Below, one piece after another: positions 1-64,000 of a stretch of DNA of 64,000 nucleotides. The notes under the pieces are model-generated. The model was not told the DNA's origin, did not search any database, and saw only the letters and a program-made list of their open reading frames with translations. A program made the position numbers and the translations under genes. Each line of letters opens with the position of its first letter. The stretch's first letter is position 1. Location of the stretch: contig JAKFXC010000058.1 in assembly GCA_021731625.1 (NCBI GenBank), positions 815 through 64,814 on the forward strand, in the 5' to 3' direction. This DNA comes from Candidatus Omnitrophota bacterium (GTDB lineage: Bacteria; Omnitrophota; Gorgyraeia; Zapsychrales; Fredricksoniimonadaceae).

Positions 1-239
1 GCATCATGCTGCGCAAGGCCGACCTGATTTTCGTGATGACCAAGGGTCACCGGGCCCAGGTGCTGGATCTGGTCCCTTCCGTCGAGAAACGCGTGTACCT
101 GCTCAAAGAATTTGCCGACGACCGCGGGCATGAGACCGACCTGGATGTGCCGGACCCCATCGGCCGCGGCCATGCGGAATACCAGGAATGCCTGACGACC
201 ATTAAGGAGGCGGTGGATAAAATCGTGGATTTGCTATGA
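1..239 (+). CDS. C-terminal fragment of a low-molecular-weight protein tyrosine phosphatase (gene starts upstream of the window)
   Basis: The ORF is open to the window edge. The C-terminal DPIGRGHAEYQE-type motif with an LKEF region is typical of the LMW-PTP/ArsC-fold family. Confidence 0.5.
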   Translation, partial: IMLRKADLIFVMTKGHRAQVLDLVPSVEKRVYLLKEFADDRGHETDLDVPDPIGRGHAEYQECLTTIKEAVDKIVDLL

Positions 240-691
240 ACATTTATGTCGGTGCCGACCACCGCGGGTTTGATTTAAAGAAAAAGACCGTTGCGTTGCT
301 TAAAGCCCTGGGCCATGCCGTGATCGACGTAGGCTCGCACACGCCAGACCCCTGTGATTATCCGCTCATTGCGTTGGCGGTGGCACAGCAAGTGGCCAAG
401 GATCCGCGGGCCCGCGGCATACTGTTGTGCCTGAGCGGTGTGGGCCATGCGATTGCCGCCAATAAAGTCCCCGGGGCTTATGCGGCCTTGGCCTACAATA
501 AGGAAGCCGCGATCTTGTCCCGGCAGCACAACGATGCCAACATTCTGGTGCTGGGATCAAAATTTGTCGACGAGAATGAAATCGGGGAAATCATCGAGGT
601 TTGGTTGGCGACCGCATTTGAGGGCGGCAGGCACCAGCCCCGCGTGGACCAAGTCAAAAACATCGAACAAAAATATATGAAGGGGTTATGA
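236..691 (+). CDS. rpiB: ribose-5-phosphate isomerase B
   Basis: 151 aa. The [17 protein letters not shown]-terminus and the [17 protein letters not shown] motif are characteristic of RpiB/LacAB. Confidence 0.85.
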
Positions 692-1929
692 GCCACATTC
701 AAAAATTTGATCCGGAGCTTTTTTTGGCCATACAAGCAGAGCTCAAACGCCAGCGCAACAATCTGGAGCTTATTGCCTCGGAGAACATTGTTTCTGCGGC
801 GGTGCTAGAAGCTGCCGGCAGCGTACTCACGAATAAGTATGCCGAGGGATACCCGGGGGCCCGTTGGTACGGAGGTTGCGAGCACGTCGACGTAGCCGAG
901 AACCTGGCCATTGAGCGCGCCAAAAAATTGTTCCGGGCGGAGCATGTCAATGTGCAGCCGCATTCCGGATCACAGGCGAACATGGCCGTGTATATGTCGG
1001 TGTTAAAGACGGGGGACACGATTTTGGCCCTGGATCTCGCGTGTGGGGGGCATCTTACCCACGGCTTGAAAATCAATTTTTCCGGACGTACCTATCAGGT
1101 GGTTTCCTATAAGGTGGACCCCAAGACCGAAGAACTCGATTACGGCCAGATCGAGCAGCTAGCATTGGAACACAAGCCGCAGATGATCGTCGCCGGGGCT
1201 TCCGCCTATTCGCGTTTTATGGATTTCCGGAGATTTCGGGCCATCGCCGATAAGGTCGGGGCATATCTGTTTGTGGACATGGCCCACATCGCCGGGCTGG
1301 TGGCGGCTGGCCTGCATCCCGATCCGGTGCCGCACGCGCATTTTGTGACCACGACCACGCATAAGACGTTGCGAGGCCCGCGGGCCGGCATGATCTTATG
1401 CAAAGCCGAGTTTGCCAAGAAAATAGACAGCGCCATTTTTCCAGGCATCCAGGGCGGACCGCTGATGCATGTCATTGCGGCCAAAGCTGTAGCGTTTCAG
1501 GAAGCTCTGGCACCGGCGTTTAAGCAATACCAAAAAAATATCTTGCAGAACGCCAAAGCCATGGCTGAGGCGCTGACGCAGAAGGGTTTTCGCATTGTCA
1601 CCGGCGGCACCGACAATCATTTGTTCATGGTGGACTTGCGCGCCAAGAACATCAGCGGTAGGGATGCGGCCGCCGTCCTCGACCACGTGCAAATCACCGT
1701 GAATAAAAATTTGATTCCTTTTGATCCGGCACCTCCGACGGTGACCAGTGGGATCCGCATCGGCACCCCAGCGGTGACCACCCGCGGTATGGGTGTGCCG
1801 CAAATGAGGGCTATCGCGGACTTAATTGAGCGGGCCATTGCCAGCCGCGCCGATGAGGCCGCCTTGCAAGACATCCGTCGGGATGTGCAAAAGCTGACGG
1901 ATGAGTTCCCTATATACAAAGAGGCCTGA
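688..1929 (+). CDS. glyA: serine hydroxymethyltransferase
   Basis: 413 aa with high-identity SHMT motifs ([33 protein letters not shown]). The start overlaps the rpiB stop. Confidence 0.95.
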
Positions 1930-2417
1930 TGCGCTGTCCTTCCTGCCGCTATAAAGACACCAGTGTGGTGGATTCGCGCCTAAGCAAAGACGGTACTTCG
2001 ATCCGTCGGCGGCGCAAATGCTCCAAATGTGAAGAGCGATTTACCACGTATGAATACATCGAGCAGCTGCCGCTCATGGTGGTCAAGCGGGACGGGCGGC
2101 GGCAGGCCTTTGACCGTACCCGCATTTTAAACGGCATCATGAAGGCTTGCGAAAAGAGGCCGGTATCAGTCGAACACGTTGAAGAGTTGGTCGACGACAT
2201 AGAGCACGGCGTACGCAAGAAATTTGACCAGGAGGTTTTTTCCAAAGACATCGGGGAAATGATCATGAAACGGCTGGCGGCCCTGGACGAAGTGGCTTAC
2301 GTGCGTTTTGCCTCCGTCTACCGCCAGTTCCGCGATGTCAATCAGTTCATGGACGAAATGCGGATGATCTTAGGTAAAAATAAATTGAAACGTAAAAAGA
2401 AAAAGAAGTTGGAGTAG
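1929..2417 (+). CDS. nrdR: transcriptional repressor NrdR, with a lysine-rich C-terminal tail
   Basis: [17 protein letters not shown] zinc ribbon followed by an ATP-cone. The start overlaps the glyA stop (TGATG). The tail is KNKLKRKKKKKLE. Confidence 0.9.
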   Translation: MRCPSCRYKDTSVVDSRLSKDGTSIRRRRKCSKCEERFTTYEYIEQLPLMVVKRDGRRQAFDRTRILNGIMKACEKRPVSVEHVEELVDDIEHGVRKKFDQEVFSKDIGEMIMKRLAALDEVAYVRFASVYRQFRDVNQFMDEMRMILGKNKLKRKKKKKLE

Positions 2418-2419
2418 CC

Positions 2420-2824
2420 ATGATTAGAGTAGAATTGTCCCGCATCATTATCGACGAGAAACGTCAGGACCAGGTGATCGTGCTTAAGGAAAAAGATGGG
2501 GAACGCCAGATCCCCATCGTCATTGGGTTTATGGAAGCCTCCAGCATCAAGATCAAAATTTCCGGCGTAGACGTGCCCCGGCCCATGACCCATGACTTGG
2601 TGGTGCAGATCTTAGAGGCCTTGGGCGCCCGCCTGGAGAAAGTCAGCATCGACAAACTCATCAACAATACGTTCCACGCCACGCTTGAGATCAAGAACAA
2701 GGACGGCGAATTAAAGTCCGTGGATGCCCGTCCGTCGGACAGCATAGCCCTGGCCGTGCGGTACAAAGCCCCCATTTTTGTGAGCGAAGAAGTGGCCCAG
2801 AAGTCCGCGACCAGTAATTTTTAA
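2420..2824 (+). CDS. bifunctional nuclease (BFN/DUF151) family protein
   Basis: 134 aa. The ...PIVIGFMEA...THDL pattern is typical of the BFN domain. Confidence 0.55.
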   Translation: MIRVELSRIIIDEKRQDQVIVLKEKDGERQIPIVIGFMEASSIKIKISGVDVPRPMTHDLVVQILEALGARLEKVSIDKLINNTFHATLEIKNKDGELKSVDARPSDSIALAVRYKAPIFVSEEVAQKSATSNF

Positions 2825-2825
2825 A

Positions 2826-4241
2826 ATGTCTTTGCGCCAGGATTTTCCCCAGCTTGGGACCATTGATGATTTAGCCAAGGCCCGCCGAAGAAAGGTTTAT
2901 TTAGTCGGTGGGTTTTTGCGTGATTTGGCGTTGGGCAAAACCGGCAGTGATTTTGATTTTGCCGTCAGCAGCCATTCCCTCGACCTGGCCCGGAGTTTTT
3001 CCCGTCGAGTGAAAGGGGCCTATGTGCTCTTGGACCAAGAGCGCGGCAGCGCCCGGGTGGTCAAAAAGGAGGGGGGCGTTGATTGGACCTATGACTTTAC
3101 GGATTTTCGGGGCAAAGGGATCAGCGGGGATTTGCGGCGGCGAGATTTTACCGTAAATACGTTGTGTGTGGACTTGTCGACGGGGAAAGACTATTCTCCC
3201 CGGCTGGCTCGTAAAGATTTAAAGGCCAGGATCATCCGGATGGTTTCCCCTAAAGTTTTTTTGGATGACCCGTTACGCTTGTTGCGCGCTTTTAGCTTAG
3301 AGGCTCAGACTGGATTCAAAATTGACGCCAAAACTCTCGCCCGCATCAAAAAGGAGGCCCATTTAATCAGAGCCCCGGCGATGGAGAGGATTAGGGAAGA
3401 GATCTTCAAGATTTTGCATACGCCGCGGGCGTTTAAGACGATCACGGCACTAGACCGCGTCGGATTGCTAACTAGGGTGCTGCCTCAGCTCTGCGTCATG
3501 CACGGCATTAAGCAGGGAGGCTTCCACCATCTGGATGTCTGGAAGCATTCACTGGAGGTCTTAAGCCAATTGGAACAGTTGCTTCCCGAATTTGAGAAAG
3601 ACCCCGCCATTAAGGGTTACTTCGACGAGGAAATCGGTGGCGGACATACCCGCATCTCCCTGATAAAATTGGCTGCTTTGCTCCACGATGTCGGTAAACC
3701 CGAGACCCGCAAAAAAGAAGGGGCCCGCATGACCTTTCATGGGCATGAGCACGCGGGCAAGGCCATTACCCGCCAGGCGGCCAAGCGTTTGAAATTGTCT
3801 GTCAAAGAGCGATATTGGCTGGAGAATGCGGTGCGCATGCATTTGCGGCCAGGCTACCTTTCCAATTTCAAACGCCCGACGGCTAAGGCGATGTTTCGCT
3901 ATATGCGCGATACCAAATCCGAGGCTGCGGCCATTGCGATTTTGGCCATGGGAGACCAGCGCGCCACGCGGGGGCCTTTGACCACAGCAGCCAAGGCTAA
4001 GCACCACGAGCGCATTTGCCGTATGATGATCGAGGAATATTTTACGGTGAAAGCCAAACCGGTCTTGCCGCGCTTGCTCACCGGGCATGATTTGATTAAG
4101 ACTTTAAAGCTTAAGCCCTCGCCGATGTTTGCCGAAATTCTGACGGCCGTGCAGGAGGCCCAGGCTTTAAAAACGATCACCACTAGAGCCCAGGCGCTGG
4201 CGCTTGCGCAAGACCTGGCGACCAAAAACCATGCTTTATAA
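2826..4241 (+). CDS. cca: CCA tRNA nucleotidyltransferase / poly(A) polymerase family protein with an HD domain
   Basis: The GGFLRDLALGKTGSDFDFAV pol-beta nucleotidyltransferase head and the later HHLDVWKHSLEV...LHDVGKP HD motif. Confidence 0.7.
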   Translation: MSLRQDFPQLGTIDDLAKARRRKVYLVGGFLRDLALGKTGSDFDFAVSSHSLDLARSFSRRVKGAYVLLDQERGSARVVKKEGGVDWTYDFTDFRGKGISGDLRRRDFTVNTLCVDLSTGKDYSPRLARKDLKARIIRMVSPKVFLDDPLRLLRAFSLEAQTGFKIDAKTLARIKKEAHLIRAPAMERIREEIFKILHTPRAFKTITALDRVGLLTRVLPQLCVMHGIKQGGFHHLDVWKHSLEVLSQLEQLLPEFEKDPAIKGYFDEEIGGGHTRISLIKLAALLHDVGKPETRKKEGARMTFHGHEHAGKAITRQAAKRLKLSVKERYWLENAVRMHLRPGYLSNFKRPTAKAMFRYMRDTKSEAAAIAILAMGDQRATRGPLTTAAKAKHHERICRMMIEEYFTVKAKPVLPRLLTGHDLIKTLKLKPSPMFAEILTAVQEAQALKTITTRAQALALAQDLATKNHAL

Positions 4242-4908
4242 AATGGACAAGACGGTTTTGCGGGTCAGCGGCAATGCCGCGGCCTTCTTAAACGGCCTGA
4301 CCTCCAATACCCTGGACTTGCCGCACAATGCGTTCCTGAATGTGCACGGCCGCATCATCACCACCTTTGACCAGGTGCAATCCGGACCGGACGAATTTTT
4401 GATTGTCATTTTTGCTGGTGCTTGGGAGGCACTGAAAGCACATACGGAAAGATTTTTGCGCCTAAACAAAACGTCGCTGGAACCGATAGAATGGAATGTG
4501 TATTTCGATGCCAGCGGCATGCATCCCGTCGAGGAAGGGGATTTCGTTATTCCCCAGCGGTCCGGCCGCATGATTGTGACCCCGCAATTCTGGGTCCCCA
4601 CCATGTCGGCGGATGCGTTTACCCTGTTTCGCCTACAACACCATATCCCATTACATGGCGTCGATTACCACGATGAAATGGTCTTAAACGTGCACGAGTA
4701 TGATTTTGTCTCCTACACCAAAGGGTGTTTTTTAGGTCAGGAGCCCATTGCCAAGGTTCACAACCGCGCCCGACCCACCTGGAAACTGGTGGTGGTGTCG
4801 GCCGATGACTTGCCGACAGAAGAACGCTCCCGTATGACTTCCAAAATCCTCGACCCTAAAACCCAGCGCGTGCAAGGGTTTAGCTTTGTGCCGAACCGCG
4901 AGGTTTAG
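4231..4908 (+). CDS. YgfZ/GcvT-like folate-binding protein (aminomethyltransferase fold)
   Basis: The track ORF starts at 4204 inside cca; likely ATG starts are 4231 or 4243. The C-terminal KGCFLGQEPIAKVHNRARPTWKLV region resembles YgfZ/GcvT barrel domains. Confidence 0.45.
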   Translation: MLYKMDKTVLRVSGNAAAFLNGLTSNTLDLPHNAFLNVHGRIITTFDQVQSGPDEFLIVIFAGAWEALKAHTERFLRLNKTSLEPIEWNVYFDASGMHPVEEGDFVIPQRSGRMIVTPQFWVPTMSADAFTLFRLQHHIPLHGVDYHDEMVLNVHEYDFVSYTKGCFLGQEPIAKVHNRARPTWKLVVVSADDLPTEERSRMTSKILDPKTQRVQGFSFVPNREV

Positions 4909-4997
4909 AGCAGCCCAGCCGGTTGTCCAAACTGGTAAAACAGCCCGCGTTGTTGTAGACTTCCTACATGCCCCCAGACTTAAACTTAAAATGTGTT

Positions 4998-7900
4998 ATG
5001 TTTTGTGCGCTGGTTTGCTTTGGGGCTATGCCGTGCCTGCCCGCCCCTTTCGTGGTGGCTCAGGAAATGGTCGCGCTGCCGGCCCCCGGGACCAGGGTAC
5101 ATTTAAGCCCCGCGTTTGCGCCGCCGGTGCTTAAGGGAATCAAAATCCATCCGGATAATCCTTTCCGCATTGAGTTTGTGTTGTCCCAGGGGGACGCTGT
5201 GTTCCCGGAAGTAGATGCACTTAACATGGAACTCAAAAGGGAATCCACCAAGCTCATCAAATATTTTCTTGCTGCGCTGACCATTCCCGAAAAAGACTTG
5301 TGGGTCAATTTGTCCCCCTATGAACAAGACCGTATTGTGCCGGAATTTTTTGGCCAGACCGAAATGGGTCGGGATTTATTGACCCAGGATTATATGCTTA
5401 AACAGATCACCGCCAGTTTGATTTATCCTGAAGATGAGATCGGCAAACAATTTTGGAAACGTGTGTATGAAGAAGCTGGTAAAGAGTTCGGCACCACAAA
5501 TATTCCGGTCAACACGTTTAACAAAATGTGGATTGTTCCGGAACAGGCAGTCGTATACGAAAATGCCAAGTCGGGATCGGCATATGTGGTCAGATCAAAG
5601 TTGAAAGTCATGCTGGAGGCGGATTACTTGGCCCTGAATAAAAATGGCAGCGGCGCCGTGCCTCCGAAGGATGTCAATTCTTTGGCATCAAAAATCGTGC
5701 GCGAAATTGTCCTTCCCCAGTTGACCAAGGAGGTGAATGAAGGCAGGAATTTTGCCATGTTGCGCCAGATATTTCATTCATTGATATTGGCAACCTGGTA
5801 TAAGAAAAAAATCAAGGAAAGTGTCTTAACTCAGGTGTACAGCGACCAGCAGAAAATAGCCGGCGTTGACACTGATGATCCGTCGGAGAAAGAACAAATA
5901 TACCAAGGGTATCTGCAATCCTTCAAAAAAGGCGTTTACAATTACATCAAAGAAGAACAAGACCCTTTCAATCATCAAAGCGTTTCCAGAAAATATTTTT
6001 CCGGAGGAATGCAGATGGCGACGCCGTTGACAGTGACAAATGATCTTGCACATGAAGACAGAAACCCGGTTTTTGCCGGAGAGAAAAGATTTTTGGTGAG
6101 GTCAGATTTGGCAATGGCCGCCAAAGCCGCGACGTCAGAGAAATCCGAGCGATCAGATCTGCAAGAAAGGATAAGACGATTCAGCCTGGAGGTGGAGAGT
6201 TACGGTTCCGGCATGATGGACCCTTATAGCGTGTTAGGACGACGGTATAGCCTTACCCGTTACCAAATTGTGGAAATTCTCAAGGAATACGGGTATGAAA
6301 GAAATCATCTCATCGCTGTGGCGGCTATACAAAAGCAAAAAAAAGCCGAGAAAAGAAAACAGCAAAGGCTAAAGGCCCGCGCGCTTCGGATCAAAGAGGC
6401 CGTGTATGCCGCTGTGGACCGCATTGAGGGTTTTTCCGAGGCCAGGCGGAAAAATAAATACGAACTGATGGCCCAATTGTTTAGAAAGCATATTAAAAAA
6501 TTTAGAGGAGGAGCAAGTGCGTTCTTTTATAAAAATGGCAGGGTGACTGGGCTTGATAAAACGGGCAGCCCGTATGCCCTTATGAAATTCGTTTTCCCCC
6601 AATGTTTCGATGACCATAATCCCAAGCTTCTAAGTTTAGCGGACTTCCCGGTCAAAATCCATTTTACAAAAACCATGGCCAAGGCGGTTATTTTAGATGC
6701 GCTGGATCAAATCGATGGATTTGCACAGGCCAGAGCGGACGGGAATGTCCGGGTCATGAAAGAAAAATACCTTGAACATGTGAGAGGTTTTAGAAGGAAA
6801 GTCCGCGGTGGGTTCATTGAGGGTGACCTCGCTTATTTTAAACAATTCCCATTGGTGCGCAGAGTGATGAATAAAAAGCGGCGGTATTTAACGAGAAGAG
6901 ACAGTCCGTTGGCCCTATTGAAATTCGCACTACCCGCATTGGTTAATGACAAAAACCCGGACGCATTGAAATTGGCGGATTTCCGGTATTTGCATTTAAC
7001 AAAAAGGAAGGCCGTAAAACTGATTAATGACGGGTTGTCCACTATCAGAGGGTTTCAACTGGCCAAGGTAAAGGGCGATATCAAGAAGATGCGAGAACTG
7101 TACATCGAACACGTCATCGGGTATTTAGAGATCATCGATGGAAGGGTAGAGAGCGGCCAGCAGGCGTTCTTTTTTCGATTTCCGGCCATAAAGCGGTTGG
7201 TGTTTGAGAAACATGCTTTCCTGGGGAATGCGCACAGCATTGTGGCCTTGGTGAAACTCGCCGTGCCGCAGTTATTTGATCCCAAAAATCAGGAGGCGCT
7301 GACGGTGGCAGATCTATACCATCGGAAGCATTCTCCTGTATCCAGGTTGAGGATAACCATCAGAAGCGAATTTTATAAAATTTGGGGATTCCGCGAAGCC
7401 CAAAAACAGGGCGATGCCAGAAAAATGAAAGAACTGTTTTTTACTCATATTAAAGGGTATGCGAGGAGACAGAAGGAAACAGTGGTGGGCGGAACTCTGG
7501 CTTTTTTTGACCAATTTCCGGAGGCCCGAAAGTTGATATCGCCAACGGCGGCTGACTCAGCAAATCAATTCGCCTGCTGGGTCCTGGCAGGGCTTCCTTT
7601 TCCGGAATTAACAGATAAAAAAAATCCGCACGCTTTGCGTCTTGGAGATTTTGATGGCCAGTTTATTGTTTACAAATTTTCGGAAGTGCGTCAGGCCATG
7701 CTAAAGGCCCTTTACACAATCAAAGGGTTTGATTCGGCGAGGCATCTTGCTAAAGTTGAGAGGATGCAATCATTATATCAAAGGCACGTGCACAACTTTG
7801 AATCGTACAGCGGGGTCCGAGGTGAAAGGGCATTTTTCCGGCAAGTCCCGTTGTTAAAGAAAATAATTCCCTTAGAGAATTCACGATTGAAAGGGAAAAT

Positions 7901-8183
7901 AGAGTTGAAAGATTTACTCATGATGGTTGCGCCGCAAGTGGTTACGAGAATGGGGGACAGCGCCCAAATGGGCGGTATCGATTTGCAAGCAGACAAAGTA
8001 AACCTTGAACTGCAGAACTCCGGTCAGACAATTCAATTTAAAACCGACCCGGCCATGCTTAAGCAGCTCCAAAACGCCCCCGGTTTTGTGCCGGTCATTA
8101 TTGATGTCCAGCCCATGACTGATCTTAGACTTTTCCTCGGCTTGACAGACGAAAAGTCTTCCATAAAAGCGGCCGCTTCGTAA
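4998..8183 (+). CDS. giant exported repeat protein, paralog A of a family sharing N- and C-terminal modules with 48509..54967
   Basis: Signal-peptide-like MFCALVCFGAMPCLPAPFVVAQE. An N-terminal ~300-aa domain (KYFLAALTIPEKDLWVNLSPYE, LKQITASLIYPE, NEGRNFAMLRQIFHSLILATWYKK, RKYFSGG) is shared with the 2165-aa protein. There are five tandem ~112-aa repeats. The C-terminal module is GGIDLQADKVNL...NAPGFVPVIIDVQPMTDLRLFLG. Confidence 0.6.
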   Translation: MFCALVCFGAMPCLPAPFVVAQEMVALPAPGTRVHLSPAFAPPVLKGIKIHPDNPFRIEFVLSQGDAVFPEVDALNMELKRESTKLIKYFLAALTIPEKDLWVNLSPYEQDRIVPEFFGQTEMGRDLLTQDYMLKQITASLIYPEDEIGKQFWKRVYEEAGKEFGTTNIPVNTFNKMWIVPEQAVVYENAKSGSAYVVRSKLKVMLEADYLALNKNGSGAVPPKDVNSLASKIVREIVLPQLTKEVNEGRNFAMLRQIFHSLILATWYKKKIKESVLTQVYSDQQKIAGVDTDDPSEKEQIYQGYLQSFKKGVYNYIKEEQDPFNHQSVSRKYFSGGMQMATPLTVTNDLAHEDRNPVFAGEKRFLVRSDLAMAAKAATSEKSERSDLQERIRRFSLEVESYGSGMMDPYSVLGRRYSLTRYQIVEILKEYGYERNHLIAVAAIQKQKKAEKRKQQRLKARALRIKEAVYAAVDRIEGFSEARRKNKYELMAQLFRKHIKKFRGGASAFFYKNGRVTGLDKTGSPYALMKFVFPQCFDDHNPKLLSLADFPVKIHFTKTMAKAVILDALDQIDGFAQARADGNVRVMKEKYLEHVRGFRRKVRGGFIEGDLAYFKQFPLVRRVMNKKRRYLTRRDSPLALLKFALPALVNDKNPDALKLADFRYLHLTKRKAVKLINDGLSTIRGFQLAKVKGDIKKMRELYIEHVIGYLEIIDGRVESGQQAFFFRFPAIKRLVFEKHAFLGNAHSIVALVKLAVPQLFDPKNQEALTVADLYHRKHSPVSRLRITIRSEFYKIWGFREAQKQGDARKMKELFFTHIKGYARRQKETVVGGTLAFFDQFPEARKLISPTAADSANQFACWVLAGLPFPELTDKKNPHALRLGDFDGQFIVYKFSEVRQAMLKALYTIKGFDSARHLAKVERMQSLYQRHVHNFESYSGVRGERAFFRQVPLLKKIIPLENSRLKGKIELKDLLMMVAPQVVTRMGDSAQMGGIDLQADKVNLELQNSGQTIQFKTDPAMLKQLQNAPGFVPVIIDVQPMTDLRLFLGLTDEKSSIKAAAS
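6427..7960 (+). repeat. five tandem ~336-nt (about 112-aa) coding repeats inside the 1061-aa protein, each starting GF(S/A/Q/R/D)
   Basis: Each unit reads GFxxA..., then (L/M)Y/F..H(V/I)(R/K)GF, AFF..FP, LxKxxxPxLxDxKNPxALxLADF. Boundaries are approximate. Confidence 0.55.
7968..8183 (+). repeat. dispersed ~180-nt C-terminal-module repeat, copy 1 (about 80% nt identity to copy 2 over the conserved core)
   Basis: caaaacgcccccggttttgtgccggtcattattgat... compared with caaaacgcccccggctttgtgccggtcatcattaat... Confidence 0.6.
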
Positions 8184-8241
8184 TACGGCACCATCTAACC
8201 CTCCCGCGGAAATATTTTCCATTTTCCAGAGTTGTGCTAGA

Positions 8242-9393
8242 ATGTTGGCACTTATGGACATCCGAACCAAGTCCGTGCACACGGGCGTCAATATCGACAA
8301 GACATTTAATTCGGTGATCACCCCGATCTACCCGACGTCCACCTTTTATTTTGACGAGGTCGGCAAAGGCAAGGGTTATGATTACACCCGCAGCGGCAAC
8401 CCCACCCGGGCCGCCCTGGAGGCCAACATTGCCGCCCTGGAAGAGGGTGTCAATTGCTCGGCCACGGCCACCGGCATGGCCGCCATCACAGCCGTCATGT
8501 TCTTCTTAAAACCCGGCGACCATATCATTGCCGGCGATGACATTTACGGTGGGACATACCGGCTGTTTAATGCGGTGCTTAAGCCCATGGGCTTTAAGTT
8601 TTCCTTCATCAATATGAGGGACTTGAAGGCGGTCAAAGACAGCGTCGGCAAAGACACCAAAATGATTTGGATCGAGACCCCGTCGAATCCGTTGCTAAAC
8701 ATCGTTGACATTGCCGCTGTTGTGGACATCGCGCACAAGAAAAAGCTGCTGACGGTTGCGGACAATACTTTTTTGTCTCCGTATTTTCAAAAACCGCTGG
8801 CGTTGGGTGTGGACATCGTTGTTCATTCCACCACCAAATATTTAAATGGCCACAGCGACGTGGTTGGTGGGGCCATCATCTATGGCAACAAAACCCTGCA
8901 GGAGCGCGGCCGTTATTTAGTCAACGCCTTAGGCGTTTCCCAGGCGCCGTACGATGCCTGGCTGGTCTTGCGTGGCGTCAAGACTTTGGCCCCGCGGATG
9001 GACGTGCATCAGGCCAATGCCCTCAAAGTCGCCCGCTTTTTAGAGGCTCACAAGAACGTTAAAAAAGTTTATTATCCGGGTCTTAAAAGCCACCCCCAGC
9101 AGGGTTTAATCAAAAAACAGATGAGCGGGTTTGGCGGGATGTTGGCGTTTGACTTAAACACTAAAAAAGTGACGCTCAACCAATTGTTTAGGAAATTAGA
9201 GTATTTTGCCCTGGCGGAATCATTGGGTGGGGTGGAATCTTTGATTGAGACGCCGTGGTTCATGAGCCACGTCTCCATGGGCGAGGCAGGCCTGAAAGCC
9301 TCCGGCATTACGCCGGAGACCGTGCGCGTCTCCGTCGGAATCGAAGGCGCCGAGGACTTGATTGCGGATTTAAACCAAGCGTTGAAAGGTTAA
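8242..9393 (+). CDS. Cys/Met-metabolism PLP-dependent enzyme (cystathionine gamma-synthase / beta-lyase family)
   Basis: 383 aa with TRSGNPTR, a STTKYLNGHSDVVGG PLP-lysine motif and the AESLGGVESLIE tail. Confidence 0.8.
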   Translation: MLALMDIRTKSVHTGVNIDKTFNSVITPIYPTSTFYFDEVGKGKGYDYTRSGNPTRAALEANIAALEEGVNCSATATGMAAITAVMFFLKPGDHIIAGDDIYGGTYRLFNAVLKPMGFKFSFINMRDLKAVKDSVGKDTKMIWIETPSNPLLNIVDIAAVVDIAHKKKLLTVADNTFLSPYFQKPLALGVDIVVHSTTKYLNGHSDVVGGAIIYGNKTLQERGRYLVNALGVSQAPYDAWLVLRGVKTLAPRMDVHQANALKVARFLEAHKNVKKVYYPGLKSHPQQGLIKKQMSGFGGMLAFDLNTKKVTLNQLFRKLEYFALAESLGGVESLIETPWFMSHVSMGEAGLKASGITPETVRVSVGIEGAEDLIADLNQALKG

Positions 9394-9394
9394 G

Positions 9395-10168
9395 TTGGAT
9401 CGCTCGCTCTCCACATATTGGTTTTTATCCCTTGTTGTGCTGGCCCTCGCTGCTGGCCCCCGGGATGCCTTTGCCGCTTTGCCGGACATCGAGGCCGCGG
9501 TCATGGACAAGAATTACACCCAGGCGAGATCTTTGGCGGCCAAAGTCTTGCAGGAGAGCACAAACTCAAAAGAGCGCACCGAGGCGGAATATTATTTGGG
9601 TTTAAGTCAATTGCGGTTGGGGGAATACGCGCAAGCCCGCAAGGCATTTCAGGTTGTCATGGCCGCGTCGTCGATCCCGGAACTGTATGACAAAGCTGGA
9701 CTCGGGATGGTCGAGAGCTATTATATGGCCGGGTTTTATAAAGATGCGCGTAAGGCCGGGGAGGCCTTGTTGCGCAAGAGTCCTGATTCGCAATCGAAGA
9801 GTCTGATTTATCTAAAACTCGCCCGGGCGCATTTAAAATTGATGCAATGGCAAAAAGCCAAAGAGTATTTGCTCAAAATCCTGGCCGAGTTTCCGCAGAG
9901 TTTCGAAGCGCCCATTGCCAAAGGCCTGCTGGAAGAAAAAGAATATTTTACCGTGCAGGTGGGGTCATTTTTGAATCAGGACAAAGCCGTCCGCTTGACC
10001 GAGGAATTAACAGCCAAAGATCAGTACGCGTACATCGTCGAGACCGTCTCTGCCGACGGGAGAAAATTTTACCGTGTGCGGGTCGGCCAAGTCACTTCTC
10101 TGGGCGATGCCCAGGCCCTTCAGACCACGCTGTCGCGGGAGGGATACCCCACCCTGATTTATCCTTAG
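9395..10168 (+). CDS. exported TPR-repeat protein with a C-terminal SPOR (peptidoglycan-binding) domain
   Basis: Signal peptide; TPR-like YYLGLSQLRLGEYAQARKAF; C-terminal FTVQVGSF...YRVRVGQ SPOR signature. Confidence 0.6.
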   Translation: MDRSLSTYWFLSLVVLALAAGPRDAFAALPDIEAAVMDKNYTQARSLAAKVLQESTNSKERTEAEYYLGLSQLRLGEYAQARKAFQVVMAASSIPELYDKAGLGMVESYYMAGFYKDARKAGEALLRKSPDSQSKSLIYLKLARAHLKLMQWQKAKEYLLKILAEFPQSFEAPIAKGLLEEKEYFTVQVGSFLNQDKAVRLTEELTAKDQYAYIVETVSADGRKFYRVRVGQVTSLGDAQALQTTLSREGYPTLIYP

Positions 10169-10169
10169 C

Positions 10170-11075
10170 ATGCCACCGAGGATCATTTTTATTGTCGGAC
10201 CCACCGGTGTCGGAAAGACCAACGCCGCCATCGATTTGGCGACGAGGGTGGGTGGCGAGATTGTTTCCTGCGATGCCATGCAAGTGTATCGGGAAGTGCG
10301 CATTGCCAGTGCCAAGCCCTCGCCACAGGAGCAGCGTCAAATTCCGCATCATTTGCTGGATGCGGCCAGTGTGACGGAAACCTTTGATGTGGCGCGCTAC
10401 CGACAATTGGCCAATGCCGCCATCGACGACATTTTAAAACGTGGGAAAGTTGCCATCGTTGCCGGCGGCAGCGGCATGTATATGTCCGTTCTGCTCGACG
10501 GGATCTTCCAATCGGCGGCCAAGGATGAGGGACTGCGTTTGGCACTGCAGGAGCAGGCCCAAGTCTTGGGCGCCGCGGCCCTGCATGAACAATTGCACCA
10601 GCTTGATCCGAAAGCTGCGGCCAAAATCCATCCGAATGACCAGAAACGATTGGTCCGCGCTTTGGAAGTCAATCTGTTGGTCGGCCGGCCGATTGCAGAA
10701 TTGCAGCAGACCCGCGCAGGGTTGTGGGCGAAAGAGAAAGACTATGGCATTGAGATTTTAGGTTTGAATTGTCCACGCGAGGTTTTGTACCGGCGGATTG
10801 AAGCGAGGGTGGAGCGGATGTTTGAGGCCGGGTTGGTTGAGGAAGTGAAGGGTTTGCTTAAGCTTCCCTTAAGCCGTACCGCCGCGACGTTGATCGGCAT
10901 TCCGGAAGTGGGCGGTTATCTGCGGGGGGAATACGATGTAGCCCGCGCCAAATATTTGCTCAAACGCAACACCCGGCATTATGCCAAACGCCAGTTAACC
11001 TGGTTCCACCGGGACGAGCGGATACAATGGAAAATAGGGGCCAGCCCCCTATTTCCTCACATCGAAAGGAAATAG
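10170..11075 (+). CDS. miaA: tRNA dimethylallyltransferase
   Basis: P-loop IFIVGPTGVGKT, DAMQVYR and HHLLD motifs. Confidence 0.9.
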   Translation: MPPRIIFIVGPTGVGKTNAAIDLATRVGGEIVSCDAMQVYREVRIASAKPSPQEQRQIPHHLLDAASVTETFDVARYRQLANAAIDDILKRGKVAIVAGGSGMYMSVLLDGIFQSAAKDEGLRLALQEQAQVLGAAALHEQLHQLDPKAAAKIHPNDQKRLVRALEVNLLVGRPIAELQQTRAGLWAKEKDYGIEILGLNCPREVLYRRIEARVERMFEAGLVEEVKGLLKLPLSRTAATLIGIPEVGGYLRGEYDVARAKYLLKRNTRHYAKRQLTWFHRDERIQWKIGASPLFPHIERK

Positions 11076-11094
11076 GGGGCTGGCCCCTATTTTT
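11037..11094 (+). terminator. intrinsic terminator with perfect 20-bp inverted-repeat arms plus a T-run; it overlaps the last codons of miaA
   Basis: GGGGCCAGCCCCCTATTTCC, loop tcacatcgaaa, GGAAATAGGGGGCTGGCCCC, then TATTTTT. Confidence 0.75.
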
Positions 11095-11100
11095 CTCCTT

Positions 11101-12342
11101 ATGAAAGAAAAAATTCTTTTATGTGTGGTTGAACTGCAAGGGCGCAGTGCTTGGACACCCCAGGACGATGCCCGCGAAATGCAGGAACTTATCATGTCCT
11201 GCGGCGGAGAAGTTGTGCACACGGTCTTTTGCAAAGCCATGCCGCCGACGGCGTCGCACTTGATCACCAAGGGTAAGGTCGAGGAGATTGCGGCATTGTG
11301 CGCTCTGGGCAATGTCGAAACGGTCATTCTGTCGGTCGATCTAAAAGGACGGCAGCAGCGCAACTTGGAGGAGGATTTTAAGGTCAAGACCCTCGACCGA
11401 ACCCAGGTCATTTTAGACATTTTTGCCAAGAACGCCTCGTCGATGGAAGGGAAGATGCAAGTGGAACTTGCCCAGCTGCAATACCAATTGCCGCGCCTCG
11501 TCGGAAGCAGTGAGCAATTGTCCCGGCAGGGCGGTGGCATCGGCACCTCCGGTCCCGGCGAAACCAAACTGGAAGTTGACCGCCGCCGCATCGGCACTCG
11601 CGTCGCTAAATTAAAAAAGGACCTCAAAGAAGTCGCCCAAAGCCGCCAAGTCAAACGTAGAAAACGCCATGAATTTGAAATCCCGACGGTGGCCTTGGTG
11701 GGCTACACCAATGCCGGCAAGTCCACGTTGCTCAATGCCATCACCGGCGCCGGGACCAAGACCCACGACGGGCTTTTTACCACGCTGGATATGTTGTCCA
11801 GGCAAGCCTTGCTCCCCAACCATCGTAAAGTGGTTTTCTCCGACACCGTCGGGTTCATGCACGATTTGCCCCACGGCTTGATCGAGGCCTTTAAAGCCAC
11901 CCTCGAGGAGGTGCAGCAGGCAGACCTGCTGCTGCATGTGCTGGACTTAAGCAATGACAACTTCCGCAATCTCTACAACGCCGTCAATGCGGTGTTGGAG
12001 GAGTTGGGCGTGCTTAAGAAACCCATGCTCATGGTGCTCAATAAAATCGATCGCTTGCAAGATCAATCGCGCCTGCAGGAATTTAAAAAAATTAGTCCCG
12101 ACTGCATCGGAGTATCCGCCGCCAAGGGGGAAAATATACAAACCCTGTTGCTCAAAATTGAACACGCTCTGAATAAGGACATTGTGGAGGTGGATGTGCT
12201 GCTGCCAGCCGGCCGCATGGATCTTATCAACCTCGCCCACACCCAGGGTCACGTGCAGGACGTGCAGTATTTACCCGAAGGAATTCGCCTCAAAGCCTCC
12301 TTGCCATCCAAAACCGCAGGCCTGATTACCCGCGCCAAGTAG
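11101..12342 (+). CDS. hflX: GTPase HflX
   Basis: The N-terminal HflX domain LQYQLPRLVGS...GPGETKLEVDRRRI, then the G-domain VALVGYTNAGKSTLLN. Confidence 0.9.
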   Translation: MKEKILLCVVELQGRSAWTPQDDAREMQELIMSCGGEVVHTVFCKAMPPTASHLITKGKVEEIAALCALGNVETVILSVDLKGRQQRNLEEDFKVKTLDRTQVILDIFAKNASSMEGKMQVELAQLQYQLPRLVGSSEQLSRQGGGIGTSGPGETKLEVDRRRIGTRVAKLKKDLKEVAQSRQVKRRKRHEFEIPTVALVGYTNAGKSTLLNAITGAGTKTHDGLFTTLDMLSRQALLPNHRKVVFSDTVGFMHDLPHGLIEAFKATLEEVQQADLLLHVLDLSNDNFRNLYNAVNAVLEELGVLKKPMLMVLNKIDRLQDQSRLQEFKKISPDCIGVSAAKGENIQTLLLKIEHALNKDIVEVDVLLPAGRMDLINLAHTQGHVQDVQYLPEGIRLKASLPSKTAGLITRAK

Positions 12343-12391
12343 ATAATTTATAAGATATACAGTTGTTGTGTTTTTTACACACCTTCCCAAG

Positions 12392-12421
12392 CCCGATCGT
12401 GCCATTTCGGGTGTTTTTTTC
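12392..12421 (+). terminator. rho-independent terminator after hflX
   Basis: CCCGA, loop tcgtgccatt, TCGGG, then TGTTTTTTT (an outer ACACC/GGTGT pair extends the stem). Confidence 0.6.
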
Positions 12422-12594
12422 ATTTTTCGTTTAGCGCTTTCCATCATTTAATATCAAGCGCTTACGTAATCTCCCCCTGATTATTCCTCCATTTTGGCAC
12501 CGCAATTGCTGCTTTGTATAGTAAGAGGTTGTACAGGATGTACCGGGACAATGACAGACAGCCACAAACAACAGGCTGTAACGAAAGGAACAAT

Positions 12595-15500
12595 ATGTTT
12601 TCCTCAATACGAACGATGATAACCATAACGCTGATCACCTTACTGATCGTGCCCCCGCAATATGCGTTGGCGCTCCCGCAAGGCGGGCAGGTGGTGGACG
12701 GCCAGGCCACTCTAACTTACGGGGCCGGCACCCTGGATGTCCTTCAACAAACCGATAAAGCCATTATTAACTATGACAGCTTCTCGATTGCGCAACCAGA
12801 GGCCGTGCATTTTCAACAGCCCAATTCTTCCAGTATTGCGTTAAACCGCGTCACCGGTGGCAATCCGTCCGAAATTTTAGGGACCTTGTCCGCCAATGGC
12901 CGGGTGTTTATTATCAATCCCAACGGCATTATGTTTGGCAGCGGGTCGCAGGTGGACACCGCTGGACTCGTGGCCTCTACTTTGGACATGGCCAACGCGG
13001 ATTTTATGTCCGGCAATTATCAGTTTGCCGGGCAGGGCGGCGCGGTCCTCGCCAATGGTCGGATCAATACGCCGGGCGGGTATGTGGCTTTATTGGGTTC
13101 GCATGTGGAAAATAATGGAGTGATCCAGGCGAATTTAGGAAGCATTGCCTTGGCATCCGGAGAGGCCATGACCCTCAACCTGGACGCGCAGGGATTTGTC
13201 AATGTGGTCGTCGATGCCGCCGCTTCAGTGAGTCCACCGTATCAAGCGGGAGTTGCCAATCGGGGGACGTTACAGGCCGATGGTGGACAGATTTTATTGA
13301 CCGCAAAAACACTGGATCATATTTTTGACCATGCCATTAACAATCAGGGCGTCCTTGAGGCCCGAAGCATTTCCGTTTCCCCCGGCCGGATTATCTTGTC
13401 GGCAGACAAAGACATTAAAGTGGGCGGCGACGTCAGCGGCGGGACAATCGATATCACTTCTACTGAAGAGGACGTGACCCATTTAACCGGAAACCGAACC
13501 ACAACGAGCGGGGAGAGTTTCACCGGTTCGGCGAAGAAAGATTATGTGCTCATGAATGACACTCAAATCAATGCCGGCGCGGGGGACATTGACATCCACG
13601 CCGGGCAAAATATTGAAATGGGTTCCCTGATCCCCACGACGTATGATGGAGCCAAGGTGACATCGACCCACAATGTCTTTCTGACCGCGGACCAGGGCCA
13701 CATCCGCCAGGCCAAGGGAGATATTTTTGCGGAAAATTTGATGCTCAATGCCAACTTAGGCATTTACGGCAGCAGCTGTATTCTAAATTGCTCCAGCCAA
13801 AATCTTGATATGTCCGGCATCCTGACAGCGGACAATCACTATGCTTTGTTTGTGGCGGACAGAGAAGGCAATGGCCTGAAATTCATCGGCCGCAATGAGC
13901 TAGGACCAGAGGGCAATCCGGGGGAGTTTAATTGGAATCTACCGGAAAGTTGGAATTTCGATGTCAATACCGGCGACCATCTGTATGTCCTGGCCTGGAA
14001 CACCAGTTTGCCTGGCATGTATATAGGTGATTTTACCTTGCCGGACACCAGTAAATTATTTAGCAATGCCACTCAATGGGAAAATTATGTCTCCGGGAAT
14101 ATTACTCCGGAAATCAACGGACTCCCGTCGTTCTCAAATCTCTCTGCCGAAATTGCGGCCGCAAAATGGAGTGCACCGCAGGCGTTCGTTGCTAATGGCT
14201 CACCGACCTGGGGCACGATTCCAGGAATCGACCCTGCCGCCCATCACATTTGGCACGACACGTTTGATTTGGGCACTCAGCAAGGGGGGCCAGAAGTCTC
14301 TTCCAGCTTTGGTCACTATGCCGTCTTTAGAACGGACGCAACGGTGTTATCTGGCCCGGCGCCGGTGATTGCCAACAGCGGATTGGTGGTGACAGCGGAC
14401 CACATCTCCGCCATCAATAAGTCCATCGGTGATATCAACCTCCACAATACGATTAGCGGAGAGGTGAATAATTTATCATCTCAAACAGGGACTAATCCCA
14501 CTGTGACGGGACAAAACGGCGTGACCAACAATGCTCCCGGAGGTTCCATCAACGTTACGGTCGACGGCGATCTGACTGTCAATGCCGACATTGTCGGTCA
14601 TGGCAACATCACTCTGACCACTGGCGATAATTTAGTGCAGAACAGCAATATCAACATTATCCAAAGCAATACCGTGATCCCGCCGCCCATCAATGTGCAC
14701 AGCACGTCGCACCAAACCGGTGTGTGGTCCAATGATGACACGATTGACTTGGAGTGGCAGTTAGCTCCTGAACAACCAGGCCGTTTCAGCTATACGGCGA
14801 ATACGACTGGCCAGTACACCATGAACACCGGTGCGGTGGTCAATACAACTAACGGGGACGCCACCATCACCAGCCAAGGGGATGTCACCCTGACCTTGGT
14901 CCATGCTGGCAATGGGGTGGCCACAGTCACCTCAACCCAAGGATCGATCATCGACGGTGATTTAAGTGTTTCCCCTGCCGACCAGGATGTGGCGGCACAC
15001 AGCATTCATTTAAACGCGCCTTTAGGTTCGGTGGGCAGCGTCGGACCTCAGCAAGAAATTGACTTAGGCATCCCGTACGGGTTCTCTCATTTACTCGATG
15101 AGAATACCTCTACCAATCCGGACGGCAGTATCGATTCCTTCACCTCCGCACTAAACGCACAGGGCGAATGGATCTACGCGACCTCGATCCACACTTTGTT
15201 AAACAGCGATCATTTGTGGTTCCATGTGGCCACCGTGGATCCGGTGTCGAGTCAGCAATCCACCTCTGCCCATGCCGGGCCTTACTTGATCGACACCATT
15301 GCTCCGGTGATTACAGCCGACTATGATCCCGCCAATCCATATGGTTGGTACAATTACGACGTGGATGTCCAATTCGACGCCACAGATAACTTGTCCGGAT
15401 TTGCGCCCCAGGGCAGTTTAGCCGCTAATCTTGGTTCACAGACAACCGCTGGGGAAGGTTTCGGATTGATGGTCACCTCGGCGGGAATTTTTGACCGCGC

Positions 15501-16329
15501 CGGCAATCAAGCCCTGCCGTTGTCGATCAGTCTCAACGTGGACAAGACGAAACCGATTATTACGGGCAGCAATGTTCCCACACCCAACCAATTCGGTTGG
15601 TTTAACCACGATGTGACGGTGGACTTTTCCGCGACCGATAATCTTTCCGGTTTTGCACCCAACGGGGCTTTAAGCAGCAATCTGTTATCGTCAACCACAA
15701 CCGGAGAAGGCGTAGGGTTGATCGTAAATTCAAGCGGGGTGGTGGTCGATCGCGCCGGCAACATCGCTGATCCTATTCAATACACGTTTAATGTGGATAA
15801 AACCGCGCCGATCATCACGGCAGGCAACCCCATCGGGCCTTTGAATCCCGATGGCACCTACCAATCGAGCGTGACGGTGCCGTTTTCCGCCACCGACAAT
15901 CTGTCCGGGTTTGCGCCCAATGGTTCGCAAAGCGAAAATCTAGCATCGAAAACCACCCCTAACTTCGGACAAAACTTGTTACTAACCTCCGACAGCACCG
16001 TGGATTTGGCCGGCAACCAGGCCTTACCGATCACGGTTGGTCCGTTTAACCTCGCGGCGGCGATACCGCCCATCGTGCCGCCGCCTACGAACCTAGTGGA
16101 TACTCTGGTATCATTTACCGACCGCCAGCCCGTCTACTACGAAATCCTGAGTCCCAGCCGTTTTGTCAGTTTCGAACCGGTGGTCAAGATTGGATTGCTG
16201 GCGTATCACCCGATAACGACGTTAGACACCACCGCGTTCGCGGAGGTGGATATGGACATTAGGGCCTTTGACTTTATCGATAATGCCATTGAGCAAAAGG
16301 GCAAAAAGTCGCCATATTTGGGATTTTAA
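12595..16329 (+). CDS. two-partner-secretion exoprotein TpsA (filamentous-haemagglutinin-like)
   Basis: Signal peptide MFSSIRTMITITLITLLIVPPQYALA. The TPS domain carries QTDKAIINYDSFSI, ALNRVTGGNPSEILGTL and RVFIINPNGIMFG (NPNG motif). A long repetitive beta-helix-like region follows, then three ~82-aa repeats near the C-terminus. The ATG at 12595 is preceded by AAAGGAAC. Confidence 0.75.
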   Translation: MFSSIRTMITITLITLLIVPPQYALALPQGGQVVDGQATLTYGAGTLDVLQQTDKAIINYDSFSIAQPEAVHFQQPNSSSIALNRVTGGNPSEILGTLSANGRVFIINPNGIMFGSGSQVDTAGLVASTLDMANADFMSGNYQFAGQGGAVLANGRINTPGGYVALLGSHVENNGVIQANLGSIALASGEAMTLNLDAQGFVNVVVDAAASVSPPYQAGVANRGTLQADGGQILLTAKTLDHIFDHAINNQGVLEARSISVSPGRIILSADKDIKVGGDVSGGTIDITSTEEDVTHLTGNRTTTSGESFTGSAKKDYVLMNDTQINAGAGDIDIHAGQNIEMGSLIPTTYDGAKVTSTHNVFLTADQGHIRQAKGDIFAENLMLNANLGIYGSSCILNCSSQNLDMSGILTADNHYALFVADREGNGLKFIGRNELGPEGNPGEFNWNLPESWNFDVNTGDHLYVLAWNTSLPGMYIGDFTLPDTSKLFSNATQWENYVSGNITPEINGLPSFSNLSAEIAAAKWSAPQAFVANGSPTWGTIPGIDPAAHHIWHDTFDLGTQQGGPEVSSSFGHYAVFRTDATVLSGPAPVIANSGLVVTADHISAINKSIGDINLHNTISGEVNNLSSQTGTNPTVTGQNGVTNNAPGGSINVTVDGDLTVNADIVGHGNITLTTGDNLVQNSNINIIQSNTVIPPPINVHSTSHQTGVWSNDDTIDLEWQLAPEQPGRFSYTANTTGQYTMNTGAVVNTTNGDATITSQGDVTLTLVHAGNGVATVTSTQGSIIDGDLSVSPADQDVAAHSIHLNAPLGSVGSVGPQQEIDLGIPYGFSHLLDENTSTNPDGSIDSFTSALNAQGEWIYATSIHTLLNSDHLWFHVATVDPVSSQQSTSAHAGPYLIDTIAPVITADYDPANPYGWYNYDVDVQFDATDNLSGFAPQGSLAANLGSQTTAGEGFGLMVTSAGIFDRAGNQALPLSISLNVDKTKPIITGSNVPTPNQFGWFNHDVTVDFSATDNLSGFAPNGALSSNLLSSTTTGEGVGLIVNSSGVVVDRAGNIADPIQYTFNVDKTAPIITAGNPIGPLNPDGTYQSSVTVPFSATDNLSGFAPNGSQSENLASKTTPNFGQNLLLTSDSTVDLAGNQALPITVGPFNLAAAIPPIVPPPTNLVDTLVSFTDRQPVYYEILSPSRFVSFEPVVKIGLLAYHPITTLDTTAFAEVDMDIRAFDFIDNAIEQKGKKSPYLGF
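15295..16050 (+). repeat. three tandem ~245-nt coding repeats (Ig-like ~82-aa units) in TpsA
   Basis: The units begin YDPANPYGWYNYDVDVQFDATDNLSGFAPQG, PNQFGWFNHDVTVDFSATDNLSGFAPNG and DGTYQSSVTVPFSATDNLSGFAPNG. Confidence 0.6.
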
Positions 16330-16413
16330 GGTGTTTTGAGCAGCATCGTAAGTGCTTGATATTTCACAAGATTTACTTGTGCTTAAAAACAAAAAAATAT
16401 TGTAACCCATTTA

Positions 16414-16443
16414 TTGGCAACGGTTTGCATTACATGCTATACT
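16414..16443 (+). promoter_or_regulatory. candidate sigma70-type promoter for tpsB (TTGGCA, 18-nt spacer, TATACT)
   Basis: Hexamers read by eye. The -10 element lies inside the left arm of the hairpin below. Confidence 0.3.
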
Positions 16444-16491
16444 CCCTTTGAGTGTAGGGCAGGTTAACGTGGCATCAAAAAGGGAGTATAG
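16437..16491 (+). promoter_or_regulatory. perfect 13-nt inverted repeat whose right arm contains the tpsB ribosome-binding site
   Basis: CTATACTCCCTTT, then a 29-nt loop, then AAAGGGAGTATAG; the tpsB ATG is at 16493. Confidence 0.5.
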
Positions 16492-16492
16492 A

Positions 16493-18205
16493 ATGAAAAA
16501 CATTCTTTTTGTTTTTTTAGGTGTTTCTGTGTTGGTCGCCGCCCCTTGGGGGGGAGCCCAGGCCCAAGTGAGCTCCGATACGGTGGGGGGTGTGATTCAA
16601 AGGGAATTAGATAAGGAAAAGTCGTTAGAATTCGAAGAACGCATCCGCACCAAGCAACCTCAACCGCAAGACGAAGAAATACAGCCTAAGAGCACTGCAG
16701 AAGCAGGCCCCAGCGTTCTCATTAAGGAAATCAAGGTGGAGGGCGCCACTCTGCTTTCAGATCACATCATTGATGACATAACCACACCATATAAGGGAAC
16801 AGAGCTGAGTCTGGCCCAAATCCAGGACATCGCGGAGAAACTCACCGCGGTGTACCGCACGAACGGGTATGTCACCTCGCGGGCATATATCCCTCCTCAA
16901 AATCTACAGGAGGGGACCTTAACCATTAAAGTCATCGAAGGCAAAATGGGGGAGCTAACGCTCAAGGGAAACAAATATTTTAGCAAAGCGGTGTATTTGA
17001 AATATTTGAAGCTAAGGCCCAATGAATATTTTGATTACAGCCAGCTGCAGAAGGACTTGACCTTCGTCAATGAGCAGGAAGACCGCAAACTCAAAGCCAC
17101 CTTGGTGCCCGGCCAGGAAGCCGGAGCGACGGATGTGATCCTGGAAGCCCAGGAGCAACTGCCCATCCACGCCACCGTCGAGTTTGACAATTGGGCGTCG
17201 CGCTACTTGAATCATTACCGCTATGCCCTAAGCTTGGAGCACAATAATATCACCGGCCATGACGACCGTATGCTGTTTAAGTATCAAACCAGCGATGGAC
17301 TAAACCTAAAATTGTATCAGGGCCGCTACCTCTATCCGCTGAGCAAGAAAACCACCGTCGGGGTGCATGGGTTATACACCACCACGCATTTGGGACGGGA
17401 ATTTAAGTCCCTGGGTGCGGAGGGCAAAGGCCAGGTGTATGGGATGTTTATGAGCCATGAGCTTGCCCGCACAAATAATGCCCAATGGCATTTTAATTTG
17501 GGGTATGATTATAAGGACATTAAGAACGATCTCTTGGGCATCGAAAATTCGCATGACCAACTCAGCATCTTCAAGGCGGGCATGGACCTGGATGTGGCTG
17601 ACCCTTGGGGGCGCAATATTTTGACCGGGGAAGGGGACTTTGGGGTGCCGGAATTTTTAGGGGCTATGGAGGCCAAGAACGATCGGCACGCCTCCAGGAC
17701 CGGGGCCGGCGGGCAGTTTCAAAAAGGCGTGTTTAACTACTATCGTCTTCAACCCATGCCGCTGGACACCCAGATCCTGCTTAAAAACAGCGCCCAGATC
17801 AGCAACCAGGCCTTGGTGTCCGCCGAGCAGTTTCAGATCGGCGGCCCCACCAGCGTTCGCGGCTATGCGCCGGGGGAGTTTTCCGGCGACAAAGGACTTT
17901 ATTCCGCGGTGGATTGGTCGGTGCCCTTGTATTTCGTCCCCAAACATTGGAAAGTTCCCCTGCGCAAGGAAACCGTGTATGATGCCATGCGCCTGGTGGC
18001 CTTCTACGATTTTGGGTTTACCAATATTAAGAACGTCACCGCCGGGGAACGGGAAAACCGCACCTTGAAGGGTTACGGGTTCGGGGCCCGGTTTAATCCT
18101 GATCCGAATTTAGAAGTCCGTTTTGAAATGGGGATGCCGATCGGGACCGCTTCGGCCGACGGCAAGCGGGCCCATCCGTGGGTGCAGTTTAAATATAAGT
18201 ATTAA
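16493..18205 (+). CDS. TpsB outer-membrane transporter (ShlB/FhaC/HecB family, Omp85 superfamily)
   Basis: Signal peptide MKNILFVFLGVSVLVAAPWGGAQAQ. POTRA-like IKEIKVEGATLLSD...LTIKVIEGKMGELTLKGNKYF. Beta-barrel with a C-terminal ...WVQFKYKY. The track ORF starts at 16448 with TTG; the ATG at 16493 has an AAGGGAG RBS. Confidence 0.75.
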   Translation: MKNILFVFLGVSVLVAAPWGGAQAQVSSDTVGGVIQRELDKEKSLEFEERIRTKQPQPQDEEIQPKSTAEAGPSVLIKEIKVEGATLLSDHIIDDITTPYKGTELSLAQIQDIAEKLTAVYRTNGYVTSRAYIPPQNLQEGTLTIKVIEGKMGELTLKGNKYFSKAVYLKYLKLRPNEYFDYSQLQKDLTFVNEQEDRKLKATLVPGQEAGATDVILEAQEQLPIHATVEFDNWASRYLNHYRYALSLEHNNITGHDDRMLFKYQTSDGLNLKLYQGRYLYPLSKKTTVGVHGLYTTTHLGREFKSLGAEGKGQVYGMFMSHELARTNNAQWHFNLGYDYKDIKNDLLGIENSHDQLSIFKAGMDLDVADPWGRNILTGEGDFGVPEFLGAMEAKNDRHASRTGAGGQFQKGVFNYYRLQPMPLDTQILLKNSAQISNQALVSAEQFQIGGPTSVRGYAPGEFSGDKGLYSAVDWSVPLYFVPKHWKVPLRKETVYDAMRLVAFYDFGFTNIKNVTAGERENRTLKGYGFGARFNPDPNLEVRFEMGMPIGTASADGKRAHPWVQFKYKY

Positions 18206-18222
18206 CGCACAGGGGGGAAGGT

Positions 18223-18762
18223 ATGCCTAAAATTCTGTTGTTCATTCTGCTGCTCGGGGTTTGTTACGGCTGCGGTCAAAGACCGCCGGCGGCCATTCAA
18301 ATCGGCACCATTGCCATCACCAAGGACGAATTCGAGCGTGCTTTTTTGAATTCCCCGCTGGACCATGGATCTCTCCAGGCCCGCCGTCAATTTTTGGAAT
18401 TAATGATCAATAAGAAGCTGGTCCTTAAGGAAGCGGAGCGCAGGGGAATGGACAAGGACCCTAAATTATTACAGGACCTGCAAATGTTCTGGGAAACCAA
18501 CTTGATGAAGCTGGCGCTCAGTGCAGAGAATCAACGCATTGCCCGGCAGATCACCGTCACTCCGGCGGAGATTGAGGCCTATTACAGCCAGCACGCCCAA
18601 TCCCAGTTCATGGGCAAACCATTGCAGGCAGTCCAGGGTGAGATTAAAGTGGTGCTGCTTAAGAGCAAACAGAGCCGGATGTTTAAAGATTGGGTGGAGG
18701 CCTTAAGACAAAAATCCGCCATTGTCATAGACTACCCAGCGTTAGGGATACCGGAACAATAA
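18223..18762 (+). CDS. lipoprotein with a SurA-N-like chaperone domain
   Basis: Lipobox LLGVCYGCG. A helical segment resembling the SurA/PpiD N-terminal domain. It sits immediately downstream of tpsB. Confidence 0.4.
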   Translation: MPKILLFILLLGVCYGCGQRPPAAIQIGTIAITKDEFERAFLNSPLDHGSLQARRQFLELMINKKLVLKEAERRGMDKDPKLLQDLQMFWETNLMKLALSAENQRIARQITVTPAEIEAYYSQHAQSQFMGKPLQAVQGEIKVVLLKSKQSRMFKDWVEALRQKSAIVIDYPALGIPEQ

Positions 18763-18774
18763 AGGAGAGTTTGT

Positions 18775-19347
18775 ATGCAACCAAACCGACGACGAAAAAA
18801 GATGCTCCTCAACAAGGCGTTTCAATTAAGGTTCATCGTCCGATTCGCCCTCATCACTTTTTGTTCCTCTTTGCTGTTTGGCGGGCTGGTGTATTTCTTG
18901 TCCAGCAGCTCAACGACGGTGGCCATCGAAAACACCAAAGTGTTCGTGAAACCGACGTCGGATTTTATTCTGCCCAGCTTAGGGTTGACCATGCTGATGG
19001 TGCTGGCGGTGTCCTGCTTGGCCATGGTGGCCATGCTGATGTACGTCTCGCACACCATTGCCGGTCCGGAATACCGCTTGAACCAGGAAATCCTGAAAAT
19101 CAAAGAGGGGCGTTTCGACGGCAATTTCATCCTCCGCAAGAATGACCAATTGAAGGCCTTGGCCGACAATTTGAAGGAATGCGAGATCGTTTTGCGTGAG
19201 AAGCACATCGGGCTTAGGCGTCAATGGGACGAACTGGCGTTTTATCTTAAGGATCGCAATTATAAACTCGCGGACGACGACATCGCCCGCGTCAAGAAAA
19301 TCATGGATGGGGTAAATACCAAGATCAAATTTTTTAAATGCCAATGA
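18775..19347 (+). CDS. membrane protein with two TM helices and a HAMP-like domain only
   Basis: TM1 and TM2, then SHTIAGPEYRLNQEILKIKEGRFDGNF...NDQLKALADNLKE (HAMP-like). No output domain. Confidence 0.4.
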   Translation: MQPNRRRKKMLLNKAFQLRFIVRFALITFCSSLLFGGLVYFLSSSSTTVAIENTKVFVKPTSDFILPSLGLTMLMVLAVSCLAMVAMLMYVSHTIAGPEYRLNQEILKIKEGRFDGNFILRKNDQLKALADNLKECEIVLREKHIGLRRQWDELAFYLKDRNYKLADDDIARVKKIMDGVNTKIKFFKCQ

Positions 19348-19907
19348 TACGATTCTTAGTTTCTTTATTATTGATCTGCGGCCTCTGGGGGCCGGATCCG
19401 GGAGCGGCGGAAGAGCACTTGCCCCTGCTGACGGAGAGCAAATATTTTACGATTTATGCCGAAGCTGATTGTGATGTTACGCGTTTGACCACCATTTTGG
19501 ATTTTAACCGCGCCCCTTCGCTTGAAAGTGTCATGTCGCAGCCAGCCGCGGATGTCCAAGGCGTGCTCGCCGACAGCGTTGATGCCATCTTTAATGAAGC
19601 GAGCGAGATTCTGGGTACGCCGGTGCAGAATTACAAGGGTAAGATCATGGTGTTTAGTTCGGAAAAGAGCATGAATGCGGCCTTCAGGCGCCTGTACGGG
19701 GTCACTTTACCGGAAAAAGGTTATTATGATTTTGAACGCCATACCGTTTTTGTCGCTTTGGATGTGTTGACACTGGGAGTTTTCTCCCACGAAATCGCCC
19801 ACGCCCTGGTCTCGCATTATTTTGTGGTACCGCCCCCACCCAAACTCCAGGAAGTGCTGGCTGGCTATGTGGAATTCAAATTTCGTAAGAAAACGGGCGA
19901 CTTGTAG
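19338..19907 (+). CDS. exported hypothetical protein with an HEIAH (HExxH) motif
   Basis: Signal peptide MPMIRFLVSLLLICGLWGP; FSHEIAHALVSHYF. Confidence 0.35.
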   Translation: MPMIRFLVSLLLICGLWGPDPGAAEEHLPLLTESKYFTIYAEADCDVTRLTTILDFNRAPSLESVMSQPAADVQGVLADSVDAIFNEASEILGTPVQNYKGKIMVFSSEKSMNAAFRRLYGVTLPEKGYYDFERHTVFVALDVLTLGVFSHEIAHALVSHYFVVPPPPKLQEVLAGYVEFKFRKKTGDL

Positions 19908-19978
19908 GAAGCGGGCACCGCAGCTTACTACCGCCGCTGTCAATTGACATTCTCCAGCAACTATGTTAGATTGACCAA

Positions 19979-20929
19979 ATGACCCGCCGGCAAAAATCCC
20001 TTGTTTTTCTGCTGGTTTTTCTGTTTGGTCTTCCGCAATTTTCCCACGCGGTCTGGATTTGGACCCCGGAAACCGGCAAGTTCATCAACCCCAAAATGGC
20101 GGTCAAATCGACGCCCCGCGAGCAATTGGAATATGCCCTGGCATTTTGGGACGGTAAAAAATACGCCCAGGCCCAGGCGGAACTTAAGAAACTCATCAAG
20201 AATTATCCCCGCGCCAAAGAAGCCCCCGAAGCCCAATACTATATAGGCCAAGTTTATGAAGAACTCAACCGGCCCTACGAGGCGTTTAAGGCCTATCAGG
20301 TGGTCATTGATAAATACCCTTTCAGCGAACGGGCCGCTGAGATTGTGGAAATCCAATACCAGATCGCCAACCAGATGTTGGGAGGCAAAAATAGACAGGG
20401 CAAATGGGTGGAAGCCATTGTCGGGGGGGACGACCGTATCACTGAAATTTTCCGGGCCGTCATCAAGAACGCGCCTTATGGAAAATATGCCCCGGTGTCC
20501 CAATATAAAATCGGGCTGTATTTGAAAGAACGGGGCCTGCTGCAGGAGGCCCGGGATGAGTTTGAAAAAACCATCAATGATTATCCGACCAGCGAATGGG
20601 CCAAGGCCGCCAAATTCCAGACCGCCATGACCGACACTCAGCGTTCCGGTGATGTTCAGCGGGAGCAAAAAGTCACCGCTGTGGCATTGGATGAATTCAA
20701 GGATTTTGTCAAGAACCACCCCGATAGTGAATTGACGGAACAGGCCAAGGAGCAAATTGACCGGCTGCGCTTTAAAGAAGCGGAGAACACCTTCCTCATC
20801 GCGCAATTTTATGAGAAACAAAAGAACTTTAAGTCTGCCGGAGTGTATTACAAATCCATTTGGAACAAATACGCGGACACCATATGGGGGCCCAAAGCCT
20901 TGGGCCGCCTGAAAGCGCTGGGCCAATGA
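19979..20929 (+). CDS. BamD-like TPR outer-membrane assembly lipoprotein
   Basis: Signal peptide; TPR units with an AQAQAELKKLIKNYPRAKEAPEAQYYIGQVYEE-type helix pattern. Gene order is bamD-like, lptE, holA. Confidence 0.5.
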   Translation: MTRRQKSLVFLLVFLFGLPQFSHAVWIWTPETGKFINPKMAVKSTPREQLEYALAFWDGKKYAQAQAELKKLIKNYPRAKEAPEAQYYIGQVYEELNRPYEAFKAYQVVIDKYPFSERAAEIVEIQYQIANQMLGGKNRQGKWVEAIVGGDDRITEIFRAVIKNAPYGKYAPVSQYKIGLYLKERGLLQEARDEFEKTINDYPTSEWAKAAKFQTAMTDTQRSGDVQREQKVTAVALDEFKDFVKNHPDSELTEQAKEQIDRLRFKEAENTFLIAQFYEKQKNFKSAGVYYKSIWNKYADTIWGPKALGRLKALGQ

Positions 20930-21474
20930 TCAGGACATCATTCAAATCTTTATTTGTACTTCTTGGGGTTGGCATTGGGATCACTTTGACGGGCGGCTGC
21001 GGGTACAGCACCGGTTCCTTGCTGCCTAGCAATTACCGCACCATTTCCGTCGAGCCATTTAAAAACAAAGTCGGTTATTTGAATGAGAACATCCGCGGGC
21101 TGTATGTGCCGCTTCTAGAGGCTAAAGTGCACGATGCGGTGGTCAGCCGTTTTCAAACCGATGGACATTTGAAGGTTACCCGCTCTGAGCAGGCAGACCT
21201 GGTGCTTAAAGGAAGTTTAATTGGTTTTGACCGGGAAGAATTGCGTTTAAGCGACAACCAGGACGTGACCGAATACCGTCTGCGCATCACCGTGGCCATC
21301 ACCCTCTTTGATGGGACAGGGGGCGGACAGGAACTCTGGGACGAACCCTCATACTCGGGGGAAGCCACGTATTATATCAGCGGCCCGCAGGCCAAGTCCG
21401 AGGCCCAGGCCTTGGACGATGCCTTGAAGGACATATCCCGCCGCATCGTCGAGCGAACCCTTGAGAATTGGTGA
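20926..21474 (+). CDS. lptE: LPS-assembly lipoprotein LptE
   Basis: MIRTSFKSLFVLLGVGIGITLTGGCGY lipobox. LptE-like YRLRITVAITL core. ATGA overlap with the upstream stop. Confidence 0.55.
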   Translation: MIRTSFKSLFVLLGVGIGITLTGGCGYSTGSLLPSNYRTISVEPFKNKVGYLNENIRGLYVPLLEAKVHDAVVSRFQTDGHLKVTRSEQADLVLKGSLIGFDREELRLSDNQDVTEYRLRITVAITLFDGTGGGQELWDEPSYSGEATYYISGPQAKSEAQALDDALKDISRRIVERTLENW

Positions 21475-22121
21475 TGGTTTATCTGCTGCTCGGCGAAGAT
21501 TTAAAATCGAAAGACGCCAAAATTTCCCAAATCAAGTCGGTATGTTTTAAAGACCCCCAGGCTTTGCATTTTGATTTTGAGGCCTTGGACGCGCATGGCC
21601 TGCCCGCCGACACTTTAAAAAAAGCATTGCTCATTTTGCCGGTTCTGTCCGCTAAGCGGCTGGTGCTGTTGCGCAATGCCCATCAGATCAAAGCCGCCGA
21701 CGCGGCGGTGTTGCGGCAATTCCTCAAACAGCCGGCCGCGCACATCGACCTCGTTCTTGAAGCGAAGGAATTAAAAAGTGAATTTAAAGACATTGCCGCT
21801 CTGTGCACCGTCAGTAAATTCGGTGTTGCCGAGCCGGACAATGTTTTTGACATGACGAGGTTAATGGCGGCGGGACGGGCCAAGGATGCGTTAAAGATGT
21901 TGCACACCTTTTATGAAGGCGGTACCCATCCCTTGCAGATCATGGGGGGGTTGGTGTGGTTTTGGGGCAAAGAAGGCCGGTCCTTAAGGAAAGAAAAATT
22001 TGAACGTGGCTTGAAGGCCCTGGAAGACGCGGACTTAAATATTAAACGCAGCCGGATCGATCCGGAATATGCGGTGGAAAAAGCCGTGGTGGAATTGACC
22101 GGACTACTTAACACCCGTTAA
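21474..22121 (+). CDS. holA: DNA polymerase III delta subunit (short form)
   Basis: MVYLLLGEDLKSKDAK..., a delta-subunit N-terminal fold pattern. It follows lptE as in the conserved lptE-holA pair. Confidence 0.55.
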   Translation: MVYLLLGEDLKSKDAKISQIKSVCFKDPQALHFDFEALDAHGLPADTLKKALLILPVLSAKRLVLLRNAHQIKAADAAVLRQFLKQPAAHIDLVLEAKELKSEFKDIAALCTVSKFGVAEPDNVFDMTRLMAAGRAKDALKMLHTFYEGGTHPLQIMGGLVWFWGKEGRSLRKEKFERGLKALEDADLNIKRSRIDPEYAVEKAVVELTGLLNTR

Positions 22122-22364
22122 CAGTTTGGCGAAACGGGCTTTGCGGCGGGCAGCGGTTCTTTTGTGCAGGACATTGCGTTTGGCGGCTTTGTCCAGTTTC
22201 TTGTAAACCGTTTTGAGCAGGTCTTGGGAATCTGCTTTTTTGTCCTTGGCCGCGCTAAGGAACGATTTAATGGTTTTCTTTAAATCGGTCTTGATGTCCA
22301 GGTTATGCATGTGCCTGGTGTAGTTTTTGCGGTGTTCTTTTATGGATGTTCGTCTCTGCGGCAT
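22104..22364 (-). CDS. rpsT: 30S ribosomal protein S20
   Basis: 86 aa. MPQRRTSIKEHRKNYTRHMHN...RTAARRKARFAKLL. Confidence 0.9.
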   Translation of the reverse strand: MPQRRTSIKEHRKNYTRHMHNLDIKTDLKKTIKSFLSAAKDKKADSQDLLKTVYKKLDKAAKRNVLHKRTAARRKARFAKLLTGVK

Positions 22365-22395
22365 AAGGCCGATAATATAGCAAAGAGCCCCCAGG

Positions 22396-23748
22396 ATGTC
22401 AAATAGTAAATCCCCCAGCCATCATAAGTCGTTACTTAAAGCCGGAGGCGTGGTTTCGTTGGGGGTGCTGTGCTCGCGATTCTTAGGGTTTGTGCGGGAC
22501 ATGGTGATGGCGCATTTTATGGGCACGGGCCTCGCGGCCGAGGCTTTTTTTGTGGCCCAGCGCATCCCCAATGTGATGCGGGATTTGGTCGGGGAGGGCG
22601 CTGCCAACGCGGCGATTGTGCCGGTGCTGTCCGAATACCAACAGCAACGGTCCCGGCCAGAATGGCAGGCCTTGATCAATGTGATCATGGCGTGGGGCTT
22701 GCTGGTTTTAGGGGGCATCACCGTCGTGGGCCTTTTGGCGGCGCCTTGGATCGTGCAGGTGATGGCGCCTGGCTTCCGGGAAGACCCGCAGAAATTCCAG
22801 CTGACCGTCGAGTTGACCCGCATCATGTTCCCGTATCTTATCCTGATTGCCCTGGCGGCTTTTCAATCCGGAATTCTTTTTTCCATCAATTCTTTTGTGG
22901 CGCCGGCGTTTGGGCCGTGCTTATTGAATGTGGTGATGATTGGCAGCGGCTTTGCCGCCGTGTGGTTTGGCTGGCCGTTTGTGTACGTGCTGTCGCTGGC
23001 GGTGGTCTTGGGCGGCATGGCCCAGTTTTGGGTGCAGTGGCTGGCCCTGCGTGCCAAAGGTGTGCAGGTCACTTGGCCCCGGACTTTTCAGAATGAGGGG
23101 GCCCGCAAAGTCCTCTCCCTTTTGATCCCGCGGATTTGGGGGTCCGGTGTATACCAAATCAATGTTTTGGCCGACACCTTGTGCGCGTCCTTGGCCTTCA
23201 TCGTAGGTCCCGGCGGCGTGGCAGCCCTCTATTATGCCACCCGCATCATCCAGTTTCCGTTGGGCGTGTTTGGATATGCGCTATCGTCGGTGAGTTTGCC
23301 GGTGCTGTCTAAAATTGCCGCCGACGGGGATATGCGCGCTTTTAAACAAACGCTGCTGTTTTCCCTGCGCAACTTGCTGCTGGTCCTGGTCCCTTGCGCC
23401 GCGCTGCTGGCCGTGGGGGCGCCTTGGATCATCAGGGTTGTTTTCGAGCGCGGGGCGTTCGGGGCTTACTCGACGGAGATAACCGCGCAGGCCTTGTTTT
23501 TTTCCAGTCTCGGGCTGCCGTTTTACGGGGCGTCGCGCCTCTTGGCCGGCGCCTTCTACGCCCTGCAGGACTCCAAAACTCCGGCAAAATCTGCTACAAT
23601 ATGTCTGATTGTCAATATTGTTTTGAATGTGCTTTTGATGTTTCCTCTAAAGATCGGCGGGATCGCCCTTGCCAGCAGCATCGCCAGCCTGGTAAATACC
23701 CTCATGCTATGGACCAGCTTAAAGAAAAAATTAAATCGCTCCCAGTGA
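22396..23748 (+). CDS. murJ: lipid II flippase MurJ
   Basis: FLGFVRDMVMAHFMGTGLAAEAFFVAQRIPNVMRDLVGEGA; multiple TM helices. Confidence 0.9.
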   Translation: MSNSKSPSHHKSLLKAGGVVSLGVLCSRFLGFVRDMVMAHFMGTGLAAEAFFVAQRIPNVMRDLVGEGAANAAIVPVLSEYQQQRSRPEWQALINVIMAWGLLVLGGITVVGLLAAPWIVQVMAPGFREDPQKFQLTVELTRIMFPYLILIALAAFQSGILFSINSFVAPAFGPCLLNVVMIGSGFAAVWFGWPFVYVLSLAVVLGGMAQFWVQWLALRAKGVQVTWPRTFQNEGARKVLSLLIPRIWGSGVYQINVLADTLCASLAFIVGPGGVAALYYATRIIQFPLGVFGYALSSVSLPVLSKIAADGDMRAFKQTLLFSLRNLLLVLVPCAALLAVGAPWIIRVVFERGAFGAYSTEITAQALFFSSLGLPFYGASRLLAGAFYALQDSKTPAKSATICLIVNIVLNVLLMFPLKIGGIALASSIASLVNTLMLWTSLKKKLNRSQ

Positions 23749-24980
23749 CCAGCGGCGTTTATATTTATAAAGATGCCGACGGCAATGTCATTTACATCGG
23801 CAAGGCCGTGAATTTGCGTAAGCGCGTGGAGTCCTACCTGCGTGCAAAGGACAGTTTAAAGACCGGTATGCTGGTGGCCCGCGTGGCCGACATCGAAACC
23901 ATCCCTACGCTCTCGGAAGCGGAGGCGCTGCTGCTGGAGGCGGGCCTGATTAAAAAACACCAGCCGCGCTACAACGTTGAACTCAAAGATGGCAAGACCT
24001 ATCCGTTTATCCAGATCACCAAAGAAGAGTTTCCGTTAGTGTCCGTGGTGCGGGTGAGCAGCCGCCAGAATGAGGGAAAGTCGAAGGGGGATTTGTATGG
24101 GCCGTATGTCGAATCCCGTTTGATCCGCGAGGCCCTGCAAATCATCCGCCGGATCTTTCCTTTCCGCAGCTGCTCGCCGTTTGCTCATAAACTTTGCTTG
24201 GATTACCACATTGGTTTGTGCGCCGGGCCGTGCGAAGGGAAAATCAGCAAAGCAGAGTACGCCCGCAACATCCGTCACGTGCGCTTGATTCTCGACGGCA
24301 ACAAAGACGGCCTATACCGCCAGCTGCGCAAGGAAATGGAAGAGTTTTCCCGCGTCAAAGAGTTTGAGAAGGCCGGCACCGTGCGGGACCAGATGAGGGC
24401 CATCGGCGCGCTCTATTCCAGCTCCGCCGACATCAATTATTTTAAGGAAGCGGAGCAGCTGCAGCGGGCGTTGCATTTGCCCAAGGAGCCCCTGCGCATC
24501 GAATGCTTTGACATCTCCAACATCATGGGCACTCATTCGACAGGGTCGATGGTCTCTTTTTTAAACGGCAAACCGGATAAGAATAATTACCGGCGGTTTA
24601 AGATCAAAACCGTCAAAGGCATCGACGACGTGCAAATGATGGGGGAAGTGGTGCGTCGTCGGTACACCCGGCTCAAAAAAGAAGGCGCCGCGTTCCCTGA
24701 CCTCATTTTAATCGACGGCGGCAAAGGCCAGTTGGGGGGCGCGGTCAAGGAACTTAAAGAACTGGACGTGAGCATCCCAATTGCAGCCCTGGCCAAACGC
24801 GAGGAAGAGATATTTTTGCCCACCCGCCGCCTGCCGGTGATTTTGCCGCCGGATTCGCTGGGCCTGAAACTGGTCATGCGCGTGCGCGACGAGGCGCATC
24901 GGTTTGCCCTCAAATATCACCGTTTCCTCCGTGGCAGAGAGGCGCTAGACAAGGACGAAACGCGGATTAATCCAAATTGA
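23709..24980 (+). CDS. uvrC: excinuclease ABC subunit C homolog, short form lacking the C-terminal tandem HhH
   Basis: GIY-YIG SGVYIYKDADGNVIYIGKAVNLRKRV. The UvrC-type C-terminal nuclease region LILIDGGKGQLGGAV is present. 423 aa. The start overlaps the murJ end. Confidence 0.7.
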   Translation: MDQLKEKIKSLPVTSGVYIYKDADGNVIYIGKAVNLRKRVESYLRAKDSLKTGMLVARVADIETIPTLSEAEALLLEAGLIKKHQPRYNVELKDGKTYPFIQITKEEFPLVSVVRVSSRQNEGKSKGDLYGPYVESRLIREALQIIRRIFPFRSCSPFAHKLCLDYHIGLCAGPCEGKISKAEYARNIRHVRLILDGNKDGLYRQLRKEMEEFSRVKEFEKAGTVRDQMRAIGALYSSSADINYFKEAEQLQRALHLPKEPLRIECFDISNIMGTHSTGSMVSFLNGKPDKNNYRRFKIKTVKGIDDVQMMGEVVRRRYTRLKKEGAAFPDLILIDGGKGQLGGAVKELKELDVSIPIAALAKREEEIFLPTRRLPVILPPDSLGLKLVMRVRDEAHRFALKYHRFLRGREALDKDETRINPN

Positions 24981-25035
24981 GGGGCTTGCGATTGCGTACA
25001 CATTATGGTACACTTACTTCAGGAGGTGATCGTTT

Positions 25036-25308
25036 ATGGTGAACACTATTTCGGTGCGTGAATTGCGTCCAAGACTTTCCAACGTGATCGATCGGATCCA
25101 TGACCGGTTTGATCGTTACGTTGTTACTAAGCGCGGTAAACCGGAAGTCGTCATGATGAGTATTGAGGATTACGAGGGGCTTTTAGAAACCTTGGAAATT
25201 CAATCAGATAAGATGCTTATGAAACGCATCAAAAAAGCGGAAAAAGATTTAACTTTAGGAAAAGGCGTGGCTTTGGAAGACTTTTATAGGAAATTGAAAA
25301 TTGTATAA
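25036..25308 (+). CDS. Phd/YefM-family antitoxin
   Basis: MVNTISVRELRPRLSNVIDRI...VVTKRGKPEVVMMSIEDYEGLLETLEI; AGGAGG RBS. Confidence 0.8.
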   Translation: MVNTISVRELRPRLSNVIDRIHDRFDRYVVTKRGKPEVVMMSIEDYEGLLETLEIQSDKMLMKRIKKAEKDLTLGKGVALEDFYRKLKIV

Positions 25309-25564
25309 AGTTATTTTGCTGCCTGAGGCTGAAAAAAGTCTTGAGCAGATTTATTATGGCGATCGGTCGCATTTCCAGCGCATCAAACATGCCATTGACT
25401 CGTTAAAAGTTGACCCCTCTCAGGGAAAACTACTGAAGAATGGACTTAAAGGTAAATTATCCTTACGGGTCGGTTTTTACAGAGTCATTTATTCCGTTGA
25501 TCACAAAGTAGTGACAGTGTACATTTTCGATGTTGGTCACAGAAGCGGAGTTTATAAGCGTTGA
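25301..25564 (+). CDS. RelE/ParE (YoeB-like) toxin
   Basis: KGKLSLRVGFYRVIYSVDHKVVTVYIFDVGHR. TTG start overlapping the antitoxin stop. Confidence 0.7.
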   Translation: MYKVILLPEAEKSLEQIYYGDRSHFQRIKHAIDSLKVDPSQGKLLKNGLKGKLSLRVGFYRVIYSVDHKVVTVYIFDVGHRSGVYKR

Positions 25565-25733
25565 ATCAGGGGTTGAATTGCGTGCCGCCCACCCCAACCG
25601 GACTTAATTTTGGTGGATCATTGGCGGTCTCTCCAAACCCGCTCTCTAAGTTAACCCCCGAATAGATTTCTATCGACAGTATTTAGATTTAAGATTATTA
25701 TAATTACTTTTACGGCGCTGGAGGTGTTTGTCG

Positions 25734-26825
25734 ATGGAGATCGGAATTGTCGGTTTGCCCAATGTGGGCAAATCGTCGTTGTTTAATGCGTTGACCGGCG
25801 CCCAGGCGGCGGCTGAAAATTTTCCGTTTACGACCATCGAACCGAACATCGGCGTGGTACCGTTACCGGACCCACGCCTGGAAGTTTTTGCCAAAGAGTG
25901 GGAATCGCAAAAAGTGGTCCCTTCAGGGATCCGGTTTGTGGACATTGCCGGCATTGTCAAAGGCGCCAGCGAAGGCCAGGGATTAGGGAATAAGTTCCTG
26001 GCGCACATCCGTTCCGTCGACGCCATCGCCCACGTGGTGCGCTGTTTTAAAGACGACAATGTGGTCAATGTCATGCAGGATTTGGACCCTAAGTCCGCGG
26101 CGGACATCATTGAGACCGAGCTTTTATTGGCGGACATTCAGCAGGCCCAGAAAGCTTTAGAAAAATGGATGAAAACAGCCAAGGGCGGGGACAAGGACGC
26201 CAAGGAGCGCTGCGAGACACTGGACACCTTGCTTAAAGGTTTTAACGACGGCAAGCCGGCTCGCAGCCAGGCCTCCCGTACGGAGAACCCGTTGCCAGCA
26301 GAAAGTTTTGCGGAATACCAGTTTTTGACCGCCAAGCCGTTACTGTATGTGGCCAACACCGACGAGGGAGATCCGGATCCGGCATTGCTTAAGCCTTTGC
26401 AGGAACGGGCCGCCAAAGAAGGCGCGGCCTTGATTGCGCTGTGCACGAAGCTTGAGGCGGAGATCGTGCAATTGCCGCAGGAAGAACGCAAAGGGTATTA
26501 TGAATCCGCCGGCATCGCCACCCCGGGTCTGGCCCGTTTGGCGCAGGCGGGTAAAGATTTATTGGGGCTGGTCTGTTTTTTTACCGCTGGGCCGCAAGAA
26601 ACACACGCCTGGCTGATTCCCAAAGGCACCCGCGCGGTCAAAGCCGCCGGAAAGATCCACAGCGACATCGAACGCGGGTTTATCCGGGCGGAAATTTATA
26701 CGTATGACGATTTGGCCAAACACGGCTCTTATAAAGCCCTGCAAGAAAAAAATTTAGTGCGGCTCGAAGGAAAAGATTACGAAATCAAAGACGGCGACGC
26801 CGCGTATTTTAGGTTTAGTGTATGA
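25734..26825 (+). CDS. ychF: ribosome-binding ATPase YchF
   Basis: MEIGIVGLPNVGKSSLFNALT G1 motif. TGS-like C-terminus. GGAGG RBS 9 nt upstream. Confidence 0.9.
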   Translation: MEIGIVGLPNVGKSSLFNALTGAQAAAENFPFTTIEPNIGVVPLPDPRLEVFAKEWESQKVVPSGIRFVDIAGIVKGASEGQGLGNKFLAHIRSVDAIAHVVRCFKDDNVVNVMQDLDPKSAADIIETELLLADIQQAQKALEKWMKTAKGGDKDAKERCETLDTLLKGFNDGKPARSQASRTENPLPAESFAEYQFLTAKPLLYVANTDEGDPDPALLKPLQERAAKEGAALIALCTKLEAEIVQLPQEERKGYYESAGIATPGLARLAQAGKDLLGLVCFFTAGPQETHAWLIPKGTRAVKAAGKIHSDIERGFIRAEIYTYDDLAKHGSYKALQEKNLVRLEGKDYEIKDGDAAYFRFSV

Positions 26826-27956
26826 TCGACGACATCAGTAAACATTTGGATGAACTTGCCCAGAGGCTGGCTGGCCTAAGGGGGTATCTTTGACATTGCC
26901 TCAAAAGAACAACGCATCGCCGAAATACAAGATTTGATGTCGCAGGCCGGGTTTTGGGACGACCAAAGCAAGGCCAATAAGGTCATGCAGGAACTTAAAA
27001 GTTTAAAGACCATCGTCGAGCCTTATTACGATGGCCTTAAACGCGCGACGGAATCACAGGAACTTTTGGAAATTTCCGGCGGGGACGAACACATGCAGCA
27101 GCAACTGGATGTCGAGGCCAAGGCCTTAGAGAAGACCATCGCCGGCATTGAAATGGCGGCCCGGCTGTCCGGCCCATTCGACAACAACAACGCGCTGCTT
27201 AGCATCAATCCCGGCGCCGGCGGCACCGAGTCTTGCGATTGGGCCAGCATGCTCTTTCGCATGTACGCCCGCTGGTGCGACATCCGCGGTTTTAAATATG
27301 AAGTGATCGACTACTTAGACGGTGAAGAGGCGGGCCTCAAAAGCGTCACCTTGCGCATCGAGGGAGAAAAGGCCTACGGGTATTTAAAATCGGAAAAAGG
27401 GGTGCACCGGCTGGTGCGCATTTCGCCTTTTGATGCCAATAAAAGGCGGCACACCTCGTTCGTGTCCGTCGAGGTGATCCCGGAAATCGAAGAAGACATC
27501 CCGCTGGACATTGACCCGTCGCAACTGCGCATTGATGTCTACCGTGCTTCCGGTCCCGGCGGCCAAGGGGTCAACACCACGGATTCTGCGGTGCGCATCA
27601 CCCACGTTCCGACCGGATTGGTGGCGCAGTCGCAAAAAGAGCGTTCGCAGCTGCAAAACAAGATGCAGGCCATGAAGGTGTTGCGGGCTAGGCTTTATGA
27701 ACTCAAGCGCCGTGAACAGGAAGAAGTGTTAAACAAAGAGGCCGGCGACAAACAGAAAATTGAATGGGGCAGCCAAATCCGCTCCTATGTGCTGCATCCG
27801 TATCTGATGGTCAAAGACCACCGCACCGGCGCCGAGACCGGCAATGCCCAAAAGGTGCTCGACGGTGAGATTGACCTTTTCATCGAGGGGTATTTAAGCA
27901 CGCGGCCAGAAGACCGGGACAAACGTTTAAAGAATAAAGGAAATGACGATGTTTGA
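26822..27956 (+). CDS. prfB: peptide chain release factor 2 with a programmed +1 frameshift at 26888-26894
   Basis: Frame 0 reads [23 protein letters not shown] then TGA. The site AGG GGG TAT CTT TGA C matches the canonical SD-like element plus CUU UGA C. Frame +1 continues [15 protein letters not shown]... into the RF2 body, with SPF/GGQ-type motifs present. ATGA overlap with the ychF stop. Confidence 0.9.
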
Positions 27957-30924
27957 TTTTTTGATCCGTAAGAGCGCTGTCAGTTCCGCCCAAAGCCATA
28001 TCGACCGGTTAAATCCCAAGGTGCAGATCCATATCCATCCGGAAGCGCCGCTGCCATCCATCGGTTTGGTCAAGCGCCTCTCCGGGCGCGCCGCGGCCAT
28101 CTGCGCGTTGGAACCCGCCATCAGCGCCTTGTCCGACGAGCAACTGAAGGCCAAGACCGCGGAATTTAAAGCCAAAATAACCCAGACCATTGCCAAGTCC
28201 AAGGCCCAGAACGATGATCTGCAGGAGCGGTACCGCCGGGCCCAGTCTGCCCAGGAACGCGAAGATCTGGGCGTGGAACTTAAAAAAATTGGCGAAGAAC
28301 TCTTCGACATCAAGCAGAAAGTTTTAGATGACATCTTAAACGAGGCATTCGCCGTCGTGCGCGAGGCGGGGAAACGCGTCCGCAACATGCGCCATTTCGA
28401 CGTGCAGCTCGTCGGCGGCATGGTCCTGCACGAAGGCAATATTTCAGAAATGACCACCGGCGAAGGCAAGACCTTAGTCGCCACGCTGCCTGCCTATTTA
28501 AACGCCTTGACCGGCGATGGGGTGCACATCGTCACCGTCAATGATTACCTGGCCCTGCGCGACCGCAACTGGATGGGGCCGATTTTTGAATCGTTGGGTT
28601 TGACGGTCGGCTGCATACAGCACGACATGAGCCCGCCGCAGCGCCAGCAGTCCTACAATTGCGACGTTACCTACGGCACCAACAATGAATTCGGTTTCGA
28701 TTATTTGCGCGACAATATGGTCTCCGCCAAGGAAGAAATGGTGCAACAACTCGGCCATGCGTATGCCATCGTCGACGAGGTGGACAGCATTTTGGTGGAT
28801 GAGGCCCGCACGCCGCTGATTATTTCCGGTCCGGCGGAAGAAAGCACGGACAAGTATTACAAGGCCAATCAGATTTCCCGCGAACTTAAAGGGCGATTGG
28901 TGACCGAGGCCCAGGAGGTCGATGCCAAACACAAGGGCGAGGACCTCTCGACGGGGTTTGATTATGTGGCGGATGAAAAAAATAAGACCATTGCCATGAC
29001 CGAGCAGGGTGAAGCCAAGGCCGCCCAGCTCTTCGGCGTCAAGAATTTGCACGACATTGAGACCGTCGAGTACCGCCACCACGTGGTCTGCAGCCTTAGG
29101 GCCAAGGAGTTTTTCCGGCGCGACGTGGATTATGTGGTCAAAGAGGGCAAAGTCATTATCGTGGATGAGTTTACCGGGCGCATGATGCCCGGCCGCCGCT
29201 GGTCGGACGGGTTGCACCAAGCCGTCGAGGCCCGCGAAGGCATCAAGATCGAGCGCGAGACCCAGACTTTGGCCACCATCACCTTCCAGAATTATTTTCG
29301 CATGTACGACAAGCTCTCCGGCATGACCGGCACCGCCTACACCGAGGCCAATGAATTCAAGCAGATCTACAACTTGGATGTGGTGGTCATCCCCACCAAT
29401 CGTCCGCTCATCCGCCAAAATTATCCGGACTGCATTTATAAGACCCAGGAGGGCAAATACAAAGCGGTGGTGGCAGACATCGAAGCCGCGCATCAAAAAG
29501 GCCAGCCGGTGTTGGTCGGCACGATTTCCATTGAGCGCTCGGAAATCATTTCCGGCCTGCTGCGCAGCAAAGGCATTCCGCACCAGGTTTTAAACGCCAA
29601 GTTCCATGAAATGGAGGCCCACATCATCGCCCAGGCCGGCCGCCATAAGCAGGTGACCATTGCCACCAACATGGCCGGACGCGGCACCGACATCATGCTC
29701 GGCGGCAACGCCGAATATCTGGCCCGGGCCCTGGCCGCTGAAAAAAATAAAAATGCCGAGGGGGAAGAGCACCAGGCCATGGTGGAAAAATTCATCAGCC
29801 AGTTCAAAGACCAGGTCGCCAAAGAAAAAGAGCAGGTCTTGGCCGCCGGGGGTTTATATGTCATGGGCACCGAACGCCACGAATCCCGCCGCATCGATAA
29901 TCAGTTGCGCGGCCGCTGCGGCCGTCAAGGAGACCCGGGCGCCACGCGTTTTTACGTTTCCCTACAGGATGATTTGATGCGCCTGTTTGCCTCCGACCGC
30001 ATCATGCTGGTCATGGACAAGTTAGGATTGGAAGAAGACCAGGTCATTGAATCGCGCATGGTCTCGGGGGCGCTGGAAGTTGCGCAAAAACGGGTGGAGA
30101 ATTACAACTTTGAAATCCGCAAACAATTGCTGGAATACGACAATGTGATGAACAAGCAGCGCGAGGTCATTTACTCGTTGCGCCGTTCCATCCTCGAGGG
30201 CGAAAACCTTAAAGACGTGGTGCTCGATGCGATCGCCTCTGCGTGCGACGATGTGCTGACCCAGCATTTAGAACTGACCACCGAGGGAGAGCGCAACCTG
30301 GAGACGCTGGCGGTGGACTTGCTGTCGCGTTTTTCCGTGGACATCCGCCCGCTCATGGAGCAACTTACAGGCAACACCTCCCAGCAAATCAAGGACGATG
30401 TCCAGGACCTGCTGATGAAGGCCTATGAATTTAAAGAACAGCAAATCACGCCGGACATGATGCGGCGTCTGGAGCGGATGGTGCTTTTGCATGTGATCGA
30501 CAATAAGTGGAAAGACCATTTGCATGCCATGGACCATATCAAAGACGGCATCAGCCTGCGGGCGCTGGGGCAGCGCGATCCTTTGGTGGAATACAAAAAG
30601 GAAGGGTTCGCCATGTTCAAAGGCATGTACGCGTCCATCAATCAGGAAGTGGCCACGCTGATGTTTAAACTGGAACCCTCGCCGGACATGAATCGCCCGC
30701 GTTCCATATTTAGCGATATAGATCAAAAGGCCGTGCATCAGGAATTTTCCGGACTGCCTACGGGCCAGCCCGGTCCTCCCGGAGTTCCTCCGGGGCTCAG
30801 GCCGCCAACAACCGGTGCCCCGCCGGCGTCCACGCCTCTACGCAGCAACACCCCCAAAGTCGGACGCAACGACCCCTGCCCCTGCGGCAGCGGTAAAAAA
30901 TACAAAAAATGCTGCGGCCAATAA
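27943..30924 (+). CDS. secA: preprotein translocase ATPase SecA
   Basis: DEAD motor motifs [17 protein letters not shown]...[20 protein letters not shown]-terminal zinc finger [14 protein letters not shown]. Confidence 0.95.
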
Positions 30925-32387
30925 CCAGTGTCATTGCCTCGGCGGCGGCGTTGGTGTTGGCCTATCCTCAAATCGAATGGGCGCCGCTGGTGTGGGTGGC
31001 TTTGGTGCCGTTGTTATTGATCTTCGACGGAAAAAGCCCGCGACGCCCGCGCGCTGCTTTTGGCTGGTTTTACCTGTGCGGCTTGCTTTTTTTCTTTAGC
31101 ACCGTGGGCTGGTTTGTGTATGTGACGTGGGTGGGGGCGGTGGCGCTCATTGCCTATTTAGCCGTGTATTTTGGTCTGTTCGGCCTGGCGGTCAAATTTT
31201 TTCAACCCCTGCCGTTTTGTTGCCGCTTGCTGGTGTTACCGTCGGTGTGGGTGGGCCTGGAATACGCGCGCAGCCATGTGATCACCGGATTCGGGTGGGT
31301 GGGCTTAGGCCACAGCCAGTATAAAAATCTGCTGCTCATCCAAATTGCCGATTTGACCGGCGCCTATGGCGTGTCCTTCTTAATCGTCCTGGTCAATGTG
31401 CTTATTGCCGGAAGCATTAAGCATCCGGCTTTAAATCTCCGTAAAGCCCAGATCGCGGTCATTGGAGTTTTATTGTGCGCCTTCGGGTATGGATTTTGGC
31501 GCCTGGCCTACTTTCCGCAATATCCGACGGTAACGGTCGGCGTGGTGCAGCCCAACATTCCGCAGGAACTCAAATGGGACAATCGTTTGCAGCCGCTGAT
31601 TGTGGACAAGACCATTGCAGTGACCAAACTGCTGCGTAATTCTAAAGCCGATCTGATTGTATGGCCGGAAACCGCGCTTCCCGGCGTGACCAGCGAAGTG
31701 CCGCATCTGATGAGTGCTATAGAGCGCACCGCCCAGGATCTGCACTTGCCGCTGCTCGTCGGCGCCATTACCGACGAGAAAAAACATTATTTTAACTCGG
31801 CATATTTGGTTTCCGCCAAGGGAGAGCTCAGCGGACGCTACGACAAGATCCATTTGGTCCCGTTTGGCGAATACATGCCCCTGCATCCTTGGCTGGATTG
31901 GTTGAATAATTTTGTGGGCTTGGAGGATTTCACCTCGGGCAGCAAGTACACCATTTTGCAGGCGGGGCCAGGCAAACCCTTCGGCGTTTTGATTTGTTTT
32001 GAAGACACCCTGGGTTATCTGTGGCGCAATTTTACCAATGCGGGGGCAGGGTTTTTGGTGAACATGACCAATGACGCCTGGTTTAAGGACACCAAAGCCC
32101 CGTTTTTGCATTTGCAGCCGGCGGTGTTCGGATGCGTGGAGAATAAGCGCAGTCTGGTGCGCGCCGCCAATACCGGCTTTAGCGGCTTCATCGATCCGTT
32201 GGGCCGCGTCCTTGCCGCTGTGCATGATGGGCATGGCAAAATGACCTTTGTCCAGGGCGTGTCTCTGGCGCGGGTTCCGGTGGCGACCGAAAAGACCTTT
32301 TATACAAAATATGGAGATGTTTTTACTTGGGCCTGTTTCTTGGTTATACTATGGGGGATGGCCCAAAGGAGAAGAACATATGTCTAA
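30909..32387 (+). CDS. lnt: apolipoprotein N-acyltransferase
   Basis: N-terminal polytopic TM region plus a CN-hydrolase domain ([13 protein letters not shown]...VWPETALP...ICFED). Confidence 0.85.
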
Positions 32388-32745
32388 AAAAATTCTGATT
32401 GTCGACGATGATGCCGGTGTCCATTTGATTGCCACACCCATCTTGACCCAAAAGGGGTATGAGGTGGTGTCCGGGAAGAGCGGAGAACAGGGCCTGCAGC
32501 TGGCGCTTTCCCAGAGGCCGAACTTGATTATTTTGGACGTCATTATGCCTGGCATTAAGGGGCGCGATTTATGCACCAAGATCAAGTCCTATGAAGTGCT
32601 GCGCAAAATCCCCGTCGTGTTCTTGACCGCCAAGAGTTCACCCGATGACTTGCAGGCCGAAATGATGGCCGGCGGCGTTGCGCATTTGACCAAACCCATC
32701 GATCCCCAGCAATTGCTGAAAACTGTCCAATTGCTCCTCGGATGA
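32380..32745 (+). CDS. single-domain response regulator (CheY-like receiver)
   Basis: [15 protein letters not shown]...LIILDVIMPGIKG...LTAK. AAAGGAG RBS. Confidence 0.7.
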   Translation: MSKKILIVDDDAGVHLIATPILTQKGYEVVSGKSGEQGLQLALSQRPNLIILDVIMPGIKGRDLCTKIKSYEVLRKIPVVFLTAKSSPDDLQAEMMAGGVAHLTKPIDPQQLLKTVQLLLG

Positions 32746-33665
32746 ACAAAGAAGTCAATAAAAAGACAAAGCGGGCCTTCACCCGGTGGGCCTACTATGG
32801 ATTCTCCTGGCTGTTTAAGGTTTTGCCTTATTCCGTCATCCAGGGCATGACCGGTGTGCTTTTGCCGACGGGATATATGGTCCTGAAAGGCATGCGCAAA
32901 TCCGCCAAAGACACCTTGCGCATGGCTTTGGGTCAGGAAAAATCAGCCGCCGAATTGGAGGAAATTTGCAGGGAATGTTTTTATAACGCCGGCCGCGGGG
33001 CCATTGAACTGGGCACGTACAACACCCGGCCGCACATGATTGCGGAAAGATTCCGTTTTGACGGTGACTCGCGCAGACACCTCGATGCTGCGCTTAAAGA
33101 GGGCAAGGGGGTGCTGGGCGTGTCGGCGCATTTTGGCAATTTTCCGCTCATGCTTTTGTATTTGTCCCAACTGGGTTATCCCACCAATGCCATCATCCGT
33201 CCCAGCCGCGACCCAAAAATCGAAGAGCACTTTCAGGAATCCCGCACCCGTTTGGGTCTTAAAACCATTCTTAGTTACCCACGGGAAACCTGCGTCTCCC
33301 AATCGATCAAGTGTTTGCGGGATCAGGAGCTTTTGGTTGTGCTGTTGGACCAAAACACGGGCAGCAAAAGCGGGATATATGTGGATTTTTTTGGACAGAA
33401 GGCAGGGACCGCCACGGGCCCCATCATTTTTGCCTTGCGCACGGGGGCGCCGCTGTTGCCGATGTTCACCATACGGGAGAACGCAACTCACCATAAGCTC
33501 GTGATTGAGCCGCATTTTTACCTTGAGAAAAAGGCCACCGATGAGGAGACCTTGCAGTATAATGTGCAAAGAATCACCAACATCATCGAGGGGTACATCC
33601 GTCGCTATCCCAGCGAATGGGGATGGATGCACCGGCGCTGGAAGAGCAAACCTAAAAATGGATAA
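32742..33665 (+). CDS. lipid A biosynthesis acyltransferase (LpxL/HtrB family)
   Basis: LABLAT-family pattern HFGNFPLM...DQNTG...PTGPIIFALRTGAPLLPM. Confidence 0.65.
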   Translation: MNKEVNKKTKRAFTRWAYYGFSWLFKVLPYSVIQGMTGVLLPTGYMVLKGMRKSAKDTLRMALGQEKSAAELEEICRECFYNAGRGAIELGTYNTRPHMIAERFRFDGDSRRHLDAALKEGKGVLGVSAHFGNFPLMLLYLSQLGYPTNAIIRPSRDPKIEEHFQESRTRLGLKTILSYPRETCVSQSIKCLRDQELLVVLLDQNTGSKSGIYVDFFGQKAGTATGPIIFALRTGAPLLPMFTIRENATHHKLVIEPHFYLEKKATDEETLQYNVQRITNIIEGYIRRYPSEWGWMHRRWKSKPKNG

Positions 33666-33825
33666 GAAAATATTGTTTACCTTGGGGTTCTTGTTGGTCG
33701 TGCTTGGCATAACGCTGGTCTTGCGCAATTGGCCGGCCGCTGTCATCGTTTTTAAAGGCGTTGTCCCGGCCGCCATCGCCGTGGCAGGACTGGTGATGAT
33801 GTTTGCCGCTTCCTTGAAAGCCTAA
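33658..33825 (+). CDS. small two-TM membrane protein (about 55 aa)
   Basis: MDKKILFTLGFLLVVLGITLVLRNWPAAVIVFKGVVPAAIAVAGLVMMFAASLKA, wedged between lpxL and the HAD gene. Confidence 0.3.
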   Translation: MDKKILFTLGFLLVVLGITLVLRNWPAAVIVFKGVVPAAIAVAGLVMMFAASLKA

Positions 33826-34478
33826 TGGTTGGCCTCGTGATTTTTGATTTGGACGGGACCTTGGTCAATGCCTACCCTGCCGTCAGCCAGAGCATCAATT
33901 TTACTTTAAAAAGGTTAGGGTTGCCGCTCCGTTCTAACGAGGAGATCAAGCGTTCGGTCGGATGGGGCGACCGGCATTTGTTGACTGGTTTTGTGGGCCA
34001 ATCCCTGGCAGCTCAAGCCCTGCGCATTTACCGCCGGCATCACACTCAGGCTTTGCGCAAAACCGGCGGGGTCACGTTCCTTCCCGGCGCCAAAGCCCTG
34101 ATCGAATATTTAAAAAAGAAGGGGTTTCGTTTGGCCATCGCTAGCAACCGCCCGACGAAGTTTACCTTAATTATTTTGAACGGCCTCAAAGCCCGGGGCT
34201 GTTTTGACAAAGTTTTGTGCGCCGATCGAGTGCCGCGGCCTAAACCTGCGCCCGATCTGGTAAATACCATATTGCGCCAATTGAAGGTCCCCCGGGACCA
34301 GGCCTTGTACGTGGGGGACATGACCATTGATGTGCATACCGGCCGCCGGGCGCGCGTCCGCACCATTGCCGTGGCCACTGGCTCCAGCACCGTCAAAGAG
34401 TTGAAGGCCTTGAAACCTCTCCGGGTCATTAACAAAATTACTCAATTGAAAAGCATTATTGATGTGCTAGCATATTAA
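33825..34478 (+). CDS. HAD-superfamily hydrolase (phosphoglycolate-phosphatase-like)
   Basis: VIFDLDGTLVNAY motif I; AIASNRP motif II; YVGDMTIDVHTGRRA motif IV. Confidence 0.7.
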   Translation: MVGLVIFDLDGTLVNAYPAVSQSINFTLKRLGLPLRSNEEIKRSVGWGDRHLLTGFVGQSLAAQALRIYRRHHTQALRKTGGVTFLPGAKALIEYLKKKGFRLAIASNRPTKFTLIILNGLKARGCFDKVLCADRVPRPKPAPDLVNTILRQLKVPRDQALYVGDMTIDVHTGRRARVRTIAVATGSSTVKELKALKPLRVINKITQLKSIIDVLAY

Positions 34479-34479
34479 T

Positions 34480-34884
34480 ATGCGTTGCGGCACCTGCAAA
34501 TATCTTCAGTCAATGGTTCTGGCTCTGGTTATCTCCATCGGAGTCAGTGGTTGCGCGGCAGGGATTATGGTGGCGGTGGGGGCAGGTGCTGTGGGCGGAT
34601 ACGCTGTCAGCCGCGACTCGGTGGAAGGGGTCAGTGCCAAATCCCAGGACGAGCTTTGGGACGCCGCCCAAAGAGTCGCATCCATTATGGGGAACATCGA
34701 TGACAGCGACCGCCGCCGCAGCCAAATCGCCGCCCGCATCAACGGCGCCAATGTCGATATCACCATCCTTCCGGTCAATCTCACCAACACCAAACTGCGC
34801 ATCAAAGCCCGCAAAGGCATCTTTCCCAGCATCGGCGTAGCCCAGGAAGTCTACGCCAAGATCCTCAACCAACTAGAAGAGTAA
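34480..34884 (+). CDS. hypothetical lipoprotein
   Basis: LALVISIGVSGCAAG lipobox; small soluble domain. Confidence 0.4.
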   Translation: MRCGTCKYLQSMVLALVISIGVSGCAAGIMVAVGAGAVGGYAVSRDSVEGVSAKSQDELWDAAQRVASIMGNIDDSDRRRSQIAARINGANVDITILPVNLTNTKLRIKARKGIFPSIGVAQEVYAKILNQLEE

Positions 34885-34930
34885 TTATGTGCTAGCCAGT
34901 GTAACCCGAATTAAAGTGGGGCCATCGTTG

Positions 34931-34959
34931 TTGACATTCCGGGAAGAATAATGTAAATT
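34931..34959 (+). promoter_or_regulatory. sigma70-type promoter upstream of tRNA-Phe (TTGACA, 17-nt spacer, TAAATT)
   Basis: Consensus-like hexamers with 17-bp spacing, about 110 nt upstream of the tRNA. The leader contains a 9-bp hairpin (GCCCTTGCT...AGCAAGGGC). Confidence 0.45.
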
Positions 34960-35070
34960 GGTGCGCTGTTGCACGTCGCCGCCCTTGCTTTCCTAGAAAT
35001 TACTCATGAGCAAGGGCAGGCTCGATCTTCTCTAGAAGAATTTGAAATAGTAACATTGTGGTAGATCTTC

Positions 35071-35143
35071 GCCGAGTTAGCTCAGGTAGTAGAGCGCAGG
35101 CCTGAAAAGCCTGGCGTCCCCAGTGCAAGTCTGGGACTCGGCA
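35071..35143 (+). tRNA. tRNA-Phe(GAA)
   Basis: Cloverleaf by eye: acceptor GCCGAGT/ACTCGGC; anticodon loop CTGAAAA; T-arm CCCAG TGCAAGT CTGGG. Note A18 and G55 (see findings). Confidence 0.8.
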
Positions 35144-35374
35144 CTTTTTCTTCTTGGCACAATTTCACTTGGCTGGCCTGGGTTTACACGGTGAGTGCCG
35201 CCCGCCTTCGACTCCTAGCCAGACCTTCTGCTCTTACACCAAACCCCAGCCGGGCCCAGCATGTACATCCCGTCGTTTGAGACCATCCACAATAGTATAT
35301 AGATACTAAAGCTTCCCGTCCGGGGCTCTTTTTTTGGTCTTTTCCTCGAGGATATGGTATATTTCCATTACTCT

Positions 35375-35995
35375 ATGAAAAAGAACCCGTTACAGGCTTT
35401 TATCATTTTAGTCGTTTCGGCAGGGCTCATGTATGCCCTTTATGCTCTTGCTGTAACGGCGTGGCAGCTGTATGTGCGCCAGACCGAGATGATTGTTCAT
35501 CTGGACAATCTAAACACCAAATTGGATGGTATAGAGGCCGCTATCAAAGAGCTTGGAGCTTCGCAAAAAAGTTTAAAGGAAGCTCTGGTCCTGGAAAAAA
35601 AAGTCAAGGACAAGAAAATCTTGGACCTGGCGTCGTACCTGCGCAAACGTTCGGCCCAAGAGGGCCGCGCCTTTCGTCTGTTGGAAACCCAGACCCGCAA
35701 CGTGTCCGCGTCCATGGGCTCCCTGGAAGGCAAGACCAAACGATGGGTGAATGACAGTGTCATTGCCATGTCTTCCCTGGAGCTTGGCATCAGGTCCTTA
35801 AATGATAAGCTGACCCCGGTGCTGGATTCCCGTTTGCCCCAACTTGAGCACGCCTACGAAGACCTTTACCGCGAGCACATGCGGTATCTGGCCTTGACCA
35901 AGTCGTTGACCCGCGACCTGGATCAAAAAGTCCAACAACTCCGCGAAGACGTTACCCGCCAGCAAGACCAAGTCCTCGACGTTATTGCAAAATAA
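35375..35995 (+). CDS. membrane-anchored coiled-coil hypothetical protein
   Basis: One N-terminal TM helix followed by heptad-rich sequence. Lies between two tRNA genes. Confidence 0.35.
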   Translation: MKKNPLQAFIILVVSAGLMYALYALAVTAWQLYVRQTEMIVHLDNLNTKLDGIEAAIKELGASQKSLKEALVLEKKVKDKKILDLASYLRKRSAQEGRAFRLLETQTRNVSASMGSLEGKTKRWVNDSVIAMSSLELGIRSLNDKLTPVLDSRLPQLEHAYEDLYREHMRYLALTKSLTRDLDQKVQQLREDVTRQQDQVLDVIAK

Positions 35996-36064
35996 TCTTG
36001 CCGCAGACTTACCTTGACGCTGTTGTGAAAATCCGCTATAAAAGAGCTTTAATGCATCATCTGT

Positions 36065-36137
36065 GCCGACGTAGCTCAGTTAGTAGAGCAGCTGTTTCGT
36101 AAACAGCAGGCCGGAGGTGCAATTCCTCTCGTCGGCT
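36065..36137 (+). tRNA. tRNA-Thr(CGU)
   Basis: Acceptor GCCGACG/CGTCGGC; anticodon loop TTCGTAA; T-arm GGAGG TGCAATT CCTCT; followed by a T-run. Confidence 0.8.
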
Positions 36138-36170
36138 TTTTGTCAGCTCCATTCTTAACCTGGAGGAACA

Positions 36171-36638
36171 ATGCGTGTTGCGCTGCTGGTGTGTTGTGTG
36201 GTTTTGGTGGCCGGCCACAGCTTTGCGGAAACGGTCAAAGAACGTCTCCGTCGGGCCCAGAGGGGGGAAGCGGCCCCTCAACCGCAAACGGGATTGCCTC
36301 AACCGACTGCGATCGCAGACCTGCCGCAGGCAAAACGGGCGGCGAACAATGCCTTGGCACGAGCCACCTTGCGTTCCATGTCCAAGGCGGCGGAAGCTTA
36401 CGCAAGAAAGAATAATGGGGCCTACCCTACATCAGCCCAAGACCTGACAGAGGGCAAGCGGCCGTATTTAAACACGACCTACTGCGGCCAAACCATCGCG
36501 GGCTATATTTACGAATGTTTTTTTAGTGCCGAGACTTATAAATTTAGCGCCACCCCGGTCCAGGTGGGGGTCACCGGCACCAAGGCATATACGATATTGC
36601 CCGGTGGCGTGTTTGAGCGCCCAGCCGCAGCAGGTTGA
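36171..36638 (+). CDS. exported protein with a pilin/pseudopilin-like globular domain but a Sec signal peptide
   Basis: MRVALLVCCVVLVAGHSFA signal peptide; ANNALARATLRSMSKAAEAYARKNNGAYPTSAQDL resembles type IV pilin heads. Confidence 0.3.
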   Translation: MRVALLVCCVVLVAGHSFAETVKERLRRAQRGEAAPQPQTGLPQPTAIADLPQAKRAANNALARATLRSMSKAAEAYARKNNGAYPTSAQDLTEGKRPYLNTTYCGQTIAGYIYECFFSAETYKFSATPVQVGVTGTKAYTILPGGVFERPAAAG

Positions 36639-36713
36639 TTTTCTCCCCGAGACAGGTGTAAAAATTTCCGCATATTTGCTTGGCGCCTTTTTTCCCCATG
36701 CTATACTGCTTTT

Positions 36714-37916
36714 ATGCGGTCTTTATTTTGCTTTTTTATTTTATTTTTGCTCGGCAGCTCGTCCTCTGATGCCTCCCTCGGAAATTTCGCCCATGCCCGG
36801 CCATCGGGGTGCAGCGTTAAGCACCAGTCCATGGGCTGGGATGATATTTGTTGCACCAGCTACCGGGAGGAGACCCTCAAGGCCGTCGAGAGTGCCCTGG
36901 ACGAAGCGGAGGATGTCCTTGCGGAACGGCGCGAACCTGTGATGGCGAAGTCCTCCCCTTCAAAGTCCAAAGTTCCTAGAGAGGCTGAGGTTGTGGACGA
37001 GGGATACGACTTTAACGATTCGGAGACCGATGTGGAATCGCCGGCCGTTGAGGTGTATGCCAATTCCGACCCGAAACCTAAAAAGCTTAAGAAACCCTCC
37101 AGACCTTTTTGGCACCGACCGACCCGGACCACGGAACCCAGCCCCCGCCACGTGCATACCTTTTCCTTCGACGCGGAACCTTTTTATTACAACTATAAAG
37201 ACCAGGACCAGATCAGCAGTAAGGGTTATATGCTCGGGTATAATGCCGAATATGCGTACCGGCCGCTGGAAGGTTCTCTCATGAACACGGGGATCGTGGA
37301 CGTGTACGGCGTCAGCTTTCACTATGCTTCCGGCGATTTAGATTTCAAAACATCCAGCTTCGGGAGCATCCCTGATAAACGAAACAGCATGTTTGAAGTC
37401 CGGGGGCTGCTCGGCAAAGACATTGCGCTCAGCGAAGAGGTGTCGATGACCCCATACCTGGGCATAGGTTACCGGTCGTTGCTTGATGAAGGTAATCTGC
37501 GCGTCACCACCTCGAGTTTTTATTATTACGACCGGCATTCTCGATATACGTATCTTCCTTTGGGCATCAACGCCTCCGCGCCCCTCGGGCCGCTGTCCGC
37601 AGATGTCAACCTGGAATGGGACATATTTCTTAAAGGCACCCATGTCAGCGATTGGAGCATCGGCAAACAATTCTCCAGCATCACTAATCCAAATGTCAGC
37701 AACAAGCAGAAAGATGGTTTTGGCTTGCGCGGCTCCATAAGGTTCTCTTATATGTTGCCGAATAAATTGAATATTTATGCCGAGCCGTTCGTCCGTTATT
37801 GGAAAATCAAGGCGTCCGATACGAAACGAGTCTCCATCGACGGATCCTTAACGAATATCAGCGTCCCTACCAACCGAACCACGGAAATCGGTTCCAAATT
37901 CGGGCTTATCTTCTAA
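36714..37916 (+). CDS. putative outer-membrane beta-barrel protein
   Basis: Hydrophobic N-terminus; alternating amphipathic strands; C-terminal ...SKFGLIF ending in Phe. Confidence 0.4.
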   Translation: MRSLFCFFILFLLGSSSSDASLGNFAHARPSGCSVKHQSMGWDDICCTSYREETLKAVESALDEAEDVLAERREPVMAKSSPSKSKVPREAEVVDEGYDFNDSETDVESPAVEVYANSDPKPKKLKKPSRPFWHRPTRTTEPSPRHVHTFSFDAEPFYYNYKDQDQISSKGYMLGYNAEYAYRPLEGSLMNTGIVDVYGVSFHYASGDLDFKTSSFGSIPDKRNSMFEVRGLLGKDIALSEEVSMTPYLGIGYRSLLDEGNLRVTTSSFYYYDRHSRYTYLPLGINASAPLGPLSADVNLEWDIFLKGTHVSDWSIGKQFSSITNPNVSNKQKDGFGLRGSIRFSYMLPNKLNIYAEPFVRYWKIKASDTKRVSIDGSLTNISVPTNRTTEIGSKFGLIF

Positions 37917-37938
37917 TTCCCGTGTTATAATTCTTTTT

Positions 37939-39354
37939 GTGTCCGTAACTAGAATTGCCACGATCGCGCTGTTGGTCTTTGCCGCCTACGGGTGCATGTT
38001 GTTTGCGCCGTTTAAGACCTTGGACGATCAGTATTCCATCGTCCGCAATCCTCTCCTGAGAGAATCCTCTCACCCTGCCGAAATATTCAAGCAAGGCTAT
38101 TTCCGCGACCATTCGTATTACCGTCCGCTGGTCAATTTGAGTTTCCGCATCGAGTATCAATTATTCGGGTTAAAATCTTTTTTTTACAACTTGGACAATG
38201 TGCTCTTGCACATTATGAATGCGCTCCTGGTGTGGGCCGTGGTGGCGGCGCTGGTCAATCTGGAAGTGGGCTTCTGGACCGCCTTGCTGTTTGCTATCCA
38301 TCCGGTGCAGTGGGAGGCGGTGGCCAATATTTCCGGCCGGGCCATTTTAATGGGTACGTTTTTTTCTTTGATCAGTTTTTGGGCTTATTTAAGGGAATTG
38401 CGCTGGCTGGCGGTGGTTGGTTTTGCCCTGGCCCTCTTGTGCAAGGAATCCTCGGCGGTGCTGCCCGGCATTTTATTTTTGCATTCCTTAATTTTTCATC
38501 GCCGGGTGTGGGCGCTATGGCCGTGGGCGGTGGTGCTCGGCCTGTATGTTTGGCTGCGGCACGCGCTGCACATCACGGAATTTTTCCCCTGGCGCAACAC
38601 CCAGGAACATGCTTTGGGGATCTTGACGTTTGCACGTTCCATGATCACGCACATACGCCTGTTTTTTGCACCGGTGGATTTGCATTTTGACCGTTCGCTG
38701 AAATTGTTTGATCATTTTTGGCAGGCCGGGGCGCTCTTGACCATGGGATTTTGGTTGGCGGTGGCTGGCAGCTTGGCAGCAGCCCGTAAAAAAATAACTG
38801 GGCTGCAATGGCTGGCCCTGGGCTGGTTTGGTTTGTGTTTTTTGCCGGTGTCGCAGATTGTCACCACGATCGGGGTGCAGCCGGGATACATGTCCACGGC
38901 GGAGCACTTCTTGTATTTTGCCTCGGTGCCGGTGCTTATGCTGGCCGTGCAGGCCTTGCTGCCCATGCGTAACCTGATTGTCAAAGTTGCCCTAGTCGGG
39001 TTTTTGGGCTTTTTGTTTGTCACCACCATCGAGCAGAATTTTTATGCCACCAGCGAATTGGCCATGATGGAACGCTCTTTGCGTTATCAACCCAACAATG
39101 CCCGCTTGCAATGCTCGGTGGGTCTGGTGTATGCTTTGGCGGGCCGTTTCCCGCAGGCGGAGGCGCATTTTAGGGCCGCGGTGGCCAGCGAGCCGTTTAA
39201 CCCGCGGTATCTGATTGCTTTGGGCAAGTCGGTGTGTGACCAGGGCCGCATTGAGGAGTGCCTGCGCATTTATGATGCGATCCCTGACCCCGGAGGGTTT
39301 GCGACGCTGCTTGAAGGCAATCGCAAGGCTGCCCTGGCACAGTCGAAAAGATAA
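37939..39354 (+). CDS. PMT/ArnT-like (GT39/GT83-type) polytopic glycosyltransferase with C-terminal TPR repeats
   Basis: About 11 TM helices with LFAIHPVQWEAVANISGR; C-terminal TPR-like YQPNNARLQCSVGLVYALAGRFPQAEAHF. Confidence 0.5.
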   Translation: MSVTRIATIALLVFAAYGCMLFAPFKTLDDQYSIVRNPLLRESSHPAEIFKQGYFRDHSYYRPLVNLSFRIEYQLFGLKSFFYNLDNVLLHIMNALLVWAVVAALVNLEVGFWTALLFAIHPVQWEAVANISGRAILMGTFFSLISFWAYLRELRWLAVVGFALALLCKESSAVLPGILFLHSLIFHRRVWALWPWAVVLGLYVWLRHALHITEFFPWRNTQEHALGILTFARSMITHIRLFFAPVDLHFDRSLKLFDHFWQAGALLTMGFWLAVAGSLAAARKKITGLQWLALGWFGLCFLPVSQIVTTIGVQPGYMSTAEHFLYFASVPVLMLAVQALLPMRNLIVKVALVGFLGFLFVTTIEQNFYATSELAMMERSLRYQPNNARLQCSVGLVYALAGRFPQAEAHFRAAVASEPFNPRYLIALGKSVCDQGRIEECLRIYDAIPDPGGFATLLEGNRKAALAQSKR

Positions 39355-39370
39355 AAGGAGATAAAATACC

Positions 39371-39931
39371 ATGAGAAGTGTATGCACCGTCTGGTTCCTA
39401 TTGTGTTTTACCGCATCAGCTTTTGCCTTTGGGTTGGGGAGCTTGGAAATAACGCCCGTCGAGCCGTCTCTGTGTGGTGAACACAGCATGGTGGTGGTCA
39501 GCGGCCAGTCCGTGCGACTGACCGCACGCAGCTTTGCGCCATCATCTCCCGTGGAAATCCACTATCAAGTGGGCATTAACACGCCCCATGAGAAGATCGC
39601 CGATGCCACCGCCGACCCTGAGGGCAATGTGGACGTGACGGTCACGGTGCCGGAGAGCCAGGGTCTTCGAACGATAGGCGCATTTTATGTCCAAGGGAAG
39701 GACTCTTCGGGCGTTGACAGAATCCCCAGCATGGGAATGGTTGTGCAGACTTCGTTGCCCCAACAGGATATTGACAGTGATGGGATTCCCGACCTTTGTG
39801 ATAATTGCCCGGATGTCGCGAATACTGATCAAGCCGACCGCGATCAAGCTGGCGCCGGCGATGTGTGCGATGCCAACCCAGATGAATTGAGTTCGGATGA
39901 TAATACAGTTATGCAGCAGTTATTGAAATAA
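39371..39931 (+). CDS. exported protein with thrombospondin type-3 calcium-binding repeats
   Basis: Signal peptide; DIDSDGIPDLCDNCPDVANTDQADRDQAGAGDVCDANPDE. Confidence 0.5.
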   Translation: MRSVCTVWFLLCFTASAFAFGLGSLEITPVEPSLCGEHSMVVVSGQSVRLTARSFAPSSPVEIHYQVGINTPHEKIADATADPEGNVDVTVTVPESQGLRTIGAFYVQGKDSSGVDRIPSMGMVVQTSLPQQDIDSDGIPDLCDNCPDVANTDQADRDQAGAGDVCDANPDELSSDDNTVMQQLLK

Positions 39932-39957
39932 GCGAGCGGAGAAATGCGCACCTCTCT

Positions 39958-40692
39958 ATGAGCAATTATAAAAGACTTGTCTTTTTTATAATTCTAACGG
40001 GCTGGCCAAATTTAACGTTCGCCGCCGATGCATTTCAACAACAATTGCAAGCACAAGCTGCCAAGGGATGGTCTGTAGATCAGCTTCCTGAAGCAGAGAG
40101 GGACTTTGTCCAGAAATACATGGAGGCCATCAATTCCAGAAATGAGGCCGCTCTTAGAGAGTTAGTACATCCAAATGTCCAGCTATACATGAATGGAGAA
40201 AACTCCGATTATTTCGACTATGCGTTTTCGCCTAACTGGGGAGATTCCATTCCTGTCAATGCGCGGATATCCCTGTCCGCCATAACAGTTCCCGGCTTGG
40301 TTGAACGCTACCAGCGAGCCAAAGAGGCCGGCATGGAATACCCTGCCAGGCCTACACACCAGCTGGAGATTATTAGTTCGTCCCGGCGAGAGGTCAGTGT
40401 TTCCGACTATAGCGACTCTGTATCTATCTGGACCATTTACTTGGTAAAAGAAGGAGACGGCTTTTTTATGACTATGCCCTGTCCAACCGATGAGGGCCTT
40501 AGCAAATGGCGGCAAAGCACCGCGCCGATGATTAAATTTTTGGTCTCCGCATTGAAGGATCCTTTGCGTGCAGAGCTCAAAGACCTGATAGAGAGGGGAA
40601 TGGACGATCTGGCGTATCGAAAGTACAGTCAGGAATTCAAACGGAGCATATTCATCGCTAAACAGGTTTTATCGGAGTTTGAACCACCGTAA
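39958..40692 (+). CDS. exported hypothetical protein
   Basis: Signal peptide FIILTGWPNLTFAADA; no recognisable motif. Confidence 0.3.
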   Translation: MSNYKRLVFFIILTGWPNLTFAADAFQQQLQAQAAKGWSVDQLPEAERDFVQKYMEAINSRNEAALRELVHPNVQLYMNGENSDYFDYAFSPNWGDSIPVNARISLSAITVPGLVERYQRAKEAGMEYPARPTHQLEIISSSRREVSVSDYSDSVSIWTIYLVKEGDGFFMTMPCPTDEGLSKWRQSTAPMIKFLVSALKDPLRAELKDLIERGMDDLAYRKYSQEFKRSIFIAKQVLSEFEPP

Positions 40693-41948
40693 TGGTTAAA
40701 TTTTTTTCCAACAAAGACAATTGGCCGTTTTTGCGTTTCGGCCTGGCCCAACTGGTGTCCCAGTTCGGAGACCGGGTGCATCAAATGGCGTTGGTGGGTT
40801 TGATTGCCTCGCGTTATCCCGGCTCTTCCTTCGAACTTGCCAAACTCCTGGCTTTTACCATCATCCCGGTTTTTATCATCGGGCCCATCGCCGGGGTGTA
40901 TGTCGACCGCTGGGACCGCAAGCGCACGCTGTTTATCTGCGATTTTCTGCGCGGGTTGCTGGTCCTTTCCATTGCTTTTTATTTCATGGATCTATCGTCG
41001 CTGTGGCCGCTGTACGGCATGGTGTTTTTGATTTTTACCTTAAGCCGTTTTTACGTGCCGGCCAAAATGTCTTTCATTCCCGAAATAGTCAAAGAGAAGG
41101 ATTTGCACATCGCGAACTCCTTAGTCACCGTCACCGGCATGGTGGCGCTGGTATTGGGCGCGCTCTTTGGCGGCATTTTGGTTGAGCATTTTGGCGCCCG
41201 CGGCGGTTTTGTTTGGGACGCGCTGACATTTTTTTTGTCCGGGATCTTGGTGTTTACCGTATTTACCACTTCTAAAACTTGGACCCTTAACCACACAAGG
41301 CTTTTGCGCACCAGCCGGGAAATGATGCAGACCCAGAAAAACATCTGGAGAGAGATCCTCGACGGCATCCATTACATCGGCAACCAAAGGCAAATCTTAT
41401 CTACGTTTGTTATGATGTCAGTGCTGTTTGCCGCGGCCGGGGCCGTGTATGTGGTCATCATTGTTTTTATCCAGCAGTCTTTTAACAGCGTGACCAAAGA
41501 TTTGGGCTTTCTGGCTGTGCCGCTGGGCGCGGGCTTGTTTTTAGGCAGTTTGAGTTACGGCAAGTGGGGAGGACGGCTTTCCAAATGGCACGCTATGTGC
41601 TGGGCCTTGGTCTTAGGCGGGATCATGGTGGCGGTCTTTGCCGCGACGGTGCACGCCACGCACGACCGTTCGCTGGCCGCGATCATGGCGTTTGCCTTAG
41701 GGTTTGTGGTCGGCCCGACGGTCATTGCCGCCAACACCGTCATCCACACCGTTTGCGTCGAGGAAATGCGCGGCAAGGTTTTTAGCGCCTTGGAGTTTGT
41801 CATGCATTTGGCGTTCTTGCTGGCCATGCTCATCAGCGCTTACGCGGCGGAAAAAGTCAACCGCGTCTGGATTTTGATAACGGTGGGTGTTATATTTTTG
41901 ATTGTGGGCGCGATCGGGTTAACCATGAAACGAAAAGAGTTTAAATGA
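40692..41948 (+). CDS. MFS transporter
   Basis: 12-TM pattern with GVYVDRWDRKRTL (MFS motif A-like). Confidence 0.7.
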   Translation: MVKFFSNKDNWPFLRFGLAQLVSQFGDRVHQMALVGLIASRYPGSSFELAKLLAFTIIPVFIIGPIAGVYVDRWDRKRTLFICDFLRGLLVLSIAFYFMDLSSLWPLYGMVFLIFTLSRFYVPAKMSFIPEIVKEKDLHIANSLVTVTGMVALVLGALFGGILVEHFGARGGFVWDALTFFLSGILVFTVFTTSKTWTLNHTRLLRTSREMMQTQKNIWREILDGIHYIGNQRQILSTFVMMSVLFAAAGAVYVVIIVFIQQSFNSVTKDLGFLAVPLGAGLFLGSLSYGKWGGRLSKWHAMCWALVLGGIMVAVFAATVHATHDRSLAAIMAFALGFVVGPTVIAANTVIHTVCVEEMRGKVFSALEFVMHLAFLLAMLISAYAAEKVNRVWILITVGVIFLIVGAIGLTMKRKEFK

Positions 41949-42520
41949 AATTTGCGGTGTTTGCTTCCGGGTATGGTGGGAACTTGCAGGCCTTAATCGA
42001 TGCGGTCAAGCGCAAGAAACTCAAGGCCCAGCTGGCGTTTGTTTTTAGCGACAAACCCGAGAGCATGGCCTTGACGCGGGCCCGCAAAGCTAAAATTCCA
42101 TCGCTGTTCCTGGATCCCAAAGGCTATGCCGGCCGGGAAGAGTTTGACTGGGCCGTGCTTAAGAGTCTAAAAGAGCGGAGCATTGATTTTATCGTTTTGG
42201 CCGGATACATGCGCCTTTTAAGCAAAGACTTTATTGACGCTTACAAGAATAAAATTCTCAATATCCATCCGTCGCTGCTGCCGGCCTTTAAAGGCACCTC
42301 GGCCATCCGTGATGCTTTCGACTACGGCGTTAAAGTCACCGGTGTGACCGTGCATCTGGTGACTTTAGACATGGATTCAGGCCCCATCCTGGCCCAAAGC
42401 GCCGTGTCGGTCATGCCCAAAGACACCCGGGCCACCCTCGAGGCCAGGATACACAAGGCCGAGCATCTGCTTTATCCTAAAATCGTTGATTTATTTGCCC
42501 GGGGGAAATTACCCCATTAA
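41945..42520 (+). CDS. purN: phosphoribosylglycinamide formyltransferase
   Basis: MKFAVFASGYGGNLQALID...NIHPSLLPAFKG. Confidence 0.85.
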   Translation: MKFAVFASGYGGNLQALIDAVKRKKLKAQLAFVFSDKPESMALTRARKAKIPSLFLDPKGYAGREEFDWAVLKSLKERSIDFIVLAGYMRLLSKDFIDAYKNKILNIHPSLLPAFKGTSAIRDAFDYGVKVTGVTVHLVTLDMDSGPILAQSAVSVMPKDTRATLEARIHKAEHLLYPKIVDLFARGKLPH

Positions 42521-43635
42521 TTGGCGGGTTCTGTGGTCTTTTCTTTGGCGTCGGTCTGAGCGGCGGGTTTTTCTTCCGGCATTAATTTCACATTGCCTTT
42601 GTCGAAGCGGATGCGGATCAATTTGCCTTGCGGCTTCGTGCGTTCCTCATCGACATCCTCACTGAAACTTTCCAGTTGGTTCTTCTCAAAGATGTACTTC
42701 ACATTTTGCCGAGGCGGGGACAGGGGCCGTAAGTTGTTCAGCTGCACCGTGGTAAAATCCTTGAAGTCATAATAGCGCAGGGTGTCGGCGATGATCCCCA
42801 CGATGGTGTTGTCAAAATCATTCGGCGGCTCGAAATCGCTGTGTTGGAACTTGAAATTGATGCGGTTGACGATCTGTTTGGCTAGAAAATCCGGCATCTC
42901 GACGTTGGTGTAGGTAATGTGGGTGCCCGTCTCGTCGCCAATAAAGTCCTGCCCGCCCTTGGTGTCGGCCAGAAATCTCTTCATATATTCTTCGTAAGGC
43001 AAATCTCCGGTCATATAGCGCTTAAAATCCTCCAGGTACAGCGTGGCCCGCATTTCAATGCCTTTTTTGATGTCGGTGATGATGATCACAAAAAACAACG
43101 GCTGGGTGCTGGCTTCCTTGACCTCGACGTTGAAAAATACGTCGCTGATGGCGGTGTACAAATTGTTTTGCTGTTTGACGTAGCTGTCGGTGTAGGAGCT
43201 GTTGTAGCCATAATCTTCTTTTTTGGCTTTGGTGCGGGGGACGATGTCGTATTCAAACAGGAAGCGGCCGGCTTTATAACTGCCGTCGGCAAACTGCACC
43301 GCAAATTTGGACGGCTTTTTATTGGCATCGGCGCTGTTGGCTTTTTGGGCCTCGTAGTCGAAGATGGGTTCCTGGGTGGGCAGGTAAATGTAGAGGGTGT
43401 GCCCGACCATGCGGGTTTTGACATGCATGTCAAACTCGTCGCGGCATTTTTTTTCGAATTTCTTCTGGGCCTCGGTCAGAGGGATCTTGGGCGCGGGCTT
43501 CTCCTGCGAGCAGCCGCCGGCGGCGAAAACACCGGCGAGCACCAGAAGAAGGACAGCGTGGGCAAATTTAGACAATCGGAGGCCGGGTAAGGGGTTTGAG
43601 TCCGAATTTTTGGAAAATCGCTTCAATTTCATCAT
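42517..43635 (-). CDS. hypothetical lipoprotein
   Basis: VLLLVLAGVFAAGGCSQ lipobox. The start is uncertain (the track ORF extends to 43671). Convergent with purN. Confidence 0.4.
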   Translation of the reverse strand: MMKLKRFSKNSDSNPLPGLRLSKFAHAVLLLVLAGVFAAGGCSQEKPAPKIPLTEAQKKFEKKCRDEFDMHVKTRMVGHTLYIYLPTQEPIFDYEAQKANSADANKKPSKFAVQFADGSYKAGRFLFEYDIVPRTKAKKEDYGYNSSYTDSYVKQQNNLYTAISDVFFNVEVKEASTQPLFFVIIITDIKKGIEMRATLYLEDFKRYMTGDLPYEEYMKRFLADTKGGQDFIGDETGTHITYTNVEMPDFLAKQIVNRINFKFQHSDFEPPNDFDNTIVGIIADTLRYYDFKDFTTVQLNNLRPLSPPRQNVKYIFEKNQLESFSEDVDEERTKPQGKLIRIRFDKGNVKLMPEEKPAAQTDAKEKTTEPAN

Positions 43636-45259
43636 ATTCCAATTCTTCTTTTTTAAATAATTCCTGGGCAAAATAATCCAAGAGTTCTCTTTGTTCCAGG
43701 AGGATTTTTTCCACGTCCTTAATGCAGACCTGCAGGATTTGCTGCACGTCCTTGTCCAAAAGCTCTTTGGTCTTCTCCGAGATGGGTTGGTCGCCGTACC
43801 AGCGGCTGCCGGAATAGTAAAGGAAATCGCCGATCAAACCGGATTCGCCCATGCCGTAACTGCGCACCATGTAACTGGCCACCCGGATGGCGGTAAAGAA
43901 ATCAGCCCCCGGTCCGCCGCCAACACCGGCGGAGGTGAAGCCGAATTTGATCCGTTCGGCCACATAGGCGGCTACGCTGAGCTTAATGTCGGCCATCAGA
44001 TCGTCACGGGTCGAGGAATACCATTCTTCCTGCGGCCGGTGCGCGACCATGCCCAGCATGCCTTTGCGGGGGATGATGGTGGCTTTGATGACGTCGTCGG
44101 TGGGGTGCAGCAAATAGCCGATGATGGCATGGCCGGCTTCGTGGTACGCGGTCCACAGCCGTTCCTTTTCATTCATTTTGATGTTGGACTTCATGCCGAA
44201 GGCAATGCGGTCGTAAGCCTCGGAGAGGTCTTTCATGCTGATCTCATCGCGGCTGGCGCGCAGGGCAATCAAACTGGCTTCGCGCACCATGTAGTCAATG
44301 TCCGCCGGCGAGAACCACAGGGTCCGGCGGGCCAGCACGGAAGAATTCACCCCATCCGGGACGGTCTTAATTTTTTTGAGGTAAAAATCAAAAAGGTCTT
44401 TGCGTTCTTTCAAGTTGGGGCGGGAGACGTAAATTTTGCGCTCAAAACGGCCGGCCCGCATGATGGCCTCGTCCATGTCCTTCTCATCGACGTTGGTGGC
44501 GGCAATGACGATGATATTGTTCTCAGCTTTCCGCAAGCCGTCGAGTTCGGTCAAAAATTGGTTGATGGTGGCGTTGTTGCTGGTGGTGCCGCCAAAGCCC
44601 ATGTCCGCGGCCCGCGGCCGGGCAAAGGAATCGATTTCGTCGATGAAAATGATGCAGCCGCCTTCCAAACTGGCTAAGGCCCGGGCTTGTTTAAAGAGGG
44701 ACTTCATGCGCGCGGCGCCTTGGCCCACGAACATACCGACGAACTCCGAACCGACCGAGGAGAGGAACGGTAGGCCAGCCTCGGTGGCGATGGCCTTGGC
44801 CAAATAGGTCTTGCCGCATCCCGGGGGGCCGATCATGATGGTGCCCTTAACGATCTTGCCGCCGATTGCTTTGATCATGGTGCGGTCTTTGAGCAATTTG
44901 ACCAATTCCCAGGCCTCGCGTTTGGGTTCATCCATGCCGATAACTTCATCCATCTTGACATTGACTTTGATTTTCTTTAAGTCCAGGGTGCCCATTTTGC
45001 CGACGGCGCCGCCGGACATCAGCCAATAATAAAACCCGAAGGAAAGCGGGACCTGGATCAAGGTGACAAAGATAAACATGATGAGACTTTGCCCCATTTG
45101 GGCAGAGATATTGCGGCGAGAGAACGATTCCAATTGCTCGTAGTTGGCGTTGCCGATAATCATGAAGCTGATCATCCAGCCGACCATCACCACTGAAATC
45201 GAAATTAGGATGAGGCGGATCCAATACAACCTTATGAAAACAATCAATTTACGAAACAT
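43568..45259 (-). CDS. FtsH-family AAA+ zinc metalloprotease (compact paralog)
   Basis: Two N-terminal TM helices; Walker A IGPPGCGKTYLAKA; SRH; M41 HEAGHAIIGYLL. Confidence 0.7.
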   Translation of the reverse strand: MFRKLIVFIRLYWIRLILISISVVMVGWMISFMIIGNANYEQLESFSRRNISAQMGQSLIMFIFVTLIQVPLSFGFYYWLMSGGAVGKMGTLDLKKIKVNVKMDEVIGMDEPKREAWELVKLLKDRTMIKAIGGKIVKGTIMIGPPGCGKTYLAKAIATEAGLPFLSSVGSEFVGMFVGQGAARMKSLFKQARALASLEGGCIIFIDEIDSFARPRAADMGFGGTTSNNATINQFLTELDGLRKAENNIIVIAATNVDEKDMDEAIMRAGRFERKIYVSRPNLKERKDLFDFYLKKIKTVPDGVNSSVLARRTLWFSPADIDYMVREASLIALRASRDEISMKDLSEAYDRIAFGMKSNIKMNEKERLWTAYHEAGHAIIGYLLHPTDDVIKATIIPRKGMLGMVAHRPQEEWYSSTRDDLMADIKLSVAAYVAERIKFGFTSAGVGGGPGADFFTAIRVASYMVRSYGMGESGLIGDFLYYSGSRWYGDQPISEKTKELLDKDVQQILQVCIKDVEKILLEQRELLDYFAQELFKKEELEYDEIEAIFQKFGLKPLTRPPIV

Positions 45260-45385
45260 AACCGTCCTTTGGTTAAAGCCATTATTCTATAGAAGAAAGG
45301 TAACATAGGCAAACGCAATAGTCAAATGCCCTGGCATAATCTTGACGCTCCCGGCAAACTATGTTATCTTACCGCTCTACATTAA

Positions 45386-46681
<1,296 letters not shown>

Positions 46682-46691
46682 GAGATCACAA

Positions 46692-47204
46692 ATGAGAAAC
46701 GCCATTTGGCTGTTTATCCTGACGGTCGGCATTTTGGCGGTGTTTATCCCGTCGTACAGCAAGATGCAGGATTTGCGGGCCAAGAACAATGAGTACGCCC
46801 AGCGCATTGAATCGCTGCGGAAGCGCAATGTGTTCCTGGAGCAGGAGCGTTACCTTCTGAAAACCGATCCCTTTTATTTGGAGAAAGTTGCGCGCCAGAA
46901 AATGGGCTTGATCCGGGATGGCGAGAAGGTGTATCACATGGTGCCGGAGGGGACGGTGGTAGCGAATGTCCCGGTGCCTGCGGTTCCGATGGTCCCGGGG
47001 GCGATGACAGCACCAAAGCCGGCTGTTGTGGCGGCTCCTGTACCGGCTGCCCCGGTGAAGAAAGTAACAGCGACCAAGACTCCTGCCACTAAAACAGTTG
47101 TGAAGAAGCAGAAGACCAAGAAAGCCCGGCCTGAGCGAAAGCCAAAGTCAAAGCCGAAACCAAAACCAAAACCAAAACCAAAACCAAAAGTCGCCACATC
47201 ATAG
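46692..47204 (+). CDS. FtsB/DivIC-like cell-division protein with a Pro/Lys-rich (KP)n C-terminal tail
   Basis: TM helix plus coiled coil (LRAKNNEYAQRIESLRKRNVFLEQE), the eno-ftsB arrangement, and a KPKPKPKPKPKPK tail. Confidence 0.5.
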   Translation: MRNAIWLFILTVGILAVFIPSYSKMQDLRAKNNEYAQRIESLRKRNVFLEQERYLLKTDPFYLEKVARQKMGLIRDGEKVYHMVPEGTVVANVPVPAVPMVPGAMTAPKPAVVAAPVPAAPVKKVTATKTPATKTVVKKQKTKKARPERKPKSKPKPKPKPKPKPKVATS

Positions 47205-47283
47205 ATTTCCGTTGCGGATTTTGGGCTTTATGTCATACTAATTGCCTGGAATTTCAAGAGGGCGGTTAATTTAAGAAGATATA

Positions 47284-47330
47284 GCGGGGCAGCCAAAAAT
47301 GCTTTTTATTTTTGGCAGTCCCGCGTTTTC
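47284..47330 (+). terminator. long imperfect hairpin plus T-run (terminator after the ftsB-like gene)
   Basis: GCGGGGCAGCCAAAAAT, loop gcttttt, ATTTTTGGCAGTCCCGC, then GTTTTC. Confidence 0.5.
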
Positions 47331-47360
47331 TACAAAGGTTTATAGAACAACAAGAGATAA

Positions 47361-47664
47361 CGCGGGGTGGAGCAGCCCGGTAGCTCGCTAGGCTCAATAT
47401 GGGCGACCGATTGAGAAATCAATCGGCAGATGACCTGTCAAATTCGGGGGAGCCCGCAAAGGTAATCCCGAGCCAAGTCCGCCGAAGTTCCGATTTATCG
47501 GAACGAAGGTGGAAAGGTGTAGAGACTAGATGGCAGGTACCCGACCTGAAAAGGTGGGTAAAGGTATAGTCCAGACCACAAATCTCGTCGGAAAATGAGA
47601 GCGGCGAAAGCCGTAGCTGGTACGCATAACCTAGAGGTCGCAGGTTCAAATCCTGTCCCCGCAA
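47361..47664 (+). tRNA. initiator tRNA-fMet(CAU) interrupted by a group I intron (exons 47361..47394 and 47625..47664)
   Basis: The spliced sequence CGCGGGGTGGAGCAGCCCGGTAGCTCGCTAGGCT|CATAACCTAGAGGTCGCAGGTTCAAATCCTGTCCCCGCAACC is near-identical to E. coli tRNA-fMet, including the C1xA72 mismatch. Confidence 0.85.
47395..47624 (+). ncRNA. group I self-splicing intron (230 nt) inserted 5' of the anticodon between U33 and C34
   Basis: The 5' exon ends in U and the intron ends in G. The conserved core segments CCCGAGCCAAGUCCGCCGAAG and GGUGUAGAGACUAGAUGGCAGGUACCC...GGGUAAAGGUAUAGUCCAG resemble the cyanobacterial tRNA and Tetrahymena group I cores (GCCAAGUCC; AGACUA). Confidence 0.8.
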
Positions 47665-47876
47665 CCCGTGCAGATTAGGACGTTGTCCGAAAGGATAGCG
47701 TCCTTTTCTGTTTACTGGGTATTTAGTGTTTTAAATTTGACTTTATAAAATAAATATGCAAAATAATTAAAGAAGCATTTCTCTCGTTCCACTCCCGCCG
47801 CTTCTACTCCGTGTCTTTCTTTGTAAATCCTTTTGATGCGACATAACCTTGATAGTATCGTGATTGATTTTTTGGA

Positions 47877-48338
47877 ATGGATACAAAACTCAAAGCTGAT
47901 ATAGCTGAATCAGCAGTAACTACTGAACTATTAAGCAGAGGGTTTAATGTTCTTAAGCCCATTGGTGATCGACTATGTTACGATCTAGCTATTGACATAA
48001 AAGGAAAATTAACGCGTATTCAAGTTAAACATGCTTGGTTCAATTATCGAGATAAAGCATATTTGGTAGATGTTAGAAGAACAAATACTAATAGACGACG
48101 GATGCTAAGAAAAAGATATTGCAATGAAGATTTTGAATTTGCAATTATTTATTTAGACGCCAAGGTTTATTATGTCATGCCCGCATGTATTTTTAATTCT
48201 TTTGGCAGCAACATTTCTTTTGTGGAAGATTCAAAAAGACAAAGACTTCCAAAATCTGTCAATTATCGCGAAAGATGGGATTTATTGAGTGAGTCAGTTT
48301 TTAATGTTACGGAAGGACCATGCCGCACACATGGATAA
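47877..48338 (+). CDS. small AT-rich ORF with a PD-(D/E)xK nuclease-like motif
   Basis: E...D(x)n...CYDLAIDIKGKLTRIQVKH (D..DxK..Q.K pattern). GC content is visibly much lower than the surrounding genes. Immediately downstream of the tRNA. Confidence 0.35.
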   Translation: MDTKLKADIAESAVTTELLSRGFNVLKPIGDRLCYDLAIDIKGKLTRIQVKHAWFNYRDKAYLVDVRRTNTNRRRMLRKRYCNEDFEFAIIYLDAKVYYVMPACIFNSFGSNISFVEDSKRQRLPKSVNYRERWDLLSESVFNVTEGPCRTHG

Positions 48339-48508
48339 CAGTTTGTACCGGAGACGTGGGTGACACAATCTCCGGTGCGATGAACGAGGCCGCCCAGACC
48401 CAGCCAAATGGCGGGGTCTTCTAAGAGCCGCACATAGCCCCACATAGCCTTGAATAGCATCTAAATATAGTGCATACTCTATACTGTATCCGTAAACTCA
48501 TCACACGT

Positions 48509-51500
48509 ATGCGCACTGACTTTAAAAGCCTCCTTTTTTCCAGAACCCTATGCCTTGGATTATGCCTTTTAATAGCCATAGGCCAAGGGCCGGTCTATGC
48601 CCAGACTTTGTTTATCAACAGTCTGCCTCCCCCGGGGGACATGCTATCTTTGTCAGCAGACTTTACGCCTGTGGTACTTAGAGGTGTGGTGGTTCATCCT
48701 GACAAACCGTTGAATTTTGATTTCGTTATCGACGCGGGTAATCATACGACTGATCCAAAGATTCTCAGGACCGAAGGCGAGCGCATGGTTAAGTATTTTT
48801 TGGCGGCGTTAACCGTACCCTCCAAGGATTTATGGGTCAACTTATCACCTTATGAGCATGAGCGCATTATTTCTAAGGAGCTTGGTGACACTGAGCTTGG
48901 TCGAGACATGTTGGCGCAGGATTATGTGCTTAAGCAGCTGACCGCCTCGCTTATTTATCCTGAGAGAGGTTTGGGTAAGAAGTTTTGGGACAAGGTATAT
49001 GATCAGGCAAGAACAAGGTATGGCGTCACCAATATTCCCATGCAAACATTTAACAAAGTTTGGATTACTCCAGCCTCCGCTGAGATCTATGAAAAAGATA
49101 ATACGGTCTATGTGACTAAGGCAAGGCTCAAGGTCAAGTTGGATGAGGATTTCCGGTCGTTGACAAGAAATAAAATAAACACAACAGGAGCTCACGCTTT
49201 AACTCCCCAAGTCTTAAGACAAGTTATCATTCCCGCTCTTGAAAAAGAAGTCAACGAGGGAAAGAATTTCGCCTCGTTGCGTCAGATTTACCATGCCACT
49301 ATTTTGGCCAAATGGTATCGTCAAGCCATCACAAAATCCCTGCTTTCTCGTTTTTATATCGACAAGAATAAGATCAAGGGCATTGACCTCGATGATAAGA
49401 CGATCAAGGAGCAAATTTACGAACGTTATATAAGGGCTTATAAAAAAGGGGTCTTTAATTATATTAAAGAAACTCCCATGCCCAATGGCCAACTGGCACC
49501 AAGAAAATATTTTTCAGGCGGAATCTCTCAACTTGATCAAATTCCATTTGATCATGCACAAACAGTGGAGATTCCTACTCAACCTCATTTTGTTATGAAT
49601 GTGGAATTAGATGCACCTGCCATTGCAAACCCAGCCATGACCCCCGATCTTAATTTTGCTATGACTTCTTTTTGGGATGATTTCGCATTGGATCGACCCG
49701 TCGACTCGTTGGTCCAGGGAATTCTTTATATGGAGAGTCGGCTGATACCCGGTCCTCATTATGAAATGGAGTGGGGAATGCGGCAAAGGATCATCGACGC
49801 ACTTGGTATTTTGAATCAAAGGCTGAAAAAGAAAGGAGGGAAGAGAACAGTAGATTTTTTGAAGGCCCTTCTTCGGGAAAATAGTCCCGTTTATGAGAAG
49901 AACCCCGATGTCCAAGAAACGATCGGCCGTGTATTGGTGTTTCTCGACCAAGAGGCGGGAAAGCAAGTAACTGAGGACCATCGTTTATTGAAGGAGGCTC
50001 TGCAGATCATTTACCCTAACCTGCCCAAGAAGAGTATAGATCAGATCTACGGCAATCTAGAACGCGAGGACAGTCAGGTTTCAGAGAACGATATGAAGAT
50101 ATATACTCTCTTTAAAAATCGGAAATCGGATTTGCTTTTACGTAATCAATTTGTTTTGGACAGAATTTTTTCTTTACCTGGTGAGGAATTGGAAAACTTA
50201 ATCAAAAATTTTAAGGAGATTGACAGTCTGTTTGCGCACAGCGGTCTTGTGGATCCTTTGGGAGAGTATGTGCAGCTGGCGTATTTAATGGAAATGATTT
50301 TGCCTGATGTTGCGGTCAACTATCTGAAAGGTTTATATTTCAAAAATGGTGGAATAAAGGTTGTGATGAGATTTTTGGACAGCAAGAGGTCCTTTTTGCT
50401 CAATGATGGAGCATGGATGGAACTTAGAAAGCTGCTGAGAAAGATGAAAGAACTTAACGGTAAAAGCCGAACCTATAAGCTGGATACGAATTTCTATAAA
50501 ATGTTGAATTTAGCTTCTGCATTTTTGGACCTGGGAGGACCGGAAAAATTAAGCGCTGCTTTAGAATCGGTTGTCCCTTCAAAGAATCAAATAGACGTAG
50601 CTAAACAAATGGAAAGTATACTGCTCAAACAAATGGCTGAATTTTTGAACATCACATCAATTTCTATAAAACCGAATATCCAGGAAAAACTCTACATGCC
50701 ATATTTGTCGAGGATCCGGGTTGCCCTAAAGTATATAAAGGATGAAAAACCTTGGAAGCTCGACAGATTTAAGGCTTTGATTAGAGCCACGTTAGAAGAT
50801 CGCTTTTGGAATTTTATTGAAGACGAGAGTCAATCTGATGAAGAAGGAGCAGAGATTGCCCAGCATAACAAAGGCGTCCGGAAGGCTTTAGCGAAGGTGG
50901 GTATCAATGTGGACCGTTGGCTGGGCAAACAATTGGAGTCCAGGTTACCGGAGGAGAGGTTTACCTTTGGCCAGAATTCATTTATCATCCGGCCTATATT
51001 CCGCAGACCTGGTTATGATGTCTTTCTAGGGGATTTTACAAATTGTTCGGTAGGTATGAGTTCCAATCAGTATCCGGACGGGATGATGGAAAGGCTCATC
51101 GATGAGGGACTCAATACAATTGAAGTTATTGATGAAAGCACACAGAAACCTACGGCTGCAGCTTGGTTATTTGTTGCCGAGGATGGGAGTGTTGTCATTC
51201 AAAATTTGGAAGCCAATACCAATTATGAAAGTGATCCATCGTTAAAGAATTATCTAGGTGAGCAAATGGTGGCTTATACGATGAAATTCGCGAATCATGT
51301 AGGTACGAACCTCCTCCTAATAGGAGATGCGGTACACGGAAAATACTGGGAACAACGTGGGAAAGCCGGGTTTGTCATTGACCATTACGGCAAGAACAAA
51401 GTTAAGTTTGGCTTGGAGAAAATAGGCGGCTATCTTGGAGAGAAATATTACCTTACATCAGCCGGAGAGGAATATGCTTATCTCGTTACTGATTTTGCCA

Positions 51501-54500
51501 TGTACGTTGAGAAAGTTTCAGCCATGCAGGCCGTATCAAAAGCTGCCAGTCCAGCTATGGTAGTTTTCGAAGGCGCTCAGAAAATCACCCCTGAGGAAAT
51601 GGAGGGAGACAGCAAGATTTTAAGCACTTATCTGAAAAAAGAGAACATGGGAGATGTTGACGAAGCTATGAAGTCCAAGGAAACTCAATTGACCCAAATT
51701 ATCAGGGAAAACATTACTGGCAATGTCTCTATCACTTTAAACGAATTGGCTGTAGAGGCGGGGTTTGACGACCCTGCTAATAAAACTTTTCAACGGGTTC
51801 TTCTCAAATACCTTCAAACGATACCTAAAACTATTCTTCATGAACATGTTTCCGGCGTTATTTTCCCGGAAGATTTAATTAGATACTTTTTGGATGATGA
51901 ACCCTCCAAAGAAGAATTTACTGCTGATGAACGTCAAAACAGATTGGAAGCCCGCCGTGAAGCCAGACGGCGATTTGTTTTAACCGTTGATTCCCGCAGA
52001 AGCGGGATCGATTTGCAAGCCAACCCAGTGAATCCCAATAATAGTCAAGAAGAAGCAGACCGTGCTTTTCGAGAGATTTTGGAACTGCCCCAGAAAGTTC
52101 CACTAACTTTAAACGACATTAATTTGCCTAATACCGTTAAAAAACTGAAAATTTTTGTAACCTATAAAGATAAAAATGTCGATTGGAATAACTTTGAACG
52201 CGCTTTTGCTGTTATTAAAACTGTAACAGATGCGCACCCAAGATTTCGCTATGAACTCTTAAGAGAAGGTGTATTGCGGCATTTTAATCAAGACAATGTC
52301 CGTAATCTTGAATTAACCGATTTTCATAGCCAGTCGCTGGGAGAGCTCTTGAAAGAATTGGTTTCCATTGAACAGCAGCTTCATGGGGCAATGACATTGT
52401 CGGTTTTGAAAGCTTTTCGGAAAGATTATTTGGAACGGGTTTTAAAGCAGGCTGAAAAAAATGAGGACTATAGACAAGAAGTGTTTAAGCGGTATCAGGG
52501 GCAGTCATTGGATGAGGTTAAAGAAAGCATTTTCAGAGAAACTTTAAAAATGGACCAACAGTATTTTAAATTGGATCGGGAGAAAATAAAAAAAGAATTC
52601 GAGGAGGCCATCGAGCAGATCAAAGAGAATCTTAACATAGAAAAGAAGGAACAAGTCACTTTAGAAGATTTACGCAATCGGCTTATATTTGCCCTTGAGG
52701 CCCGTAAGTTAGCTTTGAAAGAAGCCAAAGATTTCGAGACAGATCTTAATCGACTAGAACTTAACGAGCCGCTCTTGCGTAAGCGTATCGGCGGTATCAG
52801 CAGCATCGGAAATGAAACAGGCTATATCAATTGGGTCGGCTCTCCTATTTTGCGTAACGCCCGCCGGATTGGGTTAAAGATTTCTTCCCATATGGGAGAA
52901 GTTTGGGAACCGAGCCAGTATGTGACGTCTTTAAAACGCATTAAATATGAAATTGAAAATGGGGTTAACCGACTCGCTCACGTGACGGTATTAGGATTGG
53001 ACTATGGACCATCAACGCGCATCCCAATATCTGAACCGGAGCGAATCGACGCTCAAAAACTTCAGGAAGAAATATTTAGTCTCCTGCTGCGGAATAATAT
53101 TCATATTGAACTTCAGCCAACCAGTCAAATCATTACCTCTGCCGATTTTAACGATTACAAAGGTCACATCATTAGGAAATTTTTTAAAATGAACAAAAAT
53201 GGCAGTGGTCTAAGTTTTTCTATTAATCCTGATGACAGCAGCATCTTCGATACCTCTTCCTCGCAAGAAGAACTTGCTGTTTGGCTCGCCAACCCGGAAC
53301 TTCCCTATTCAGTTCTGAGTCAAACGTTTCTTATGGCTAATGATGCCAGATTTTATGAGTCACCCCGCCGGGTCAAAAGACGATTGAGGAATGAACGGCG
53401 AAAGGTTTGGGCAGCGATCAAAGGTTTTAATAAACCCATTCAACGTCCCGCTATCGTAGTCATTGGGAGCGCGCGTATCCCTGATGGCGGTCCACAAGAA
53501 GAGACAGGACGAGAAATTGGGAAATTGGCTTGGGAAAATAGTACAGCGATCAAAACCGGAGGCGGTCCGGCAGCTATGAAGTGGCCTTTGGAAGAGTTCA
53601 TTAAGTCTAGAGAAGACCGTTTCAGAGCCCTGCGCAAACGAGGCTTATCTATACCTGACAACGTTCCAGTTCAGTCCATTAATGTGTTGGTGAATACGTT
53701 CGAACCCGAAAATAAATCTCTGGAACAAAATTATATGTTTCGCCATTTTGTATTCCGGAAATTAGGGCTACATTTAAACGCGCTAGGGCTTATCGGCATT
53801 CATGGCGGTCTAGGAACATGGGATGAAATTTTTGAAGGCTGGCGGCGTCGACGGGAAATATCGTTGATCGGAGAAAGTTACTATAAGCCTATTCTTGATG
53901 TGTTAAAAGATCGCTGGGAATTTGCGGGATTACTAGATCGTGTGGACTACTGGCCATTTGTGACTAACAGCAGCGAGGAAGCCTTTTATCACATCCTTGA
54001 CCATGCCGATAAACACAGAGTCATAATTCCAACTCAGAAACAAACAATGGCAGTCATCAAAGAAATGGAAAACGGCATCGACAAATTATCCGCGCTACCA
54101 CGGGCGGTCGTTATTCTGGGAAAGCCGGAAGATAATGCGTATGGACGGACGGTTCTTAATCAACTCAATGGTATTATTTCTCCGATTTTTAAGATGAAGG
54201 TTCCTGTCCGTATTGCTAGCCGTGGAATTATTTTGGGATCGGTTCTTAAGCAGGCACAGCAGCTTCGAGCGGAGTCGGTTTTGCAAGCTGTTCTGTATAA
54301 GAAAGAGGAAGTCGAGGGGCTTGTCCCAAGCGAACAGTATGTCAAACAGCATTTACCAGGGCAAACCCTATTTCTCGAAGATGATTCTAATCACCAGCTG
54401 CTGCTGACGTATGATGCGCGTGGTTATATTGTTTTGCCTGGGGTAGTTGGAATATTCAATAAACTTTTTGATATTGTGGTGGCCATGCAAACCGGCAGTA

Positions 54501-54967
54501 TACGCCGTAAACCAATTATTTTGGTGGGGCGTGAATTTTGGGAACCGATTTTAAAAATTTTGAAACAAACAATGGAGAATTATGACCCACCTTTAGTGTC
54601 TAAAGGCGATTTTGAATTGATGACAATTATTGATACACCTCAAGAGGCCACTGAAGAATTGGCCTTAAACGGCATTGGTGAAAGGACCGATGCCGCGATG
54701 ATGGGGACAGGAAACCGGGCCATGAACGACACCATCCATACAGGCCGAAAGCAAGACTTTGGCGGTATTGATCTTCAGGCGGACAAAATAAATCTGCACC
54801 GCCAAAATGATGGGCAAGAAATCAACGTTCATGCTGACCCAGCCATGATCGAGCAATTTCAAAACGCCCCCGGCTTTGTGCCGGTCATCATTAATATTCG
54901 CCCCCTGACAGATATTCGTATGTTCCTTGGCATCAATAAAGATCAGACCCACCCTAAAACAGGGTAA
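48509..54967 (+). CDS. giant exported multi-domain protein, paralog B (2152 aa from M14): shared N-domain, adenosine/AMP-deaminase-like domain, two LOG-like domains, shared C-terminal module
   Basis: Signal peptide MRTDFKSLLFSRTLCLGLCLLIAIGQGPVYA. The N-domain is homologous to 4998..8183. ADA-like motifs with correct spacings: LHEHVSG (HxH), SSHMGE (HxGE), RLAHV, ITSADF. LOG-like 1: VVIGSARI...TGGGPAAM...LIGIHGGLGTWDEI. LOG-like 2: LPGVVGIFNKLFD...KPIILVG.EFWEPI. C-terminus GGIDLQADKINL...NAPGFVPVIINIRPLTDIRMFLG. Confidence 0.6.
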   Translation: MRTDFKSLLFSRTLCLGLCLLIAIGQGPVYAQTLFINSLPPPGDMLSLSADFTPVVLRGVVVHPDKPLNFDFVIDAGNHTTDPKILRTEGERMVKYFLAALTVPSKDLWVNLSPYEHERIISKELGDTELGRDMLAQDYVLKQLTASLIYPERGLGKKFWDKVYDQARTRYGVTNIPMQTFNKVWITPASAEIYEKDNTVYVTKARLKVKLDEDFRSLTRNKINTTGAHALTPQVLRQVIIPALEKEVNEGKNFASLRQIYHATILAKWYRQAITKSLLSRFYIDKNKIKGIDLDDKTIKEQIYERYIRAYKKGVFNYIKETPMPNGQLAPRKYFSGGISQLDQIPFDHAQTVEIPTQPHFVMNVELDAPAIANPAMTPDLNFAMTSFWDDFALDRPVDSLVQGILYMESRLIPGPHYEMEWGMRQRIIDALGILNQRLKKKGGKRTVDFLKALLRENSPVYEKNPDVQETIGRVLVFLDQEAGKQVTEDHRLLKEALQIIYPNLPKKSIDQIYGNLEREDSQVSENDMKIYTLFKNRKSDLLLRNQFVLDRIFSLPGEELENLIKNFKEIDSLFAHSGLVDPLGEYVQLAYLMEMILPDVAVNYLKGLYFKNGGIKVVMRFLDSKRSFLLNDGAWMELRKLLRKMKELNGKSRTYKLDTNFYKMLNLASAFLDLGGPEKLSAALESVVPSKNQIDVAKQMESILLKQMAEFLNITSISIKPNIQEKLYMPYLSRIRVALKYIKDEKPWKLDRFKALIRATLEDRFWNFIEDESQSDEEGAEIAQHNKGVRKALAKVGINVDRWLGKQLESRLPEERFTFGQNSFIIRPIFRRPGYDVFLGDFTNCSVGMSSNQYPDGMMERLIDEGLNTIEVIDESTQKPTAAAWLFVAEDGSVVIQNLEANTNYESDPSLKNYLGEQMVAYTMKFANHVGTNLLLIGDAVHGKYWEQRGKAGFVIDHYGKNKVKFGLEKIGGYLGEKYYLTSAGEEYAYLVTDFAMYVEKVSAMQAVSKAASPAMVVFEGAQKITPEEMEGDSKILSTYLKKENMGDVDEAMKSKETQLTQIIRENITGNVSITLNELAVEAGFDDPANKTFQRVLLKYLQTIPKTILHEHVSGVIFPEDLIRYFLDDEPSKEEFTADERQNRLEARREARRRFVLTVDSRRSGIDLQANPVNPNNSQEEADRAFREILELPQKVPLTLNDINLPNTVKKLKIFVTYKDKNVDWNNFERAFAVIKTVTDAHPRFRYELLREGVLRHFNQDNVRNLELTDFHSQSLGELLKELVSIEQQLHGAMTLSVLKAFRKDYLERVLKQAEKNEDYRQEVFKRYQGQSLDEVKESIFRETLKMDQQYFKLDREKIKKEFEEAIEQIKENLNIEKKEQVTLEDLRNRLIFALEARKLALKEAKDFETDLNRLELNEPLLRKRIGGISSIGNETGYINWVGSPILRNARRIGLKISSHMGEVWEPSQYVTSLKRIKYEIENGVNRLAHVTVLGLDYGPSTRIPISEPERIDAQKLQEEIFSLLLRNNIHIELQPTSQIITSADFNDYKGHIIRKFFKMNKNGSGLSFSINPDDSSIFDTSSSQEELAVWLANPELPYSVLSQTFLMANDARFYESPRRVKRRLRNERRKVWAAIKGFNKPIQRPAIVVIGSARIPDGGPQEETGREIGKLAWENSTAIKTGGGPAAMKWPLEEFIKSREDRFRALRKRGLSIPDNVPVQSINVLVNTFEPENKSLEQNYMFRHFVFRKLGLHLNALGLIGIHGGLGTWDEIFEGWRRRREISLIGESYYKPILDVLKDRWEFAGLLDRVDYWPFVTNSSEEAFYHILDHADKHRVIIPTQKQTMAVIKEMENGIDKLSALPRAVVILGKPEDNAYGRTVLNQLNGIISPIFKMKVPVRIASRGIILGSVLKQAQQLRAESVLQAVLYKKEEVEGLVPSEQYVKQHLPGQTLFLEDDSNHQLLLTYDARGYIVLPGVVGIFNKLFDIVVAMQTGSIRRKPIILVGREFWEPILKILKQTMENYDPPLVSKGDFELMTIIDTPQEATEELALNGIGERTDAAMMGTGNRAMNDTIHTGRKQDFGGIDLQADKINLHRQNDGQEINVHADPAMIEQFQNAPGFVPVIINIRPLTDIRMFLGINKDQTHPKTG
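54758..54967 (+). repeat. dispersed C-terminal-module repeat, copy 2
   Basis: About 80% nt identity to 7968..8183 over the core. Confidence 0.6.
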
Positions 54968-55214
54968 AGTTAGCGGCAAGTCCTGGCCCTTCTTACCGTA
55001 AGTCCTTTAAATTCAATAGGCATCAAAGTCGCCCGGTAGGTCGCAAGGATCATATTCCCTGGCTGACATTGCTTTGAGGCATGTTCTTACTCGTAGTAAG
55101 AAAGTAACGAGGTAAGGAATGGCAGAAGGTACAGAAATTAGCTTCGGCTAGCAGCCCTCGCAGGGTCGGATTTTGCTATAACAAAATCCGGGAACACAGA
55201 TTCTTAAATTAAAT

Positions 55215-55248
55215 ACGGGCAGTCCTTAAGTGGGCTGCCCGTTTTTTT
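55215..55248 (+). terminator. rho-independent terminator downstream of the 2152-aa gene
   Basis: ACGGGCAG, loop tccttaagtggg, CTGCCCG, then TTTTTTT. Confidence 0.6.
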
Positions 55249-55353
55249 GTGTAAAAGAATTGCTTAAAAGGTTGAATCCAGTTTCAAACGATACTAGGAT
55301 GATTATAGTTCAAAGTCTTTAATAGAATATTTTAATTTCTTTTGGAGAAAACA

Positions 55354-58300
55354 ATGTTCAAATTTCTTCTTATTGTATTATTCTGGGTGGTCAATTTTTC
55401 GAATGTTAATACTTATGCCCAGAGTACCACGTCACCGCTTGCCATTGAGGAGCAAGAAGTTAAAAAGATCAATAATGAATTGATCAATGACCGAAAAGTA
55501 TATAAGAGGAACCCTAGAAATAAGGACCATAAAAAACGCATGGAGCGTAAGTTGCACAAACGAAGAGAAAAGATTCTAAGACTCATGCAAGAGAATCCCG
55601 ATTTACTTAAGAGAATTGCTATGAGTGATCAAGAATCAGCGGATTTGCCCCCGGATTTTCAAAATTTGGTTGAGCGTCGTGTCAAAGAAGAAGGCGCTAT
55701 GGAAGTGATTGTTGAGGATCGCAATGACGGGGCAGTTGTGCATCAGTTTTTAAGGACCCGCAAAGGCCGGAAATTTAAAATGTTTTTGCCTAAAAATATG
55801 AAGTCAAAATTTCTTTCAGGGACCAAGGTGCGTTTTGAAGCCTATCAATTGGATGATCATATGGCCTATAGTGGAAGTCCTGATCAATCGGTTCAAGTTC
55901 TATCAACTCCAGATTCAAAAGTGTTGGGAGAGCAACGGTTATTGGTTGTTATGGCTAATTTTATAGATGGAGGTCCTCAAGGTTGGCAACCGGATGTGGT
56001 CAACAATATCGTTTTTAACGAAGTTAATAATTTTTTTAAAGAAGTATCTTATAATAAAATATGGTTAACTGGTGAGACTAAAGGTTGGATAACATTGCCG
56101 ATGACCTATGAACAAGGTAAATGTCGATTGACAAGTGATGGAAGGGTAGATGAAAATTATAATCGCACAATCCGGAACAAAATTATTAATGAAATTATTC
56201 GAATCATAGATCCCCAGGTGAATTTTCATGATTTTTCACGTATTTTAATAATTTATCCGTATGAAGCTTATGTTTGTGGTTATGCGGGGATTTCCTCATT
56301 AGGTAAAGCTGATCTTGAAACAGCAGATGGTTGGGTCAAGGCTTCTTTGGCTATTGTGTTGACGCAAGCGCCATCGACATCTCTGATTGCACATGAGTTA
56401 GGGCATAGTTTTGGGGTAATGCATGCAAATAACTTAGAATGTGATAATGTCAGTATTGGCACAAGCCCGCCTTGTTATAACATTGAATATGGAGATACCG
56501 GGGATATCATGGGTAGATCAGGTATTTTTCACTTTAATGCAGCGCATAAGGATACATTAGGTTGGTTTTCTCCTTCAAATTTAGCATTGTTTGATACGGT
56601 TGGGACAAATCATTACACGATTAAACCTATAGAAATACCCACCAATGAGCTTCAAGCTTTAAAAATATTACGAGGGCAAGGTTCTCACTTTTATATAGAA
56701 AATCGAAAACCTATTGGTTTTGATATGACCAATAGATTAAATGGTGCTGCTATACATATGGCCTCAGATGTTGTTTTAGGCTCGCATTTATTAGATATGA
56801 CCCCAAAATCTCAAGGGAGTCTGGAAGATTTAAATGATGCTGTATTAAATGTTGGAAAAGTTTTTTATGATCCGGTGGGTCAAATTACGATGGAAACCTT
56901 AAGTGACACATTCCAAGATCTTCAAGTTCAAGTTAAGGTAGATCCTGACACTAATCCGCCGCAAGTTGCTATTGACACGGAAAATACAAAAAGAATGGAC
57001 TATGACCTAAATGCCGTGCAAGTACAAGTTAATTTTTTTGAAAACAGGGGTTTAAAACAAATCGAATTATTTATTGATGATCAATTGTATCAAACCTCAA
57101 CGAATTTTAGTCCTACTAGTGATCAAGTTTCAGAAAGGTTTTATTGGCAAACAACTCAATATAACGAAGGCCCGCATCGATTGGTTGCAAAAGCAACAGA
57201 TTTAGTAGGCAATCAAGCCGTGTCAGCACCAATGATTTTTCAACTTAGTAAAGCCAATACGAATCATGATCCAATAGTACGGGTGTCGGGAAATACAACG
57301 GCGTCCGTTGGCCAGTGGATTTCATTGTTTGCCATCCCAGAAGATGCTGATGTTAACGATTTTCCTTTTGTATCGTATGAGATATCCAAAGAAGGAATTC
57401 AACCATCCACGAATTTAGGTGATGAAATATTTTATTCATTATTAGGGGATGTTGATGCCAGCCAGTTATTGGACAATCGGGATGAAGAGTTTCTAGCCAA
57501 ACATTTAAGTAATCCAGTACAATTTCCTTTGACGGAAAAGCAAAAAATATTAGCAGATGTTACCCAAGATGGGTTCATTAATCAAGCTGATTTGGATTTA
57601 ATCCATAAACTTAGTACATATGAAATTATACAAGATGTTCATGTTTTTTTAGCTAAATTAAATCGGACAGGATACTACAAGGTGAATTTCATTGTATCAG
57701 ATAGAAAAAGCTTTGTTTCTAAATTGGTGGATCTTGAAATTACCAATTCATCGGGTGTTTCTACCAATACGCCTCCGGAATTTCAACCAATCGGTGCCCA
57801 ACACGTTCAAGTAGGATCGACATTAACATTTCCTTTGTTGGCAACAGATAGAGATAATGATGCCTTGTTTTATGCGTTGGAAACACCGGTGCCCAATGGA
57901 GCTCTTCTAAACGGGAATATTTTTGCTTGGACCCCGCGTCCTGAGCAAGCGCTTGCTCCTACCAATGTTTATTCTTTGGTGTTTAAAGTGACAGATCAAA
58001 AATCTTCACCCGTTTCGCAACAAATAACCATTACTGTCAACCAGATACCAAATATTCCCAAAAAATCAACTAAAACAACGTTGGCCCTGTTGTCCAATAT
58101 AAATGTGACAGCTGGAGACCCGATAGACATTGTTGCGATCGTTGGTGAAGGCCAAAACCCAACAGGCCATGTTGATTTTTATGAATCAAGTGTTGCCATT
58201 CCTTCTTGTGTTGGCTTGAGATTAAGGGCAGAATCTATTGCCTGCCATCTGCATTCGTTAAATACCGGCGATTATTTTATAACAGCCCAATATTTGGGTG

Positions 58301-61197
58301 ATCCGTTGAATGAAAATTCAACAAGTCAGGTGTTAGGAATTAAAGTAGAGAAAAAACAGAGTCAAACAAACTTGACATTATCCCCGCCGAGTGGCAATGA
58401 GTTAGGCCAATTGATCACTTTGGAAGCCACAGTCACAGGATTTTTACCATCAGGAACAGTTAGTTTTACTGATCAAGACAATTTTATCACCAACTGTGCT
58501 GCGTTGATACTCAATGGCCAAGGAAAAGTTCAATGCCAGACCAGTACCCTTGGGGTGGGGAATCACGTGATACGGGCTCGATACAACGGGGATTCAAACA
58601 ATACCGAGAGTATAACCTCCGAGCCAATCAATCTGCAGATCAATGCTAAACCCCAAGTAGCAGCCCCAAGTTTTAGCGTGCCAGAGGGAGTATATAATAG
58701 TGAGCAACTTGTTTATTTAAGTACCACAACAATGGGTGCAGAAATCCGCTATACATTAGACGGCAGCTTGCCGACTTCTAGTTACAGTCTGTATCATGGC
58801 ACAGCAATTAATGTGGCCACACAGGCAACCATTAAAGCTGTAGCATTCAAAGATGGCATGGTTGATAGTCTCGTTGCGGTGGCGAATTATACAATCCAAA
58901 TACCTCCACCACCGATCGTAGACCCGCCAATTGTTTTGCCTCCAGTTAATAGATCAATGCCCATGGCGTTTTGGTTGCTGGATGGGAATGGTTATGATGC
59001 GGTGGGTGACAATCATCTAACTTTGGCTGGAACAACGTTTGTCACAGACACAGAGCGTCAACAAGTTTATAGCCTAAACGGCAGCACGGACAAAGCAATA
59101 TCGTATCTGACGGGCCCGTCAGAGAAACTCACCATTGCCACATGGTTTAAACAGACAGCTAGTAGTCCACAGCAGGTGATTTTACAAGGAGGGAACCAAT
59201 ACAACCATGATTTTTATTACCGCTTACAAGTAGTACTTAATCAAGCAAGAAAAGTGCATTATTTGAGTGGAGGGGTAGGCAGCGGTAATGGTCAAGGTTT
59301 TGCCTGGGATGAAAACATTATTTATAAAGAAGGGTGTCCAGTATCTTTGAATGTTTGGCATTTGGGTGTACTGACCCATGATAATGCAACGCATGAGACT
59401 ATTTTGTATCTTGATGGTAATCAATGCTTCAAGGAAAAAAGCAAAAAAGATTTAGCGCCAGCACCAGGATTGACGGTTGGCGCTTTTACAAATCCTGGAT
59501 TTAACTTTTCTGGATTGTTGGATGATGTGCGCATTTATAATAGAGTGCTAAGCCCTGAAGAAATCATCATGTTATATCATTCAACGACACGCCCAGTAAA
59601 CAAAATGAGTACAACGACAACGGTTGTTAGCCATTTCAATCCAGCTACTATTGGTAGCAGCATCACATTTCTGGCGACTGTTGGTAATAATACGAATAAT
59701 GTTCCAACCGGAACTGTGACCTTCTTGGACAACGGGCAGATTATAAATGCTTGTGCTCTTGTGCCTCAAGCTAATGGCATAGCCAGTTGTACAAGTACAA
59801 TCAGTGGATTAGAAGAAATGAACCATATCATTACTGCAAGTTACGGTGGAGATGGCAACAATAGCTCTTCCGTAAGCGCGCCTATGACACAAACAGTAAC
59901 CCCTAACGTTCAAGAGAATCTAACCGCCATTTTATACGGTAGCTCAGAGTGGACGCTTGCCAAGGACCGCGTGGGCCAACAACAAGCAACAGCCATACCA
60001 GATAATGTACGCGACATTCATATTCGATTAAATAATGTGCCAAAGGCGATACAAAAAATAACCATCAAATCCCTAGGTGATGTGGGGGTGTGGGAGTGGC
60101 CGTTCAATGGCCAAAATTGGTATATCGTACGCGAACCCAACAATGGCCCTGGACAAGTAGATCTGTATTTTGATTATTGGAAGGACGTAAACACGTATAC
60201 GATTGATTTGATTTATGATGATGGAAGCTCGAAATCCGTGACCACGGTTCCAGGAATACCAGATCAGGATATAATTCCACCTAACCTGCAAGTAGCAACA
60301 CCAACTTTTAATGTCTCCGAGGGGACATATGATAGTCCACAAAGTGTTTATTTAAATACAACAACAGCGGGGGCAGAAATCCGCTATACATTAGACGGTA
60401 GTTTGCCGACTTCTAGTTCTAATCTTTATAGTGGTGCTGTAATTCAAGTGACGACAAACACAACGATCAAAGCTTTTGCGTTTAAAAATGGTATGACCGA
60501 TAGCCCTATAGCAAGTGCAACGTATACAATCAACATGCCACCAATCAATACACCGCCAGCTGGACTTAAGCTTTGGCTTAAATTTGATGAGGGCACCGGT
60601 ACAACTGTTTCGGATACATCAGGATTGTTGGGTCAACCCGTACGTCATTTTTCCTTTAGTGGAAGCCCAAGATGGGAAGCGGGAAGAATAGGAGCTTATT
60701 CAGGATTCTTTAATGGAACAAATTATCTTAGTTCTAGTGGAGTGAACCTTGGGACCTTTGCTAATTCGTTTGATAATACACAAACAGCTTGGGTTTATCC
60801 CATAAAGCCAGGAAATTCATGCGCCATTTCTTATAACTGTGACGCCATTTTTGGAGATCAACCAGGAACAGGGTATTGGGCCCTTAGTTATGATAACAAG
60901 AATTTTGTGGTTTATAATTGGGATGGCGATGAAGATCAATGCCGGGGCAAGACAGCGTATAACCTCAACGCATGGTATCATGTGGCCAGGGTGCATACGG
61001 GTGGGAAAATTTATTTATATGTTAACGGCAAGGAAGAATGCTCTGTGGCAACAGGAAGTACGCAAAAGATAACGGGAGAGTTTCGTATAGGAAATGGCTA
61101 TTATGGCAGGGGCTTTAAGGGTCGGATCGACGACGCTCGGGTGTACGACCGCGGTTTAAATGCCGATGAGATTAGTAAAATTTTTAATAGTCACTAG
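55354..61197 (+). CDS. giant secreted metzincin-type zinc metallopeptidase with Ig-like, CHB_HEX_C-like and two LamG-like (concanavalin-A-type) domains
   Basis: Signal peptide MFKFLLIVLFWVVNFSNVNTYAQ. HELGHSFGVMH matches HEXXHXXGXXH. Two GAEIRYTLDGSLPTSS...IKA(V/F)AFK(D/N)GM units. LamG signatures LDDVRIYNRVLSPEEI and IDDARVYDRGLNADEI. AT-rich. The track ORF begins at a TTG at 55342. Confidence 0.65.
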   Translation: MFKFLLIVLFWVVNFSNVNTYAQSTTSPLAIEEQEVKKINNELINDRKVYKRNPRNKDHKKRMERKLHKRREKILRLMQENPDLLKRIAMSDQESADLPPDFQNLVERRVKEEGAMEVIVEDRNDGAVVHQFLRTRKGRKFKMFLPKNMKSKFLSGTKVRFEAYQLDDHMAYSGSPDQSVQVLSTPDSKVLGEQRLLVVMANFIDGGPQGWQPDVVNNIVFNEVNNFFKEVSYNKIWLTGETKGWITLPMTYEQGKCRLTSDGRVDENYNRTIRNKIINEIIRIIDPQVNFHDFSRILIIYPYEAYVCGYAGISSLGKADLETADGWVKASLAIVLTQAPSTSLIAHELGHSFGVMHANNLECDNVSIGTSPPCYNIEYGDTGDIMGRSGIFHFNAAHKDTLGWFSPSNLALFDTVGTNHYTIKPIEIPTNELQALKILRGQGSHFYIENRKPIGFDMTNRLNGAAIHMASDVVLGSHLLDMTPKSQGSLEDLNDAVLNVGKVFYDPVGQITMETLSDTFQDLQVQVKVDPDTNPPQVAIDTENTKRMDYDLNAVQVQVNFFENRGLKQIELFIDDQLYQTSTNFSPTSDQVSERFYWQTTQYNEGPHRLVAKATDLVGNQAVSAPMIFQLSKANTNHDPIVRVSGNTTASVGQWISLFAIPEDADVNDFPFVSYEISKEGIQPSTNLGDEIFYSLLGDVDASQLLDNRDEEFLAKHLSNPVQFPLTEKQKILADVTQDGFINQADLDLIHKLSTYEIIQDVHVFLAKLNRTGYYKVNFIVSDRKSFVSKLVDLEITNSSGVSTNTPPEFQPIGAQHVQVGSTLTFPLLATDRDNDALFYALETPVPNGALLNGNIFAWTPRPEQALAPTNVYSLVFKVTDQKSSPVSQQITITVNQIPNIPKKSTKTTLALLSNINVTAGDPIDIVAIVGEGQNPTGHVDFYESSVAIPSCVGLRLRAESIACHLHSLNTGDYFITAQYLGDPLNENSTSQVLGIKVEKKQSQTNLTLSPPSGNELGQLITLEATVTGFLPSGTVSFTDQDNFITNCAALILNGQGKVQCQTSTLGVGNHVIRARYNGDSNNTESITSEPINLQINAKPQVAAPSFSVPEGVYNSEQLVYLSTTTMGAEIRYTLDGSLPTSSYSLYHGTAINVATQATIKAVAFKDGMVDSLVAVANYTIQIPPPPIVDPPIVLPPVNRSMPMAFWLLDGNGYDAVGDNHLTLAGTTFVTDTERQQVYSLNGSTDKAISYLTGPSEKLTIATWFKQTASSPQQVILQGGNQYNHDFYYRLQVVLNQARKVHYLSGGVGSGNGQGFAWDENIIYKEGCPVSLNVWHLGVLTHDNATHETILYLDGNQCFKEKSKKDLAPAPGLTVGAFTNPGFNFSGLLDDVRIYNRVLSPEEIIMLYHSTTRPVNKMSTTTTVVSHFNPATIGSSITFLATVGNNTNNVPTGTVTFLDNGQIINACALVPQANGIASCTSTISGLEEMNHIITASYGGDGNNSSSVSAPMTQTVTPNVQENLTAILYGSSEWTLAKDRVGQQQATAIPDNVRDIHIRLNNVPKAIQKITIKSLGDVGVWEWPFNGQNWYIVREPNNGPGQVDLYFDYWKDVNTYTIDLIYDDGSSKSVTTVPGIPDQDIIPPNLQVATPTFNVSEGTYDSPQSVYLNTTTAGAEIRYTLDGSLPTSSSNLYSGAVIQVTTNTTIKAFAFKNGMTDSPIASATYTINMPPINTPPAGLKLWLKFDEGTGTTVSDTSGLLGQPVRHFSFSGSPRWEAGRIGAYSGFFNGTNYLSSSGVNLGTFANSFDNTQTAWVYPIKPGNSCAISYNCDAIFGDQPGTGYWALSYDNKNFVVYNWDGDEDQCRGKTAYNLNAWYHVARVHTGGKIYLYVNGKEECSVATGSTQKITGEFRIGNGYYGRGFKGRIDDARVYDRGLNADEISKIFNSH

Positions 61198-61216
61198 AAT
61201 AATTACGGCTGACAGA

Positions 61217-61351
61217 ATGAATATCGAAACCCGAATGGATTCTCGCTTGCGTGGCATTAACGGTAAGGGTATTAAATTTAAACTCGACCCAGCCATGGTT
61301 GAGCAATTGCAAAAGCCGACCGATATCCAGATGTTCCTTGGTATTTTATAG
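61217..61351 (+). pseudogene. degenerate orphan copy of the shared C-terminal module (remnant, different frame from the upstream gene)
   Basis: ...RGINGKGIKFKLDPAMVEQLQKPTDIQMFLGIL compared with the paralog C-termini ...DPAMIEQFQNAPGFVPVIINIRPLTDIRMFLGI. Nucleotide-level similarity with an internal deletion. Overlaps the lexA 3' end. Confidence 0.4.
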
Positions 61352-61942
61352 TTTCCGCACCACGGACACAACCACGCCGATGATGGAGGCGGAGTCGTTT
61401 AAGGGAATTGGATTGTAACGAGGATTGGCAGGTTTTAAAAAGTACCCGTCATTTTCTTTCTGCAGATATTTAACAGTTGTTTCTTCTCCTATTAAAGCCA
61501 CTACGATTTGACCCACTTCCGCAAATGATTGTTGCCGCACGATCACCAAATCGCCGGGCAAAATGCCGGCATCGATCATGCTGTCGCCTTTGACCCGCAA
61601 ACCGAAGGTGGTATTGGAAAGCACCAATCGATCCAAATTCAGGTATTCGTCGATATTCTCCACCGCCAACACCGGCGACCCGGCTTGGACCGTGCCCACA
61701 ATGGGGATGGAAAAGAGATTTTCGCGAATGATTTCAATGGCCCGGGATTTTTTTTCGGAAATGCGGATGAACCCTTTTTTGACCAGGGCTTTTAAATGGT
61801 CTTGGGCCGAGCGGGGGGAAGCAAAGGCAAAACGCGCCGCAATCTCCCTGATGCTGGGGGGCAATTGATTGTGTTTAATTTCTTCGTAAATAAATTTGAA
61901 AATTTCCTGCTGTTTTGGGGTCAAACGGTCGAGTTTAGTCAT
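61346..61942 (-). CDS. lexA: LexA repressor
   Basis: N-terminal wHTH (EIAARFAFASPRSAQDHLKALVKKGFI). C-terminal S24 peptidase with GDSM...K dyad (VKGDSMIDAGILPGDLVIV). Confidence 0.85.
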   Translation of the reverse strand: MTKLDRLTPKQQEIFKFIYEEIKHNQLPPSIREIAARFAFASPRSAQDHLKALVKKGFIRISEKKSRAIEIIRENLFSIPIVGTVQAGSPVLAVENIDEYLNLDRLVLSNTTFGLRVKGDSMIDAGILPGDLVIVRQQSFAEVGQIVVALIGEETTVKYLQKENDGYFLKPANPRYNPIPLNDSASIIGVVVSVVRKL

Positions 61943-61946
61943 GCGC

Positions 61947-62026
61947 CTATACTACTATTCATGCGTATAGTATGTCAAGCAAAAATTCAACTTGTCATGC
62001 TATACAAATGTATGGTATAAAGCATG
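61947..62026. promoter_or_regulatory. divergent lexA/polB-operon control region with two palindromes sharing TATAC/GTATA half-sites (candidate SOS operators)
   Basis: CTATAC-N12-GTATAG at 61947..61970. CATGCTATAC-N8-GTATAAAGCATG at 61996..62026. Confidence 0.3.
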
Positions 62027-62515
62027 CGGGAGCAAAATATGGCATTAAATGGGTTCGTCGGCAATGATTTTCACCAGGTCAACACGGCGCTGTTTTATCA
62101 CGCAGCCGAGCATTTGCCGACCTTGATTGTGGACTGCGCCAATTTTGCCGACCCGTATAAATTTTATCCCGCCATCGACGTGTGGGCCCTGCAGAACATG
62201 TATGTGTTTGAGCTGGAGCTGCTGCATAAGTTCCGGGACGTGCTGCGCCATCTGCCGGTTTACGCGCGGCAGTTAAACGTCCAGAGTATTATTGTGACCA
62301 CGGCGGATCATCTGATCAATTATCACGATGAAGATGAGAATGCCGGTATTTATCGGCACGCCTGGCAGTTGATGAAAAAAATCAGCCGCACCTCTGAGGT
62401 GACTGCCGGGGTTTTGCGCGGCTCCAAGCAATACGCATTGGCGTGGAAATACTGCGATCAACTTTGGGAGATGGATCATGGGACACACCGTCCGGTCACA
62501 GCGCATGGCGATTGA
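62024..62515 (+). CDS. hypothetical protein, first gene of the lexA-divergent operon
   Basis: 163 aa with no recognisable motif. Overlaps the next ORF. Confidence 0.4.
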   Translation: MREQNMALNGFVGNDFHQVNTALFYHAAEHLPTLIVDCANFADPYKFYPAIDVWALQNMYVFELELLHKFRDVLRHLPVYARQLNVQSIIVTTADHLINYHDEDENAGIYRHAWQLMKKISRTSEVTAGVLRGSKQYALAWKYCDQLWEMDHGTHRPVTAHGD

Positions 62516-62747
62516 CATTGTCTTAAGCGAACTGCAGGGATTTGCCGGGGCGTTGCGTCAAGAAGACCGCCGGTTATTGGAACGTTTGCTGCAAGAGCCG
62601 CTCAAACATGTTGGGGCGGTGTCGAATGCCGGCAGCATCAACATCTGGGCCATGATTTTGTTGTCGATTTTGATCGAACAAGAAAGGCGGTTAACGGCCT
62701 TGGAGAAAAAATATGATCGGCTGGCTGATCGACTGCTACCGCAGTGA
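62478..62747 (+). CDS. hypothetical protein, second gene of the operon
   Basis: 89 aa. Overlaps both neighbours (about 38 nt with upstream, about 35 nt with polB). Confidence 0.35.
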   Translation: MGHTVRSQRMAIDIVLSELQGFAGALRQEDRRLLERLLQEPLKHVGAVSNAGSINIWAMILLSILIEQERRLTALEKKYDRLADRLLPQ

Positions 62748-64000
62748 CAACCACATCGTGGTGTGGTTAAAGACGCTCGACGGAAAAGATGTGCGGTGCC
62801 AATATCCGTATCAGGTTTTTATTTATGCCCACCTGGATGCGATGCCTGATCTTAAGGCCTACGCCATTTCTTTCGAGGTCATTCAAAAGAAGACGTACGC
62901 GCATTGCCGGACCGTGCTCAAAATAGCCGTGCCCAGTCTGGACCGCTTCGAGGCATTTGTGAAGCACCTGGAACAGATCACCTCTTACCGCGTCACCCTC
63001 TATAACGCGGACATCAAGCCCGAGCAATCTTTTCTTTACGAGTATGATTTATGTCCTTTCACGAAAGTGCAGGCAGAGCGCGCACAGCCCCGCATCCAGC
63101 CGTTCATCGACGAAGAAAAGGCACCCCTGAAACAACTTGATCTGGAAGTTGTGCCGGGCGTACAAATCCGGCAGGAGTTTAATTTTCCGGTTCGCTCCAT
63201 TTTATTTAACGGTGAGGTTTTAAAAGGCCCGGAAGCAGCGGTCCTTAAAGAATTCGCCGCACTCTTTCACGCCTATGACCCCGACGTGGTTTCCATCCAT
63301 CGGGCCTACGCCGTCGTTCCTTATCTGGCGTCGCGACTAAAGAAACATAACATTGCTTTTAAATTTGACCGTTGGGACAGCCGATTGTTGAAATACCGAG
63401 GAGGGCGTTCCTATTGGAGTTATAACCAGGTGCGTTACCAGGATTATTCGGTGCGCCTGCGCGGGCGTTTATTGATCGATCGCAGCACAATGATCGGTTC
63501 CGAATGCGACCTGGAGGGAATCATCGAAATGGTCCGGCTTTCGGGGACATTGTTTCAGCAAACCGTGGCCCGCAGTTTCGGAGCTGTTTTTCAATCAGCG
63601 CTGGTGCGGTTGATGGTCAGCGAGGGGATGGTCATTCCTTATAAAGAAAAACCCATTGAGCCGCCGTTGTCGATGTTTCATTTGCTCAAAGCCGATCGCG
63701 GAGGACTCACCATCGACCCCAAAATCGGCTTTCATCAAAATGTCGCGGAGTTAGATTTTATCAGCATGTTTCCTTGGCTCATCTACAACCATAACATCTC
63801 CGCCGAGTGCATTTTGTCTAACGAGGGGCCGTTTGAGCAGGTGCCGGATTTGCCGATCAAGGCTTCCTTAAAAATCAAAGGCCTTATCCCTAGGGCTTTA
63901 AAACCTTTTATTGACCGCCGGATGTTCTATAAACAAAATCCGTCGGAGGAGCATAGCCGCCGGGCCCGGGGGCTTAAATGGATTTTAGTCAGCTGTTACG
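62713..64000 (+). CDS. polB: family B DNA polymerase (Pol II), N-terminal part; continues beyond the window
   Basis: MIGWLIDCYRSDNHIVVWLKTLDG...TLYNADIKPEQSFLYEYDL parallels E. coli Pol II (VYEADVRPPERYLMERFI). LDFISMFPWLIYNHNIS matches polymerase motif A (DxxSLYPS). Not in the ORF track because no stop codon occurs within the window. Confidence 0.8.
   Translation, partial: MIGWLIDCYRSDNHIVVWLKTLDGKDVRCQYPYQVFIYAHLDAMPDLKAYAISFEVIQKKTYAHCRTVLKIAVPSLDRFEAFVKHLEQITSYRVTLYNADIKPEQSFLYEYDLCPFTKVQAERAQPRIQPFIDEEKAPLKQLDLEVVPGVQIRQEFNFPVRSILFNGEVLKGPEAAVLKEFAALFHAYDPDVVSIHRAYAVVPYLASRLKKHNIAFKFDRWDSRLLKYRGGRSYWSYNQVRYQDYSVRLRGRLLIDRSTMIGSECDLEGIIEMVRLSGTLFQQTVARSFGAVFQSALVRLMVSEGMVIPYKEKPIEPPLSMFHLLKADRGGLTIDPKIGFHQNVAELDFISMFPWLIYNHNISAECILSNEGPFEQVPDLPIKASLKIKGLIPRALKPFIDRRMFYKQNPSEEHSRRARGLKWILVSCY

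Follow-up and report, generated by a model that had tools for sequence, protein, structure and literature searches.

A bacterial iRadA-PPB2-PolB2 operon divergent from lexA in Omnitrophota, with a predicted LexA operator in both promoters

The closest described system to the locus reported here is the PolB2 operon, whose archetype is Dpo2 of Sulfolobus islandicus and which encodes the same three protein families, iRadA, PPB2 and PolB2. We know of no experimental study of a bacterial PolB2 mutasome, and what is known of such complexes comes from Sulfolobus genetics and AlphaFold models. The operon and its association with lexA in bacteria were described by Makarova et al. in 2014 (PMC4104785) and Timinskas et al. 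in 2025 (PMC11791011), and enrichment of lexA and SRAP genes around it was reported in both studies. One bacterial example is found in Leptospirillum ferriphilum (LFML04_0990-0993). Dpo2 is reported to be damage-inducible (PMC7390963), and S. islandicus Dpo2, which carries the same IID/IVD-type substitution as discussed below, is presented as an extender in translesion synthesis (PMC8764526).

Other polymerase systems also invite comparison. E. coli Pol II has an active 3'-5' exonuclease and intact DxD motifs, and ImuA of the ImuA-ImuB-DnaE2 system is a RecA-like partner protein with a RecA-type fold. Pol II belongs to family B, as does the polymerase described here, and LexA regulates E. coli polB, whose product takes part in translesion synthesis (PMC9578287); however, Pol II is a single-subunit enzyme (PMC11791011) of another clade with marginal sequence similarity to our polymerase. 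ImuA-ImuB-DnaE2 is likewise a LexA-linked multigene mutagenesis module, but its polymerase is of family C, whereas the one found here is of family B and of archaeal origin. Timinskas et al. drew an analogy with the Pol V mutasome (UmuD'2C-RecA-ATP), in which a polymerase is also combined, under SOS control, with a RecA-family subunit and a small oligomeric partner whose N-terminal arm is functional. Pol V differs in being a Y-family polymerase that uses the active RecA of the cell rather than a dedicated inactive paralogue such as iRadA, and UmuD is an S24 peptidase, which PPB2 is not.

We analysed a stretch of 64,000 nucleotides of an Omnitrophota chromosome (the window). Near its end, lexA (61346-61942, minus strand, 198 aa) is divergent from three overlapping plus-strand genes: iRadA (orfX; 62039-62515, 158 aa, in an ORF open from 62024), PPB2 (orfY; arCOG07300 / Pfam DUF8156; 62478-62747, 89 aa) and a PolB2-type family-B DNA polymerase gene (62713-64000), which is cut by the window end after its first 429 residues. 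The iRadA and PPB2 genes overlap by 38 nt (62478-62515) and the PPB2 and polymerase genes by 35 nt (62713-62747), so the coordinates and both overlaps given in a preliminary description of the locus were borne out. Each downstream gene has its own Shine-Dalgarno sequence (GGGAG or GGAG, 7 nt upstream of the ATG) inside the preceding gene, and the three genes are therefore possibly translationally coupled. Their adjacency and co-orientation, both in the window and in relatives, are those reported for bacteria, and their order is the only one published for bacterial operons. The locus is thus a bacterial iRadA-PPB2-PolB2 operon, an archaeal-type damage-tolerance polymerase system that has already been described. 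What is plausibly new, from the sequence evidence below, is that each of the two promoters carries a predicted LexA operator, a conserved site of 16 bp. The words 'operator' and 'promoter' do not occur in the main text of PMC11791011, whereas a LexA operator is proposed here, and that text does not name Omnitrophota, the host phylum, either. We consider that a PolB2 'mutasome' operon resides in this chromosome, divergent from lexA and most likely LexA-repressed, and give this reading a probability of roughly 0.8; the earlier idea of a LexA-adjacent, probably SOS-controlled family-B polymerase made with two small partners is thereby supported.

The lexA product matched TIGR00498 (5.6e-62, 208.9 bits, above the cutoff of 110.95) and contained the Pfam domains PF01726 (winged-helix DNA-binding) and PF00717 (S24 peptidase). 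The Ala87-Gly88 cleavage site, Ser121 (GDSM) and Lys158 were all present and were invariant in an alignment of 10 orthologues. Judged by its domains, cleavage site and Ser/Lys pair, the protein is the LexA SOS repressor.

The lexA promoter (61949-61978, minus strand), which scored 10/12 in a promoter scan, consists of a -35 element TTGACA (61978-61973), an 18-nt spacer and a -10 element TAGTAT (61954-61949). Five orthologous lexA promoters had the same layout, with the -10 ending 6–7 nt ahead of the ATG; in the window the distance is 6 nt, and the lexA mRNA, with its start as predicted from this -10, is therefore probably leaderless. The spacer is filled, directly upstream of the -10, by predicted LexA operator 1 (61955-61970; CTATAC-GCAT-GAATAG on the lexA strand), a site one mismatch from a perfect palindrome that would serve autoregulation. 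Its PWM score (15.5 bits) is circular, within reach of shuffled sequence and not significant alone, and 16-mers occupy the equivalent position in the five orthologous loci (L033-L037). The operon promoter (61992-62021, plus strand) was read from the sequence as a -35 element TTGTCA (61992-61997), an 18-nt spacer and a -10 element TATAAA (62016-62021), and was not called by the consensus scanner because its -10 ends in A. The TGG directly before this -10 is reminiscent of an extended -10. Predicted LexA operator 2 (62000-62015; CTATAC-AAAT-GTATGG) overlaps the spacer and the TGn, and is both the sole exact YAYAC-N4-GTRTR match and the best PWM match (23.2 bits) in the 64 kb window. Orthologous sites upstream of iRadA were CCACACGTATGTGTGG (L003), CCATACATATGTGTGG (L001) and ACGCACAAATGTGTGG (L009), and the arrangement of -35, 16-mer and TGG-TATnnn recurred in all three loci.

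The consensus of these sites is a 16-bp palindrome, CYAYAC-N4-GTRTRG, located between -35 and -10. Both promoters of the window contain it, as do five further lexA promoters from Omnitrophota. It also precedes iRadA in three other lineages of bacteria, where no lexA neighbour of the operon was seen, so that six lexA promoters and four PolB2-operon promoters carry it in total. The window-derived pattern YAYAC-N4-GTRTR matched the fetched loci solely at these promoters. In Brocadia and one unclassified bacterium, the site ahead of iRadA is a CACAC variant. The looser pattern TATAC-N(2-14)-GTATA had exactly two matches in the 64 kb window, both of them within the lexA/operon intergenic region, against 0.07 predicted by shuffles. 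Neither the exact pattern nor the PWM revealed a third operator copy in the window, where one-mismatch matches were at chance level (9 observed versus 9.2 expected). A candidate at 35286, upstream of ORF 35354-35995, was discarded; its score was low and the ORF had no family.

These observations modify the preliminary description of the control region. Two palindromes with TATAC/GTATA half-sites do exist there. For the first of them, however, the TATAC-N12-GTATA pairing at 61948-61969 was given up, since orthologous promoters conserve the 16-mer with N4 spacing and not this pairing. Both palindromes are located in the interval from -35 to -10 of their promoters instead of overlapping the lexA and orfX starts. 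The recurrence expected of the palindrome was seen at further promoters of lexA and of PolB2 operons; the annotated 30 kb of the window contained none of the classical SOS genes, such as recA or uvrA. Up to the first ATG the region, given as 80 nt, spans 81 nt, and up to the likely iRadA start it spans 96 nt.

Two further lines of evidence connect the palindrome with LexA. ATAC-type boxes accompany the LexA recognition helix SPRSAQDH or near variants, and the CACAC-type lexA box (L037, the one examined) accompanies the helix STGTVRDY; that is, box variants track the recognition helix. In addition, the palindrome resembles the Bacillus subtilis LexA box CGAAC-N4-GTTCG (PMC9578287) in its N4 spacing, its AC-N4-GT core and its overlap with lexA's own promoter, and differs from it in the outer half-site (C-G-A-AC there versus C-Y-A-Y-AC here). 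Among the papers listed by a full-text literature search, none joins the phrase 'LexA-binding motif' with a name for this phylum. From promoter comparison, the chances are about even that CYAYAC-N4-GTRTRG represents a LexA box of Omnitrophota not described before, by which the PolB2 mutasome is wired into the SOS regulon. The palindrome might instead be the operator of another transcription factor, or a mere feature of promoter architecture, with lexA adjacency being incidental; its right arm overlaps the TGn of the extended -10 and could be conserved for that reason by itself. We regard this as unlikely, however. The left arm is conserved though it has no promoter role, and the same 16-mer occurs in the lexA promoters of six genomes with differing neighbour genes, autoregulation being a hallmark of LexA. 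The joint shift of box and recognition helix, and the fit of the AC-N4-GT core to the GAAC-N4-GTTC class of LexA boxes, also argue against it.

The iRadA gene almost certainly begins at ATG 62039, to judge from alignment, because nearly all full-length homologues begin with MALxG or a close variant there; the predicted product has 158 aa beginning MALNGF, and GGGAG is located 6 nt upstream. ATG 62024 lies only 2 nt past the predicted -10 and is therefore probably not transcribed, so that of the 163-aa orfX first proposed the ORF stands and the start does not. An AlphaFold2 model of iRadA (pLDDT 89, pTM 0.84) matched XRCC2, RecA, DMC1, RAD51 and RadA in a Foldseek search against PDB, with E-values of 2.5e-7 and weaker and TM scores of 0.58–0.77. 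The Walker A motif GxxxxGK[ST] was absent from the sequence. Pfam and NCBIfam scans gave no match, which extends to ImuA models if these libraries hold them, and with a HMMER profile the family comprised only 117 representative close clusters. The sole match of the orfX profile in PDB sequences, a designed repeat protein (7uek), was judged spurious. As modelled, orfX is iRadA, an inactivated RadA/Rad51/RecA-core protein without the N-terminal domain or ATP-binding residues. Sequence inspection revealed no convincing beta-clamp motif at its C-terminus, a difference from the published PolB2 operons. An ImuA/RecA-like fold had been guessed for one of the small ORFs, correctly in the case of orfX, whose top structural matches are RecA, RAD51, DMC1 and XRCC2. 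The accompanying suggestion of a diverged imuA-imuB-dnaE2 cassette fails apart from this shared fold: the sole polymerase of the operon is of family B, and neither ImuB (the Y-family scaffold) nor DnaE2 was present in the window operon or in the cassettes of relatives.

The product of orfY has the N-terminal arm MGHTVRSQR. MGHTVxSQR was invariant in 15 PPB2 homologues, with His replacing Arg3 and Arg9 kept; the published PPB2 arm is MGRT versus MGHT here, and Arg9 is conserved in both. The precomputed Pfam annotation of the exact window protein is PF26485 (DUF8156), whereas our own Pfam and NCBIfam scans gave no match, the scanned Pfam set evidently being without PF26485. The monomer model was all-helical with three helices and of low confidence (pLDDT 65), and Foldseek returned meaningless matches and no fold match for it; a reported resemblance of PPB2 to sigma factors (PMC11791011) was not reproduced with this low-confidence model. 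Fusions of iRadA and PPB2 with an internal MGHTV exist in some genomes. Size (~90 aa), arm, three helices and DUF8156 identify orfY as PPB2. The two small proteins are thus not novel accessory factors, as had been thought possible, but iRadA and PPB2, both described together with their lexA linkage (PMC4104785, PMC11791011).

The same gene order was found in Omnitrophota, Brocadia, an unclassified bacterium and DPANN archaea, with the same overlaps in several relatives, which confirms that the small ORFs are conserved beside the polymerase. On a JGI contig lexA is again divergent from the operon, and an SRAP gene lies downstream of the cassette in some relatives, whereas any such gene of the window locus would be located past base 64000; lexA adjacency here and SRAP there agree with the described PolB2 operons. 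The loci gained from a metagenome scan were mostly DPANN-like, and no further bacterial promoter came from it. PolB loci of Nitrososphaeria (~25% identity) were set aside as a different group, because the one examined (L020) had neither iRadA nor PPB2 upstream. The cassette could be cargo of a recently inserted mobile element rather than a resident part of the SOS regulon: in Brocadia it sits among integrase, TIR, primase, relaxase and TrwB-like genes, in another locus (L010) an ORF beginning at 331, tyrosine-recombinase-like by its translation, abuts the polymerase gene, and the polymerase clade is common to bacteria and DPANN archaea at ~50% identity. Nevertheless, the window operon is flanked by chromosomal genes, its GC content (50.7%) is close to that of housekeeping neighbours (~51%) and its operator type is that of lexA promoters in related Omnitrophota, and we consider recent insertion improbable. 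Movement of this PolB2 subclade between ultra-small bacteria and DPANN archaea is a possibility; if true, it would complicate the published single-transfer scenario.

The polymerase fragment in the window matched NF004416 (short archaeal PolB) at 8.6e-45 and 153 bits, and full-length relatives (702–731 aa, 54–61% identity to the window polymerase) at 312–348 bits over most or all of the model length, all these scores being below the equivalog cutoff of the model. From model length and the literature, we infer that NF004416 represents PolB2/Dpo2. Pol II models gave at most 23 bits for the fragment (NF004421, 22.7 bits), and the relatives reached 37.5–51.5 bits against NF004421, whose cutoff is 570. 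In a PDB search, Thermococcales PolB was found at 3e-21 and E. coli Pol II was the weakest listed match (2e-5). By sequence, the protein belongs with the archaeal-derived PolB2 enzymes of family B, and it contains motif A (ELDFISMFPW). Its motif C lies past base 64000; in relatives, HAIVDS occupies the position of this motif, which is YGDTDS in canonical family-B enzymes, and the Exo I aspartate is not conserved. This IVD at motif C and a decayed exonuclease domain are further likenesses to the described PolB2 operons. The loss of the first Asp of DxD and of the Exo I Asp in relatives, together with an iRadA lacking ATPase motifs, would also fit a catalytically dead complex with a regulatory or fork-remodelling function, as Makarova et al. 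(PMC4104785) first proposed; this is again improbable, since motif A is intact in the window polymerase and S. islandicus Dpo2, with an IID/IVD-type substitution, is reported to act as a translesion extender (PMC8764526). The reading first proposed from a family-B polymerase gene adjoining lexA, in which a Pol II of the E. coli type is SOS-inducible and has two novel accessory factors, is in keeping with the LexA regulation of E. coli polB but scarcely credible given the profile scores (153 versus at most 22.7 bits for the fragment, 312–348 versus less than 52 for relatives), the PDB ranking, the degenerate motifs of close relatives, which lack the first Asp of motif C, and partners that belong to the known iRadA and PPB2 families.

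We therefore return to the LexA-repressed PolB2 mutasome as the preferred reading. In undamaged cells, a LexA dimer on each palindrome would block RNA polymerase at both promoters, and on operator 1 would repress its own gene too. Upon DNA damage, RecA on single-stranded DNA would trigger LexA self-cleavage, a step expected because the protein retains its Ala-Gly site and its Ser/Lys catalytic pair. Both promoters would then fire and the three overlapping genes would be translated from one mRNA. By analogy with the published in-silico AlphaFold models, which gave a heteropentamer (PMC11791011), the products may assemble as one PolB2, one iRadA and three PPB2 subunits. By analogy with Sulfolobus Dpo2 genetics, the complex would be a proofreading-deficient polymerase extending past lesions and mismatches, that is, an SOS mutagenesis and damage-tolerance polymerase taking the role that Pol V or ImuA-ImuB-DnaE2 has elsewhere.

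The locus leaves the existing picture of PolB2 unchanged and offers a clean bacterial example of it. Because LexA is intact, both divergent promoters are compact and the candidate operator is sharp, the proposal that PolB2 is a bacterial SOS polymerase becomes testable by gel shift and reporter assays. For annotation, the names iRadA and PPB2 should replace 'hypothetical protein' for orfX and orfY, and Pol II is the wrong name for the polymerase. The proposed LexA box would permit prediction of the SOS regulon across Omnitrophota, an uncultured phylum. If the assignment is true, the box and the LexA recognition helix change together within the phylum, and CYAYAC-N4-GTRTRG shows an archaeal-derived PolB2 mutasome wired directly into a bacterial SOS regulon.

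The window locus is a further member of the already described iRadA-PPB2-PolB2 system. An operon for three proteins, an "inactivated" PolB2, arCOG07300 (helical, ~90 aa) and a RadA that is likewise inactivated, was reported from archaea and several bacteria by Makarova, Krupovic and Koonin (2014), with lexA in its neighborhood in some bacteria (PMC4104785). The partner names iRadA and PPB2 come from Timinskas, Timinskas and Venclovas (2025), who found iRadA-PPB2-PolB2 as the only order in bacteria and lexA, SRAP and DUF72 enriched near PolB2 operons, and described a conserved MGRT arm of PPB2 and a modelled 1:1:3 PolB2:iRadA:PPB2 complex (PMC11791011). Two other papers describe Dpo2 as damage-inducible (PMC7390963) and as acting in translesion synthesis in the role of extender (PMC8764526). 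All testable defining features of the PolB2 operon were present in the window locus. The preliminary description was largely correct in what it observed and half right in its interpretation: our results support a B-family polymerase that is linked to SOS and has a partner with a RecA fold, but the polymerase is not Pol II and the two "unrecognized" small proteins are iRadA and PPB2.

The same cassette, followed by SRAP, was detected in Brocadia and on a JGI contig, and the cassette also occurred in another Omnitrophota genome, an unclassified bacterium and a Woesearchaeota MAG. The divergent arrangement with lexA was repeated on a JGI contig. In Brocadia sp. WS118 (L001, 1-16438), iRadA-PPB2-PolB2-SRAP was located among phage-type integrase, TIR-domain, DnaG-like primase, relaxase and TrwB-like genes and looks like mobile-element cargo; its promoter retains a CCATAC-N4-GTGTGG box.

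The polymerase gene (from 62713, plus strand, extending past the window end) encodes a family B enzyme (PF00136). Its best NCBIfam model was NF004416, a short archaeal-type PolB model of 665 positions, at 153 bits versus no more than 23 bits for Pol II models. Full-length relatives (54–61% identity) matched NF004416 at 312–348 bits, in alignments spanning all or most of the model, and Pol II models at <52 bits. When these relatives were searched against PDB, Thermococcales PolB was nearest (3e-21) and E. coli Pol II came last (2e-5). An E. coli-type Pol II was rejected on the basis of these weak model scores and this PDB rank. In the full-length relatives, the motif C position reads HAIVDS, and no Exo I aspartate was conserved among them. 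The C-terminal sequence of relatives is QQxEFxFD, a possible clamp motif. The PolB2 subclade of the window (62713-64000, compared with L010, L011, L012 and L039-L046) is common to bacteria (Omnitrophota, Brocadia and an unclassified MAG) and DPANN archaea (Woese- and Nanoarchaeota MAGs), with 45–55% identity. In a crude neighbor-joining tree, in which binning errors in MAGs are possible, the bacterial and DPANN groups were neighbors. This hints at PolB2 exchange between bacteria and DPANN archaea, in which case the published model of a single transfer may be too simple. The DPANN proteins are 845–863 aa long (L010 1155-3722, L011 5983-8520, L039 4001-6592), and their C-terminal extension of ~120–150 aa contains ...HHGMPDF(I/L)CY...ECK..., a sequence resembling nuclease motifs of the PD-(D/E)XK/VRR-NUC type.

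The first operon protein, iRadA, had no Pfam or NCBIfam match, and a Walker A motif was absent from its sequence. An AlphaFold2 model built from 15 homologs was confident (pLDDT 89, pTM 0.84), and a Foldseek search against PDB retrieved XRCC2, RecA, DMC1, RAD51 and RadA (best E-value 2.5e-7, TM up to 0.77), supporting the RecA fold. The family is small: among 1.84 billion representative proteins scanned in full with HMMER, it had only 117 clusters. PPB2 is a helical protein of 89 aa, and the exact protein carries a precomputed Pfam annotation, PF26485 (DUF8156); its N-terminal MGHTVxSQR was invariant across 15 homologs. All five inspected iRadA-family members of 235–247 aa were iRadA-PPB2 fusions with an internal MGHTV. 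Natural fusions of 228–247 aa (P0155, P0160, P0174, P0204, P0220; L046 3349-4035) retain this start-like motif and support a physical interaction of iRadA and PPB2. They agree with the fusions reported for PolB2 operons (PMC11791011).

All genes were found where the preliminary description had placed them. lexA (61346-61942, minus strand) encodes a full-length LexA of 198 aa by family match (TIGR00498, 5.6e-62, above cutoff), with both LexA_DNA_bind and Peptidase_S24 domains. The Ala87-Gly88 cleavage site, Ser121 and Lys158 were invariant in an alignment with nine orthologs. On the plus strand, the iRadA open frame (62024-62515) overlaps PPB2 (62478-62747) by 38 nt, and PPB2 overlaps the polymerase gene by 35 nt. 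Translational coupling of the three genes is plausible, because GGGAG or GGAG is present 7 nt upstream of each internal ATG. iRadA most likely begins at 62039 rather than 62024: MALxG, or a sequence close to it, opens nearly all full-length homologs at this position, GGGAG precedes this ATG by 6 nt, and the ATG at 62024 is located 2 nt past the predicted -10 element. The operon transcript would begin near 62028. In all six Omnitrophota lexA promoters (window, 61942-61954; L033-L037), the -10 element ends only 6–7 nt before the ATG, leaving no room for a Shine-Dalgarno sequence and suggesting that lexA mRNA is leaderless across the clade. In the relative L037 (4694-7408), lexA is followed by co-oriented genes for a 197-aa unknown protein and a UvrD-family helicase, which may be another SOS-linked neighborhood.

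Elsewhere in the window, a group I intron (Rfam RF00028, 47385-47590, 77.6 bits) interrupts the anticodon loop of an initiator-type tRNA-Met(CAU) gene (47364-47668, plus strand; exons identified by eye, gene not called by ARAGORN), and a PD-(D/E)XK_5 endonuclease ORF (47877-48338) comes after this gene. Two very large plus-strand ORFs have a GC content of 37–43%, compared to ~51% in neighboring genes: 48470-54967 (2165 aa), with a LOG/lysine-decarboxylase-like domain at its end, and 55342-61197 (1951 aa), with an M11-like peptidase region and Big_3_5, CHB_HEX_C and Laminin_G_3 domains.

The TATAC...GTATA pattern noted earlier is real: both of its matches in 64 kb lie in this control region (0.07 expected). 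Upstream of iRadA, four lineages share the layout -35, 16-mer, TGG-TATnnn, the 16-mer being CTATACAAATGTATGG in the window, CCACACGTATGTGTGG in L003, CCATACATATGTGTGG in L001 and ACGCACAAATGTGTGG in L009. LexA orthologs place the window in Omnitrophota, and the layout recurs in their lexA promoters: CTATACGCATGAATAG (window, lexA strand), CTATACATATGTATAG (L034, a perfect palindrome), CCATACATCTGTATAG (L035), CCATACAAATGTATAG (L036), ACATACATTTGTATAG (L033) and CCACACTTATGAGTGG (L037, LexA 59% identical). These lexA genes have different neighbors, and therefore the 16-mer goes with lexA and not with the surrounding genes. Among 34 loci, the window-derived pattern YAYAC-N4-GTRTR matched only at these lexA and iRadA promoters; its sole match in the window was 62001-62014. 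A PWM scan of the window revealed no third 16-mer site, and the nearest 30 kb contain only housekeeping and surface-protein genes. LexAs with ATAC-type boxes have the recognition helix SPRSAQDH or near variants, and L037 LexA, with a CACAC-type box in its own promoter, has STGTVRDY. Based on promoter conservation and this correspondence between box type and recognition helix, we propose CYAYAC-N4-GTRTRG as the candidate LexA box of this clade. It resembles the GAAC-N4-GTTC class in its N4 spacing and AC-N4-GT core. The words "operator" and "promoter" are absent from the main text of PMC11791011, and no paper listed in a full-text search combines the phrase "LexA-binding motif" with any name of the phylum Omnitrophota; the candidate box is the only element of the locus not found in the published accounts of the system that we consulted.

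Our analysis established the parts of this locus and their conservation, and a possible mode of action may be proposed. LexA dimers would sit on both predicted operators (61955-61970 and 62000-62015) and block both promoters. Upon DNA damage, RecA-stimulated self-cleavage of LexA would derepress lexA and the operon; iRadA, PPB2 and PolB2 would be translated together and then assemble, and the proofreading-deficient PolB2 complex would extend past lesions.
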